Below, piece by piece: positions 1 through 64,000 of a stretch of DNA of 64,000 nucleotides; positions within the stretch are counted from its first letter, which is position 1, and each line of letters opens with the position of its first letter. Below the pieces are notes generated by a model. The model made no database searches. It was given only the letters and a program-made list of their open reading frames with translations, and was not told where the DNA came from. This stretch comes from Squalus acanthias (taxonomy: Eukaryota), in contig CM059432.1 of NCBI GenBank assembly GCA_030390025.1, positions 5,146,001 through 5,210,000 on the forward strand, written 5' to 3'. The position numbers were made by a program, and so were the translations under genes.

Positions 1-2084
1 AGTCAGGAATTGTACATAATGTGCATCCAAAAGAGAAAAAAACTTTAAGGAACCAGACACTGTGAAATGACAGAAGTCCCGTGATGCACTACGAGCTCAA
101 AGTCGGAATACTCCACCGTATACTTGCAAGCAAAACCATAAAGTAAATTTTTTTTTTTATTCATTCACCGGATGTGGGCATCGCTGGCAAGGCCAGCGTT
201 TACTGCCCATCTCTAATTACCCTCGAGAAGGTGGTGGTGAGCCGCCTTCTTGAACCGCTGCAGTCCGTGTGGTGAAGGTGCTCCCACAGTGCTGTTAGGG
301 AGGGAGTTCCAGGATTTTGACCCAACGATGACAAAGGAACGGCGATATACTTGCAAGTCAGGATGGTGTGCGACTTGGAGGGGAACTTGGAGGTGATGGT
401 GGTTGCCATGCGCCTGCTGCCCTTGTCCTTCTAGGTGGTAGAGGTTGCGGCTTTGGGAGGTGCTGTCGATTTTCAACATTGGAGCAAGACATTTGTTGCA
501 CTGGATCTATAGCATATAAACCCTGCAATGCTCTCACAAAGCAGTAAACCCCTTCCCTGCCAAAATGTTATTAAAACAGTTGTACAATGTGTAATTCCAC
601 CCAAGTAATTAGGCATAAGCCTCCCAATAATGTTTTAATCTAAGGAAACATGCAAGAATCAATCTGCAGTTTACTAAGCAACAGAATGCAGAACTAACCC
701 CACTGAAGCCAGTTGGTTTTGTGTGGTTTGAAGCACAAGACTTTAGAATTAGAAATGCTCCTCTCACAGACATCTCACTGGTCAGAAACAATGTTCCATT
801 TAATATGCTTTATATCCAGTATAAGTGTCTTGACACAATGCACATAATCTATAGACTGACACTCCAGTGCAGTACTGAGGGAGTGCTGCACTGTCAGAGG
901 TGCCATCTTTCAGATGAGACGTTAAACCGAGGCCCTGTCTGCCCCCTCAGGTGGACATAAAAGATCGCACGGCACTATTTGAAGTGCAGTGGAGTTCTCC
1001 CCAGCGTCCTGGCCAATATTTATCCTTCAACCCCATCACTAAAATCGATTATGTAGTCATTATCTCATTGCTGTTTATGGGAACGTCTTGTGAGCAAATT
1101 GGCTGCCGTGTCTCCTATATAACAACTTGTATTTATATAGCGCCCTTAAAGTAGCAAAACGTCCCAAGGCGATTCACAGCAGTGTTAGCAAACAAAATTT
1201 GACACCGAGTCGAAGATGATGATATTAGGACAGGTGACCAAAAGCTTGGTCAAAGAGGTCGATTTTAAGGAGCGTCTTAAAAAGGAGAGAGGTATAGAGG
1301 CGGAGAGGTTCAGGGAGGGAATTCCAGAGCTTGGGGCCCAGGCAGCTGAAGGCACAGCCGCCAATGGTGGAGCGATGGAAATCAGGGACGCGCAGGAGGC
1401 CAGAATTGGTTGAGCGCAGAAATCTCAGGAGGGTTGTAGGGCTGGAGGAGGTTACAGAGATAGGGAGAGGGCGAGGCCATGGAGGGATTTGCCAACAAAA
1501 TATTACAACAGTGACTAAACTTCAAAAGTACTTCATTGGCTGTGAAACACTCGAGGCATCGTGAGGTTGTGAAAGACGCCACCTAAATCCAAGTTCTTTC
1601 TTTCTATATATGAGCAACTATCCATATTTGTAGCAAAAGAACACACTTGAACTTTGTTTACAGTAGTATCAGGGATATCACTCCAGGGACTATTAACAGC
1701 AAATACAGCACATTAATTCTCTCCGAGGCAGCTCCGATTACATCGAAGGTTGCCCTTCGCTTCTCGCTTTTAATTAGCTGGTGTGTTTTCTCAAAATATT
1801 CATTCTCTCTACAATTAGGTTTTGAAATCAAAAGAATAATTAGTTTATCTGTAAATAAAATTGAACCGTCTCTATTTTAACATACAAGTGGGATGTCTAT
1901 TTAAAAAACCAGTCAATACCTTGAACAAGCTGATTTCACAGACATAACAGACGAAGATGTTAGCAAGGAAAATACAAAGGCAGCACAATGGTTTTTTTTT
2001 TAAACTGCGCACACAGCACACATCAGGTTAACACTACTGAAAGGATGCAGAACTAAATACAGTGCACGGCAACTTTGGTTCAAG

Positions 2085-2925
2085 AACATAACATAGGAGG
2101 AGTCGGCCATACGGCCCCTCGAGCCTCCTCCGCCAGACAATAAGATCATGGCTGATCTTCTACCTCAACTCCACTTTCCTGCACTATCCCTCGATTCCCT
2201 TAATATCCAAAAATCTATCTTTGTCTTAAATATACTCTGATTGGAATTCTCTACCCAAGAGGGCTGTGGATGCTCAGATTCACAACTCTCAGTGAAGGAA
2301 TTTCTTCTCATCTCAGTCCTAAATGCTCATCCTGAGACTATGCCCCCTAGTTCTAGACTCCCCAGTCAGGAGAAACAGCCTCTCAGCATCTACCCTGTCA
2401 AGCCCTCTCAGAATCTTATATGTTTCAATGAGATCACCTCTCATTCTTCTAAACTCCAGAGAGTATAGGCCCAATCTACTCAATCTCTCCTCATAGGACA
2501 ACCCTCTCATCCCAGGGATCAATCTAGTGAACCTTCATTGCACCCCCCTCACTGAGGCAAGTATATCCTTCCTTAGGTACGGAGACCAAAACTGTGCACA
2601 GTACTCCAGGACAATGTTACACGTAAGCTGCGCTTTGTTCTGTGCGGCCTGTTTCTTTCAATGCGCGGTCCCTTTAAATTTCTGTGTGTGTAGCATTTAC
2701 AATGGAAAAGCCGGTGAGCAGCCTATGTGGGGTCCTTGCAGATTGCTGCGAAGCCCCGCGGCTTCGAGAGAACATTGCTCCAGGTGTGGTCTCACCAAAG
2801 CCCTGTACAATTGCAGCAAGACTACCTTACTCTTTCCCTTTATTGCAAGGAGGTTGGAGTACAACATACCATTTGCCTTCCTAATTGCTTGCTGTACCTG
2901 CATGTTAACTTTGCCTTTCGTATAC
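2085..2925 (-). mobile_element. CR1 LINE 3' fragment
   Basis: LYRALVRPHLE and GLSYEERLSRLGLYSLEFRRMRGDLIE motifs. Confidence 0.85.
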
Positions 2926-4351
2926 ACCACCACCCAGGTCCCTCTGAATACTTATTTTAACAGACGCTTCAAAAATACATTCCTGCAGCTTTAAATCGTA
3001 TGAATAGGTGAACAAACTGACAAATCAATTACTGAATTGTACCTTGCTGAACATTCACTTAGAAAAATCTCGTTTGCCTGGAGCTGGTCTCGTTTTCTAT
3101 CCGTCCCCAACTGCCCTGGCCTTCGCAACCAATACCATGAGAACACAGTAAAACAGATTAACACCAACAAAAAAATCATTGATAGTACTGACGATTGAGA
3201 AATTCAGTCAGCCATAACAAGTGAGAGTTTTTAAAAAGAGAAATGGGAAGGGGAGGAAAGTAGTAACTGCTAAGCCCACACCAACTTAAGAAAATACCTG
3301 CATGGAACTTGGACGAACTCAGCTGCGTCAAAGTGTCTTTCCAATTACTGTACCATGGAACACTAGCTTTAACTGAGCGATCTGATGGAAAACAGAACAT
3401 GACATTAATGACCCATCACTGAGTTAAGAACTTCTTGTTTCAATGTATAGAAATGCCCAAAACAAAAAAATAGGCTTTCTAAAACAATATAGTGCTTTTA
3501 CAAATTAAGGTTAGGACTTGTAAAATTATTTTCCGCTCCAAGTGCATTTATTCACAAAATACAGTCCCCACCACTTACACGGTAGCGCCCCCTGCTAATC
3601 CCGTACAGCGCCTACATCGGGCAAATGGAGGACCATTTGCCCGAGGCGTCAATTACAAAGGCGGCGTTTAAACCGTATTAAGCGCGCAGACGATTTTGGG
3701 CAGTTTAAGCAGCTGTGTGCATTTAAACCGCACAAGTCAAGGCATGCTTTTAAATGTTATTCCCGATGTGAAAATTGCAAGTACTATTGACTTCTTGCGA
3801 AATTGTTTCGTTCATGAGTTAGCAATGTTTCATGGTGCATATTTGAGAGGGCAGACGAGGCCTCGGGCTTAACATCTCATCCCCTGGTGGTAAAGGCCGT
3901 CTTTCAGTAAGTTCACATTTGTCGACTCTTTCTTCAGAAATGAACTTTTGTGCCCATTTAACTTAATACTGTTGGCTTCCATGGGATTCACAAGTCTATT
4001 GTAGTACTATTTTTTTGTGCAAAGAGGTTTCACTAGAAACTATACTAGGTCCCGGGAAAGTAACCTAGGACTACTCTGGCCATCGTGTATAGCGGGCAAA
4101 TCACGTTCACAAGTGCACCGTTGGGGACAGTACGGGTTAAGTCATAAAAATCATCTACCTTGAATGAAGCCAGAGCGCTTCCCCATATTCAAGAAATGGC
4201 ACTTTCAAATGACCACCTCCAGTTCTTTTTAATCAGAGGTGACAATAGCAAATCTTCAGACAGAATTAACCATTTGCAACACGTGCAAAAACACAACTAC
4301 CACAGGTTTAACAATGGAAAACCTGAACTAAGGAACAAGAAAATTCAAAGA

Positions 4352-4820
4352 AAGGCAGACTTGCATTTATATAGCGCCTGTCACGACCACCGGACAATCC
4401 AAAGCGCTTTACAGCCAATGAAGTACTATTTGAAGTGTAGTCACTGTTGTAATGTAGGAAACGTGACAGCCTATTTGGGCACAGCAAGCTCCCACAAACA
4501 GCAATGAGATAATGACCAGATAATCTGCTTTAGTGATATTGATTGAGGGAGAAATATTGGCCCAGGACACCGGGGATAACTCCCCTGCTCTTCTTCGAAA
4601 TAGTGGCCCTGGGATCTTTTACGTCCACCTGAGTGCAGACGGGGCCTCGGTTTAACGTCTCATCTGAAAGACGGCACCTCTGGCAGTGCAGCGGAGCGCT
4701 CAGCACTGCACTGGGAGTGTCAGCCTAGATTTTTTTGCTCAAGTCTCTGGAGTGGAACTTGAACCCACAACCTTCTGACTTAGATGCGAGGGTGCTACCC
4801 ACTGAGCTACGACTGACACA
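4352..4820 (-). mobile_element. tRNA-derived Deu-domain SINE (SacSINE1-like), near full length
   Basis: Head with A box TAGCTCAGTGG and B box GGTTCAAGTTC, central GATGAGACGTTAAACCGAGGCCCC domain, L2-like tail. Other copies near 860-1580, 15845-16180, 17950-18250, 55470-55880 and 60695-60910. Confidence 0.75.
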
Positions 4821-5034
4821 GCATCGACACACAATGCCCTGTATCTACTTGTAGGATAGCAGAACACGGGGATCGCCGAGCAATCAGGACCGGATATTGG
4901 TGTCTTTTGCGCATTTATTTCTGAAGGCAGACCAAGTTAACACTCGGTGATGTGAAGGTTGGTTTGAATCGTAAAGTTTTATGCCACAGCAAGGTACAAC
5001 CAAAATTACTTACTTCAATGGCGTAAGTATGGAA

Positions 5035-5859
5035 CCACAAGCTTTCGGAGCTATCGCTCCTTCCTCAGGTGAAGTAAATTGGATACAGAATCGCCAGAGC
5101 ATATATAGATGGAAAAAAAAGCATGTGTACTTTACAATTGCAGACCATGCAGACACTGAGACAACGTATGAACGAGCACCGCGCAACAATCGCCAGGCAG
5201 GATTGTTACCTCCCAGTCGGGGAACACTTCAGCAGTCAAGGACATTCAGCCTCGGATCTGCGGGTAAGCGTTCTCCAAGGCAACCTTAGAAACACACGAC
5301 AACGCAAAATCATCGAGCAGAAACTGATAGCCAAGTTCCGCACTCATGAAGACGGTCTCAATCGGGATCTTGGGTTTATGTCACGATACATGACGTGATC
5401 CGGACTCGAGTCGTCGTTAGCTTGTTCACAGATGTGATTCCCAGTAAAAAAGTAAAAATTTTCCCAGTAAAAAAGTAAATTTTTTTTAAAGCTTTTCGTT
5501 TTACATACAGACGGCAGCTTTTGACACGTTGGAACCCCTGCGACTACACCTCATTGTCTCAGTTGTATCTTGCTATGTCTTTTGATGTGGTACCTTCCTG
5601 GCTGACTTAATTAACTTTATCACACCTCGGCAGATAGTCAGGATGATTTAATTTATTGGTCTGCAATTGTAAAGTACACATGCTTTTTTTTCCATCTATA
5701 TATGCTCTGGCGATTCTGTATCCAATTTACTTCACCTGAGGAAGGAGCGATAGCTCCGAAAGCTTGTGATTTCAAATAAAACTGTTGGACTATAACCTGG
5801 TGTTGTGCGACCTCTCAATTTTGTCCACCCCAGTCCAACACCGGCATCTCCGCATCATG
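5035..5859 (+). mobile_element. Penelope-like retroelement family A, 5'-truncated, with inverted partial pLTR
   Basis: ORF 5123-5398 (QTLRQRMNEHR...PVGEHF...H...EQKLIAKFRTHEDGLNRD) is a GIY-YIG endonuclease C-terminus. Arms ~5036-5147 and ~5657-5768 are inverted. 12-bp TSD GTAAGTATGGAA. Confidence 0.88.
5732..5769 (+). ncRNA. Minimal type I hammerhead ribozyme (family A)
   Basis: TCAC-CTGAGGA-A-GGAGC(GATA)GCTCC-GAAA-GCTT-GTGA: core boxes, stems I and II, palindromic AAGCTT stem III. An inverted copy lies at 5036-5072 (-). Confidence 0.8.
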
Positions 5860-7317
5860 GTAAGTATGGAAAACAGATGATGCTAACCCCACTTCAGTGG
5901 GTTGTCTTACTTACCTTAAACAAGAGGTTTTCTAGCTACGTGTATATGGCAACCTTCCGTCTCGAAAGACGATCGCGTCTGCGTCCAAGCAGTTCAGTTA
6001 CTTTGCCATTCGGCAACCTGTTGAGTTGAAGAGTCCAATTCTCAAGCGATGGTCCTTTCCACAGATGGTGCAGTCATAGATCACAAGGCCAGATGAGGCC
6101 CGTGCAGTATTAACTCTTGAAATCTGATGCGGTTTCCTCTCATTTCTCTCTTCAACCTCTGACTCCCCGATGCATTGCAGCCCTCCAGTGGTGGCCCGTT
6201 AACCTGCGGTACCGCTGTTAAAAGTTTTCAAGTCCCTCATGCAAACGGCTTTAAACCTGAGCCTAGGTCGGTGCAGCAGCTTGAAGCACCTGCAAGTTCT
6301 CTATACTTTACTGACAAGTCATTTAATAAGCCCCGATTGTCTGAGGCCACGAGCCAAACGTTTCGTTGGGCTGATTTATATCCCAGCATTGGAGCGGTCC
6401 TGAGAAACAAACCCCTTTTAAAGCGAGCTTCAACTTGTAAGTGCATGGCATCTGGTTCAACCCACAGCTGAGCTTCAAATCCCATGTCCCATCAATCACC
6501 AAGACTCTGCTCCTTTACCTCTGAACCTAAATATTCCAATGCCCTCCAGTGCAGCATCCTATCTTCCTTGTCCAAAACACAGCTTCCTGTACTGCACACC
6601 TCCATCACCATTCCTGTTCTCCCTGATGCATTTTAGCTTCCTCTGACCCCACATATTAAATTTAAAACCCTCGTCCTCATCTTCAGCTCCCTCCACAGCA
6701 GCGCCCCACTCTAACTGCCCTTTGACTCCAGCCTTTCGGAGTATTCCCTCCCCTCACCCCACTGTTTATTGCAGAACCCTCAGCTGCCTCAACCCTCTTC
6801 AAAACTCCTTCCCTATAATCCTGCATCTCTATCCATGGCTCAGTGTCCAATCTCCAATCAATTTCTATTCGTATATAAGCGGACATAATCTTCAAACTAT
6901 AGCTAGGACAGTTCAGAGTGAAATCAAGTAGTAGTTCTTCGAACAAAGTGTCGTGGAAATCTGGAACTCTCGTCCCCCAAAAGGCTCTGGATGCTGCATC
7001 AACTGCAATTTCCAAGGCAGATGGAAATATTTTTGTTCACTAAGGGTATCAAGGGATATGAGAAAAGGCCAGTAAATGGAGTTGAGGTACAGATCAGCCA
7101 CGGTCTAATGAAATGGCAGAACAGGCTCAAGATGCTGAATAGCCTACTCCTGTTCCTATGTGAAGTGTTTTGGTTTTTTTTCTTTCAAGATGCTGTATAA
7201 ATGCAAGTTGTTGTTTGAAAACTTTCCCTTTGGCATTGCAAGTATATCGCTGTTCCTTCATCGTTGTTGGGTCAAAATCCTGGAACTCCCTCCCCAACAG
7301 CACTGTGTGAGCACCAC

Positions 7318-7492
7318 CTTCTTCTTAGGCAGTCCCTCAGAACCGAGGATGACTTGCTTCCACATTAAAAATGAGTTCGCAGGTGGCTGATGAGTCCAAT
7401 GCGGGACCTACAGTCTCTGTCACAGGTGGGGCAGATGGTGGTTGAAGGGGCGACTGGGTGGGGTGCTTGGGTTGACATGCGCTCCTTGCGCT
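7318..7492 (-). mobile_element. RTE LINE 3' end
   Basis: CPTCDRDCRSRIGLISHLRTHF* C2H2-like end and (AAG)n tail. A similar, older piece lies at ~5945-6110. Confidence 0.7.
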
Positions 7493-10271
7493 GCCTGGGA
7501 GCACCTTCACCACACGGATTGCAGCAGTTCAAGAAGGCGACTCACCACCAGCTTCACAAGACTGATTAGGGATGGGCAATAAATGCTGGCTTGCCAGCGG
7601 CCAATGAAGCCCTAATTTTTTTTGGGATGCGTGGCCCCTTTAATGGGCTGCGCGGCCCATTCAAAAGTTTCACTCTTGCACAAAATTTAGCGTTAAAAAA
7701 GATGGTCCCGGGCAGCAGACAGCTGCGCAGCTTAGAGGGAACGTTGCCAGCGAGACCCACATCCCTTGAATGAATAAACCAAAAAAATCTGCCGTATATG
7801 CTCATTTCTCTTCCCAATTTGAAAGGGAAATGACTTCATAGAAAAGTAACACGAAGCATAAGATTTACTTAAGTCCAGCTGATTGAGGACCTTCGCCTTA
7901 TGACCTAACACCATTTCTGACTTCACGTTTTCCAACATCTGACAGCACTCCCTCCCTCATCCCATCACAAGTGACTCAGTGTGTCACGTCACGTGATGTA
8001 TTGACTTGCACAGATGAATAAACTGAAACAATGGTCGGCTCGTAGTTGTTGATCTCATCCAGATGACAGGAGCACGACAACTGGCTTCACGTATGAACAG
8101 CCATTTGAGGGAGGAATTTGAGGGCTGTGGATCGAGACCCAACATGTACATTCTCTTGAGAAAAGGGGAGAAAACTAAGAGAGCCACTCCCACAATGCCA
8201 GTGAACTTAAAGCACTATATTTAACTATATTGATGAAGATCTGGACTGACACCCATGCATTTGCCTAAAAGACCTTCAAATAGAATATAACACAGGAGGC
8301 CATTCAGCTCATCGTGACTGTGCCAGCTCTTTGGTCGCGCTGTCCAACTAGTCCCACACTCCTGCTCTTTCCCCAGAGTCCTGCAATTTTTTCCCCTTCA
8401 AGTATTTATCCAATTCCCTTTTGAATCAACTTCCACCGCCCTTTCAGGCAGTGCATTCCAGATCATAACTCGCTGTGTAATAAAAATGTTCCCTCATGTC
8501 ACCTCAGGTTCTTTTGCCAATCACCTTAAATCGGTGTCCGGTGATGGAGAAGGTGGCTGCCGTGGCCAGTGGCAGTGACGCCGATGAAGTGAACTGCTGT
8601 GTCAGATGCGGTCAAGCTTCTTGAATGCTGTTGTGGCTGCCATCAAGCAGACGTGAGATAAATATTCCATCATACTCCTGACTGGAGTCTGATAAATGAT
8701 GGAGCAGTCAGGAGGTGGGCCATTCGTCAAGCCTACCGAACCTCTGCCTTACTAACATGGCTTGTCTGGTTAAGATTTTGGTCGATGGTGACCCCCTTTG
8801 AAGGAGAAAATAACTGGACTCTCTCCTAATCAAGATGTTCATTAACTAGCACGTATATGGTGCAAATGTTGCTCGCAGCATCCACCTCGTTAGCCAGGTT
8901 CTGCTGTCGGCCGGTATCGGCAGCTTCATTATTGAAGGAGTTGTTAATGAAGCTGAACACTGTGGAATTCCAAGACGCTAGCAACACCACTTCTCTCCAG
9001 TATGAAGGAAACAGGCTACTGGTAGTTTGGTATTTCCAACTCCTGAAAATCCAGCTCATCAAAAGAGCAGCCATTTCTACAGAAATAACACTAAAATAAG
9101 GAGGGGGGGGGTGGGGTCAGACAACTCCACTGCATTTATGGAATTGGTACAGTTGGCGATATCAAAGAATCACTAGCTACGTGTAGAATTTGTCTGTCGT
9201 CTAATGTTGTGCATCTTGCTAAAGGCATGTACCTTCAAAAATCTCCAACAGGTATATGAAGTTAGACGATTTAAGAAAGAACCATTTCCCCCCCCCCCAA
9301 AAAAAGTAATGAATGCAACAAAACAAATGCAATTAAGGGGAATGTAACCACATGGACAAAGAGCTGGCTGCAGGACAAAAGGCGAAGGGTTGGAATAAAA
9401 GCCAGTTCCTTGCAATGGAAGAAAGTTTTGAGTGGTATTCCACAGGAGCCAACATAGGGCTCGCTCTTATTTACTAAATGCCTCATTTGGACTTGGAGGA
9501 ATGGGGGACTATTGTCACAATTTACTCATGATATCAAATAGGAGCTCTGGCAAATTCTGACATGATTGCAAAATACTCCGAGGACAAAGACCAGCTAGCA
9601 GGACAGGCAGAGTTCAAAGCAGCAATATATGGAGCTGTGTGTTTTGGAAATAATAGGAAAAGGAAATGCACCTTAAATGGCAAGATTTTAAAATGGAGCA
9701 CAAGTGCAGTTACACAACTCATTAAATGTGGCAGCCCAAATACATAGAGGCCATAACAGAGGACCCTTAGTTCTGTATCAAGATACATATAAATAAATAC
9801 AAGAGCAAGAATGGTAATGTTGAACTTGTACAAGGTCTTAATCTAGTCCCCAAGTGGAGTATTGTGTATAGTTTTGGACACCCGACTACAGGAAGTATAA
9901 AAGCAATGAAAATAGAGTAGATTCACTGGGCTGTTACCGTTACAATTATGAAGAAAAACTTAGGTTAGCGATTTTTCTCCCTATGAAAAAAAAGGAACAA
10001 ACTTACATTTATAGAACAGCTTTCACAACATCAGGATGTCCCAAAGCTCGAGAGCCAATGAAGAACTTCTGAAGAGTGGTTGCTGTTGTAACGTAGGGAA
10101 ACTCGACAACCAAACTGCACACAGCAGGCTCCCACACACACACAAATGAGATAAATGACCAGTGGATCGGTTTTAGCAATGTTGGTTGAGAGATAAATGT
10201 TGGCCAGGACACCGGAGCGGAGAAGGTTGAGGGTTGACCAGATAGGTGTCTTCAAGATTATGAAAGGTTAT

Positions 10272-10725
10272 AACAACAGAAAACGCTGGAAAAACTCAGC
10301 AGGCCAGGCAGCATCCGTGGAGAGAGAAAGAGAGTTGACGTTTCAGGTCGATGACCTTTCATCAGAACTGGGAAGAGCTGGAAATCAAATAGATTTAAGG
10401 CCAGGGTAAAGCTGGGAAAAGGGGGAGGGGATAAAGGAACAAAGGAGGAGATGAAGAGACATTAAGAGATATGCAAGGCTAGAGGTGGTGTTAATGTGAC
10501 AGATTAAGGCTGAATGAAGTGTGAAATCTACTGGCAGAATGAAGGACAGCTGCCAGCTTCTAGGAGGAAAAAAAAAAAAAGGTGGGGGGGACAAATAAAA
10601 GGGTGGATAAAATAAAATATAAATGTGATTGGAGCTGAGGTTATGATCTAAAATTGTTGAACTCGATATTGAGTCCAGAGGGCTGTAGCGTGCCTAAACG
10701 AAAGATGAGGTGCTGTTCCTCGAGC
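10272..10725 (-). mobile_element. Penelope family B 3' fragment with intact hammerhead (10333-10369, -)
   Basis: Near-identical to 29160-29617 and encodes LEEQHLIFRLGTLQPSGLNIEFNNFRS*. 14-bp TSD TTATGAAAGGTTAT. Confidence 0.88.
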
Positions 10726-11065
10726 TTATGAAAGGTTATGTTGAGGTCAATAGTGATAAATTATTTTGTCTAGTAGGTGATATGGTCAAGACGGTACAAA
10801 CTTAAGTCAACCATAATCTGAAGGGTTGACAACGAGATGGCACAGATTTAAGGTGATTGGCAGAAACGACATGAGGAAAAACTTTTTTACACAACGATTG
10901 GTTAGAATTTGGAATGCACTGCCTGATAGGGCGGTGGAAACAGAGTCAACAGTAGCCTTCAAAAGGGAATTGAATAAATACTTGGAGAAAAAAATTGCAG
11001 GGATATGGGGAAAGAGCGGGGGAGTGGGACTAACTGGATTGCTCTTCGAAAGAGCCGGCACAGAC

Positions 11066-11206
11066 AAATGTTCCCTTTAATTTTGGGGGGTGTGCGGCCC
11101 CTTCAAATTCCTGCACATGTGCGGTTTTTCCTATTGTAAAGCCGGCAAGCGGCCGGTGCGGTTTCTCCAGACAGCTGCGCGGCCACGCAGCTTAAAGGGA
11201 ACACTG
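11066..11206. mobile_element. hAT-type MITE (other copies 2612-2777, 7602-7746)
   Basis: CA(A/G)TGTTCCCT-like TIRs and near-perfect 8-bp TSD (GCACAGAC/GCGCAGAC). Confidence 0.75.
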
Positions 11207-12306
11207 GCGCAGACTCGATGTGCCAAATGGCGGCCTCCTGTGCTGTACTATTTTATGATACTATAATCAAATAATCGCAAAAATAAGGAGGTTAGAAACA
11301 ATTTCTTTCCACAGAGAATGTATTATTTGAAAGGAGGAATTAGATAAGAGAGGAATACTAAAGGAATGGAGAGCAACAAGATTAGGTTAGTCAATTTGTG
11401 GGGAAAAAATGACGCAGACTTGGACTGAATGGCCTGTTACTGTGATGTAACATTCTATGAACACATCGACTGCATGAATCTTTACATGCAAACAGAATTG
11501 CATATACAATCTACTCAATTCAAAATCACTAAATTCAAATCTTCTGATACAGTTTTAGCACTAAATTCCTCCTTTCCTAGGTTACTTTCTATGTTGAATT
11601 CTAATGAGTTGAGAATTCAATTATTGTGCCAAAAAGTGACGGTATTTGCGGTAATTTGAATCTCAGAAGTATGTCTTGGCAATCTTCTAATTAGTGCATC
11701 TCTTTACACACATATTTTAAGCATAGATAGGTTTTGTGTTTGCTATTTTATGTACGTGCAAATAAATTGCATGCTTGAGTAAACCCACTCAACCACAAAA
11801 CACATCAAGTTTATTACCACACACCCTAATGTTGCTCACGAACAATTCACCAGACTCATACACTGCTGCTCAGTTTCCGACCAAAGAAGCTGACACCATC
11901 ATTGGCTTCGACAAATCGCTCAAGCGGCACAACCCGTATGACAGGCTCATGCGACATCAGCTCTCCAACCTCTTCCAAAAGGAGGAGGTTTAATAGAGCA
12001 GTCCTGCAGGGCATGTAAGGGCCCACCCCACTGGTTAAATCATTGATTTTTCCAGTTCAAGTACAGTCAGCAAGGCATAGCAAAAGATTAAATGAGGCAA
12101 TCTCACAGTTCGGCTAACTAAATTACCATACAACATTGATTTAGGAAGCAGTGATCTACCATTAGAATTGTCTTAAATTGCTCATTGTTATGCGATATAA
12201 AATACAAAGTCAAGGATATGCTGGGACTAATCCCCTTCTGGGTAGGTTTCAACAACTTATACATTTTCAACAAGCACCCACAAGAAAACACAATATGTTC
12301 ATATCA

Positions 12307-12658
12307 AAAGTAAAATACTGCGGATGCTGGAAATCTAAGATAAAAACAAAAAGTGCTGGAAATACTCAAGTCAGGCAGCATCTGTGGCGAGAGAAACAGT
12401 TAACGTTTCAGGTTGCTGACCTTTTGTCAGAACTGGAAGAAGTTAGAGATTTAACAGGCCTCAAACACAGAAACAGAGATAGAGAAGTCAAGGAAGAGAT
12501 GGGAAGAGTTGGAGATGGACCACGTGAAGGCAAGAGAGACGTGAAATCGCTAACTTCCAGTTCCGACGAACGGTTAATGACCTGAAACGTTAACTCTGTT
12601 TCTCTCTCCACAGATGCTGCCTGACCTGCTGAGTGTTTCCAGCATTTTCTGTTTTTAT
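12307..12658. mobile_element. Older family B-related inverted pLTR pair with decayed hammerheads
   Basis: Diverged inverted arms. Cores are mutated: CTGACAA at 12398-12434 (-) and CCGACGA at 12559-12595 (+). Confidence 0.75.
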
Positions 12659-12964
12659 ACTTCCCACACGTTCCCATAGAACAGGAGAATGCATCTTACC
12701 CGGACTGAGATAGCTTTCATTTGTGCATTTATTTGCACTGGAAGTACCAACATAAACCACTTGAGAAAATCTGTAAGAGTTTCCACACAAAATACACAAG
12801 AAAAACAACAGGGAAGTTATAGCATGAGTCAAAAAGTTCTAGGTCAGGGATTCAGCATGCATGATACAACTCTGTTCCTAGATCGACATTGCAAAATTCA
12901 CAATTCAACTTATTCAAGTTTATGTCCTAGAAAAATGTTTTAAAAAAACTCAGCAACACTGGAG

Positions 12965-13940
12965 TTTCTCAAGGCAGTGTCCTAGGCCCAACCATCTTCA
13001 GCTGCTTCATCAATGACCTTTCCTTCATCACAAGGTCAGAAGTGGGGATGTTCGCTGATGATTGCATAGTGTTCAGTTCCATTCGCAACTCCTCAGATAA
13101 TGAAGCAATCCATGCCCACATGCAGCAAGACCTGGACGACATTCAGGCCTGGGCTGATAAGTGACAAGTAACATTCATGCCACGCAAATGCCAGGCAATG
13201 ACTATCTCTAACACCACCCCTTGATATTCAATGGCATTACCATTGCCAAATCTCCCACCATCAACATCCTGGGGGTCACCACTGACCAGAAACTTAACTG
13301 GACCAGCCACATAAATACTGTGGCAACAAGAGCAGGTCAGAGGCTGGGTATTCTGCAGTGAGTGTCTCACCTCCTGACTCCCCAAAGCCTTTCCACCATT
13401 TACAAGGCACAAGTCAGGAGTGTGATGGAATACTCTCCACTTGCCTGGATGAATGCAGCTCCCACAACACTCAAGAAGCTCGACACCATCAAAGACAAAG
13501 CAGCCCGCTTGATTGGCACCCCATCAACCACCTTAAATATCACTCCCTCCACCACCGGCACACCGTGGCTGCAGTGTGTACCATCTACAATCTTGCATCT
13601 GCACTGCAGCAACTCGCAAAGGCTTCTTCGGCAGCACCTCCCAAACCCGCGACCTCTACCACCTAGAAGGACAAGGGCAGCAGGCGCATGGGACCACCAT
13701 CACCTGCAAGTTCTCCTCCAAGTTACACACCATTCTGACTTGGAAATATATCGCCATTCCTTCATCGTCACTGGGTCAAAATCCTAGAACTCCCTCCCAA
13801 ACAGCACTGTGGGAGCACCTTCACCTCACAGACTGCAGCAGTTCAAGGTGGCTCACCACCACCACCTTCTGAAGGGCAATTAGGGATGGGCAATAAATGC
13901 TGGCCTTGCCAGCGATACCCACATCCCAGAACAAATAAAA
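12965..13940 (+). mobile_element. CR1-type LINE 3' portion
   Basis: QGSVLGPTIFSCFINDL, MFADDC, YKAQVRSVMEYS motifs and an A-rich tail. Shorter copies of the same tail at 148-466, 21003-21120 and 38925-39313 (-). Confidence 0.85.
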
Positions 13941-14710
13941 AAACTCCAGCTCTGTCATTCAGTAAAGATATCAAAGTTGGTTTTACAGTACAGCTTAAAA
14001 CTATGCCCTGGTCCGCTATCTACAACAGTTTACCAGGGCTTGATGTCAACACAGACATCTCCAGAAATCAGTGAGTATGACATTGAATATCAAGGCCATT
14101 ATTTTTTTTAAACTGGACAAAATCAGTTATTTACACAGCTGGTCCTGCTGCATTTGCTTCAGAATTCAACTAATTGGTCATTAATGCAACTCAAATTAGA
14201 AGAGCTTTGTTTCTCAGCTTAATAAGTTTTCTGAACTTTACAAAACACACAAAAGCTACAGCAGATGTGTAATCAGTGCAGTTTAAAACACACAGCTTAT
14301 CTTTAAAAACACAATATAAACTTTACCTTAATAAAACTTTTGAAATGTGTCTTCGAGCTCATGACGAGTTTCAAAAACAACTGAACAGAAATGACTAGAA
14401 GCTAAAAGAAAAAAAAATTCCAGCAGTTCAGTAAATGAGATGATACTGATACACCCCAAGAACTCAGATATAAATCTGCATTCAGCTCAAAGTCACAGCA
14501 TGGGGAGAGTGCAGGGGAGGCGATGGGGAAATAGCAACTACAAGGCCAGACTTTTCAAGAGAGGCTGAAAACTCTAAATGAAGATATTAAGAGTCAAAAA
14601 TGACAAGTCAATGGGTACATTTCATCAGATTGTGAAATAGGTTTTTAATATTTTTTGATGTAAACCTTATTTTCAAGATTGGAAATTTTCAGTTACTGAG
14701 AAACAAGATA

Positions 14711-15031
14711 CAGGAAACTCTTATCCGGCACCGACGGGACCGGCGTGGTGCCGGTTGATCAAAAAGTCCGGATTACAGAGAGGTATACTTACCAAGGTAC
14801 GAGAGCCCCGTACACGGCCACAGGTGCAGGAGCCCTGGTTACACGGCACTTGTGCAGGAGCCCCAGTTCCGCGGCACTTGTGCAGGAGTCCCGGTTACAC
14901 GGCCACAGGTGCAGGAACCCCGGTTACACGGCCACTAATATATAGTAAAACTTACCTGAACCTACTCCTGAATTTTGCCGGTTAAGAGAGATTTCCCGAT
15001 ATTTAGGTGCCGGTTAAAAGAGAGTTTCCTG
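14711..15031. mobile_element. Tc1/mariner-type MITE with internal ~29-bp tandem repeat
   Basis: TIR CAGGAAACTCT, TA TSD. Confidence 0.85.
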
Positions 15032-17235
15032 TAGTAGAAAAATTTACCCCAGCAAGCATTGGGTCATTTTATATTGTGACCGTAGAGCCAACATAAAATT
15101 GAATGGGAAATGTGTGCACATGGATTTACAATAGAAAAGTTGACAAATATTGTGACAACTATAAGGTTTGTGGACAGGAAGTGCAAGAATTTTTTATACA
15201 TATACACGTATAGTTGATCACAAAGGGGTCAAGACCAGTGTGACTCTCAGCGCCTCCACTGCCACTGGTCTTAATGTGACCACATGATGTTTCTTCATTT
15301 AAAAAGCTAGTGTCTGTAATTGAAAACCTATTTCACAATCTGATGAAATGTACCACAGAGCTTCAATAAAAGCCAAAATTACCAGGATGAGAATACTCCA
15401 AGTTAACCAGCACTATTCTGGATTTATGCCAATATTACCTAGGAACAGATCAGATATCATGTTTTTCCTATTCTGACCATGTACTACAGAAACTATGCTG
15501 AATAAGACATGCACCAATAATATATAACGGCCCGGGAGAAATATAAGATTTTGTAAAAGGGGCGTAAGCGTTGCTTAGTAAAAATTTACAATTATGCTTC
15601 TACCCAGTAATATGGCCATGGAACAGAATTATCCAATTAGTCAGGTACAAACAAGTATCACTCATTGACCTCTTCCCCCCCCACCCTTCTGCTCCTCAGT
15701 TCATTTGCACTGAGCCAGCAGATGTCTGATGAGTGATCTACATTGCAACATATGCACTGCACATATCAAGTGGTTATGTTCTCTAACACACTAGGAAAAA
15801 ATATCCAGTATAAGAATCCACAGACTTGAGCAGTTGGTTTGGGCTGGCACTCCAGTGCTGGGGAGAGTGTTGTCTTTCAGATGGGACGTTGGACCCAGGC
15901 CCCATCTGCCCTCTTGCGTGAAAGTGGGGGGACCCCATGGCATTATTCGGGGAGGATCTCCCCGGTGTCCTGACCAACGTTTGTCCCTCGCTCAGCATCA
16001 CTGGGGCAGATTGTCTTGTCAGGATCACATTGCAGTTTGTGGGAGCTTGCTGTGCGCACAGTGGCCAGCATGTTTCCTGCATTACAACAGTGACAACACT
16101 TCAAAAGTACTTCATTGGCTGTAAAGGGCTTTGGGACGTCCTGCGATCGTGAAAGGCGCTATAGAAATGCGAGTCTTTATTACCTTCTGTAATTCCCCTT
16201 GCAGCCTCATTCATTGCCTGCTACAACTGCAAACACATTGAAGCTACACAGAACCAGTTTGTGCCCTGAATCCCAGCTAATTGTTTTAACTGTCACTCTT
16301 GCGGGCAAGTAGACTGGCAGGAGCTACAGCAGGCACTGCCACCCTCCGTAAGCCAGTCCCATCTCGACTTAAACAACAGGTAACTGGCTGATGCAGGCTC
16401 GGAGTGGGAGACACCGACACTCTTAAAATAAAAATCCAATCATTCTCAGGATGTGGGCGTCGTTGGCAAGGTCGGCATTTATTGCCCATTCCTAGTTGCC
16501 TTGAGAAGATGGTGATGGTGGGCCACCTTCTTGATCCAATGAAATTTTTTGTAGTGGTTTAATATAACTTGATGCAGTTAAGGGAAAGCTAAATGAGCAT
16601 ATGAGGGAGAAAGGGATAGAAGGTTAAACTGAGAGGATGATGGAGGGGTGGGAGGAGTTTCGTGTGGAGCATAAACACCGGCATGAACCAGTAGGGACAA
16701 ATGGCCCATTCCTGTGCTGTAAATTCTATGTAATTCTACATAATTCATAAATCAACCACAGGTGCAATATCCACTTACATATTCCCAAGCCCTACATACT
16801 GTACATGAATTTTGTATTATCTTCAAATCTTACAGTAGTTTTTAAATTACTTCACCTTACTGGCTGCACTATTCAACTCACCAGATATCGATAAGGTTGT
16901 ATAGAAAAGTCTTCAAATTTTACACAACTTTCAAGGAGGCAACAGAAAAAAAATGGCTTGGCACTTCCAATATTTTCTACACTGCACGGCTTTCCAAAAA
17001 CAAAGTAACTCCAAAGTCTGAACACTCAGTTCTGAATCAAACTGGATTAAATATAAAGCTTCATAACTTACACTAGAAAGTAAACATAAGAAATAGGAGT
17101 AGGCCATTCGGCCCTTCGAGCCTGCTCAGCCATTCAGTATGACTGATCTCTGCCTCATCTCCACTTTCCTGCACTATCCCCATTTCCCTCGATTCCCTCA
17201 ATATCCAAAAATCTATCTCTGTCTTGAATATACTC

Positions 17236-17362
17236 CTGACTTCACCTGACGAAGGAGCAGCGCTCCGAAAGCTTGTGATTTCAAATAAAGCTGTTGGACT
17301 ATAACCTGTTGTGGCGCGACTTCTCACTTTTGTCCACCCCAGTCCAACACCGGCATCTCCGC
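17236..17362 (+). mobile_element. 127-bp Penelope family A pLTR insertion with hammerhead (17242-17278) inside a CR1
   Basis: TCAC-CTGACGA-A-GGAGC(AGC)GCTCC-GAAA-GCTT-GTGA, flanked by 10-bp TSD GAATATACTC. Confidence 0.85.
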
Positions 17363-18786
17363 GAATATACTCAACAACTGAGCATCCACAGCCCTTTTGG
17401 GTAGAGAATTCCAAAGATTCACAACCCTTTCAGTAAAGAAATTTCTCCTCATCTCAGTCCTAAATGGCCGACCCGTTATTCCGAAACTGTGACCCCTAGT
17501 TCTAGACTCGCCAGCCAGGGGAAACATCCTCCCAGCAGCTACCTTGTCAAGCCCCTTAAGATTATATGTTTCAATGAGATCACCTCTCATTCTTCTAAAC
17601 TCTAGGGAATAGAGGCCTAGTCTACTCAATCTCTCCTCATAGGACAATTCCCTCATCCCAGGAATCAGTCTAGGTGAAACATCGACCACAAACCTCTCAC
17701 AACAACTCATTTAATCTAGCTCAAAAAACATGGCCCCAACTCAGAACTATCAACACTGCAGAAATGCACCAACACAGCAAATGAGCAAACCCATCACCAG
17801 CTATAAAAACTCGAAAATGCAAACTCCCTTGCAATGCATTTGGGTCAACATTTAAACTGCGAAGATTTCTGAGGCATCATCCTCCAGATTATGCTCTGGT
17901 CATTCTATTTCCCCCATTAGCCTGGTGCCAAGTTAGTTAGAATTAGCAAAAGACTTGCATTTCTAAAGCCCCTTTTTCGACCCCAGACATACCGAAGAAC
18001 TTTACAGCCAATGAAGTACTTTTTGAAGTGCAGTCACTGTTGTCATGTAGGAAACGCGGCAGCCCATTTGCAGACAGTAAGTTCCCACAAACAGCAATGC
18101 GATAATGACTGGATAATCAGTTTTAGTGATGTTGATGGAGGGATAAATATTGGCCAGGACACAGGGGATAACTCCCCTGCTCTTCTTCGAAATAGTGCCA
18201 TAGGATCTTTTACGTCCACCTGAGCGCGCAAACGGGGCCTCGGTTTAAGACAAGCGCCAGCTTACAAGTAACAATGTGCTGATCCCTTTAACTGTTTTAC
18301 AAACATTCAAAAAAGTACAGGAAAAGACCATTCGACCCATCAAGCCTGTCGCTTTTCTCTACTTTCATGCTGCATTTATTTTTTTATATAGTTTTTTGAT
18401 GAAATTTTGGTTCTCATCAAGGTGAGAGATATCCATTTGTCAAGTACAGTCGGCAGGTACAAGCTAGAAGCCCATACCTACAAAGAACTAGGTTTAAACT
18501 CAGTTTAAATATATAGTCCTCATAGACAAAGGGATGAAGGCCATCAGTCTGGGCTGAAATCAGAAAAAGGACTATTGGAGAATCACTTGCATGAGCAATG
18601 CCTCAATGAAAAATGTGACAATGCTTTTCCCTATAATGAATGACCTAACAAAATAGTGTACGAAAGTCTGGTATTTAGAGCTCCTTAGTAGATGAGAATC
18701 ATATGTATAAATTTAAGTGCAGCCATTGACCAACTAATTTTACATCTAATTCCCTGTGGGTATGGAAACATTAAGGCTTGCTCGAA

Positions 18787-19569
18787 TGTAGTCGCAAGGA
18801 CAGTTAGAAGCAGTTTTGACTAAGCTCTGATAAACAGCCACAGGCTGCGAGTGAAGGTTAAATTGTTAAATAACATTATAATGCTAAGTAGGAATTAGAG
18901 TTCGCTTAACAAAACTAATGGCAAAGATAATGAAAAGTTAATTAGAATAAGGAACATAAAATGAGAGAAATCATGGGAGTTAAGGTATCCATCTGGTAGA
19001 CCGAAGTGAGATAGTCTGGATACCGTCAAGACTAGCGAGACAGCGCTGACATGGGCCCCTTGGTACAGAAAGGTCTTGTACTGCTTGTACCAGGGAAGCT
19101 AGAAATAAGAACGATAAGGTAAATTTCAATGAGGTGAAGAACGTATAAACAAGATAATGATGAACATGGCAGAGTTGTCGGAAAAATACTGAGCCAGGTG
19201 GGGCCAAGATGTTACCCTTAGTCTGAGTGACAATGGTATGTTGACTATTAGAACCAATTAAAAAAGGCGATTGTTAAAGACCATATATGGACACTGGCCA
19301 AACAAATTTGACAAGAAAAGGGTTAAAACCTCGATACTCAGAACAACTTCACACAGACCTACCACAAGAACAAAGGAACAGACTGAAGACAACGTCACCG
19401 GTGTCCGAAAGGCTCCAGAGACCAAGGGCTGTGAGCTACTCGTTGAACTATCGCCTGTTAAGTATATTACGCTGTCAGTGTAATAAATCTCGATCTATTG
19501 CTCAAACATACTGGCTGCTGCCTATTTGTGTCTTGTCCAAGAACTCTGCAAAATCATTAAGATCTTACA
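18787..19569 (+). mobile_element. Probable solo LTR (left boundary uncertain)
   Basis: TGTAG start and TTACA end with AATAAA ~85 bp before the end. No TSD confirmed. Confidence 0.35.
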
Positions 19570-20209
19570 ATAGCATCCTCAGCTCACCCGTTGATGCTAT
19601 TGCTAACCGGTTAGAGAAAAAAAATGGATTGCGCTAGTTTAGAGAGAAATTTATTCCTCAAGCTGTCAAATCACCAAGAGGCTGGGCCACTTCATAAAAT
19701 CATAAGGGTTTCAGTAGTATTGTAAGAAACATAAAATTTAAGTACAGAAGTTGACAGCCCACAATGACTTTGCAGCCTCCGAATTTTCCCAAAATCTAAA
19801 AACAGTGATATACAACAATGTGATCCAGACAAATGCACTGCACCGAAAAACTTGCTTCAAAGGGAGTACTAAAAGACTAATTTTGCAAGTACTAGTATGG
19901 TTTTGCTCAGTATTTGCTGCAATAAGATAGGAGCGTTATGCAATGCATTTTGTGTTAAATGCTGAGGCTCTTGGGTGGGGTGGGGAGCTCTTCCTGTAAA
20001 TGGGTCTTGTTCTTTCCTACTTCTTCCTGTATGGCAGTCAGTCTACCACTTATTTCTTCCAATGCTCTCTGTATACCTTTTATAATACAACCAATAAGGA
20101 TGCACTGGGTTGCCCCAGTGACATCGACTAAAAACCAAATAAAAGTTTTAAAAGGGGACAACTAATAACAGAACTCATGCACAAGAAAAAAGGAAACTTA
20201 TCCAACTAA

Positions 20210-20540
20210 GTAATAATGTCATTCTGGACGTCCACCAAACACTCCAGTCCTTGCGGTGCCCACCCGATCACGGAAGGCCTCAAGCATACTGGCATACACC
20301 ACATGCTGCCTCTCCAGGGCCACGAAGGCATGGACAAGGCCACAGAAGAGAGGCAGGCAACCCTACGGGCCACGTTCAACCTGAACCTGCAGATGGCCAC
20401 CTTGGCCAGGCCAGAGAGCAGACCCACGAGAAGATCCTCCGACTTGCCCGCCACCCTCCGCACCGGACAGCCAAAGATCAGGAGCGTCAACTTGTGGCTC
20501 CACTTCAGGCTGAGGAGCAGCCTCTTCAAATAGTGGGCTC
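20210..20540 (-). mobile_element. Tx1-like (L1 clade) LINE 3' fragment
   Basis: LLIFG.P...KSEDLLVGLL.GLAKVAI resembles the Tx1 ORF2 C-terminus. Confidence 0.6.
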
Positions 20541-21002
20541 TGACAATTAATGTGGTATCTTTTTCTCTCACTGTGCAAGTTTCTATCTTCCCTTCTATAT
20601 CTCACACACTACTCATGTGCTGTATTTTTGAAGTCAAAGATATATAGCAGCAGGTTGGTAGGCAACATGTACCAGGATTGAGGTAGACACTGGGATGAAG
20701 CAAGGAAGCAGCTGCCTGGAAGGTGATGAAGCGCATACAAGTGAAAGAGAAAGTTGGGATCTGAAAGGGGTATTGCCATTCGTGGGGCAGTAGGGTCTGG
20801 AATCCCTCTTTGTACATATGACGCACTGTGTGTTATGGTGTCCATATCACCATAAATAAATCTTATTCTCATTGTTTCTGATAAGTCTCTCTCCCCTCCT
20901 CCCATCTTACATGTCTCCACTGCCTGATATCTTACTGAACTTTAAAAGGCCTAGGATATGTAGGAAATTGTGAGGCAACATATAGCACGTTGAAGGTTTG
21001 TT

Positions 21003-21458
21003 TAAAATTCATTCATGAGATGTGGGCGTCGCTGGCAAGGCCAGCATTTATTGAGATGGTGGTGGTGAGTCGCCTTCTTGAATCGCTGCAGTCCGTGAGG
21101 TGAAGGTACTCCCACAGTGCGTATACTTCTTTGTAGTGGTTTGGTACAACCGAGTGGTTTGCTCAGAGGGCAGTTAAAAGTCAACCACATTGCTGTAGGT
21201 CTGGAGTCACATATAGGTCAGTCCAGGTAAGGATGGCAGATTTCCTTCCCTAAAAAGGACATTAGTGAACCAGATGGGTTGTTCCAACAATCCAGTAGTT
21301 TCATGGTCACCATTACTGATACTAGCTTTTTATTCCAGATTTATTTAATTAACTGAATTTAAATTCCCCAGCTGCTGTGGTGGGACTTGAACTCTGGATC
21401 ATAAGTCCAGGCCTCTGGATTACTAGTCCAGTAACACAACCACAATGCTACCGTACCC
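21003..21458 (-). mobile_element. tRNA-derived SINE with CR1-type tail
   Basis: Head GGTAGCATTGTGG...GAGTTCAAGTCCC; tail shared with the 12965-13940 LINE. Confidence 0.6.
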
Positions 21459-22290
21459 CATGGGCTGGGAGGATGGGAGAGCGTAGACAAAGAGGACACA
21501 GACTGGATGGAAAAAGAGGAGGAGAACTGAAGCTCAAAGTAATTGCAGGGCTGGGCTCTGAAATGATCTGTAAATTTGCAGTCTCAGCACTCGGACTGAG
21601 TCTGGGAGCAAGCGGGCTGGCCAAAAAGGCACATGGCAGCCAGATAGAAGCATCTGGAGCAGGCAGACAGTCTTGACGAGCGAGTGTACCAGGCAATGCT
21701 TGCCGAAAAGATACGCCAAGGAGACCTTTGCTCCATTCTCAAACCGAACCCCCACCGCGAGTTAATCCTACCCGAAATCTATCTCTCACTCATGCTGGTT
21801 TCCTCCTCAACTATTCACATAAAGTAAGCACTAAAAATATCATGGCTAGTTTAAATCAATCACAAACAGGATGTAAAGGGCTGACTTTAATGAATCATGC
21901 ACTTCGCTCTGAACCTTTCAAAACAATAGCCGAGTCAAAGAAGAAATAGCAGTCGCTTAAAAATGGTTCAGCCAAAAGTATTTATACAATATGAAACAGG
22001 CCAATGTGAAGTCACATTTCAGCTGTCAAGTACTGTACACATATGCCACAAGGAATGCCCACACAACTTATGGAACCCCAAAATTTTCTTAGTCTAGAGG
22101 CTGCAAAATTATACCGTAATTACAAGTAAAGCATGGGAATGCAAACGCTGGGAAAAAATATTCAAGAAACGCTGGCCAAACAAGCTTTCTGTTTTAATTT
22201 CCAACACCTAGAATTAAATGTAAACTTTAAACAGCTTCCAATAAGCCGTGGTGCCAAAAATAATTAATAAACATGAAATTGAGAGCTTAC

Positions 22291-22485
22291 CGCTGATATT
22301 GAGATCGTAATCTCCTGCTGTAATCACATTAGCAACCAATCCGTCTGCAGGCTGACTGGCAGAAACCACCTCGCTTAACAGCTTCCGAATGGCAGTCTGC
22401 TGTGGTGGCTGGGTCACAATGCCGGTAACACTGATCCTCAGGTTTTTAATAACATGGCTCTGGTTGTTGGGATCTCGCATGTGAA
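22291..22485 (-). CDS. TRAPPC8: TRAPPC8 coding exon 2
   Basis: Encodes (V)HMRDPNNQSHVIKNLRISVTGIVTQPPQQTAIRKLLSEVVSASQPADGLVANVITAGDYDLNIS. Pyrimidine-rich acceptor ...TCTAG, donor G|GTAAGC, 195 nt, in phase with exon 1. Confidence 0.96.
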
Positions 22486-24234
22486 CTAGACAGAAAGAAA
22501 AGTAGCAAACAAATCACTAAACAGATTTAATAAATTTTAAAAGTCTCACTGCAGTACCCTGACACTGCATGCTCCAATTCCATACCGATTAAAAAGCTAC
22601 CCGGAGTGCACGGAGACAGCACATTATTACACAAGAGATCCCCACCTCTCTGGAGACCATTCAGCCCATTGTGTCTGTGCCAGCTTCTTGAAAGAGCTAT
22701 CCCACTCCCAGCTCATTCTCCCATAGCTCTGCAACTTTTCTTTTTCAAGGATTTAGCCAATTCCTTTTTGAAAGTTACTATTGAATCTGCTTCCACCACC
22801 CTTTCAGGCAGCTCATTCCAGATCACAACAACTTGCTGCGTAAAAATCTTATCTCCCCTGCGGTTCTTTTGCCAACTATCTTAAATCTGTATCCTCTGGT
22901 TCCTTCCTGCCACTGGAAACAGTTTCTCCTTATTTATTCTATCAAAAGCCTTCATGATTTTGAAGACCTATTAAATCTCCCCTTTAACCTTCTCTGCTCT
23001 AAGGAGGACAACCCCAGCTTCTTTAGACTCTACACGTAACTGAAGTCCCGCAACCCTGGTATCATATGGGTAGGCCATTTAGGACTGAGATGAAGAGAAA
23101 TTTCTTCACTCAGAGGGTGGTGAATCTTTGGAATTCTCTACCCCAGAGGGCTGCGGATGCTGAATCCCTGAGTATATTCAAGGCTGAGATCGATAGATTT
23201 TTGGACTCTAGGGGAATCAAGGGATATGGAGATCGGGCAGGAAAGTGGAGTTGTAGTCGAGGATCAGCCATGATCTTATTGAATGGTGGAGCAGGCTCGA
23301 GTGGCTGTATGGCCTACTCCTGCTCCTAATTCTTAAGCTCTTATGTTCTTATTCCAGTAAATCTTTTCTGCATTCACTCCAAGGCCTTGACATCCTTCCT
23401 AACGTATGGCGCCCAGAATTAGACAATACTCTAGCTGAGGCCTAACCAGTGATTTATAACAGCTTAGCATAGCTTCATTGCTTTTGTACTCTATGCCACT
23501 ATTTATAAAGTCCAGGATCCCGTATGCTTTTTTAACAGCCTTCTCAACTTGTCTTACCACCTTCAAAAGATTTATGTATGCAAACCCCCAGGACACACTG
23601 TTCCTCCACCCCCTTTAAAATTGTGCCATTTCATTTACATTGCCTCTTCTTCCTCTTCCTGTCAAATGCACCCAAAAGCAAATCGAACTATATATCGTAA
23701 AAAAAACCATAGCAGCACATAAATGGTAGTAGTTTAGATTCATGCTTTTTAGTGTGTCGGGAATCTGCTCGATAATTAAACCTAGCAACTTCAATAGGTA
23801 GAAGCAGCAATGAATTCCAACCATTAACAATGATGGGGAGGAACTGGAGAACAAGAGTCAGTATGAAAAAACACGATTAAAAAAAGAATATTTAAATAAA
23901 TCATTGTATTTAGAGGGAAATTAAGCTACATTAAAAAACACAGCATGGATGTAACTATCACATCAGATACTTGTAAACTTTGAGCAGAAATGTAGAAAGA
24001 ACATGGATTTTCACAGCCGAACAGACTGTCTGCCTAGTTTTTATGATTGAATCGGCAACTGTACAAGTAACCTGCAAAGATGAGAATCTGTACAGTGTTT
24101 AAAAAAAACATGCAATTGTGTGAAAGATAATCAACAAATTGTGGAAAATATATAGACAGACACCAAATTAAAATGCACACCTGCAGTTCTAGATGCAAAA
24201 TATCCATTTTGTTTTCTACATTTTGTACACAGAG

Positions 24235-25230
24235 GACATAGACAGGCTGGTGGAATGGGCGGACACATGGTAGATGAAATTCAACGCAGAAACGTGCGAG
24301 GTGATGCAACGTGGCAGGAAGAGTGAGGAGAGACAAAGCTAAATGGTACAATTTTAAAGGAGGTGCAAGAACAGAGACACCTGGGGGTGTTTGTGCACAA
24401 ATCTTTGAAGATGGCAGGACAAGTTAACAAAGCAGTTAATAAAGCATTTGGGACCCTGGGCTTTATAAATAGAGGTCATGATGCGGAGATGCCGGTGTTG
24501 GACTGGGGTGGACAAAATTGAGAGGTCGCACAACACCAGGTTATAGTCCAACAGTTTTATTTCACCTGAGGAAGGAGCAATCGATAGCTCCGAAAGCTTG
24601 TGATTTCAAATAAAACTGTTGGACTATAACCTGGTGTTGTGCGACCTCTCAATTTTATAAATAGAGGCATAGAGTATGAAAGTCAGCAAGTTATACTAAA
24701 CCTTTATAAAACACTAGTTCGGCCCCAGCTGGAGTATTGTGTCCAATTCTGGGCACCGCACTTTAGGAAGGACGTGAAGGCTTTGGAGAGGGTGCAGAGG
24801 AGATTGACGAGAATGGTTCCAGATATGAGGGATTTCAGTTACATGGATAGACTGGAGAAGCTGAGGTTGTTCTCCTTAGAGCAGAGAAGGCTAAGAGGAG
24901 ATTTGATAGAGGTGTTTAAAATCATGAAGAGTTTAGATAGAGTAAATAAGATACTGTTTCCAATGGCTGAAGGGTCGATAACCGGAGGGCACAGATTTAA
25001 GCTGAATGGCAAAAGAACCAGAGGCGACATGAGGAAATGCGCTGCCTGATAGGGTGGTGGAAACAGATTCAATAGTGGCCTTCAAAAGGGAATCCGATAA
25101 ATATTTGGAGAAAAAATTGCAGGGATATGGGGAAAGAGCGAGGGTGTGGAACTAACTGGATCGCTCTTCGAAAGAGCCGGCACAGACTCGATGGGCCAAA
25201 TGGCCTCCTTCTGTGCTGTACTATTCTAGG
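24235..25230 (+). mobile_element. CR1 LINE 3' fragment
   Basis: LYKTLVRPQLEYCVQFW...SLEQRRLRGDLIEVFK. Confidence 0.85.
24476..24653. mobile_element. Penelope family A pLTR fold-back insertion with hammerhead (24562-24603, +)
   Basis: ~49-bp inverted arms flank the hammerhead. 14-bp TSD TTTATAAATAGAGG within a CR1. Confidence 0.85.
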
Positions 25231-28200
25231 ATTTTAACATTTTACTATTTCCTAGTTTAAATAAACTCACTTTTTTTTTTGGGGGGGGGGTGGGGGTGGG
25301 GGGTTAAATCTCAGACTTATTTTTGCTGGGAGTTGAAACATGATACACAAGCATGTGCCCATCATGTGACGTAAAGCACACAGATTACATCAGGTTGTCT
25401 ATTGCCTTAAATATCCAAGAACAAGCAGTGGGGCAACCCACTGTGATGCCTGTAGTGTATGATTCTGTTCTAGTATCACAGGTGGAGACGAAAGTCAGAG
25501 GAGGCCTTATTCAATGACAAACATTCAAATAGCAGCAGCCCATCAAACTCTAAAATCCACTAGTTTTGAAAATTATTTCCATATTAGACAAAGTACCACT
25601 AGGACGCTGAAACTGAGGGAACAAATACAAGAGTGAAGTAATAAAAGTAGGAAATGATAATGCAAAATGTATTTGTTCAGTAAACCTATTTATAATTAAT
25701 AAGATTTTGCGCTGCCTTCAAATATCAGTCTACTACAACTGATGTGTATTACTACCTCTTCCTCGTGGATTCATTAAGACAAACTTCAATGCCAGTACAT
25801 ATTTATCTGCTCGATGCTGCACTTGGGCATCAAGAGAAGCATCACCAATATCAAAGTTGTAGCATGAAGCTCATAAGATGCCAGCATGGACAGTTTCACG
25901 CATTGAACAGATCACGAGTGCATCGATTGCTAAATCTACTGAACTCAATCTAACAGACTATAGCATCATCCTCATATATTTTAGGAAATAAAAATCAAGG
26001 ATTCCATTCCAATCTCCGCTTTCAGTTGTTAGTCCAATTGAATTATTTCTGCAGAAATTAAGATGCTGCATGGTGCTACATGGCGATTAACAAGAAAAGT
26101 AATACAGAACGGCAACTTGGGAAAAGTTTTACTTTAACCTGATTCTTTTGCATAAAGTACAACAACTTGTATTTTTAAGCACCTTTAACGTAGTAAAACG
26201 TCCCAAGGCGCTTCACAGGAGTGTTAAGAAAAAAATTTGACACCGAGCCACATAAGGAGAAATTAGGGCAGGTGACCAAAAGCTTGGTCAAAGAGGTAGG
26301 TTTTAAGGAGCATCTTAAAGGAGGAAAGAGGGGTACAGAGGCGGAGAGGTTTAGGCAGGGAATTCCAGAGCTTAGGGCCTTGGCAGCTGAAGGCACGACC
26401 ACCAACTGTTGAGCGATTATAATCAGGGATGCTCAAGAGGACAGAATTAGAGGAGCGCAGGTATCTCAGGGGGTTGTAGGGCTGAAGGAGATTACAGAGA
26501 TAGGGAGAGGCGAGGCCATGGAGGGATTTGAAAACAAGGATGAGAATTTTGAGAGGCGTTGCTGAACTGGGAGCCAATGTAGATCAGTGAGCACAGAGGT
26601 GATGGGTGAACGGGACTTGGTGCGAGTTAGGACACGGGCAGCCGAGTTTTGGATCACCTCAAGTTTACGCAGGGTAGAATGTGGGAGGCCAGCCAGGGTG
26701 CGTTGGAATAGTCAAGTCTAGAGGTAACAAAGGCATGGATGAGGGTTTCAGCAGCGGATGAGCTGAGGCAAGGGCGGAGATGGGCGATATTACAGAGGTG
26801 GAAATAGGCGGTCTTAGTTATGCCGTGGATATATCGTCAAAAGCTCATTTCAGGGTCAAATATGACACCAAGGTTGCGAAACAGTCTGGTTCAGCCTCAG
26901 ACAAATGTTAGGGAGAGGGTTGGAGTCAGTGGCTAGGGAACGGAGTTTGTGGCGGGGACCGAAAACAATGGCTTCGGTCGTCCCAATATTTAATTGGAGA
27001 AAATTTCTGCTCATCCAGAACTGGCAATTTAGAGACCATGGAGGGTGTCGAGAGAAGAGGTAGTGAGGTAGAGCTGGGTGTCATCAGCGTACATGTGGAA
27101 ACTGACGCTGTGTTTTCGGATGATGTCGCCAAGGGGCAACATGTAGATGAGAAATAGGAGGGGGCCAAGGATAGATCCTTGGGGGACACCAGAGGTAACG
27201 ATGCAGGAGCAAGAAGAGAAGCCGTTGCAGGTGATTCTCTGGCTACAATTAGATAGATAAGAATGGAACCAGGTGAGTGCAGTCCCAACCAGCTGGATGA
27301 CGGTGCAGAGGCGTTGGAGAAGGATGGAGTGGTCAACCATGTCAAAGGCTGTAGACAAGTCAAGAAGGACGAGGAGGGATAGTTTACCTTTGTCACAGTC
27401 ACATAGGATGTCATTTGTAACTTTGATGAGCTGTTTCGGTACTGTGGCGGGGCGGAAACCTGATTGGAGGGATTCAAACATGGAGTTGCGGGAAAGATGG
27501 GCACGGATTTGGGAGGCAACAACACATTCAAGAACTTTGGAGAGGAAGGGAGGTTGCAGATGGGGTGGTAGTTTGCAAGGACGGAGGGGTCAAGGGTTGT
27601 TTTTTTGAGAGGGGTGATGACAGCAGATTTGAGGGAGAGGGGGACAGTACCTGAGGAGAGAGAACCGTTAACAATGTCAGCTAACATGGGAGCCAGAAAA
27701 GGAAGTTGGGTGGTCAGCAGTTTGGTGGGAATAGGGTCCAGGAAGTGGGTCTCATGGACAAGATGAGCACAGAGAGGTCATTAGGGGAGATCGGAGAGAA
27801 ACTGGAGAAAGATGAGAGTTCAGGGCAAGGGCAGGGGGAAATTTTAGAGGAAGTTTGGCCCGGTGGGCTAGGGGAAGAAAGGGAAGCGGCAGAGGCAGCT
27901 GAATGGATGGTCTCAATCTTAGAGACAAAGAAGTCCATGAGCTCCTCGCACATGCTGTCAGAGGGGAGGGTGGAGGAGACAGGGGAGAGGGGTTTAAGAA
28001 GACAGTTAGCAGCGGAGAATAGAAGCCAGGGTTTATCTTTGCATTCCAGATTGATTCTGGAATAGTGAGCAATTTTGGCAGACGAAAGCAGGACCCGATA
28101 ATGCTTTATGTGGACCAGCTAGATCTGGCGGTGAATGGCTAAACCAGTTGTCCGCCATATCCGTCCAAGTCTGCGTCCCTTGGACTTAAGGGAGCAAAGA

Positions 28201-28234
28201 TGAGGGCCGTACCAGGGGGAATGGCCAGGGTGTG

Positions 28235-28293
28235 AGAGGAGAGAGGAGAGAGGAGAGAGGAGAGAGGAGAGAGGAGAGAGGAGAGAGGAGAGA
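28235..28293. repeat. (GAGAG)n pentanucleotide microsatellite
   Basis: ~11 direct copies visible. Confidence 0.9.
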
Positions 28294-28793
28294 GTAATTG
28301 TTTTAATAGGGCATCAAAGGTGGTGGCAAGGGTGTGGTTGAGCAGATCAGCAGCTGCAGAAATGTCATGGTGAATGCAGGGCCAAAGGCTGGACAGTTGG
28401 GATTTTATAAGTGCAGTTGTAAGAGAGTTGGGAAGAGAGTTTTTTTCCAGGGGTGGACACAGAAGGAAGTAGGGTTGGAGGTGGTGGAAAGGGGGTGTGG
28501 GTGGAGAGTGATACGAGGAAGTGGTCAGAGATGGCCTTATCTGCAATTGACACGATGGGAGTAGTGAGGCCACGAGAGATGGCAAGGTCGAGGGGGTGGC
28601 CATGAATATGGGCTGGGGAGTTTACATGGAGGGAGAGATTAAGGGTGGATAGGAGGCTAGTGAACTCGGAAGAGAGCGCACATGATGAATTGAGAAGGAC
28701 ATTGAAATCACCGAGGATGAGAAGTCCGAAATAACAACAGAAAACGCTGGAAAAACTCAGCAGGCCAGGCAGCATCCGTGGAGAGAGAAAGAG

Positions 28794-28830
28794 AGTTGAC
28801 GTTTCAGGTCGATGACCTTTCATCAGAACT
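28794..28830 (-). ncRNA. Minimal hammerhead ribozyme (family B), sense in TRAPPC8 intron 1
   Basis: Exact reverse complement of 29521-29557. Confidence 0.85.
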
Positions 28831-29520
28831 GGGAAGAGCCGGAAATCAAATAGATTTAAGGCCAGGGTAAAGCTGGGAAAAGGGGAGGGGATAAAGGAAC
28901 AAAGGAGGAGATGAAGAGACATTAAGAGACATTAAGAGATATGCAAGGCTAGAGGTGGTGTTAATGTGACAGATTAAGGCTGAATGAAGTGTGAAATCCA
29001 CTGGCAGAATGAAGGACAGCTGCCAGCTTCTAGGAGGAAAAAAAAGGTGGGGGGGGACAAATAAAAGGGTGGATAAAATAAAATATAAATGTGATTGGAG
29101 CTGAGGTTCTATTACACTGTCCTCGGCCTATTACACTGTTCCACGGAAGCTCAGCGTAAGCTCGAGGAACAGCACCTCATCTTTCGTTTAGGCACGCTAC
29201 AGCCCTCTGGACTCAATATCGAGTTCAACAATTTTAGATCATAACCTCAGCTCCAATCACATTTATATTTTATTTTATCCACCCTTTTATTTGTCCCCCC
29301 CCACCTTTTTTTTCCTCCTAGAAGCTGGCAGCTGTCCTTCATTCTGCCAGTGGATTTCACACTTCATTCAGCCTTAATCTGTCACATTAACACCACCTCT
29401 AGCCTTGCATATCTCTTAATGTCTCTTAATGTCTCTTCATCTCCTCCTTTGTTCCTTTATCCCCTCCCCTTTTCCCAGCTTTACCCTGGCCTTAAATCTA
29501 TTTGATTTCCGGCTCTTCCC

Positions 29521-29557
29521 AGTTCTGATGAAAGGTCATCGACCTGAAACGTCAACT
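29521..29557 (+). ncRNA. Minimal type I hammerhead ribozyme (family B)
   Basis: AGTT-CTGATGA-A-AGGTC(ATC)GACCT-GAAA-CGTC-AACT, with GUC cleavage triplet and palindromic ACGT stem III. Confidence 0.85.
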
Positions 29558-30219
29558 CTCTTTCTCTCTCCACGGATGCTGCCTGGCCTGCTGAGTTTTT
29601 CCAGCGTTTTCTGTTGTTATTTCGGATTTCCAGCATCCGCAGTATTTTGCTATCGAGGATGAGAAGTCGTTTGGTGCAGAGGCTGAGAGGGGAAAGCAGT
29701 GAAGATATCTCGGTGATAAAATTTTTATGGTACTTGGGTGGGCGGGAGGGGGGCCGGAAGTATAATACCAATATAAGACAGCAAAAATCAAATATCCTTT
29801 CATGTTATGATTCTCCTAATTCACCAGCAGTGACATACCTGTGAATACCAATAATTGACTCGTTACATAGCTCAAAATGCTCCGTACGTGTTTGGGAGAA
29901 TATAATGCAAAATTTTCAGTTCAGTTGAACATAGTATGAAAATGTACACCCTCATTTGATTTTACTGAAAACATGTGGGCCCAGGTAACTTAAGAGCCTT
30001 GCTGTTTACTAAATCAGCAGTTTTAATTTCGAGCCCAACACATGCGCCTCATTGAACTTCTGTCCAGAACAAGACTTATTCTAATTATCTAAAAAGCGTA
30101 TGACTCGAGTTAAACACATTAAACCGCTTTGTTGTTAACTGGGAAGGATTTCAACATTTTTTAACGTGGGTGGGTAAATGTTCTTTTCAAACTGTCAGTA
30201 GATTGCAAGCCACATATAC

Positions 30220-30770
30220 AGAATTACAGAAATTTACAGCACAGAAGGAGACCATTCGGCCCATCGTGACTGTGCCGGCCGAAAAAAGTGCGTCCAGCCT
30301 AATCCCACTTTCCAGCTCTTGGGCCATAGCACTGTAGGTTACGGCACTTTTAGTGCATTCCAAGTACTTTTTAAATGCGATGAGGGTTTTTGCCTCTACC
30401 AGCCTTTCAGGCAGTGAGTTCCAGACCCCACCATCCTCTGGGTAAAATAAGCTCTCAACTCCCCTCTAATCCTTCTACCAATTACTTTAAATCTATGCCT
30501 CCTGGTTACTGACCTCTCTGCTAAGGGAAATAGGTCCTTCCTATCCACTCTATCTAGGCCCCTCATCATTTTATACACCTCAATCAAGTCTCCCCTCAGC
30601 CTCCTCTGTTCCAAAGAAAACAACCCCAGCCTAGCCAATCTTTCCTCATAGCTAAAATTCTCCAGTCCTCGCAACATCCTGGTAAATCTCCTCTGCACCC
30701 TCTCTAGTGCAATCACATCCTTCCTGCAATGTGGTGACCAGAACTGCACGCAGTATTCTAGCTGTGGCTA
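30220..30770 (-). mobile_element. CR1 LINE 3' fragment
   Basis: QFWSPH...LERVQRRFTRML...RRLRGDLIEVYK. Confidence 0.85.
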
Positions 30771-31315
30771 AACTGGCGTTTTATCCTGGGGCCAATACTT
30801 ATCCCTCAACCAACATCAATAAAAACAGATCATCTGGTCGTGATCATGCTGCTGTTTGTGGGAGCTTGCTGTGCGCAAATTGGCTGCCACATTACAACAG
30901 TGACTAAACTTCAAAAAGTGCTTCATTGGCTGCGAAGCGCTTTGGGAGGTCCGGTGGTCATGAAAGGCGCTATAGAAATGCAAGACTTTCTTTCTTATAT
31001 TCTAACCCCAACCTACCCAATCTTCATTGCATAGGATACACACAGCACAGAAACAGGCCATTCGGCCCAACTAGTCTGTGATATATAGACACAGGGAAAA
31101 GAGAGTGAAATGCAAGTGTTGTTGGTCTGTTTAAGGGGGGGGGGGGGGGAGGAAGAGAAGCCCAGAGCCAGCTGACAGGCCCTGGGTGGAGGCAGGGAAG
31201 GAGGAGAGGCTGAGGCTCCGAGTGAGCTCCGGCCACGGGGGGGAGGGATAATAAAAATCAACACCCAGGCCTAGCTGGGGCCTTCTTCCCTCCCGCCTCT
31301 CCTCTGGGTACAAAC

Positions 31316-31472
31316 CTTCAGACGTCAGGCGGCAGAAAGGCCTGACCAGCTCGGCGAAAGTCAGGTTGTTTTTCCGCGTCGACGTCTCGGCGGCCTCGCT
31401 GCACAGGACGGCCACCATGGGCACGAAGGTGTCCTGGATGAACTCCTGGACGCTCTGCACGCACTGAGCCAT
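31316..31472 (-). CDS. TRAPPC8: TRAPPC8 coding exon 1 (trafficking protein particle complex subunit 8)
   Basis: Encodes MAQCVQSVQEFIQDTFVPMVAVLCSEAAETSTRKNNLTFAELVRPFCRLTSE, matching the TRAPPC8 N-terminus. ATG at 31472 inside a CpG island, 157 nt, phase-1 donor G|GTTTGT. Confidence 0.96.
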
Positions 31473-31479
31473 GCCCGGC

Positions 31480-32400
31480 CCGGCGGTTCGACGATTAGTG
31501 GCGTTGGTGGGTTTCTTTTTTTCTTTCCTCTCTGCTTTTATAATTTCCCGAAGAAACCACGAACAGCGGCGCAGCCCTAAGCCGAGATGAGAGCGAGCGC
31601 CGCCATGTTGGACAACAAGTCCTGCGGCCGGCAGCCCCCGCCCCGCCTCACCTGATGGCGGCGCCGGATGACGCGTCACGTCACGTCGTCTCGTTACGCC
31701 ACGCCCTCCCGCGTAAACTGGCCCGCCCCACTCCCCTCGCGCCTGCGCACTGCCTTCAAAAAAGCAGGCGTCCAACCGCCTCCGACCGACCCTTGTCAAT
31801 CATCCTAAACGGCGTGACGTCATGCCTGGCCACACACCCCGCAGCAGCTCAGCCCCGCCTCCTCACCGCGCGCCTGCGCACTGCCTCCAAAGCGGCATTC
31901 CTGTCAATCACCCTTCTGTTTTTAAGGCTTTATTGTTTATTGTGATCAATGAATGTAATGGTTTGCTATGTAATTGATGAGTTGTATAAGTACTAATGTA
32001 CTTGAATAATAAAAAGATTCAGCCACGTACACCAGCCCCGCCTCCTCGCCGCGCGCACGCGCACTGCCTTCCAAAGCGGGATTCCCGCCGCCGCCGATCC
32101 TTGTCAATCATCCTAAACGGCGTGACGTCAGGCCTGGCCACACACCCCGCAGCAGCTCAGCCCCGCCTCCTCACCGCGCGCCTGCGCACTGCCTCCAAAG
32201 CGGCATTCCTGTCAATCATCCTTCTCCGCCCGGTGACGTCACGTGCGCCCCGCCCTCTTCCCCCCCCCCCGGAGAGCTCCGCGCGCCTGCGCACTGCCTC
32301 CAAAGCCTGGCTCCCATTCCCCACTGTCTCTGCAGATCTTGTCAATCACCCGTCAGGATGCACTGGTTTAGCCCCGGTGACATCAATTACAAAAACCACA
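31480..32400 (-). promoter_or_regulatory. TRAPPC8 CpG-island promoter / 5' UTR
   Basis: CpG-rich region upstream of the ATG. Contains YY1-like (GCCATGTT, GATGGCGGC), CRE (TGACGTCA x3), NRF1-like (GCGCCTGCGCA x4 plus one variant) and PBX/PREP-like (TGATTGACA, read on minus) motifs. Confidence 0.8.
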
Positions 32401-33051
32401 AGTAAACGCGCGTCCCTTTTTGTTAAAGGGGCACAACTGATCGTAGAATGATACAGCGCAGAAGGAGGCCATTTGGCCCGTCATGCCCGTGCCGGCTCTC
32501 TGAAAGAGCTTTCCAATTAGTCCCACACGCCCCCCACCGCCCTTTCTTGACTAGATTAGGCCAATACACTCTGGAGTTTAGAAGAATGAGAGGTGATCTC
32601 GTTGAAACATACAAGATTCTGAGGGGATTGACAGGGTAAATGCTGAGAGGTTGTTTCCCATGGCTGGAGAGTCTAGAACTAGGGGCATAGTCTCAGGATA
32701 AGGGGTCGGCCATTTAAGACTGAGATGAGGAGGAATTTCTTCACTCGGAGAGTTGTCAATTTTTGGAATTCTCTTCCCCAGAGGGCTGTGGATGCTCAGT
32801 CGTTGAGTATATTCAAGGCTGAGATCGATAGATTTTTGGACTCTAGGGAATTGAGGGATATGGGGATCGGGCGGGGAAGTGGAGTTGAGGTCGAAGATCA
32901 GCCATGAACTTATTGAATGGCGGAGCAGGCTCGAGGGGCCGTATGACCGACTCCTGCTCCTAATTCTTATGTTCTTACGTTCTTTCCCCATAGCCCTGCA
33001 CATTTTCACCCTTAAAGTTTTTCTACATTACAACAGTGACAACACTTCAAA

Positions 33052-33158
33052 TGTTCTGACGAAGGGTCATCGACCTGAGACGTTGACTCTGTTTCTCTCT
33101 CCACAGATGCTGCCTGACCTGCTGAGTATTTCCAGCATTTTCTGTTTTTACTTCAAAT
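33052..33158 (+). mobile_element. Family B-related pLTR fragment inserted in a SINE tail
   Basis: GTT-CTGACGA-AGGGTCATCGACCT-GAGA-CGTTGAC followed by CAGATGCTGCCTGACCTGCTGAG, flanked by an ACTTCAAA duplication. Confidence 0.7.
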
Positions 33159-34399
33159 GTAAAGCGCTTTGGGACGTCCTGAGGTCATGAAAGGCTCTAT
33201 AGAAATGCAAGTCTTTCTTTGATTTATCCAATTCCCTTTTGAAAGTTACTATTGAATGTGCTTCCATTACCCGTTCAGGCGCGGCATTTTAGAATATAAC
33301 ACTCGCTGCAGAAAAAAAAATCTTCTCCTCCCCTCTGGTTCTTTTGCCAATCATCAATCTGTCAATCATCATAAACGGTGCTGTCAACCTAGGGAAATGA
33401 GACGTCTAATTTAATAAACACAAAGAGTGAGGCTTGTTGCAACCCCATTAAAACAAGTGCCAGTCTGTGTGTAAAAGAAAGAAAAACTTGCATTTATATA
33501 GCGCCATTCACAACATCAGTACATCCCAAAGTGCTTTACGGCCAATGATGTACTTTTGAAGTGTAGTCACTGGCCAATATTTATCACTCAACCAACATCA
33601 CTAAAAAGATGATCTGGTCATTATCACATTGCTGTTTTTGGGAGCTTGCCGTGCGCATATTTGGCTGCCGCGTTCCCAACATTACAACAGTGACTACACT
33701 TCAAAAAAAAAGTACTTCATTGGCTGTAAAGCACTTTGGGACGTTCAGTGGTTGTGAAAGACGCTATATAAATGCAAGGCTTTCTTTCTTTTCTTCTCCC
33801 ACCCACCACCATCCATGTGGCGCCCTTTTAATGCACTGCCTGAAAGGGCGGTGGAAGTAGATTCAATAATAACTTTCAAAAGGGAATTGGATAAATACTT
33901 GACGGGAAAATAATTGGAGGTCTATGGGGGAAGAACAGGGGAGAATGGCTTCCTCCTGTGCTGTAACATTCTATGATCCATATGGGTAATGCATTATAAA
34001 TAGATGCTCTGCCGCAATCACATGTTCACGTAAATTATGATGTATATCAATAACAACTTACATGTATATAGCGCCTTTAATGTAGAAAAATGCCCCAGAA
34101 CATTTCACAAAGGTGTAATCAGACAAAAACTGGACGCCAAGCCAAAGAAAGAGATATGAGGAGGACTGACCAAAAGCTTGGTCAAACATTGGGTTTTAAG
34201 GGGGAGAGGAAAGTTAAGAGGTGGAGGGAATTAAAAGGAGATAATTCCAGTGTGCTGGGGCCTAGGCAGCTGCAGGCAAAGTTGCCTGTAGTGGGCAAAG
34301 GTAGGGCGGATGCACAAGAGGCCAGAATGGCAGGAACGTAGAGTTGTAGTGCTAGAAGAGGTCACAGAGATGGGAAAGGGCAAGGCCATGAAGCGATCA

Positions 34400-35260
34400 G
34401 GAAGATATCAATGGACTGGTCAGGTAGGCAGAAAAGTGTCAAATGGAATTCAGTCTGGAGAAGTGTGAGGTAACGCATTTGGGGAGGGCTAACAAAGCAA
34501 GGGAATACACTATAAATGGTAGAACACTGAGAAGTGTAGAGGAACAGAGGGACCTTGGTGTGCATGTCCACAGATCCCTGAAGGTAGCAGGACAGGTAGA
34601 TAACGTGGTTAAGAAGGCATACGGGATACTTGCCTTTATTAGCCGAGGCATAGAATATAAGAGCAGGGAGGTTATGCTTGAACTGTATAAAACACTAGTT
34701 AGGCCACAGCTAGAATACTGAGTACAGTTCTGGTCACCACATTACAGGAAAGATGTGATTGCACTAGAGAGGGTACAGAGGAGATTTACGAGGATGTTGC
34801 CTGGGCTGGGGAATTTTAGCTATGAGGAAAGATTGGACAGGCTGGCGTTGTTTTCTTTGGAACAGAGGAGGCTGAGGGGAGACATTATTGAGGTGTATAA
34901 AATTATGAGGGGCCTAGATAGAGTGGATAGGAAGGACATATTTCCCTTAGCAGAGAGGCCAATAACCAGGGGGCATAGATTTAAAGTAATTGGTAAAAGG
35001 ATTAGAGGGGATTTGAGGAGAACGTGTTTCACGCAGAGGGTGGTGGGGGTCTGGAACTCACTGCCTGAAAGGGTGGTGGAGGCAGGAACCCTCATCACAT
35101 TTAAAAAGTACTTGGATATGCACTTGAAGTGCCGTAACCTCCAGGGCCACGGACCAATTGCTGGAAAGTGGGATTGGGCTGGAGAGCTCTTTGTCGGCCG
35201 GCACGGACACAATGGGCTGAATGGCCTCCTTCTGTGCTGTAAATTTCTATGCTTCTATAT
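34400..35260 (+). mobile_element. CR1 LINE 3' fragment
   Basis: ORFs 34443-34721 and 34755+ carry CR1 ORF2 C-terminal motifs; TTCTAT-type tail. Confidence 0.88.
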
Positions 35261-36529
35261 GAGATGTAAGCATGAAGATGGGAATTTTAAATTGAAGGTG
35301 TGGGAGGAACTGGGAGCCAACGTAGGTCAGCAGGGGCAGGAGCGATGGGGTGAGCGGGATTGGGTGAGGGATAGGATACGGGGAGCAGAGGTCTGGATGA
35401 GCTGCAGTTTACAGAGCAGGGAGGATGTGAGGCCGGCCGAGAGAATCTTGGAATAGTCGAGTCTGGCGGTGACAAAGGCAGGGATGAGAGTCTCAGCCGC
35501 AGATGGGCTGAGACAGAGCAAGGTGGAAGTAGATGGTCTTTGCGATTAAGAGGATATGGGGTTGGAGGCTCAGCTCGGGGTCGAGTACAGATTTCACTCT
35601 CCTCTCCTCACGGGAAGGCTTTGACTTGTCGTGGGATACAGGTCTGAAGGCACCCTAGCAGTGCACTGCCTTGCCCCTGCGGTCATTCTTTATGTCGAGC
35701 CGAGACGTTCATTTCCTCGGGGGTTCTCCCAATCAGCCGTCGTAAATATGGCAAATGATCGCCGGCGATGTATCTGGGGGTTCCGCTGATCAGGAGAACT
35801 CCGAAGGAACAGAGCAGAGAAGGTTTAGAGCCTTAGAGCAGAGAAGGCTGAGGGGGACCTGATTGAGGTGTACAAAATTATGAGGGGCATAGATAGGGTA
35901 GATAGAAAGGAACTTTTCCCCTTAGTAGAGGGGTCAATAACCAGGGGGCATAGTTTCAAGGTAAGGGGCAGGAGGTTTAGAGGGGATTTGAGGAAAAACT
36001 TTTTCACCCAGAGGATGGTTGGAATTTGGAACTCACTGCCTGAAAGGGTGATAGAGGCAGGAACCCTCACAACATTCAAGAAGCATTTAGATGAGCACTT
36101 GAAACGCCATAGCATACAAGGCTACGGACCAAGTGCTGGAAAATGGAATTAGAATAGACAGGGCTGGATGGCCGGCGCGGACACGATGGGCCGAAGGGCC
36201 TCTTTCTGTACTGTATGACTCTATGAAATTCCCGAGGTCATTGTCAGCAGGTTGTTTGACTGCGAGGGTAAGAGCTGCCAAAACGAAATCATATGCACCT
36301 GCCAGCAGGGGTCACCGCAGAGCAATTCGGGTGGAGAAAACCAGGTTGGTTGCTGCCCATAGCAGAGACACTGAACCTCATTGTAAAGTCTCCTCTGACC
36401 AAGGGCTTGCGCCTGGGACCCCAAGACCACACCACACACATTGGGGAGGGGAAACTCTTATTATTATATCTTTTAAAAATAAATCATTTGGAAAGGCTCT
36501 TTGCAAACCTCCAAGTACAGTACGTCTTT

Positions 36530-37240
36530 ACAACAACAACTTGCATTTGTACAGCACCTTTATCGTATTAAAACGCCCCTATAGCGCTTCACAGGAGCCG
36601 TTATCAAACAAGATTTGACGCCGAGCCACGAAAGGAGATATTAGGACAGAAGAGGTAGGTTTTAAGGAGCCTCTTAAAGGAGGAAAGAGAGGTAGAGAGG
36701 GAGAGAGGTTTAGGGAGGGAATTCCAGAGCTTAGGGCCCAGGCAGCTGAAGGCACGGCCACCAATGGTGGAGCGATTATAATCAGGGATGGTCAAGAGGG
36801 CAGAATTAGAGGAGCGCAGATATCTCGGGCAGTTGTGGGGCTGGAGGAGATTACAGAGATAGGGAGGGGCGAGGCCATGGAGGGATTTGAAAACAAGGAT
36901 GAGAATTTTGAAATCGAGGCGCTGCTTAACCGGGAGCCAATGTAGGTCAGCGAGCACAAAGGGGTGATGGGCGAACGGGACTTGGTGCGAGTTAGGACAC
37001 GGGCAGCCGAGTTTTGGATCACTTCAAGTTTATGTGTGGTGGAATGTGGGAGGCCGGCCTGGTGTGCGTTGGAATAGTCAAGTCTAGAGGTAACAAAGGC
37101 ATGGATGAGGGTTTCAGCAGCGGATGAGTTGAGGCAGGGGCGGAGTCAGGCGATGTTACGGAGGTGGAAGTAGGCGGTCTTTGTTACGCTGCGGATATGT
37201 GGTCGGAAGCTCATTTCAGGGTCAAATATGACACCAACAT
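36530..37240 (-). mobile_element. L2 LINE 3' fragment (others at ~1125-1490, 48535-49245, 56865-57275)
   Basis: LHWLPVKQRLDFKIL...RYLRS...GGRAFS...PKLWNSLP and a TGCAAGTTGTTG tail. Confidence 0.85.
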
Positions 37241-37373
37241 GATTTGAAAACAAGGATGATAATTTTAAAATAAAAATTTAGATTGCATCATCACGCATTA
37301 CTTGCACGTACTGCATTTATTTCTTTCAATTAACAAGTGTCTACATGTTTGTCTGAAGGACTGAAACTCATGT

Positions 37374-37781
37374 TCACAATGGTAGGGTCCCCTGCTGGCA
37401 GGCTGCACACAGCAGAGTGCAAGACGCTAAGCCACAACTTCCACAAACCAACGAGGTGTGAGATGTCCGACAAATTTGGCATTTACAAGGAAGAAAGTTG
37501 CCAGCCAAGTCATTCTCTTCAACATAAAACTGATGAGCTGGGAGATTACCTTCTTTCATTTTCAGCAACGCATCGTTGCAATTGTTCATTGATTTTGACT
37601 CTAAACCAGGACCTTTCCGCCAATTCAAACCAATGTGGTTTGGTGCAGAATATAGCTCGGAAGCAGCATAACAGGGCAAACCCGAGGCGGTGAGGAGTGA
37701 GGGTATCAGGGGCCTTTCTTCTTCATTCACAGTGCTCACTGAGTTTGATGAAAACGAAAGTGTTGTGTTTGTAAAGTTTTC
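37374..37781 (-). pseudogene. SPATA2-like terminal exon with Cys-rich zinc-finger-like end, probably frameshifted and no longer translated
   Basis: Pyrimidine-rich acceptor TTTCAG| opens a 135-codon frame ending KCQICRTSHTSLVCGSCGLASCTLLC, with Cys spacing like the SPATA2 C-terminal finger. The +1 frame continues CCVQPASRGPYHCEHEFQSF. Confidence 0.55.
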
Positions 37782-39443
37782 CTGAAATGAGTGTGTTGGA
37801 ACATGGGACATGGAGAAGGAAGAGGCAGAGAGGAAAATTAAGGCTAGCTTAGCATTAGCTTACGAGGCAAATGGTGTTTAAATTAGTATTTCCTTACAGC
37901 TAGAATAATTAGTTTCAAGGGGGGGAAATATTGGGTTGCTTTGCGCCTCCCGTTAGCGCCCGGGCCCGGCGCCGCTACCGCCTCCAGTGAAATTCAGCGG
38001 GAGTTTAGCGGCTGTGGTAGCCAGTAGTGCCCCATGGCGCTACACCTCTGGCGATGACATCATCACCATGCGCAGAGCTCCTCGCTCGCGCCCCCTGACC
38101 TACCGCCGGACGCCATGTCCGACAGGGTCAGGGTGCCGTGTTTGCGGCCGCGGCAGCGCTAATTAAAGGGCAGGTGCCGGGCAGCCATTTGTTTTTGGGC
38201 CTCCTGCCAGCACCTGCCCCCTCTCGCCTCCTCTTGCGGGGCGCCGGCCGCGATCGCTCAGCCTGGCGCTCCTCTCGAGTGCTGGGTTGTTTTCCTGGCA
38301 CCCCGCTCCCCGGTGGTCCAGCAGGGCCCTGGTGCGCGCTGCGTTAGTCCCCTCCCCTTTAATCAGGGGAGGGAGGCCTGCAATACCGCGGCGCTATGTG
38401 CCGGCTCGCGTGGCGCTGTTGCACGTAGCGCCGCCATATTGAAAGACATTGTACCTGCACCTTAAAAAACCTTGCTCAAGAAGAGCATTTTGGATAGTTG
38501 CCTGGAATCCAGATTGGACATACAGCTGCAAAATGGTATAATAAGTAAGACTCGCTTGTTCACACAGAAAAGCAGGCCAATTAGGAGTTGGAAGCAGATG
38601 AGATAAGGGCCATGTTAGATGACATGAAGCTTAGTCTTTGGGCTAGGCTGGCTATAATGGAAAACTACTGGAGGGAAGTGGCCACGTTAAGTCAGGTGAC
38701 AGAAGGAATCCAATCAAGGGAAAAGAGGCAGATTGGAATTCAATACTGGCACAGAATGATAGAAAAACAGACATTTTGTGTTTTAAAGTCTAATACAATT
38801 TTAGAATGCATGCTTACATCTATTGCACTCTGTCTGTGAATCTACTCCACTTGTAAATTGCTTTGCACACAGAAGGAAGAAATGAAGGTATTGAACCTGA
38901 AGCAACGACTGTTTTCATTTTTTAAAATTCGTTTATGGGATGTGGGCGTCGCTGGCTAGGCCCAGCATTTATTGCCCATCCCTAATTGCCCTCGAGAAGG
39001 TGGTGGTGAGCCGCCTTCTTGAACCGCTGCAGTCCGTGTGGTGAAGGTGCTCCCACAGTGCTGTTAGGTAGAGAGTTTCAGGATTTTGACCCAGCGACGA
39101 TGAAGGAACGGCCGATATATTTCCAAGTCAGGATGGTGTGTGACTTGGAGGGGAACTTCGAGGTGGTGGTGTTCGCATGTGCCTGCTGCCCTTGTCCTAG
39201 ATGGAAGAGGTCGCGAGTTTGGGAGGTGCTGCCGAAGAAGTCTTGGCGAGTTGCTGCAGTGCATCTTGTAGATGGTACACACTGCAGCCACGGTGCGCTG
39301 GTGGTGGAGGGAGTCAACTACTCAAGTAAAGAGACAGCATGGTGTCTTTACCAACATCATTTACTTCAGAGTGCCTCTTTTTTTATTTGGTTTCCTCAAA
39401 TTAAGTTTGCAAATTCTCTTCCAGGTGCAATCTGTTCAAATTC

Positions 39444-41550
39444 GATTTGAGTACAGGAGCAAGGATGTCTTACGACAGTTATACAGGGCCTTGGTGAGAC
39501 TGAAGGGATAATTACAAGTCCTAGCCCTTTCGGACTACCCCAGATCAGGCGTATTCCCCAGACGTTCACCTTCAACTAAAGTTAGCAGTAGCCGGATCCT
39601 ATAAGACGCTTAATTGGGTCTAAAGGTCAGACTGCCTCTCCCTAAAGGAAAGGAACGGTCTGAAGATGTTACCGTCCTCTGGATAGTACTTTTAATAAGT
39701 TTAACTAGACTGTAACCTTCTGGATATTATGAGGGTCCGGAATACCTCCCAGAATTCTGCAACTCCTCTGAGTGTACAGAAATTGAGTTCGCGAGTTTAT
39801 ACAGAAATACTCTGTGAGATCATTCTAAAAATATATAGATTTATTAAAGAACCGACATTTAGTTAACATTTAGTTCTGGCAATCGCAACTTTAACCGTTC
39901 AAAATACAAATAGCTTACATTTCTTATCAGAGATCCTTATTCTCAAATCTTAACTTCGTTACATTTCCACACTTCTACTTATTTCTTAATCCAGAATATC
40001 CACCAAAATCAAATACCTTGATTACCCGAGACTCAGAGTTGTAAACTACAGAGCGTGCCTGTGAAGTTGAGAAACGCTTGCCCCGTTCAGCGACTTCTGA
40101 CTGTCCATTTGAAAAGCTCTTATTTTTATATCTTTTTTTGGTGGTTTATCCTTTGAAGTTTTCCTGCTGATGTTAGCTAATTGTCTCAAGTCATTCTCCA
40201 TTGAATTGTTTTCTATTCTTTATTGTCATTTCAGCTGTTAGCTTTTTGACTTGTCTCCTGTTTAGGTGTTTCAAAACCATCAAAAAAAACAATATGACAG
40301 TAGTATTTATTTGAAGTGATTCTTAGGAAGTCTTTCTATTGAATTTCTAATATCACTTAACTACTTGTAAGCCAGACGTCGTGTCTCCTAACTATTCCAT
40401 TTTCAATACAAACACAATGTAATTGCTTGGTGTCATCGATTGATATTATATTTTCAAAGCCTTTCTGTAGGTATATTTTACAACTTGTAAATTGAAAACA
40501 CTTCTCTTAGGGTGTTTACTTGTTTTCTTGCTATCTCAATTGGTTGCATATTTAATCGTGTTTCCTGTTTCTAAGTTTAACATAAAACTATTTTACGACA
40601 GGTATTTCTTTTACCTGATGTCATTTTTTCAAAGGCACTTGTTTTTTTAAATGTTCTGTGCACCTGTTCGACGTGTTAAATTTCAACACTTTACTTGGGT
40701 CATTCCATTGTGTTGGTTCCAATGTTCAGACATAGAGGAACCTCCAGCCTGCTGTTTCAATAGGGGCCTTGTCTCTGTATTTACAGCCCAATTCCCATTT
40801 CAAAGCTTGTTTTCACAGCTTTGTGTTAACAAACCAGCTTATCTCATCAGCCTGTATTTCTGTTTTACGGCCTGTGTCGCTGAGGCTTTCAGATTTTTAA
40901 CCCCAGTTTGTTATGTTTTAATATTATCAAAAATCTGTTTATAGGATGGTGTATTTTTCTGAAATATGGCTATTCCATTACAAGACCACACCTGGAGTAC
41001 TGTGTGCAGTTTTGGTCTCCTTACCTAAGAAAGGATATACTTGCCATAGAGGGAGTGCAGCGAAGGTTCACCAGACTGATTCCTGGGATGGCAGGACTGT
41101 CGTATGAGGAGAGATTGGGTCGACTAGGCCTGTATTCACTAGAGTTTAGAAGAATGAGAGGGGGATCTCATTGAAACGTATAAAATTCTGACAGGGCGAG
41201 ACAGACTGGATGCAGGGAGGATGTTTCCCCTGGCTGGGGGGGTCTAGAACGAGGGGTCACAGTCTCAGGATACGGGGTAGGACATTTAGGACTGAGATGA
41301 GGAGAAATTTCTTCACTCAGAGGGTGGTGAACCTGTGGAATTCTCTACCACAGAAGGCTGTGGAGGCCAAGTCACTGAATATATTTAAGAAGGAGATAGA
41401 TAGATTTCTAGACACAAAAGGCATCAAGGGGTGTGGGGAGAGAGCGGGAATATGGTATTGAGATAGAGGATCAGCCATGATCATATTGAATGGCGGAGCA
41501 GGCTCGAAGGGCCGAATGGCCGACTCCTGCTCCTATTTTTCTATATTTCT
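39444..41550 (+). mobile_element. CR1 LINE (copy A) inserted into the SPATA2-like exon, carrying a nested solo LTR
   Basis: CR1 ORF2 C-terminus and tail. AATTC is duplicated at 39439-39443 and 41551-41555. Confidence 0.85.
39501..40982 (-). mobile_element. 1482-bp solo LTR-like insertion
   Basis: TG...CA ends and 4-bp TSD AGAC splitting a CR1. Minus-strand TATAAAA at ~40125 and AATAAA at ~39842. Confidence 0.75.
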
Positions 41551-41899
41551 AATTCATTTTCATCCGTTTTAAAACAAGTGTCTCATTTTGTCTTTCTTCC
41601 ACGATGTGGAGGCAGCCCATCCTATCTTCAACATGTCTTTTTCTTCCCTTTAGCATCTCTCGCTCATTGCCCCCCAGCGCCTTAACGCGTGAATCCATCT
41701 CTGCCAAACGTTCGCATTCCAGCTGGGCAAGGAGGAACTCAAAAGCCAGCTTCTTCAAGTGCTGGGATCCATCGGGGCCCCGGTAGCAGTAAACCTCTAT
41801 CTCCTGCTCCTGGTGATAACCGACACACGCCAACAATTTGAGGACATCCACTTCACGCATGGCGGGCCAAACATAGTGTACAAAGGCAGGTGCGAAGAC
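41549..41899 (-). CDS. SPATA2-like second coding exon, duplicated distal copy
   Basis: Nearly identical to 43785-44135 (one internal substitution, L/V) with its own intact acceptor. Also truncated by a CR1 tail. Confidence 0.65.
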   Translation of the reverse strand, partial: VFAPAFVHYVWPAMREVDVLKLLACVGYHQEQEIEVYCYRGPDGSQHLKKLAFEFLLAQLECERLAEMDSRVKALGGNEREMLKGRKRHVEDRMGCLHIVEERQNETLVLKRMKMN

Positions 41900-42232
41900 C
41901 TGGAAAACAGAAACACACACATACATTCTGATAATGCGTGTTACACTGTGTAGTATATCACACAGGAAAAACAGAAAGGCAGAGTATTATTTAAATGGTG
42001 ATAGATTGGGGAAATGTTGATGTACAAAGGGACCTGGGTGTCCTTGTACACCAGTCACTGAAAGCAAACATGCAGGTGCAGCAAGCAATTAGGAAGGCAA
42101 ATGGTATGTTGGCCTTCATTGCAAGAGGATTTGAGTACAGGAGCAAGGATGTCTTACTACAGTTGTACAGGGCCTTGGTGAGACCACACCTGGAGTACTG
42201 TGTGCAGTTTTGGTCTCCTTACCTGAGAAAGG

Positions 42233-43261
42233 TGTAAGCATCGGCGCAGGCCCCAAGGATTTTTGTATCGGACATTTTGTATGATTGTTGCTGCTGATTG
42301 ACCAGCAGCCTGTTTGGAGAAGATGGGAGGGGCCCAGGTGTTCGAATTGGACAGTAGATTCCAGCCAGGCCGACAAACTGATTACAGGAGAATGTCTGAG
42401 ACAAAGGAAGGCCATTGGAAACTAATGGGAAACTACTTAACCCGGGATCGGGTAAGAAGTGCAGCCCATCATCTGCCATTAACACTAGCAGCTCGATGGG
42501 ATAGCCCCGAAAGGTGGGAAACCAGACAAAGAAGGGTGATTAAAAAGACATCACTGCAATACACAGACCTTAATGAACTTTTAGGGTATAAGAGAAGGCA
42601 GCTTTGGCCATTCTCGCTCTCTCTCGCTTCCTTCGCCTTCACGTGCCCTCATCCCTGAACCAAGAACCAAGCCCTCCGTCTGAGACGGAGAGAAGAAACC
42701 ACCACGAGCGACAAGAGCCTCGCCTTGCTCTTCGACTGTAGGAACGAACCTCGAAACTGGGACTTGGATACTGCATCGGCGATACGGAACCAGGAGACAC
42801 GTTCTACACAGGGGAGCAGCGAGCAAGAAAACAGACCATCGGGGTGAGCATTGTCCGAGCCCACGCATCCTTAAGACCACCAGTACTGTGTGAGGGGGTG
42901 TTGTGTGTCCCAACCAGTCCAGAGGGGTTTAGTGGGAAGGTTCTGTGTGTATTATACAGTGTATGTTCTGGGGTTTGTGGGACAAGTCCATGTTATACTC
43001 TGTATAGCAACACAGTGTGATTTTAGGCGTCTTAATACGAGACAGGGGCCTGTTCAACGGGCCAAGTTGTATTGTTGTACTGTTTGTTTTACGCCACCAG
43101 GCATTTTACATACCGGAGGCGGGTGTGTGTGTTAACTTTATTAAACACTGTACGGTTGAGTCTGAAAAGCTTGTCTGTGTTCCAATCCTGTTCACCGTAA
43201 TTCCTGTCATTGAGAACTAAGTAGGAGAGGTGATTCGAACCACCAAGGCAAACCACCTACA
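42233..43261 (+). mobile_element. ~1.03-kb solo LTR nested in CR1 copy B (~41963-43787)
   Basis: TGTAAG...CTACA ends, TSD AAGG, TATAA at ~42587, ATTAAA at ~43140. Confidence 0.8.
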
Positions 43262-43784
43262 AAGGATATAATTGCCATAGAGGGAGTGCAGCGAAAGTTC
43301 ACCAGACTGATTCCTGGGATGGCAGGACTGTCGTATGAGGAGAGATTGGGTCGACTAGGCCTGTATTCACTAGAGTTTAGAAGAATGAGAGGGGATCTCA
43401 TTGAAACGTATAAAATTCTGACAGGGCTAGACAGACTGGATGCAGGGAGGATGTTTACCCTGGTTGGGTGGGGGGGGGTCTAGAACGAGGGGTCACAGTC
43501 TCAGGATACGGGGTAGGACATTTAGGACTGAGATAAGGAGAAATTTCTTCACTCAGAGGGTGGTGAACCTGTGGAATTCTCTACCACAGAAGGCTGTGGA
43601 GGCCAAGTCACTGAATATATTTAAGAAGGAGATAGATAGATTTCTAGACACAAAAGGCATCAAGGGGTGTGGGGAGAGAGCGGGAATATGGTATTGAGAT
43701 AGAGGATCAGCCATGATCATATTGAATGGCGGAGCAGGCTCGAAGGGCCGAGTGGCCGACTCCTGCTCCTATTTTTCTATGTTT

Positions 43785-44135
43785 CTATTTCATTTTCATC
43801 CGTTTTAAAACAAGTGTCTCATTTTGTCTTTCTTCCAGGATGTGGAGGCAGCCCATCCTATCTTCAACATGTCTTTTTCTTCCCTTTAGCATCTCTCGCT
43901 CATTGCCCCCCAGCGCCTTAACGCGTGAATCCATCTCTGCCAAACGTTCGCATTCCAGCTGGGCAAGGAGGAACTCAAAAGCCAGCTTCTTCAAGTGCTG
44001 GGATCCATCGGGGCCCCGGTAGCAGTAAACCTCTATCTCCTGCTCCTGGTGATAACCGACACACGCCAACAATTTGAGGACATCCACTTCACGCATGGCG
44101 GGCCAAACATAGTGTACAAAGGCAGGTGCGAAGAC
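43785..44135 (-). CDS. SPATA2-like second coding exon (C-terminal half of PUB domain), proximal copy, ends at a CR1-derived stop
   Basis: Acceptor TTTTCCAG| then VFAPAFVHYV...LLACVGY...KKLAFEFLLAQLECE...EDRMGC, resembling SPATA2 TYTGPFVYYV...ILSCMGY...FELFLAKVECE...EDVRGC. The stop lies in the abutting CR1 tail. Confidence 0.8.
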   Translation of the reverse strand, partial: VFAPAFVHYVWPAMREVDVLKLLACVGYHQEQEIEVYCYRGPDGSQHLKKLAFEFLLAQLECERLAEMDSRVKALGGNEREMLKGRKRHVEDRMGCLHILEERQNETLVLKRMKMK

Positions 44136-44468
44136 CTGGAAAACAGAAACACACACATACATTCTGATAATGCGTGTTACACTGTGTAATATATCACACA
44201 GGAAAAACAGAAAGGCAGAGTATTATTTAAATGGTGATAGATTGGGGAAATGTTGATGTACAAAGGGACCTGGGTGTCCTTGTACACCAGTCACTGAAAG
44301 CAAACATGCAGGTGCAGCAAGCAATTAGGAAGGCAAATGGTATGTTGGCCTTCATTGCAAGAGGATTTGAGTACAGGAGCAAGGATGTCTTACTGCAGTT
44401 GTACAGGACCTTGGTGAGATCACACCTGGAGTACTGTGTGCAGTTTTGGTCTCCTTACCTAAGAAAGG

Positions 44469-45494
44469 TGCAAGCATCAGCGCAGGCCCCAAGGATTTTT
44501 GTATCGGACATTTTGTATGATTGTTACTGCTGATTGACCAGCAGCCTGTTTGGAGAAGATGGGAGGGGCCCAGGTGTTCGTGATGGACAGGAGATTCCAG
44601 CCAGGCCTACAAACTGATTACGGGAGAATGTCTGAGACAAAGGAAGGCCATTGGAAACTAATGGGAAACCACTTAACCCGGGATCGGGTAAGAAGTGCAG
44701 CCCATCATCTGCCATTAACACTAGCACCTAGATGGGATAGCCCCGAAAGGCGGGAAACCAGACAAAGAAGGGTGATTAAAAAGACATCACTGCAATACAC
44801 AGACCTTAATGAACTTTTAGGGTATAAGAGAAGGCAGCTTTGGCCATTCTCACTCTCTCTCGCTTGCTCTCGCCTTCACGTGCCCTCATCTCTGAACCAA
44901 GAACCGAGCACTCTGTCCGGGACGGAGAGAAGAAACCACCAGGAGCGACAAGAGCCTTGCCTTGCTCTTCGACTGTAGGAACGAACCTCGAAACTGGGAC
45001 TTGGATACTGCATCGGCGATACGGAACCAGGAGACACGCTCTACACAGGGAAGCAGCGAGCAAGAAAACGGACAATCGGGGTGAGCATTGTCCGAGCCCA
45101 CGCATCCTTAAGACCACCGGTACTGTGTGAGGGGGTGTTGTGTGTTCCAACCAGTCCAGAGGGGTTTAGTGGGGAGGTTCTGTGTGTATTATATAGTGTA
45201 TGTTCCGGGGTTTCTGGGACAAGTCCATGTTATACTCTGTATAGCAACACAGTGTGATTTTAGGCATCTTAATACGAGACAGGGGCCTGTTCAACGGGCC
45301 AAGTTGTATTGTTGTACTGTTTGTTTTACGCCACCAGGCATTTTACATACCGGAGGCAGGTGTGTGTGTTAACTTTATTAAACACCGTCCGGTTGAGTCC
45401 GAAAAGCTTGTCTGTGTTTCCAATCCTGTTCACCGTAATTCCTGTCGTCTAGAACTAGAGAGGTGATTCGAACCACCAAGGCAAACCACCTACA
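44469..45494 (+). mobile_element. Duplicate of the ~1.03-kb solo LTR in CR1 copy C (~44199-46020)
   Basis: Same sequence family, same insertion site and same AAGG TSD as 42233-43261. Confidence 0.8.
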
Positions 45495-47583
45495 AAGGAT
45501 ATAATTGCCATAGAGGGAGTGCAGCGAAGGTTCACCAGACTGATTCCTGGGATGGCTGGACTGTCGTATGAGGAGAGATTGGGTCGACTAGGCCTGTATT
45601 CACTAGAGTTCAGAAGAATGAGAAGGGATCTCATTGAAACGTATAAAATTCTGACAGGGCTAGACAGACTGGATGCAGGGAGGATGTTTACCCTGGTTGG
45701 GTGGGGGGGGGTCTAGAACGAGGGGTCACAGTCTCAGGATATGGGGTAGGACATTTAGGACTGAGATAAGGAGAAATTTCTTCACTCAGAGGGTGGTGAA
45801 CCTGTGGGATTCTCTACCACAGAAGGCTGTGGAGGCCAAGTCACTGAATATATTTAAGAATGAGATAGATAGATTTCTAGACACAAAAGGCATCAAGGGG
45901 TATGGGGAGAGAGCGGGAATATGGTATTGAGACAGAGGATCAGCCATGATCATATTGAATGGCGGAACAGGCTCGAAGGGCTGAATGGCCTACTCTTGCT
46001 CCTATTTTTCTATGTTTCTATCACGATAGTTCTGTTGCACGCCTGATTTTTAGAACAATGTGCTACGCGAGGAGGAGATATAAATTGAAGAAAGAGCCAT
46101 ATAAAATGTACATTTAGATTGAGTAGATTGGACCTATACTCTCTGGAGTTTAGAAGAATGAGAGGTGATCTCATTGAAACGTATAAGATTCTAAGGGGGA
46201 TTGACAGGGTAGATGCTGAGAGGCTGTTTCCCCCTGGTTGGAGAGTCTAGAACTCGGGGGCAGAGTCTCAGGATAAGGGGTCGGCCGTTTACGACAGAAA
46301 TCACGTTAATCTGTGATGTTCCTTGCAATCGAATCGCCGGCCGATAGTCACTGTCTAGGCTCACACCTGAAGACTGGCCAGCACGAGTGAGGAGCTCGGC
46401 AGCTCGCCATCGAGTTGTACTCCAATATGTCACTCCATTCCGAAGAGAGGAGAAAACTGAGCAGTGGAAGGAAGTAAAAAAGACGACGACTTCAATGTCC
46501 TTTCCATAATAGCGTGCCTAAAACTGCACAGCAAACTCTAACTGTGGCCTAACCAATGTTTTATATAAATGAATCATTAATTCTTCACTTTTGTACTCTA
46601 CGCCCCTATTTATAAAATCCAAAATTCTGTTGGCTTTATCTACCAGCACTCATGCTTTCAAGGAATTATGTATTTCAATCTTTCAGTCTCTCTGTTCATC
46701 CCCACCCTCCAGTGTCTTTCCATTAAGTGTGAACTCCTATTGCTTGTTTTTTCTCCCAAAACGAACTACCTCACACTTATCCGCATTAAATCGCCTCTGC
46801 CACCCATCTGCCCCGTCCTTTAACCTGTACCCTGCGGCAGACTTTTGCACTGTTTATCCACAGACAACAAAAGAGGTGGCAGCACTGACCTTGGGTACGC
46901 CACTTACAACCCTTCTCTAGTGCAAGCAACATTCATTATCCGTAACACGTAAGAACATAAAAATTGGAGCAGGAGTCGGCCATACGGCCCCTCGAGCCTG
47001 CTCCGCCATTCGATAAGATCATGGCCGATCTTCGATCTCAACTCCACTTTCCCACCCGATCCCCATATCCCTCGATTCCCCTAGAGTCCAAAAATCTATC
47101 GATCTCAGCCTTGAATATACTCAACGACTGAGCATCCACAGCCCCCTGGGGTAGAGAATTCCAAAGATTCACAAGCCTCTGAGTGAAGAAATTTCTCCTC
47201 ATCTCAGTCCTAAATGGCTGACCCCTTATCCTGAGACTATGCCCCCTAGTTCTAGACTCTCCAGCCAGGGGGAAACAGACTCTCCGCATCTACCCTGTCA
47301 ATCACCCTTCAGAATCTTATATGTTTCAATGAGATCACCTCTCATCCTTCTAAACTCCAGAGAGTATAGGCCCAATCTAATCAATCGCTCCTCATAGGAC
47401 AACCCTCTCATCCCAGGAATCAATCCCATTTGTTTTATGTCCCTCAACCAATGTTCTATTGATTCTGTTACTTTTCCTCTTAGGCTTTCTGAAATATCCA
47501 TTTATACTGCATCTACTACAGTTCCTTTATCTATCCAATTGAACACTTTTTTTTTTAAACGTACCATCGTCAAACAAGACTTT

Positions 47584-48427
47584 GGGCTGGATTTTGAAAC
47601 TGGGGATGGGATGGAGGCGGGACTCCCACTTTTTGGGTTGTAGTCCCGCCTCCATCGACTTGTGGCCAACCCACTGTATTTTCACTTGATTGACCTTGTT
47701 GAGCCCGCCCAGCGGGCTCAGCAGGCCAATTAAGGGCCACCCGGCAACAGGTGACGTCACAGATTGACATTTCATCTGTCAAGAGCTTTTGACAGATGAA
47801 ATATCAGCGTTTGACAGCTCTGTGAAGCTGTCAAACATTGACAATCTGTACTCTAAGTTAATTCCTTCCTCTCAGGCTGATTTAGAGATCTCTGCAGAAC
47901 AAAAAGCAGAGGCTGCAGCTTTTGACAGCTCAACGGCCATTCTGCTTTCTGTGCCGGTGAGATTTCTAACTCCCGAGACCTGAAGGGCTGACACCTGCAG
48001 GAAGAAGTTAAGGTAAGTAAAACTTTTTTCCACACTTTACACTTACCTTACACACTTACCTCCGCACACATGCACCCATCACTCACCTGCCCACCGGACA
48101 TATCGACCCCTCCAACCCCTGCAGACCCACGGTCCGCCTCGCTGAAACGGCGTGGTTGGGACCTGTCGGAGAGCCCACATTTCAGGCATAAAAATAGGGA
48201 TTAGGCAAAAAACTGCCTGTTAACTACCTGTTAACAGGCAGTTTATTGCCACTAACCCCCTTCCCACCTCGGGGAGGCGGGTCCCAGCACAGGTCGGGTA
48301 CCCACCTTCAGCGAAACTGGCATGGAGGCGGGTTGTGGGCGGGATGGGGTCGGGACCCCCGATACAGCTATTTTCAATCCAGTCCCGCCTCCAAACCCGC
48401 CTCCACGGCTCAATGAAAATTCTGCCC
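47584..48427. mobile_element. PIF/Harbinger-like non-autonomous element
   Basis: Ends GGGCTGGATTTT / AAAATTCTGCCC, 3-bp TSD TTT. Confidence 0.65.
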
Positions 48428-49271
48428 TTTGTCTCAACAAATTTCGATGTGCATTTCTAAATCCATACTAACTTTATTTCAAATTATTGATTGTAAAAGA
48501 GTTTACCCACAACTGAAATTATCATATTACTTATCAACAACAACAACTTGCATTTATATAGCACCTTTAACGTAGTAAAACATCCCAAGACACTTCACAG
48601 GAGCGATTATAAAATGAAATTTGACACTGAGCCACATAAGGAGATATGAGGGCAGATTGGTCAAAGAGGTCGGTTTTAAGGAGCGTCTTAAAAGGAGGAG
48701 AGAGAGGTAGCGAGGTGGAGAGGTTTAGGGAGGGAATTCCTGAGCTAAGGGCCTTGGCAGCCGAAGGCACGGCCACCAATGGTGGAGCGATTAAAATCGG
48801 GGATGCACAAGAGGCCAGAATTAGAGGAGCGCAGATATCTCAGGGGGTCGTGGGGCTGGAGGAGATTACAGATTTAGGGAGGGGGTGAGGCCATGGAAGG
48901 ATTTGAAAACAAGGATGAGAGTTTTAAAAATTGAAGTGTTGCTTAACCGGGAGCCAGTGTAGGTCAGCGAGCACAGGGGGTGATGAGTGAACGGGACTTG
49001 GTGCGAGTTAGGACACGGGGCAGCAGAGTTTTGGATGTCCTCAAGTCTGCAGAGGGTAGAAAGTGGGAGGCCGGCCAGCAGTGCATTGGAAAAGTCAAGT
49101 CTAGAGGTAACAAAGGCAGGGATGAGGCAGGGGAGGAGTCGAGCAATGTTCTAGAGATGGAAATAGGCCGTCTTAATGACGGCGCAGATATGTGGTCGGA
49201 AACTCATCTCAGGGTAAAATATGACACCAAGGTTGCGAACAGCACAGGCCATTGTGGAAAACTGAACTCAC

Positions 49272-49640
49272 CTTAATTCTTTTAAATTCTTTTCTCCATG
49301 GATAAATCAGAAGGTTGACGCAAAGCTTTTCAAAGACTTCATAAGCTTTTTGAAGAGCATTGAAGCTGGATGATTTTTCTCTGCTCAATGCATTGCTAAT
49401 AATCTGGGAAAAATGTATTTCACACCGTTCACTGGGTTCGCGGTGGCCTTTCAGCCATTCAGTCACGAGGGCACGGATTGCTGTTTCCTCGCGAGAGGCC
49501 TCACCAACACTGTTTAATTTGGATTCCCGGAAACGCACATATCTTTGACACAGATTTTCTTTTTCAGCCTCCGTATATAACTTGCCAGAGTTAAAAATGT
49601 TCATCCGCAGATGCAGAACTTTGCAAAAGGTCTTGCCCAT
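49272..49640 (-). CDS. SPATA2-family (SPATA2/SPATA2L-like) protein, first coding exon, N-terminal half of PUB domain
   Basis: Open frame ending ...ALQKAYEVFEKLCVNLLIYPWRKEFKRIK resembles SPATA2 NLFLYPWKKEFRSIK. Phase-0 donor AAG|GTGAGT falls at the SPATA2 intron position. Acceptor TTCAG/TGCAG lies just before ATG 49640; the true start Met is uncertain. Confidence 0.85.
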
Positions 49641-50499
49641 CTGCAACTGAATGGACAAATATAATCATTGCATAATTTATTAGGATTAACCGGAGGGATT
49701 CTTCCCACATACAAATAGTCAACCTTACAATAATCTAACATTTTAATGTTTTAAACAATACAATTAAAAGTTTCTCCTTGTTATTGGCCCGATCCTGTTC
49801 CTCGACTACAGGTTGCCCCTCGGCAACATCATCCGTAAACACGGGGTCAGTTTCCATTTTTACAACAACGACATCTTGCATTTCTCTAGCGCCTTTAATG
49901 TAGTAAAACGTCCCAAGACGCTTCACAGGAGCGATTATCAAACAAAATTTGACACTGAGCCACATCAAGAGATATCAGGACAGGTGACGAAAAGCTTGGT
50001 CAAAGAGGTCGGTTTTAAGGAACGACTTAAAGGAGGAGAGAGAGGTGGACATTGACATTCACACTGAAAACAAAAGAAGGCTGAGGGGTGACCTAAATAG
50101 AGGTCTTTAAAATTATGAAACATTTTGATAGAGTAGATACAGAGAGAATGTTTCCACTTGTGGGGAAGAGCAAAACTAGAGGCCATCAATATAAGATTGT
50201 CACCAAGAAATCCAATAGGGAATTCAGAAGAAACTTCTTTACCCAGAGAGTGGTGAGAATGTGGATCTCGCTACCACAGGGAGTGGTTGAAGTGAATAGT
50301 ATAGATGCATTTAAGGGGAGGCTGGACAAGCATATGAGGGAGAAGGGAATAGAGGGTTACACTGATAGAGTTAGATGAGGAAAGACGGGAGGAGGCTCGA
50401 GTGGAGCATAAACGCCGGCATGGACTGGTTGGGCCGAATGGCCTGTTTCTGTGTCGTATATCCTATGTAATCCTATGTAAAAAGACACCTGTAGAACTG

Positions 50500-52905
50500 T
50501 CGAAAAGAGACATGATCTTCCCTTTTCTGTTTTATTCCATCAAAACTATTTATCCTTTTTCACTTAAGCCAATTTTCAATTTCTGATGTCGCCCATTGAA
50601 TCCCAGTCGGTACTGATTCAAAATCTTAAACTCACAGTCCATGTCCTCAATCAAGCCTGTTACTTCCTACACAGTTCTTATCACTTTCCTCTGGTGTATG
50701 GGAGGAGTGTAATGACACAGAGTAAAGGGTGACGGGAACGCTGAAGATTCAGTCGAGAGTCCCAATCCTTTTCTCAGTTCATCCTTCAGAACTGCCTCTC
50801 TCAACATTTTCAACATTCCAACTTCCATTCCATATCCCTTTAGATAATGTTTACAACTCCCATATTTTAGCTTTTCACTGAACATCTCAATCAGTTCTGA
50901 GACAGCCCATTCCTACAGAAACTAAGTGCTTCTGGGCAAGCTTCTCCCACTGCTTTCATCTCTAACTGTTCAGTAATTGCTCCTCGCAGGTCTGGGGTGA
51001 TGGGGTACTGTCTCTGGGGAGGGGGGTCCCCTTCCTCCAGGACCACCTCACCCTTCATTTGTCTGGCGGACCCTGTGTCGATTGAAGATATATCCCACTG
51101 CCCTTCCACTCATGCCTCGATAAGGGTATGACCACCCCTATCCTGAAGTAAGGGTCCTAAAGGAACGACATGTGTGGTTGAGGCGCGGCCTCCCTATTGC
51201 GATTCTGCCTCACTTGCTGAATCTACCCCCGACCTCACCAACTGGATCGCGGTGTCATTCCCGTCTATGATTCTTGCTCCTTTTCCCGATTCTTCAACTT
51301 ATCTTTTAACTTCTCTAATTCTTTACCCAATCCCTATCCCTGTCCTCTTATCAACTGACGGGTCGGGATCCAGACACCGCCTGGTCTTTCCTACCTCTTT
51401 ACTGGCTGCTGCTCGCTGTTCTGTCAGTTCTGAGACTTCTCTATCTCTAGCCTCAGCCTCTTCTAACTTCTGAATCCCCAGCATTAGACACTGTAACACT
51501 AACGCTTTTCTCTTTTTATCGCTTTTTAACCCTAACACCTTAATCTTTTTTAACTGGACACTCTCCACTAAGGACTGCCGTGCCTCTCTCCATCCTCCTG
51601 TCATTGGCCCAGAAATTGATCTCGCTCTGTTCCCGCGGGGGTAAGCCTTTCCCGCGATGTCTCACCTCGCTTATGCTTTTTCTGATCCAGCTCGCACGAA
51701 ATTGATGTTCCAGACATCAGCTGTGCTGGGCTTGCGTATCCCAGCGGCGTAGTTAATTCGTGCGAGCTGTGGGATCACGTGACTCAGTTAGAGCCAATGG
51801 CAGCACACCATCTTCCATTCATAAGTCTCACAGCATGGCTGAGAGACTTATGAATCTTACACCCCCCCAAAATAACAGCTAAACCTCAATTAAATTAAAA
51901 AAAAACCATCACATTAATAAAATAAGTATAGTTAATTAAATTAACCATTTTAAATAAAAAATTAAATTTTTGAAAAAATTTTAAATCTTTTAAAAAGTTA
52001 TAAAAATAAACTTACCTGTCTTTAAAGTCTATAAAAAAGATATACCTGTAAAAAAAAATTCAAAAAAATACTTAATTCACTACTTACCTTCTTAAAAGCG
52101 GGTCTTACTCCTCCTTTTTACATTTCCAGAATCTTCCCTACTTACCTGCGCGTCCAAAGCATGAAGTGCACAGCGTGCGCGCAGCCTGTAGCGCGCACGC
52201 GATGCACTCAGGCCCCGCCCCCTTTTCGGAAGAGCAATTGCCGGTTTTCAGCGCATGCGCAGGGCATGCAGAAAACCGGCAATTGGAGTGGGAATACGCG
52301 AGAGTATGCAGTGCGTACTCTCGCGTCCCGGGATCAATTTTCGGCCCATTGTTTCCTGCCCCGTAAGGTCCCCCTTTAGACTCAACCCATTCATTAAGAA
52401 ATGACCGAACCTCAGCAGGAATATTCCCTCATCCTCCCATTGCTAACTGGAGATCCCTTTAAGTTGCCACAACTAAGAATACTCACCCCTCGAACTGATG
52501 TGTGGGGAAACACTTCCTTGAACCAACACCAACTTTTAAATCATCAAGTTCAAGTTCACAAACTTTGAAAATATCACGTCGGGCCAACTCAGACTAACAA
52601 AACTAAAAAAAAACAACGTCAGGGTCACCAAGATGTTGGGCTGCTTTCTTGTTCTTTTTCAGTTCGTTGCTTTAAACGCCAGATTACACACACACTCAGT
52701 TGTAGTAGTGCAGGATCAGGACTTTATTGAAACCTCACACTATCCACAACCAGTATGAGTGCACAAGTCTTTTCATACTACACAAAACAAGTATGAGAGC
52801 TCAGGTCTTTCCATACTACACCATTCCAGTATGAGAATGAGCTGCTGATGAGACATCACACTATCCACGGTTCCAGTGTGAGCTGCTAAACAGTCTTCCC
52901 TTACA
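50500..52905 (-). mobile_element. Degenerate LTR retroelement: 5' LTR (52634-52905), tRNA-Trp-like PBS, gag/pol remnants
   Basis: LTR TGTAAG...CCAACA with AATAAA. PBS TGGTGACCCTGACG at 52630-52617. Pol-like GDPPPQRQYPI near 51000. Confidence 0.7.
51606..52347. mobile_element. PIF/Harbinger-like element nested in the LTR element
   Basis: Ends GGCCCAGAAATTGATC / GATCAATTTTCGGCCC, TSD ATT. Confidence 0.7.
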
Positions 52906-53254
52906 TTTCTTAAATCAATTCTCACCTTTGATCACTACATTCCATGCATGCTACCAATAAATCATTGTACAGCAAAGGTACAAGCAAATGGCAACAGAAT
53001 AACTACATAAAGGAAACAAACTTGCACTTAACAGTCCTAATTGTTTTATTGACGTAATGAAACCCTTCCCATTCATTTTATTACCATAAACACAAGTGAC
53101 CAAACTGACATATTCCAGACCATTACAGTTGTGGCTGAATGACTCTTACACATTGATGTAAGAAAACTACTTGGCACTCGGTCTAAGCATTAAACAAAGC
53201 TTTAATCAACTGTTTTACAACATGGAGGTCTAGTTGTGTCCTTCACTAGTTCCT

Positions 53255-53400
53255 GTTAAGAATGTCCTGCGCAAGCTGGGCCCGTGCCCGAGTATTTATA
53301 CTCTCCCTGGACAGCGCCACCCGCAGCCCACTCTATTATTTCATAAGTCATTTCCACATGAATGACAAGATTCATGTCACACATTCTGCTATTTTACTTT
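53255..53400 (-). promoter_or_regulatory. Candidate TATA promoter of the SPATA2-like gene
   Basis: TATAAATA on minus at 53293-53300 in unique sequence, with a GC-rich stretch just upstream, oriented toward the 49640 exon. Confidence 0.4.
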
Positions 53401-54029
53401 CCTGTGAAGATATCCTTGCTTAAAAATACCCTTACCCTATTTACAGCCCATGCTCAGCAGAAAACTGTTTTAACTTTTAACTCATCGTGTGCTGGTCTCG
53501 CTGACTCCGCAGAAAGAATAGCGAGGTACCCAAGTAGTGTGAACCCTCGTTCCTACACCCATATCCATTGATTCTCCTGGAGTCCAAAAATCTATCTATC
53601 TCAGCCTTGAATATATCCCTTTGAAACTGACCACAACTTCAGGATGTAGCGCATGCGCATCTAAATGCGCAAATCCTGAAAGTTGCTGTCCGTCATTCAC
53701 TGCTCCGACACTGGCTGCGCTCTGCCCACGCAACCCCCCACCCGCCACCCCCCAACCACGCTACAGCCGGCAAACAGTGAAATCAGTGAAGCTGATGAAA
53801 ACTTGAGCTTTACCGCAGTAATATCGCTGTTAAATACCCCATTAAATGTTAAGCCTTATTTCAGATTTCCAGCATCCGCAGTATTTTGCCGTTGTATTAG
53901 TGTTTGGTCCACTGCCACCTCTCTTCTCGGAATGCTCACCTTGAAGAAGTTCTGCTCTTCTCTCTGACAGGATTTCCGTTCGTCTAACCTTTACCAGTTC
54001 TGACGAAGGGTTCGACCTGAGACGTTGAA

Positions 54030-54831
54030 ACAGTGACGGGATCAGACAAAGTCAACATGGATTTACAAAAGGTAAATCGTGCTTGACTGATCTACTGGAA
54101 TTTTTTGAGGATGTAACTGGTAAAATAGATAAGGGAGAACCAGTGGATGTGGTGTATTTGGACTTTCAGAAGGCTTTCGATAAGGTCCCGCGTAAGAGAT
54201 TAGCGTGTAAAGTTAAGGCACATGGGATTGGGGGCAAGGTATTGACTTGGATAGAGAACTGGTTGGCAGACAGAAAGCAAAGAGTTGGAATAAATGGGTC
54301 TTTTTCTGAGTGGCAGGCAGTGACTAGTGGGGTACCGCAGGGATCGGTCCTTGGACCCCAGCTATTCACAATATATATTAATGATCTAGACGAGGGAATT
54401 GGATGTAATATCTCCAAGTTTGCAGACGACACAAAGCTGGGTGGGAGTGTGTGCCGTGAGGAGGATGCCGAGAAACTCCACTATGATTTGGACAGGTTGG
54501 GTGATTGGGCAGAAGCATGGCAGATGCAATATAATGTGGATAAATGCGAGGTTATCCACTTTGGTGTCAAAAACAGAATTTCTTCACCCAGAGAGTGGTG
54601 AACCTGTGGAATTCTCTACCACAGAAGGCAGTAGAGGCCAATTCATTAAATATATTCAAGAAGGAGTTAGATATATTTCTTAAAGCTAAAGGGATCAAGG
54701 GATATGGGGAGAAGGCAGGGACAGGGTACTGAGTTTGGATGATCAGCCATGATCTCATTGAATGGCGGAGCAGGCTCGAGGGGCTGAATGGCCTACTCCT
54801 GCTCCTATCTTCTATGTTTCTATGTTTCTAT
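54030..54831 (+). mobile_element. CR1 LINE with RT core and internal deletion
   Basis: VYLDFQKAFDKV, SGVPQGSVLGP, FADDTK, then a jump directly to the NFFTQRVV 3' end and (TTCTATGT)n tail. Confidence 0.9.
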
Positions 54832-55934
54832 GTTGACTCTGTTTCTCTCTCCTCGATGCTGCCTGACCTGCTGAGTGTTTCCAGCACTTTCTGTTGTTAC
54901 TTCAAACGTTCAGTCTTGTTGGATTAGGTGTAACTGGGGTTTTAACAGCCTATTGACGGCGAAGCAAACGTTTACTTATCAAACCACTCGGTAACCATGG
55001 AAGTAAAGCGCTCACAACAATCGAACAACAGTCACGCACTCTACTTTTCATCTTAGCATTCAAAAGAAAGACTTGCATTTATATAGCACCTTTCACGACC
55101 TCAGGACGTCCCAAAGCGCTTTACAGTCAATGAAGTACTTTTGAAGTGTAGTCACTGTTGTAATGTAGGAACCAGCAAAGGCACGAAAAGGTTACAGTTC
55201 ACATGTGTACCCTGTGCAGATGGGTATCACACGCCCATTTAAAATGTCTATTCATTATTTTTTATTTACTACATCAGAAATGCAATTAGCCACATCTGGA
55301 TTCCCAATTAGCCACATGTGGCTAATGTATTGGACAACACTGTCCTTAACACCCCACTCCCTGCCCCCAACTTCTCTCTGCACCTTCAAAAGCCTCCTTA
55401 AACCTACCTCTGTGACCAGTTCGCTCCGACGACCCTTCTTCCAAAGCTCTAGGTGATAGAGAGAAAGAAAGAAAGACTTGCATTTCTACAGCGCCTTTCA
55501 CAACCTCAGGACGTCTCAAAGCACTTTACAGCCAATGAAATACTTTTGAAGTGTAGTCACTGTTGTAATGTAGGAAATGTGGCAGCCAATTTGCACACAG
55601 CAAGATCCCACAAAGAAGAGCAATGTGATAATGACCAGGTAATCTGTTTTCGTTATGTTGATTGAGGGATAAATATTGGCCAGGACATCAGGGATGACTC
55701 TCCTGCTCTTCTTCGAAATAGTGGCCCTGGGATCTTTTATGTCCACCTGAGGGGACAGACGGCACCTCTGACAGTGCAGCGCTCCCTCAGCACTGCCCTG
55801 GAGTGTCAGCCTAGGTTTTTTGAGCTCAAGTCTCTGGAGTGGGACTTGAACCCAAAACCCTTCTGACTCAGAGGTGAGGGTGTAATAGACGCACCACAGT
55901 GAACGAAATGTTTTTACATGGTGCCTTGTTTAAG

Positions 55935-56050
55935 ATCTGAAGGGGAATTTGGACTTGCCTTTACGTGGCAATGCTGTTGTTATTTCTCAAAATTCCCTTA
56001 CTGTTGCTGTTTACTTCCTGATAACCAGCTGATAGAGGGAAATTCCAGTC
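55935..56050. promoter_or_regulatory. Candidate NF-kB/ETS/GATA enhancer
   Basis: Perfect GGGAAATTCC at 56037-56046, two partial kB-like sites, ACTTCCTG, GATAA and CAGCTG within ~110 bp of non-repeat DNA. Confidence 0.35.
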
Positions 56051-58567
56051 CCGCAGTATTTACAGGTTTTGTGGGTGAATGAGATTACAGCGACAGCAAA
56101 TGAATATATTAATTCAAAGGCATAAGCAAATAAGAATTGGCACAGGAGTAGGTTAGACAGGCCATTCAATAAGATCATGGCTGATCTTCGACCTCACTCC
56201 ACTTTCCCGTCCACTCCCCACCTCCCTTGATGCCCCAAGAGTCCAAAAATCTATCGATCTCAGCCTTGAATAGACTCATCAGCATCCACAGCCCTCTGGG
56301 GCGGAGAATTCCAAAGATTCACCACCCTCTGAGTGAAGAAATTCCTCCTCATCTCAGTCTTGAATGGCCGACCCCTTATCCTGAGGCTGTGATCCCCCTC
56401 GTTCTAGACTCTCCAGCGGGGCGGGGGGGGGAACGAAATTGCACTGGACAAATTTTTGACCTTTACACCACATCAAAGAATCATTTGCAAATGATTACCG
56501 TTCCCGGCTAGGGAAGTATTAGACGCTTAAATTTGGCTCGACAACTTGGCTTAAATCAGCCAGTTTTGGATGATATTAACGTGGACACTGGCAACCCCCT
56601 GTTTGGATGCGCGTAAGATATTGAGTGAAAGAACTAACTCTTTCTTGCATGATCATCAAAGAAGTAAGACCGTAAAGTCACAAACATTTCTTTATTTTCA
56701 ACTTATGATTGCAATTAACAGCATTGAAGCCTTAAATATCAAATATGTAGACATGGTTCACTGACAAAATTAGAAAGTCACAATGGCCATAAATTTCCTC
56801 AGAGCTGCTCCTGTTCTGCCGTCGTAACTTCGCCAGAAGTGTGGCAGAAACCCCATTTACATCAACAACAGCAACTTGTATTTATATAGCACCTTTAACG
56901 TAGTAAAACGTCCCAAGGCGCTGCCACAGGAGCGATTATCAGACAAAATTTGACACCGAGCCACATAATGTGATTTTAGGACTGGTGACCAAAAGCTTGG
57001 TCAAAGGGGTAGGTTTTAAGGAGCGTCCTAAAGGAGGAAAGAAGAGGCAGAGAGGTGGAGAGGTTTAGGGAGGGGATTCCAGAGCTGAAGGCACGGCCAC
57101 CAATGGTGGAGCGATTAAAATCGGAAGGTCCAGAATTGGAGGAGCGCAGAGATCTCGGAGGGTTTTAGGGCTGGAGGAGGTTAGGGAGGGGGGGCGAGCC
57201 CTGGAGGGATTTGAACACAAGGATGAGAATTTTAAAATGGAGGTGTTGCTGGACCAGGAGCCAATGTAGGTCAGCGATGGCGACTTCGGCCAAACCCGCA
57301 AAAGACCGTCACCTCGACATTCCACCTCAACACCCATCAAGCAAACCAAGCTTTGTAAGTCTCCTTTTGGGGCGCAGAGGTAAACCACGCCAAAAAAACC
57401 CTCCTATTTAGGAGTCACGCTCAATCGCACCCTGTCATATAGACAACGGGGAGACATTCGGCTCCTTTGTGCCTGCTCTTAGCGCCTCCGGGGGGTGCTA
57501 ACGTGGCACAAAGGTGTTATCGCCCGGGGGAGGGGCGAAGAAAGCTGAGACGCTACCCGATAGCGCCGCGCCCCTTACCACCCCGCAACAGAAATTCGTC
57601 TGCGCCCCGCAAGGCTGCCACGGGCAATGCCAGCGCCAGCCTTGCAGGTCGCGAGCCGGGCTGACCTCCGCTCGTGGGGCGGTAGTTAAAGGGGAGGTGC
57701 GGCCGCGACCCATGTCGCCATTTTCTTTTTCCTCCATGGTGTGCCGTGGCATGGTCCTGGCCGCCATCACGCAGCCTGGCACCGCGTCTCGGGGCCGGGC
57801 TGCTGCCATGGCACCACGCCGCCCTGGTGGCCTAGTGTGGGCCATCGGAGGCCCTGCAGAGTGCGCAGCGGTCCTCCCCTTTAACTGAAGGGGAGGGGCA
57901 TTGAAACGCGGCGTTGAAACATCGCCTCGGTTACCGCCCCACCAGGAAGTGGAGTGCCCGACATTGCGCTCCACTCCCTGGGCGGGGCGGTAAGGCAAAT
58001 TTCGTGGCCAGGACAGGACTTGCTCGCCGGAGGCAGGATGTCCCATCTCGCCAGCGTTACAGCCCCGAAACAGGGCGCTACCGGATTTCGCGCCCAACAT
58101 CCCCAGAATCTTGGGAAGAAACTAAATGTGTGTGACTTGGAGGGGAAGTTGGAGGTGGTGGTGTTCCCATGCGCCTGCCGCCCTTGTCCTTCGAGGTGGT
58201 AGAGGTCGCGGGTTTGGGAGGTGCTGCCGAAGTTTGTTAAAAGCCAGATCCGCCTCCGAATGCAAATTCAGGGCCATCGTCTTTCATGCGTTTGATTCTC
58301 CAAGTATATCACCTTTGACACAATCTTTAGCCATTTGGAGTGATACCTTATTGCAAGGATTCCTTTTTTGACATAAATTCATGGGAGAACTTGGAATGTG
58401 GAAGTTTTAATTGCTTGTTTAAAGCCCGATTTGCTGATTTGTTGTGAAAATTCCTTTCACTTTCTCGCGTTTGAATAATAGTGGCAAGACAAACCTGACC
58501 AGGTACACTCGTCAACAAAACATGGCCTTTCATTCAACCGTGACAAGCCTGGGTGTACCTACTCATT

Positions 58568-59309
58568 GGGGTAAAAATTCAGTTGGTTGCGCCTCCCGTT
58601 AGCGCCTTAAGAGGGCGCTAATGGGGCGCAAAGCTGCTAACGCCCGGGCGCAGCAATGTTTGCGCCGCTCGGGAACTTAACTAGAGATTGTGCAGCGGCG
58701 CTAAACCTTACCGCTGCGACCACCTGCGCGCGCAGATTGTGACGTCATTCCATGGTGCAACGCCCTTGTGGCGCCCCGGAGCGGAAATTGAGTGGCGCCC
58801 CCTGCCTTACCGCCTGGCGCATCCAACGACCGGAAGACTGGAACGCTATCAATCGCTGTGGGGCTGGGGGGGGCGCTATTTAAAGGGGGCCTCTTCCTGT
58901 CTTTTTCTGTGGTCGACATTTTTGCACCACTCGTTCTGAGAGAGAGAGAGAGATTCGGAGAGAGAGAAAGAGAGACTTCTGCATTGACTCAACGCTTTGT
59001 GAGGTAGTTTTGCCTACTGATCCTAACAGTTGGCCCCCCCCCCGCTTTAAGAACTGGCCGGCGCCAGTGTGTCTGTGTTCCCTCGCTAACTGGCAGCAGC
59101 TGCGCTGCGCTCGCGCGCTGAGTTAGCGCCTCACTGCTCGGCCTTTGCGCCTTAAGACAGGTGTGCAGCGCCTGATTTAGCGCTCCACTCACCTCCCGGG
59201 GCGGTAAAAGTGAAGTTTCCAGTCAGTGCCGATAATTAGCGCCAAGCGCTAATATTTGCGTCCAGACAATATTTGCGCCCCAAATGGGGCGCGACCTAAT
59301 TTTTCCCCC
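58568..59309. mobile_element. GC-rich PIF/Harbinger-like element (relatives ~37920-38440, ~57445-58110)
   Basis: Ends GGGGTAAAAATT / AATTTTTCCCCC, TSD ATT. Shares GCGCCTCCCGTTAGCGCC with 37943. Confidence 0.65.
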
Positions 59310-59607
59310 ATTGGATCCAGAAGCGTCGTGGAACCTTTTGCCACATTAAAGGCAACTTTACTACATTTTCTAAATCTAAATGCAAGTTGCCGTTTTTTGA
59401 TACGAACTGGGAAGGAGATTTTCCCTTTTTCTATAGTGGGGGTGGAGTGGGGCGTGGGGGTCGGGGGAGGAGGATGGCGGGAGGGTGGTAGGGAGAACAA
59501 TAAAGATAAGTCCAACAAATAAAATCATGAACACTTTTTTGCAGGAAATACCTCCTTATTGTCAATTCCTGGCCATGTGCCTCCTACAATAACACATCGT
59601 GCAGAGA

Positions 59608-60552
59608 ATATAAGAGCAGGGAGGTTATGCTTGAACTGTATAAAACACTAGTTAGGCCGCAGCTAGAATACTGTGTGCAGTTCTGGTCACCATGTTACAG
59701 AAAGGATGTGATTGCACTAGAGAGGGTACAGAGGAGATTTACGAGGATGTTGCCTGGGCTGGGGAATTTTAGCTATGAGGGAAGATTGGATAGGCTGGGG
59801 TTGATTTCTTTGGAATAGAGGAGGCTGGGGGAGATTTAATTGGGGTGTATAAAATGATGAGGGACCTAGATAGAGTGGATAGGAAGGACCTATTTCCCTT
59901 AGCAGAGAGGTCAATAACCAGGGGGCATAGATTTAAAGTACAGGAAACTCTTGTTTAAACGGCACCTAAATATCCGGAATTCTCTATTAAGCGGCAAAAT
60001 TCATACTCCTCAATAACCATTTTGTTTTACTGTTAAGTAATTAAAGAGTTATGGATTACCCTCAACTGGCAGTACTGTACTTAATCAAGCATCTTCCACC
60101 ATCCATTTAACACAACATTCTGTAGGTGAGTACCCAATTACTGTATACTGCACATTTCTTGATTTTTTAATTTTTGTTTGTTAAAAATAGCCTCGGTAGA
60201 TAACCCTCTCCGTCATCCGGAATTTTTAATCAACCGGCACCACCCAGGTCCCGTCGGTGCCGGATACCAAAGAGTTTCCTGTAATTGGTAGAAGGATTAG
60301 AGGGGAGTTGAGGAGAACTTTTTCACCCAGAGGGTGGTGGGGGTCTGGAACTCACTGCCTGAAAGGGTGGGAGAGGCAGAAACTCTCATCACATTTAAAA
60401 AGTACTTGGATATGCACTTGAAGTGCCGTAACCTGCAGGGCTACGGACCAAGAGCTGGAAGTGGGATTAGGCTGGAGAGCTCTTTGTCGGCCGGCACGGA
60501 CACGATGGGCCGAATGGCCTCCTTCGGTGCTGTAAATTTCTATGATTCTATG
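59608..60552 (+). mobile_element. CR1 LINE 3' fragment interrupted by a MITE
   Basis: Same subfamily as 34400-35260. Confidence 0.85.
59941..60281. mobile_element. Tc1/mariner-type MITE, same family, opposite orientation
   Basis: TIR CAGGAAACTCTT. Cleanly splits a CR1 at a duplicated TA. Confidence 0.88.
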
Positions 60553-61699
60553 ATCGTGAGGTGTATTGTGCAAGAGAAATAACCAACCTGTTTGTCATGT
60601 ATTTGTATCAATATAAGCCTTTTATAAATATCTATGAAACTACGTAAAGCAGAAGTAAGATTGAGATCATCTGAGCACCAAATGTAAGCAGGTGAAAGAC
60701 AGACTTGCATTTCTATAGCGCCTTTCACAACCACCGGACATCCCAAAGCGCTTTACAGCCAATGAAGTACTTTCTGAAGTGGAGTCACTGTTGTAATTTG
60801 GGAAACGCGGCAGCCAGTTTGCGCACAGCAAGCTCCCACAAACAGCAATGTGACAATGCCCAGATCATCTGTTTTTGTTATGTTGGTTGAAGGATAAATA
60901 TTGGCCAGGAGTATATCGTGTGAAGCCACTTAAAGGGTCTCCATCACAATTATAAAAGCTTTAATGGCAGTGTCTTGAAAAGGTAACACTTATTTCACTC
61001 TTCAGTTCCTAAGACTAGCACTTGGATGACTCACAAAGCTGTTATTGCCGAACGAGCATTTATCGCTGATCTTGGCATTGGGTACTGTTGAGTATCAGGG
61101 AGTTTTCCAGCAGCCTTATTTCTAGGATCAAAGGTCGAGCTGCAGCAGAGCTAACATGACGACAGCAAATTTTAAATTCCTTATAAAGATACAAACTTAT
61201 CTGGACTTCCCCGAAATGCAGCACATGCCGAGGCCCTGATACATACAAACTAAGGACGTCCTTGGTCCAAACTCTATTCCGCTGGGTGTCGCAGCTCAGC
61301 GCCTCTTCCAGCACTGCTGGTGGGCCAGGAGGAGCAGGAGTGATTCCCCACCGCCCCTGCCCTCCCGCCCGAGCTACCACGCTTCCCTCCCCACGATCGG
61401 CCGATGCCCCCCACACCCCCCACCACTACCCACCCCCACTGCGATCTGACTCTCCCCTCCCCATCGATCCGATGTCCTCACCGATCTTCTCCCCGCCCCG
61501 CCCCACGATTTCTCAGGGCTCGGGAAACCCGGCTTGTGAGCCAGAAAGCACGAGTGCTACCCTCGCCCCTCAACCCCCCTCAGCCACGATCTCTCCCTCC
61601 CCACGATCGGCCGAAACCACCCCCAGCACCCCACAGCAATCATCAGCAACCCCCCTGCGATCGCTCATCCGTGGCGATCTCACCCTCCCCGTGAACTCT

Positions 61700-64000
61700 C
61701 CCTCCCCGCGATCTCTCCCTCCCTCCCCGCGATCTCTCTCTCCGCGCGATCTCTCCCTCCCCACGATCTCTCTCTCCCCGCGATCTCTCCCTACCCACGA
61801 TCTCTCTCTCCGCGATCTCTCTCTCCTCGCGATCTCTCTCTCCCCACGATCTCTCCCTCCCCACGATCTCTCTCTCCGCGATCTCTCTCTCCCCGCGATC
61901 TCTTTCTCCCCGCGATCTCTCCCTCCCCGCGATCTCTCTCTCCCCGCGATCTCTCTCTCCCCGTAATCTCTCCCTCCTCGCGATCTCTCTCTCCCCGCGA
62001 TCTCTCTCTCCCCGCGATCTCTCCCTCCGCGATCTCTCTCTCCCCGCGATCTCTCTCCCCCAGCGATCTCTCTCTCCCCGCGATCTCTCCCTCCCCACGA
62101 TCTCTCTCTCCGCGATCTCTCTCTCCTCGCGATCTCTCTCTCCCCGCGATCTCTCCCTCCCCACGATCTCTCTCTCCGCGATCTCTCTCTCCCCGCGATC
62201 TCTCTCTCCCCGCGATCTCTCCCTCCCCGCGATCTCTCTCTCCCCGCGATCTCTCTCTCCCCGTAATCTCTCCCTCCTCGCGATCTCTCTCTCCCCGCGA
62301 TCTCTCTCTCCCCGCGATCTCTCTTCGGCGATCTCTCTCTCCCCGCGATCTCTCTCTCCTCGCGATCTCTCTCTCCCCGCGATCTCTCCCTCCCCACGAT
62401 CTCTCTCTCCGCGATCTCTCCCTCCCCGCGATCTCTCTCTCCCCGCGATCTCTCACTCCCCGCGATCTCTCTCTCCCCGCGATCTCTCTCTCCCCGTAAT
62501 CTCTCCCTCCCCGCGATCTCTCTCTCCCCGCGATCTCTCACTCCCCGCGATCTCTCTCTCCCCGCGATCTCTCTCTCCCCGTAATCTCTCCCTCCTCGCG
62601 ATCTCTCTCTCCCCGCGATCTCTCTCTCCCCGCGATCTCTCTCTCCGCGATCTCTCTCTCCCCACGATCTCTCTCTCCGCGCGATCTCTCCCTCCCCGCG
62701 ATCTCTCTCTCCCCGCGATCTCTCCCTACCCACGATCTCTCTCTCCGCGATCTCTCTCTCCTCGCGATCTCTCTCTCCCCACGATCTCTCCCTCCCCACG
62801 ATCTCTCTCTCCGCGATCTCTCTCTCCCCGCGATCTCTTTCTCCCCGCGATCTCTCCCTCCCCGCGATCTCTCTCTCCCCGCGATCTCTCTCTCCCCGTA
62901 ATCTCTCCCTCCTCGCGATCTCTCTCTCCCCGCGATCTCTCTCTCCCCGCGATCTCTCCCCCCGCGATCTCTCTCTCCCCGCGATCTCTCCCTCCCCACG
63001 ATCTCTCTCTCCGCGATCTCTCTCTCCTCGCGATCTCTCTCTCCCCGCGATCTCTCCCTCCCCACGATCTCTCTCTCCGCGATCTCTCTCTCCCCGCGAT
63101 CTCTCTCTCCCCGCGATCTCTCTCTCCCCGCGATCTCTCTCTCCCCGTAATCTCTCCCTCCTCGCGATCTCTCTCTCCCCGCGATCTCTCTCTCCCCGCG
63201 ATCTCTCTTCGGCGATCTCTCTCTCCCCGCGATCTCTCTCTCCTCGCGATCTCTCTCTCCCCGCGATCTCTCCCTCCCCACGATCTCTCTCTCCGCGATC
63301 TCTCCCTCCCCGCGATCTCTCTCTCCCCGCGATCTCTCACTCCCCGCGATCTCTCTCTCCCCGCGATCTCTCTCTCCCCGTAATCTCTCCCTCCTCGCGA
63401 TCTCTCTCCCCGCGATCTCTCTCTCCCCGCGATCTCTCTCTCCGCGATCTCTCTCTCCCCGCGATCTCTCTCTCCCCGCGATCTCTCTCTCCCCGCGATC
63501 TCTCCCTCCCCACGATCTCTCTCTCCGCGATCTCTCTCTCCTCGCGATCTCTCTCTCCCCGCGATCTCTCCCTCCCCACGATCTCTCTCTCCGCGATCTC
63601 TCTCTCCCCGCGATCTCTCTCTCCCCGCGATCTCTCCCTCCCCGCGATCTCTCTCTCCCCGCGATCTCTCTCTCCCCGTAATCTCTCCATCCTCGCGATC
63701 TCTCTCTCCCCGCGATCTCTCTCTCCCCGCGATCTCTCTTCGGCGATCTCTCTCTCCCCGCGATCTCTCTCTCCTCGCGATCTCTCTCTCCCCGCGATCT
63801 CTCCCTCCCCATGATCTCTCTCTCCGCTATCTCTCTCTCCCCGCGATCTCTCTCTCTCCCCGCGATCTCTCTCTCCCCGTAATCTCTCCCTCCTCGCGAT
63901 CTCTCTCTCCCCGCGATCTCTCTCTCCCCGCGATCTCTCCCCCCGCGATCTCTCTCTCCCCGCGATCTCTCCCTCCCCACGATCTCTCTCTCCGCGATCT
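61700..64000. repeat. 17-bp tandem satellite (CCCCGCGATCTCTCTCT)n running off the window
   Basis: >130 units with 15-bp variants. Explains the Arg/Glu-rich ORFs here. Confidence 0.97.

Follow-up and report, generated by a model that had tools for sequence, protein, structure and literature searches.

The insertion and its host locus

The window, i.e. the whole 64,000-nucleotide stretch of Squalus acanthias DNA that was analysed, carries on its minus strand the first coding exon of TRAPPC8 (31472-31316), whose 52 residues are 100% identical to the TRAPPC8 entries of two sharks; the next exon begins at 22485. The intron between them holds an older LINE, judged from its motifs to be probably of the L2 type, and within this LINE lies the inverted-repeat insertion dealt with here. 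A previous sequence-only reading had placed the insertion in TRAPPC8 intron 1; its position in the intron that follows the first coding exon was corroborated, but the numbering is uncertain since an additional intron in the 5'-UTR is possible. The relevant features are the following:

22486..31315, minus strand: TRAPPC8 intron after the first coding exon, GT-AG, ~8.8 kb (exon matches and splice signals)
26926..29790, minus strand: older LINE holding the insert (RT match downstream; endonuclease-like frame)
28712..28726, plus strand: left TSD copy, 15 bp; its last 6 nt can pair with element RNA 29625-29630 (5 Watson-Crick pairs, 1 G-U)
28725..29108, minus strand: inverted arm, repeating the 3' UTR/pLTR in head-to-head orientation to the main body, without tail; first 2 nt common with the TSD
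28794..28830, minus strand: minimal type I hammerhead, sense to the TRAPPC8 pre-mRNA, predicted cut after 28798
29109..29120, plus strand: inversion joint, where the 12 nt of 29128-29139 are directly duplicated (putative templated insertion)
29119..29244, plus strand: end of the endonuclease ORF, last 41 codons and stop of a Penelope-like element (PLE) GIY-YIG endonuclease
29243..29626, plus strand: direct arm, 3' UTR/pLTR of the 5'-truncated main body
29521..29557, plus strand: main-body hammerhead (minimal type I), antisense to TRAPPC8, cleavage predicted after 29553
29627..29653, plus strand: one-sided tail, 27 nt, between the two main 3'-end sites of the family, overlapping a small predicted stem-loop (29618-29644)
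29654..29668, plus strand: right TSD copy, 15 bp
10272..10725, minus strand: sister copy of the same subfamily, with an identical hammerhead and its own 14-bp TSD, lacking inversion and tail

The perfect 384-bp inverted repeat anticipated from the sequence was borne out in full: 28725-29108 and 29243-29626 are exact reverse complements (384/384 identical, every homopolymer having the same length), and the pairing stretches to 388 positions with a single mismatch that falls inside the TSD. This lack of differences bounds the divergence of the arms below ~0.8%, which indicates a recent insertion event unless the arms have been homogenised. The 134-bp spacer (29109-29242), thought to encode an endonuclease tail, is indeed the end of a GIY-YIG ORF whose stop codon occupies 29242-29244, and the expected 15-bp TSD was recovered as exact copies at both borders of an insert spanning 28727-29653, this sequence occurring exactly twice within the whole window. 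The insert is asymmetric, the right arm being continued by the 27 nt of element sequence at 29627-29653 that have no counterpart on the left side; compensatory changes were sought in the stem-loop of this tail and none was found. At the inner joint there is neither palindrome nor microhomology; instead, it shows the direct duplication of 12 nt taken from 19 nt downstream. Removal of the insert and one TSD copy leaves the frame of the older LINE open across the empty site which, together with the TSD, supports a real insertion, and other copies of this LINE run through the insertion site, as judged from loose ends before 29654 in the contigs of one sequencing run.

Several further features of the window deserve a mention. 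Two of the four AAUAAA hexamers in the ~8.8-kb TRAPPC8 intron derive from the antisense arm (29274 and 29291, minus strand) and a third one, at 24561, lies beside another PLE hammerhead; they are possible cryptic poly(A) signals, those of the antisense arm being masked if a hairpin forms. A shark TRAPPC8 exon of ~30 codons (3385-3296) is present in the X1 isoforms compared and missing from the X4 isoform, an alternative exon. The window also contains a long tandem array of 15/17-bp units with a C/T-rich plus strand (61560-63830), large direct repeats ~2.2 kb apart (41200-46020) with a near-identical 145-codon frame (41549-41986 and 43785-44222), a 740-bp segment with internal short repeats that is bounded by a 36-bp inverted repeat (97%) and is possibly a small DNA transposon (14614-15354), and an open frame on the minus strand resembling a host exon of a neighbouring gene (49209-49664).

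A young Penelope-like element

The 41-residue endonuclease tail alone matched no Pfam family; it did match five proteins, one of which returned long relatives in a HMMER search. Among the 154 proteins gathered with one relative, a preselected set, 89 match the tail, and so do 11 of the 25 proteins with at least 590 aa, always at the C terminus. Two of the three long relatives that were scanned pass the Pfam GIY-YIG cut-off, the third one scoring below it. All 11 long tail-matching relatives carry the QxxGxxMG RT motif as well as a CX2-5CxxC Zn-finger linker between RT and EN, the truncated locus itself being devoid of the RT and of its own linker. According to the accessible text of Craig et al. 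2021 (PMC8557442), this linker marks Neptune/Nematis and is absent in Penelope/Poseidon; the comparison with the relatives therefore points to a putative endonuclease tail of the Neptune/Nematis rather than the Penelope/Poseidon type. A literature search on shark Neptune elements retrieved nothing relevant.

The portions of the literature at hand describe the typical PLE insertion as having an inverted copy, usually head-to-head, a one-sided tail and TSDs (PMC8557442, PMC3846280), and the insert displays this EN+ PLE layout: a pLTR with hammerhead, a head-to-head inverted 5' copy, a tail on one side and a TSD. With Pen2a_Av and others, as presented in the consulted parts of Arkhipova et al. 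2013 (PMC3846280) and Craig et al. 2021 Fig. 2 (PMC8557442), it shares the head-to-head inverted 5' copy, the tail at one end, the TSD, the 5' truncation and the insertion into another non-LTR element. It departs from this type in its tail (27 nt versus the 30-40 quoted), its TSD (15 bp versus 8-10 in the rotifer examples), its arms (384 bp versus ~180-220) and the lack of a palindrome at the inverted joint. All in all, the insert is very probably a 5'-truncated, young and dead-on-arrival EN+ Penelope-like element, a typical by-product of PLE retrotransposition.

The near-identical copy noted earlier at 10272-10725 differs by 2 substitutions over 453 aligned bases and 4 indels, corresponding to three homopolymer lengths and one 10-bp tandem duplication, and the claim that the family is very young is supported as far as a young Penelope-type family is concerned. 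This sister copy lies in the following intron of TRAPPC8, in sense orientation, and ends at about the inner of the two 3' sites; a solo copy with such an end indicates that the inner site serves ordinary priming. Head-to-head pairs make up 3 of the 10 recognised PLE-derived places in the window and belong to at least two families, partners having been searched within 3 kb. The insertion of a second family at 5023-5871, with its head-to-head pair at 5035-5859, has identical arms (5036-5147 and 5657-5768, 112/112), a 12-bp TSD, an endonuclease tail, a 91-nt tail and hammerheads with G-C at stem II, its inner joint probably overlapping the arm by 4-6 nt. An old head-to-head PLE pair at 12309-12658 is 82% alike, with both hammerhead cores altered, the tail on the left and no TSD of 8 bp or more.

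To look at the family beyond the window, Logan contigs of four runs (X1, X5, X7 and X8) were aligned to 29109-30200, which comprises the spacer, one arm and the right flank. Considering the 24 best-supported loose ends (1318 further), the main end points of family contigs were 29623-29627 and 29651-29655 in 4/4 runs; among these 24, 96, 69 and 151 contigs (X1, X5 and X8) end behind 29623 and 4 behind 29627 (X7), and 124, 83, 149 plus 141, and 31 plus 12 contigs end behind 29651-29655. Both sites match the outer ends of the insert, i.e. 29626 for the inverted arm and 29653 for the main body. Upstream of the inversion joint the family sequence continues differently, loose ends of family contigs placing the departure at ~29115. 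Joints of partial head-to-tail tandems were found at other loci (29655 to 29221 in X1; 29653 to 29160 and 29654 to 29158 in X8), strand-changing joints numbered 0 among the 15 joints listed out of 17, and no contig bridges the insertion to the unique flank. In both organism-A samples, the flank contigs show 3 differences from the window over 485 bases, and the unique flank is uncovered in the putative RNA run. A>G differences were confined to the host LINE, where DNA runs show them equally; none of these contig results bears on editing, expression or polymorphism. The summed depth on the element is ~1e5 times that of the flank, a figure that is not a copy number, and organism B covers the middle of the UTR far less than organism A does, consistent with a possible lineage-restricted recent expansion.

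Two more regularities emerged from these alignments. The 5' end of the sister copy and two organism-B head-to-tail joints begin within a few bases of each other at 29156-29160, and depth climbs about fourfold or more past 29145, perhaps denoting either a favoured 5' terminus or a non-autonomous unit of 495 nt. Just before the hammerhead, at 29519, contigs switch to a different upstream sequence (154, 116, 174 and 37 contigs), other subfamilies sharing the hammerhead-tail module with a different UTR.

Hammerheads and the predicted RNA hairpin

The proposal of paired hammerheads holds in that there is one per arm, but these lie on opposite strands and each transcript contains one sense and one antisense motif. 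In both, the core is intact, stems I and II count 4 and 5 bp, respectively, and stem III is a palindrome without loop. Between the two PLE families of the window, the ACGU/AGCU palindrome (15.1-16.1) changes in concert with stems I and II. No hammerhead was recognised by Rfam at E up to 1; minimal hammerheads are devoid of stem III. In 2014, Cervera and De la Pena reported dual minimal hammerheads lying on opposite strands at distances of 100-700 bp (PMC4209133, in the text available), and our motifs share with those of metazoan PLEs the full core, the 4-bp stem I, the extra base before stem II, the palindromic loopless stem III and the occurrence as two copies on opposite strands ~700 bp apart. 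They differ in stem II, which here has 5 bp and opens at 10.1-11.1 with A-U instead of the G-C conserved in minimal hammerheads; no shark example appears in the results and discussion of that study. A non-LTR retrozyme was also considered and rejected: as outlined in the accessible part of 10.64898/2026.07.22.740005, it needs tandem direct units with same-strand hammerheads, and here one unit is direct and the other inverted.

As had been suggested, the TRAPPC8 pre-mRNA is predicted to form a long dsRNA hairpin, a 384-bp duplex of -828.3 kcal/mol (z -68), and to sequester the sense hammerhead at 28794-28830 (-93.7 kcal/mol for a 49-nt piece); the antisense arm is transcribed first on the TRAPPC8 strand and the sense hammerhead would therefore be paired off. 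It is plausible that the hairpin could act as an ADAR or siRNA substrate. siRNAs from Penelope inverted repeats have been proposed in Drosophila virilis (PMC3136932, in the part consulted), and a literature search on ADAR in cartilaginous fish found nothing relevant. A cruciform in the DNA, also put forward, is unlikely with a 134-bp spacer, since long spacers strongly lower extrusion: the available sections of PMC10164571 and PMC7999016 report a ~40-fold drop in extrusion when the spacer grows from 12 to 20 bp, ~20-fold fewer rearrangements from 12 to 200 bp, and eukaryotic forks no longer stalled with a 52-bp spacer. Given this steep fall, a DNA hairpin at this locus would need long single-stranded DNA.

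It is tempting to go one step further and regard the structure as a selected off switch or silencing device, in which the hairpin would block hammerhead cleavage of TRAPPC8 and feed ADAR or Dicer. The predicted stability of the duplex, the early synthesis of the antisense arm and the attribution of D. virilis Penelope siRNAs to long inverted repeats (PMC3136932, same part) speak for it, and the identical sense hammerhead of the sister copy, 18.4 kb downstream in the same pre-mRNA, could be a dimer partner. Nonetheless, a built-in off switch is unsupported: inverted copies are typical products that arise at insertion whatever the context (PMC8557442, PMC3846280, in the text at hand), and the sister copy, placed in sense within the same gene, lacks an inverted arm. 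Moreover, this ribozyme requires another copy in sense; single minimal hammerheads did not cleave and dimers cleaved at low levels in vitro (PMC4209133, as far as its accessible text goes), leaving little to switch off. The A-U pair at 10.1-11.1 argues in the same direction, and so does the modelled active double hammerhead (-9.9 kcal/mol), less stable than the inactive dimer (-23.7 kcal/mol) in a comparison of secondary structure only. We therefore consider such a device quite improbable; if the insert is the typical by-product proposed above, the hairpin and the buried hammerhead are in all likelihood by-products themselves with no selected function.

Origin of the inverted arm

The reading that we prefer, with somewhat better than even confidence, is priming by both target strands on two template copies whose cDNAs were joined by end-joining. 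The nicks set by the endonuclease on the two target strands would lie 15 bp apart. From the bottom strand, reverse transcription would begin at the outer of the two start sites (29653) and stop at ~29117. The top strand would pair over 6 nt with another template copy at the inner site (29626), provided by a separate RNA or by the other pLTR of a tandem transcript, and would be extended to 29243. The two cDNA ends would then be joined with a templated insertion of 12 nt, of which the duplication at the joint and the departure of the family sequence at ~29115 would be the mark. Biochemical precedent comes from PAc, a Poseidon element of Anolis carolinensis, whose protein, a predicted dimer, cuts and extends both target strands in vitro and starts at two adjacent internal sites bounding the tail (Frangieh et al. 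2024, PMC11167929). These start sites, near a stem-loop, are shared with the insert, but PAc belongs to the Penelope/Poseidon clade and primed without homology on AT-rich targets, whereas the relatives of the shark tail carry the Neptune/Nematis Zn linker and a short microhomology is seen here on a purine-rich target; inverted copies are not addressed in that paper (PMC11167929). Our search retrieved no statement on two-strand Penelope priming; such a model may already be contained in Arkhipova 2006, in Evgen'ev and Arkhipova 2005 or in the 2017 study of dimeric PLE hammerheads. In LINE-1 twin priming, the second target strand primes internally on the RNA and the cDNAs are joined at microhomology. 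The inverted L1 piece does not duplicate the body, whereas 384 nt are copied twice here, which demands two template copies.

Fold-back synthesis is the main competitor and, in our estimation, a serious though less probable one: the polymerase would switch from the RNA to the new cDNA, or self-prime on an antisense template, and copy back, the intermediate being resolved by the endonuclease at the tail boundary. Self-priming and EN-mediated resolution are the suggestions preferred by published authors (PMC8557442, PMC3846280, in the passages at hand), and the arms agree at every homopolymer, as they also do over 112/112 positions in the second insertion, whereas the sister copy differs at three homopolymers; such an identity fits fold-back or homogenisation equally well. 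The lack of strand-changing joints among the 15 listed out of 17 and of any contig bridging the locus likewise weighs against two-strand priming, as well as against fold-back being demonstrated here. On the other hand, the inner joint offers neither palindrome nor microhomology for a fold-back, just the direct 12-nt duplication, and the inverted arm ends where non-inverted copies also end. Outer ends lying on family 3'-end sites and the 6-nt match to the target favour two-strand priming over fold-back. That pairing, with its single G-U, is expected by chance at 1313 of 121970 positions (1.1%) over 11 registers, and the insertion of the second family shows 5 nt of pairing with one G-U followed by a mismatch (5042/121970, 4.1%), under a rule allowing one wobble that was fixed post hoc on n=2, G-T mismatches being tolerated in DNA too. 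The self-primed inverted pLTR model of Arkhipova 2013 finds no support at the joint, the expected palindrome being missing and a 12-nt direct duplication taking its place.

Explanations outside retrotransposition fare worse. Perfect arms, a locus that no contig bridges and flank contigs of both organism-A samples that differ at 3/485 bases are what an assembly or library artefact such as a fold-back chimeric read could leave behind, but the exact TSD, the asymmetric tail, the templated insert at the junction and the LINE frame open across the empty site make it very unlikely; the arm is besides confined to element sequence, and in a chimera the flanking DNA would be mirrored as well. Were the insert a MITE or foldback DNA transposon having long inverted repeats at its termini, inverted repeats adjoining a TSD would be accounted for; this reading is contradicted by the asymmetric ends, by a spacer consisting of a retroelement ORF tail and by a one-armed sister copy that moved with its own TSD, so that we hold it extremely unlikely.

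Biological meaning

It could be speculated that two-template priming by a dimeric enzyme combines in sharks with hairpins that undergo editing or dicing, shut down the parent family in trans and hide its ribozyme, thus making up a self-limiting retroelement. We regard this scenario as improbable, its selected-silencing half being itself unlikely; if it were true, every intronic inverted insertion would be born as a long perfect RNA hairpin, and hairpin copies would be favoured over solo sense copies in essential genes. For the biology of the TRAPPC8 locus the insert is of little importance. Its value is that of a clean, unmutated record of one insertion event, legible to the single base at its two ends, in the tail and at the inner joint; very many such copies exist in sharks. 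This record bears on how Penelope inverted repeats form, a matter called still undefined in the accessible text of published work (PMC8557442, PMC3846280), and on whether PLE hairpins may be a main source of the edited or small RNAs of cartilaginous fishes.

What the first reader, a model, noticed from the sequence alone, without database searches (positions are those of the whole stretch)
37374..49640. A third SPATA2-family gene next to TRAPPC8: candidate whole-genome-duplication ohnologue absent from mammals
Seen: a PUB-domain gene with the SPATA2 intron position and a C-terminal Cys finger lies directly upstream of TRAPPC8. Known: human SPATA2 sits near RNF114, B4GALT5 and SNAI1 (20q13); SPATA2L near RNF166 and SNAI3 (16q24); TRAPPC8 beside B4GALT6, RNF125 and RNF138 (18q12), where I know of no SPATA2 paralogue. 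Inference: this divergent gene is the missing paralogon member, a possible extra CYLD/LUBAC-pathway adaptor retained in cartilaginous fish.
Basis: partly seen in the sequence, partly recalled or inferred. Interest (0 to 1): 0.85.

Follow-up and report, generated by a model that had tools for sequence, protein, structure and literature searches.

The report
Fourth SPATA2-family gene beside TRAPPC8
A real, transcribed shark gene of the SPATA2 family lies between TRAPPC8 and an RNF125-type gene inside a duplicated gene block, and looks like an old vertebrate duplicate of SPATA2 that has so far been found only in sharks and rays.

Summary
On the minus strand there is a SPATA2-type PUB domain split by the family's phase-0 intron (exon 49272-49647; second exon at 41552-41899 and again at 43788-44135). 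A conserved Cys-finger exon lies at 37377-37781, 5.9 kb upstream of the TRAPPC8 start codon. A spliced RNA contig joins the two PUB exons.

The genome holds four SPATA2-family loci, not three: SPATA2 (C11), SPATA2L (C6), a 'si:ch211-189a15.5'-type gene (C6) and this one (C8). C8 and C11 carry the same three gene types in the same order and orientation: B4GALT5/6-type, SPATA2-type, RNF114/125-type. In a PUB-domain tree this gene groups with a catshark and a stingray protein. That clade is sister to, and outside, jawed-vertebrate SPATA2 (93/90), but an AU test does not reject a cartilaginous-fish-only duplication (p 0.14).

The catshark orthologue (394 aa) carries PUB, linker and finger. The SPATA2 Asp-Leu-Tyr HOIP-docking motif is absent, so a LUBAC link is doubtful.

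In this assembly the second exon is tandemly duplicated and its frame ends in a stop at a repeat junction. How, or whether, the finger exon is joined is not shown. NCBI models already exist, and no paper was found. Verdict: new member of a known family, moderate interest.

The parts
49272..49647 (-). First coding exon: acceptor tcag|G at 49647, ATG at 49640, 123 codons, donor aag|gtgagt after 49272. Encodes the first half of the PUB domain.
   Evidence: Pfam PF21388 positions 2-99, E 8.2e-19. 5LJM match at E 1.8e-11. Sequence. RNA contigs of X1, X2 and X3 end exactly at 49647 and 49270 and carry further letters that do not fit there, 95 nt upstream in X1 record 2, which implies an upstream non-coding exon.
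41549..41899 (-). Second coding exon, downstream copy B. 116 codons plus a TAG stop at 41549-41551. Encodes the second half of the PUB domain. This is the copy the RNA contigs fit.
   Evidence: PF21388 positions 98-193, E 4.9e-17. 5LJM match at E 3.7e-12. X1 record 2 joins 41897 to 49270. X3 record 19 fits 41582-41748 with no differences.
43785..44135 (-). Second coding exon, upstream copy A. It differs from copy B by 2 coding changes (Leu/Val and the last residue Lys/Asn).
   Evidence: 5 differences in 601 aligned bases.
41030..46004 (.). Tandem duplication, period 2233-2237 bp, about 2.2 copies. Each unit holds the second PUB exon plus pieces of an interspersed repeat.
   Evidence: the repeat finder families D1, D3 and D4 at 95-100% identity.
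40950..41551 (+). Multi-copy interspersed repeat whose 3' tail abuts the end of the second exon. The stop codon of the exon's frame lies at this junction. The label 'retrotransposon-like' is recalled from the look of its ORFs; Pfam gave no match.
   Evidence: The same element occurs at least 6 times in the window, with its tail ending near 41552 (alignment). RNA-contig depth there is in the tens of thousands. Pfam has no match to its ORFs.
40820..40935 (-). Probable remnant of the linker. Different frames resemble residues about 213-250 of catshark P0015 and the tail of stingray P0001. All three frames contain stops.
   Evidence: Read by eye. tblastn did not report it. Weak.
37374..37781 (-). 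Conserved C-terminal exon: strong acceptor (long pyrimidine tract, cag|G at 37782), 135 codons, an 8-Cys B-box-like finger, and a stop at 37374-37376.
   Evidence: 53% identity over 126 aa to P0015 residues 252-377, E 1.3e-33. Local match to the first Cys cluster of this genome's SPATA2 and SPATA2L. The equivalent part of the P0015 model has pLDDT 70-92 and weakly resembles B-box domains. No transcript evidence for its use.
31317..31472 (-). TRAPPC8 first coding exon, ATG at 31472.
   Evidence: PF12739 positions 1-40, E 5.2e-9. Translation. Genome search.
22217..22513 (-). ORF holding the TRAPPC8 second coding exon.
   Evidence: PF12739 positions 44-109, E 3.4e-7.

Best explanation
This is a genuine fourth member of the SPATA2 family, called 'C8-type' here. 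It is the paralogue of SPATA2 that belongs to the B4GALT6-TRAPPC8-RNF125 gene block. It most likely arose with that block in the early vertebrate genome duplications. It is retained in sharks and rays and was not found elsewhere.

Ancestrally it encodes about 390 aa in three parts:
- an N-terminal non-canonical PUB domain, the module with which SPATA2 binds and activates the deubiquitinase CYLD;
- a disordered linker;
- a C-terminal B-box-like Cys finger.

It lacks the Asp-Leu-Tyr-Thr motif with which SPATA2 docks onto HOIP. The most likely function is therefore a CYLD-directed adaptor or regulator acting outside LUBAC, as has been suggested for SPATA2L.

Shown: domain homology, fold, intron position, synteny, clade, and transcription with correct splicing of the two PUB exons. 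Inferred: the 2R origin, any binding to CYLD (my odds about 0.45), and no binding to HOIP.

In this assembly a repeat insertion and a 2.2-kb tandem duplication have disturbed the second exon. The only transcript form supported so far would give a 239-aa PUB-only protein.
For: Family and fold:
- PF21388 on both exons and on the orthologues P0015 (E 1.3e-36) and P0001 (E 6e-40).
- The AlphaFold model of P0015 has pLDDT 80-97 over residues 1-192. Its best PDB match is the SPATA2 PUB domain 5LJM (E 1.9e-8, TM 0.84 on the target).

Four loci: 9 PF21388 matches fall in 4 places of the genome, each with the same intron.

Synteny:
- On C8 the order is B4GALT exon 4,878,923(-), TRAPPC8 5,105,618-5,177,439(-), this gene 5,183,374-5,195,647(-), RNF125-family exon 5,239,239(+).
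- On C11 the order is B4GALT exon 36,167,814(-), SPATA2 36,598,139-36,610,503(-), RNF exon 36,623,311(+).
- PF18574 has only 3 matches in the genome, and two of them are these.
- The two B4GALT exons are each other's closest of the 8 compared.
- None of 92 unique ORFs of 50 aa or more between this gene and C8:5,230,000 has a Pfam match.

Tree (35 rows, 205 columns):
- C8-type clade 100/99.
- SPATA2 of teleosts, frogs, mammals, chimaera and this shark forms one side of a branch without it (93/90; 92% of bootstrap trees).
- C8-type plus SPATA2 group together at 87/84.

Orthologues: XP_072324579.1 (Scyliorhinus torazame, 394 aa) and XP_059804207.1 (Hypanus sabinus, 262 aa), both named 'spermatogenesis-associated protein 2-like'.

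Constraint: identity to the catshark protein is 66% for the first PUB exon, 54% for the second and 53% for the finger exon. That is the same range as this genome's SPATA2L (63%) and si189-type gene (56%) against their catshark counterparts.

Expression: contig X1 record 2 joins the two PUB exons at the GT-AG sites. Exon-bounded contigs occur in X2 and X3, and a contig inside the first exon in X4 (4 runs, one study).
Against: - The AU test does not reject a tree that holds C8-type together with chimaera and shark SPATA2 (lnL difference 15.2, p 0.14).
- The tree has no bony-vertebrate SPATA2L or si189 rows and no outgroup. Its bootstrap had not settled (correlation 0.974).
- No orthologue was seen outside elasmobranchs, not even in Callorhinchus, whose SPATA2 and SPATA2L are in the libraries. 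An elasmobranch-only origin therefore fits the taxon distribution equally well.
- In this assembly the frame of the second exon stops at the repeat junction in both copies.
- No good in-frame GT donor links the second exon to the finger exon.
- The linker remnant has stops in all frames.
- At the two PUB residues whose mutation weakened CYLD binding in human SPATA2 (Y114, T115; Elliott et al. 2016, passages read), this gene has Phe-Ala and the catshark Ser-Ala. T115A itself reduced binding. The stingray, shark and chimaera SPATA2 rows have Phe-Thr. The numbering is inferred with an offset of 4.
Confidence: 0.68

Rival explanations
1. The gene arose by a block duplication within cartilaginous fishes. 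A segment holding SPATA2, and perhaps its neighbours, was copied in the chondrichthyan or elasmobranch stem. It is not a product of the early vertebrate genome duplications. The long branch then pulls it outside the SPATA2 clade.
For: - The AU test does not reject C8-type plus chondrichthyan SPATA2 as one clade (p 0.14).
- Orthologues were found only in a shark and a ray.
- The clade's stem is long (0.64 changes per column).
Against: - The free tree places it outside all jawed-vertebrate SPATA2 (93/90).
- The neighbours are those of the conserved TRAPPC8 block, which in human holds B4GALT6, TRAPPC8, RNF125 and RNF138 (recalled, not tested here). A recent copy would have to have landed exactly between TRAPPC8 and the RNF gene, in the same orientation to the RNF gene as SPATA2 has to its own.
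- The two B4GALT exons differ at 3 of 41 residues, and the C2HC exons of the RNF genes differ clearly.
Confidence: 0.15
2. Whatever its origin, in this species the locus is a recently broken or decaying gene. A repeat insertion ended the reading frame after the PUB domain and a tandem duplication followed. The transcripts seen would then be residual and not translated into a working protein.
For: - A stop codon lies at the repeat junction in both exon copies.
- The 2.2-kb duplication is young: 99% identity between the two full copies over the 300-nt D1 family, 97% for the third, partial copy.
- Linker-like sequence at 40820-40935 has stops in every frame.
- No usable in-frame donor was found.
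Against: - Both PUB exons and the 135-codon finger exon are intact. Their identity to the catshark protein matches that of the working paralogues, so any loss must be very recent.
- Splice sites are canonical and used.
- The spliced contig stops fitting the reference 10-13 nt before the junction and continues with 23 other letters. The sequenced animals may therefore carry a different allele there.
- A PUB-only protein could still bind a partner.
Confidence: 0.3
3. It is a transposed SPATA2 or SPATA2L orthologue, that is, the ordinary gene moved next to TRAPPC8.
For: None beyond the family membership.
Against: - SPATA2-type and SPATA2L-type genes are both present elsewhere in the same genome with full-length second exons of 430 and 354 codons. 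They group with named SPATA2 and SPATA2L proteins.
- Identity of this gene to them is only 30-36% in the PUB domain.
Confidence: 0.01

Closest known systems
SPATA2 (human structure 5LJM; Elliott et al. 2016, PMC5031558, passages read)
   Same: - Non-canonical PUB domain with the same fold (TM 0.84 for the catshark orthologue's model).
- The same phase-0 intron.
- The conserved core around the Pro-Trp-Lys/Arg-Lys-Glu-Phe stretch, with Asn98 kept.
- A C-terminal Cys finger.
- Sister position in the tree.
- The same neighbours by type and orientation.
   Different: - 30-36% identity in the PUB domain.
- No Asp-Leu-Tyr-Thr motif for HOIP. 0 of 2 orthologue proteins carry one, against 7 of the 10 SPATA2 rows; of the other three, two are short models and one (echidna, 442 aa) lacks the motif.
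- One Cys cluster instead of two.
- Protein about 390 aa instead of 520-550.
- Thr115 equivalent is Ala in the two sharks.
SPATA2L
   Same: Same domain order. Also lacks an Asp-Leu-Tyr motif in the linker (0 of 11 rows). Known to co-purify with CYLD (Elliott et al. 2016, passage read).
   Different: Separate clade (100/99) and a different chromosome (C6). SPATA2L keeps two Cys clusters and a single large second exon.
'si:ch211-189a15.5'-type proteins (NCBI names of elasmobranch models; zebrafish-derived name)
   Same: A further SPATA2-family member that carries no human-derived gene name. PF21388 domain with the same intron.
   Different: Separate, very long-stemmed clade (100/100). Proteins of 580-644 aa that keep an Asp-Leu-Tyr motif in all 11 rows. 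Lies on C6, 17 Mb from SPATA2L.
NCBI models XP_072324579.1 (Scyliorhinus torazame) and XP_059804207.1 (Hypanus sabinus), 'spermatogenesis-associated protein 2-like'
   Same: Orthologues of this gene: 54-66% identity, clade support 100/99.
   Different: - They are automatic predictions without any study attached.
- The stingray model ends without the finger.
- The older catshark model GCB82084.1 (228 aa) reads the finger exon in another frame.
- Their start corresponds to residue 24 of the frame here. This gene has Thr in place of that Met and starts 23 codons further upstream.

Membership tests
SPATA2 family (Pfam PF21388) | PUB-like domain scoring above the Pfam cut-off of 27 bits | tested here: met
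   68.4 and 62.5 bits on the two exons. 126 and 137 bits on the orthologues P0015 and P0001.
SPATA2 family (Pfam PF21388) | Fold of the SPATA2 PUB domain | tested here: met
   The model of the catshark orthologue matches 5LJM at E 1.9e-8, TM 0.84 on the target, rmsd 3.0. The window's own exons match 5LJM by sequence.
SPATA2 family (Pfam PF21388) | Phase-0 intron inside the PUB domain at profile position 98/99 | tested here: met
   Splice sites. The same break occurs in all 4 loci. A spliced contig confirms it.
SPATA2 family (Pfam PF21388) | C-terminal Cys-rich (B-box-type) finger | tested here: met
   8-Cys cluster at 37377-37480, conserved in P0015. Local match to the first cluster of SPATA2 and SPATA2L. 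Confident model (pLDDT 70-92) with weak likeness to B-boxes (probability 0.94, E 1.2). No Pfam match.
SPATA2 orthologue group (LUBAC-CYLD adaptor) | Asp-Leu-Tyr-Thr PUB-interacting motif in the linker (binds HOIP) | tested here: not met
   No [DE][LMIF]Y in the linker of P0015 or P0001. The window's finger-exon ORF has a Glu-Leu-Tyr that the catshark does not share.
SPATA2 orthologue group (LUBAC-CYLD adaptor) | Falls inside the SPATA2 clade and lies next to the RNF114-type gene at the B4GALT5-type locus | tested here: not met
   The clade excludes it (93/90). That locus is on C11 and is occupied by another gene.
SPATA2 orthologue group (LUBAC-CYLD adaptor) | CYLD-binding surface residues (human Tyr114, Thr115) | tested here: inconclusive
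   Phe-Ala here, Ser-Ala in the catshark, Phe-Thr in the stingray and in shark and chimaera SPATA2. Binding itself is not testable with these tools.
SPATA2L orthologue group | Falls inside the SPATA2L clade | tested here: not met
   The SPATA2L clade (100/99) excludes it. The genome's SPATA2L is at C6:5,191,671-5,193,270.
Ohnologue from the early vertebrate genome duplications | Lies in a paralogous block with other duplicated families in conserved order | tested here: met
   Three families (B4GALT5/6-type, SPATA2-type, RNF114/125-type) lie in the same order and orientation on C8 and C11.
Ohnologue from the early vertebrate genome duplications | Duplication older than the split of cartilaginous and bony vertebrates | tested here: inconclusive
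   The free tree says yes (93/90). The AU test does not reject the younger alternative (p 0.14). There is no outgroup.
Ohnologue from the early vertebrate genome duplications | Absence, or a relic, at the same place in bony vertebrates and chimaeras | not testable with these tools
   No vertebrate genome other than the window's own is held. The only indirect evidence is that the protein library gave just 2 elasmobranch clusters closer than SPATA2.

The most novel reading that the evidence does not exclude
The vertebrate ancestor had four SPATA2 ohnologues. The TRAPPC8-linked one survives only in elasmobranchs, as a motif-less PUB plus B-box protein that binds CYLD but not HOIP. It would then steer or sequester CYLD away from LUBAC. 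In this shark a retroelement insertion is currently turning it into a PUB-only protein, a natural truncation that could act as a competitive CYLD binder.
Probability: 0.2. Interest if true: 0.6.

Novelty: new member of a known kind. Interest (0 to 1): 0.45.

Why it matters
SPATA2 is the bridge between the deubiquitinase CYLD and the linear-ubiquitin ligase LUBAC in TNF and NOD2 signalling. Its relative SPATA2L is barely understood.

If the family began with four ohnologues, two of which are unnamed and one known only from sharks and rays, nature has provided ready-made variants that separate the CYLD-binding module from the HOIP-docking motif. This one has the PUB domain without the motif. The si:ch211-189a15.5 type keeps the motif. 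Such variants are useful for dissecting what each part does.

The locus is also a clean example of differential ohnologue loss in the well-known chromosome 16q/18/20q paralogy group. It gives a dated marker for that group.

It is not a new kind of system.

Tried and rejected
- **RNA runs.** The look-up of sequencing runs listed no holder on record as RNA. The 4 runs are of one study and labelled 'RNA?' by guess. I treat them as cDNA only because one contig lacks the intron.
- **Finger exon, no cover.** In read laying the bin 37441-37881 has no cover in any of the 4 runs, and no listed joint reaches it.
- **Unlaid contig end.** The 23 unlaid letters at the 3' end of X1 record 2 could not be read, so I could not tell a repeat-free allele from a tail variant. 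Two models of a repeat-free allele (junction at 41566 or at 41552) do not predict the break at 41562.
- **Homologue search.** The search for homologous proteins with the first PUB exon and lengths 'longer' gave nothing. The tool's word filter makes that weak.
- **Finger exon in the own genome.** It found only itself below E 0.2.
- **Earlier findings.** Four look-ups gave nothing.
- **Rfam.** No family matched on 30000-64000.
- **Repeat ORFs.** Pfam on them gave no reverse-transcriptase match, so 'retrotransposon-like' rests on copy number and recall.
- **Splice donors.** I looked for an in-frame donor in the second exon. Only CAT|GTTGAA and CTT|GTTTTA are in phase. Both are poor, and the contig reads through both.
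- **Alternative join.** A phase-1 donor at TGGG|GTTAAA (about 40905) with an acceptor at ...gctag|CC (about 37838) would keep the frame, but that acceptor has no pyrimidine tract. Rejected as unsupported.
- **Neighbours of the two C6 loci.** Of 137 unique ORFs of 85 aa or more, only two had Pfam matches: a weak deoxynucleoside-kinase hit and a retrotransposon pol. This is not enough to place the si189-type gene in a paralogon.
- **GC-rich island at 37950-38470.** I considered it as a TRAPPC8 alternative first exon. Rejected, because many variant contigs cover each site (multi-copy) and the TRAPPC8 start lies at 31472.
- **Literature.** 'SPATA2' + 'SPATA2L' + 'paralog' gave 10 papers, none on family evolution by title and abstract start. 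'SPATA2' + 'TRAPPC8' + 'RNF125' gave 0. 'ch211-189a15.5' gave 0. A 2-of-6-terms search with SPATA2, ohnolog, shark and related words had SPATA2 in none of the top 15. No supplements were opened.

Full report
**What is there.** The window is C8:5,146,001-5,210,000 of a 3.71-Gb assembly. By its closest protein matches it is a shark: 72-77% identity to Heterodontus, Heptranchias and Pristiophorus proteins.
- The frame at 49209-49664 matches Pfam PF21388 (SPATA2_PUB-like) positions 2-99 at E 8.2e-19.
- The frames at 43785-44222 and 41549-41986 each match positions 98-193 at E 5e-17.
- The frame at 37374-37859 has no Pfam match.

The first coding exon starts with an acceptor at 49647, has its ATG at 49640 and ends aag|gtgagt after 49272, giving 123 codons. 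The second starts ttttccag|GTC at 44135 (copy A) or 41899 (copy B) and runs 116 codons to a TAG. Both halves also hit the solved human SPATA2 PUB domain 5LJM, at E 1.8e-11 and 3.7e-12.

TRAPPC8 follows on the same strand. Its ATG is at 31472, and Trs85-domain exons lie at 31317-31439 and 22292-22528. Seven more lie left of the window, down to C8:5,105,618.

The second PUB exon lies inside a tandem duplication with a period of 2233-2237 bp and about 2.2 copies, spanning 41030-46004. The two exon copies differ at 5 of 601 aligned bases, 2 of them coding. In both copies the frame ends in a stop exactly where the tail of a multi-copy interspersed repeat abuts the exon. The same element occurs at least six times in the window, and aligning the copies places its end near 41552. 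Pfam does not recognise the repeat's ORFs. Between the downstream exon copy and the Cys-finger exon lie about 3.8 kb holding more repeats, an A-rich unique stretch and a GC-rich multi-copy island.

**Transcription.** Four runs of one study hold the first exon. Their label as RNA is a guess. Laid on 37000-50200, an 832-nt contig of X1 fits 49647-49270 and then continues directly at 41897-41562. The intron is removed at the GT-AG sites, which is what makes it cDNA. The contig carries 95 more letters upstream of 49647, pointing to a non-coding first exon outside the laid stretch, as in other SPATA2 genes. Contigs of X2 and X3 stop at the same exon borders, and an X4 contig lies inside the first exon. 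At the one coding site that tells the copies apart within the fitted part, the contigs carry the copy-B letter. The X1 contig stops fitting at 41562, 10-13 nt before the stop and junction, and has 23 further letters that were laid nowhere. I cannot explain this (note 76).

**The Cys-finger exon belongs to the gene.** A full HMMER scan of 1.84 billion representative proteins with the second exon gave 14 hits.
- The two best (66% and 61% identity) are XP_059804207.1 of the stingray Hypanus sabinus (262 aa) and GCB82084.1 of the catshark Scyliorhinus torazame (228 aa).
- The cluster mate of the catshark hit is XP_072324579.1, 394 aa. NCBI names these models 'spermatogenesis-associated protein 2-like'.
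- The other 12 hits are SPATA2-like proteins of bony fishes, chimaera, frogs and mammals, or unnamed fragments that look the same.

The 394-aa catshark protein aligns to the window in three blocks:
- residues 2-104 to 49571-49263 (66%);
- residues 102-217 to 41899-41552 (54%);
- residues 252-377 to 37754-37377 (53%, E 1.3e-33).

The finger exon has a strong acceptor, with a long pyrimidine tract and cag|G at 37782. Its Cys pattern matches the first Cys cluster of this genome's SPATA2 and SPATA2L. An AlphaFold model of the catshark protein, built from a 33-row alignment, gives the following:
- a confident PUB domain (pLDDT 80-97, residues 1-192) whose best PDB match is 5LJM (E 1.9e-8, TM 0.84 on the target);
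- a disordered linker (residues 213-338);
- a confident small C-terminal domain (pLDDT 70-92) with weak likeness to B-boxes (probability 0.94, E 1.2).

**Is it intact here?** This is not shown. The frame of the second exon stops at the repeat junction. Its only in-phase GT sites are poor, and the contig reads through them. Sequence at about 40820-40935 resembles the catshark linker and the stingray tail in different frames, and all three frames contain stops (read by eye). On the other hand, all three coding pieces are open. They are as similar to the catshark protein (53-66%) as this genome's SPATA2L (63%) and si189-type gene (56%) are to theirs. Any loss of function must therefore be recent, or the insertion is an allele or assembly feature. 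The supported transcript form predicts a 239-aa PUB-only protein.

**Family census and synteny.** PF21388 has 9 matches in the genome, in four places, each split at profile position 97-99:
- C11:36,598,139-36,610,503(-), second exon 430 codons;
- C6:5,191,671-5,192,475(+), second exon 354 codons;
- C6:22,322,462-22,334,860(+), second exon 536 codons;
- this locus on C8.

Database names identify the C6 genes as SPATA2L and as 'uncharacterized protein si:ch211-189a15.5'. The C11 gene groups with named SPATA2. The gene is thus the fourth member, not the third.

The RNF114/125/138/166-specific zinc finger PF18574 has only three matches:
- C8:5,239,239(+), 29 kb right of the window;
- C11:36,623,311(+), 13 kb from SPATA2's first coding exon;
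- C6:705,762(-).

B4GALT catalytic exons lie at C8:4,878,923(-) and C11:36,167,814(-). Of the 8 best B4GALT exons compared, these two are each other's closest, at 92.7% over 41 aa against 71% at most for any other. Both chromosomes therefore carry B4GALT(-), SPATA2-type(-), RNF(+) in that order, with TRAPPC8 inserted only on C8. None of 92 unique ORFs between this gene and C8:5,230,000 has a Pfam match.

**Phylogeny.** I aligned the PUB region (205 columns kept) of 35 rows:
- this gene and its 2 orthologues;
- 10 SPATA2 rows (this shark, chimaera, 3 bony fishes, 2 frogs, echidna, tiger, one unnamed);
- 11 SPATA2L rows and 11 si189-type rows, all cartilaginous fishes.

Rows left out were the 228-aa catshark model, five fragmentary or unnamed hits (P0004, P0005, P0006, P0008, P0013), five hits, three hits, and all cluster mates except P0015, P0021 and P0028.

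In the IQ-TREE LG+C20 tree all four groups are single clades: C8-type 100/99, SPATA2L 100/99, si189 100/100 and SPATA2 93/90. C8-type is sister to SPATA2 at 87/84. The gene does not nest inside an orthologue clade.

The test is not decisive. Forcing C8-type together with shark and chimaera SPATA2 costs 15.2 log-likelihood units, with p-AU 0.14. The bootstrap had not settled, and there is no outgroup and no bony-vertebrate SPATA2L or si189 row. The case for an origin in the early vertebrate duplications therefore rests mainly on synteny.

**Function.** In human SPATA2 the PUB domain binds the CYLD USP domain and activates it. [quoted passage not shown] Y114A, T115A and T115N weaken CYLD binding (Elliott et al. 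2016, PMC5031558, passages read). A motif scan gave these results:
- An Asp-Leu-Tyr in the linker is present in 7 of the 10 SPATA2 rows. Of the other three, two are short models and one (echidna, 442 aa) lacks the motif.
- It is present in all 11 si189-type rows.
- It is absent from the linker of all 11 SPATA2L rows.
- It is absent from both C8-type orthologue proteins. The window's finger-exon frame has a Glu-Leu-Tyr that the catshark does not share.

At the Tyr114-Thr115 position, which falls right after the intron, this gene has Phe-Ala, the catshark Ser-Ala and the stingray Phe-Thr. Fish and chimaera SPATA2 have Phe-Thr (numbering inferred with an offset of 4).

My reading is a CYLD-directed PUB plus B-box protein that does not dock on HOIP. 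CYLD binding itself is uncertain, at about 0.45.

**Novelty.** Automatic NCBI models exist for two species under a generic name. In the searches I found no paper that mentions a TRAPPC8-linked SPATA2 paralogue or si:ch211-189a15.5. It is a new member of a known family, of moderate interest.

Noticed in passing
G000 C6:22,322,462-22,336,000 (loci L007, L010): A further SPATA2-family gene of the 'si:ch211-189a15.5' type. All 11 rows of its clade keep an Asp-Leu-Tyr motif in the linker like the HOIP-docking motif of SPATA2, so it may be a second LUBAC-binding member. It shares a chromosome with SPATA2L here, 17 Mb apart.
   Followed up: partly
window 41030-46004: A 2.2-kb tandem duplication of about 2.2 copies at 95-100% identity carries a whole coding exon. 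It is probably young, and an assembly artefact is not excluded.
   Followed up: partly
window 37950-38470: A GC-rich island lies between the PUB exons and the finger exon. It is covered by many variant RNA contigs (up to 12 at one site in a run, summed depth up to about 730), so it is a multi-copy element. No Rfam family matches it. It contains an ATG followed by a GT donor that looks like a short first exon.
   Followed up: partly
window 40140-40313: Contigs of runs X3 and X4 fit this A-rich non-coding stretch without a difference, at the same low depth as the gene's exons. It could be a 3' untranslated region, a retained intron or internal priming.
   Followed up: no
window 62001-64000: A strongly C+T-rich stretch on the plus strand (GC 0.63, GC skew -0.65, AT skew -0.60). 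It is probably a low-complexity or microsatellite region. The next 7.8 kb to the right (L034) gave no unique ORFs.
   Followed up: no
G000 C6:5,175,795-5,178,800 (L028:4795-7800): An open 1002-codon frame with protease, reverse transcriptase, RNase H and integrase domains (an LTR-retrotransposon pol) lies 13 kb from SPATA2L.
   Followed up: no
G000 C6: about 22,359,900-22,360,280 (L023:7897-8277, minus): A weak deoxynucleoside-kinase match (PF01712, E 4.9e-5, below the cut-off) lies beside the si189-type gene. If it is TK2 (human 16q21, recalled), that gene would also sit in a 16q-like region.
   Followed up: no
window 49572-49640: The orthologue models start at a Met that is Thr here. This gene's frame instead opens 23 codons further upstream, 7 nt after the acceptor.
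   Followed up: no
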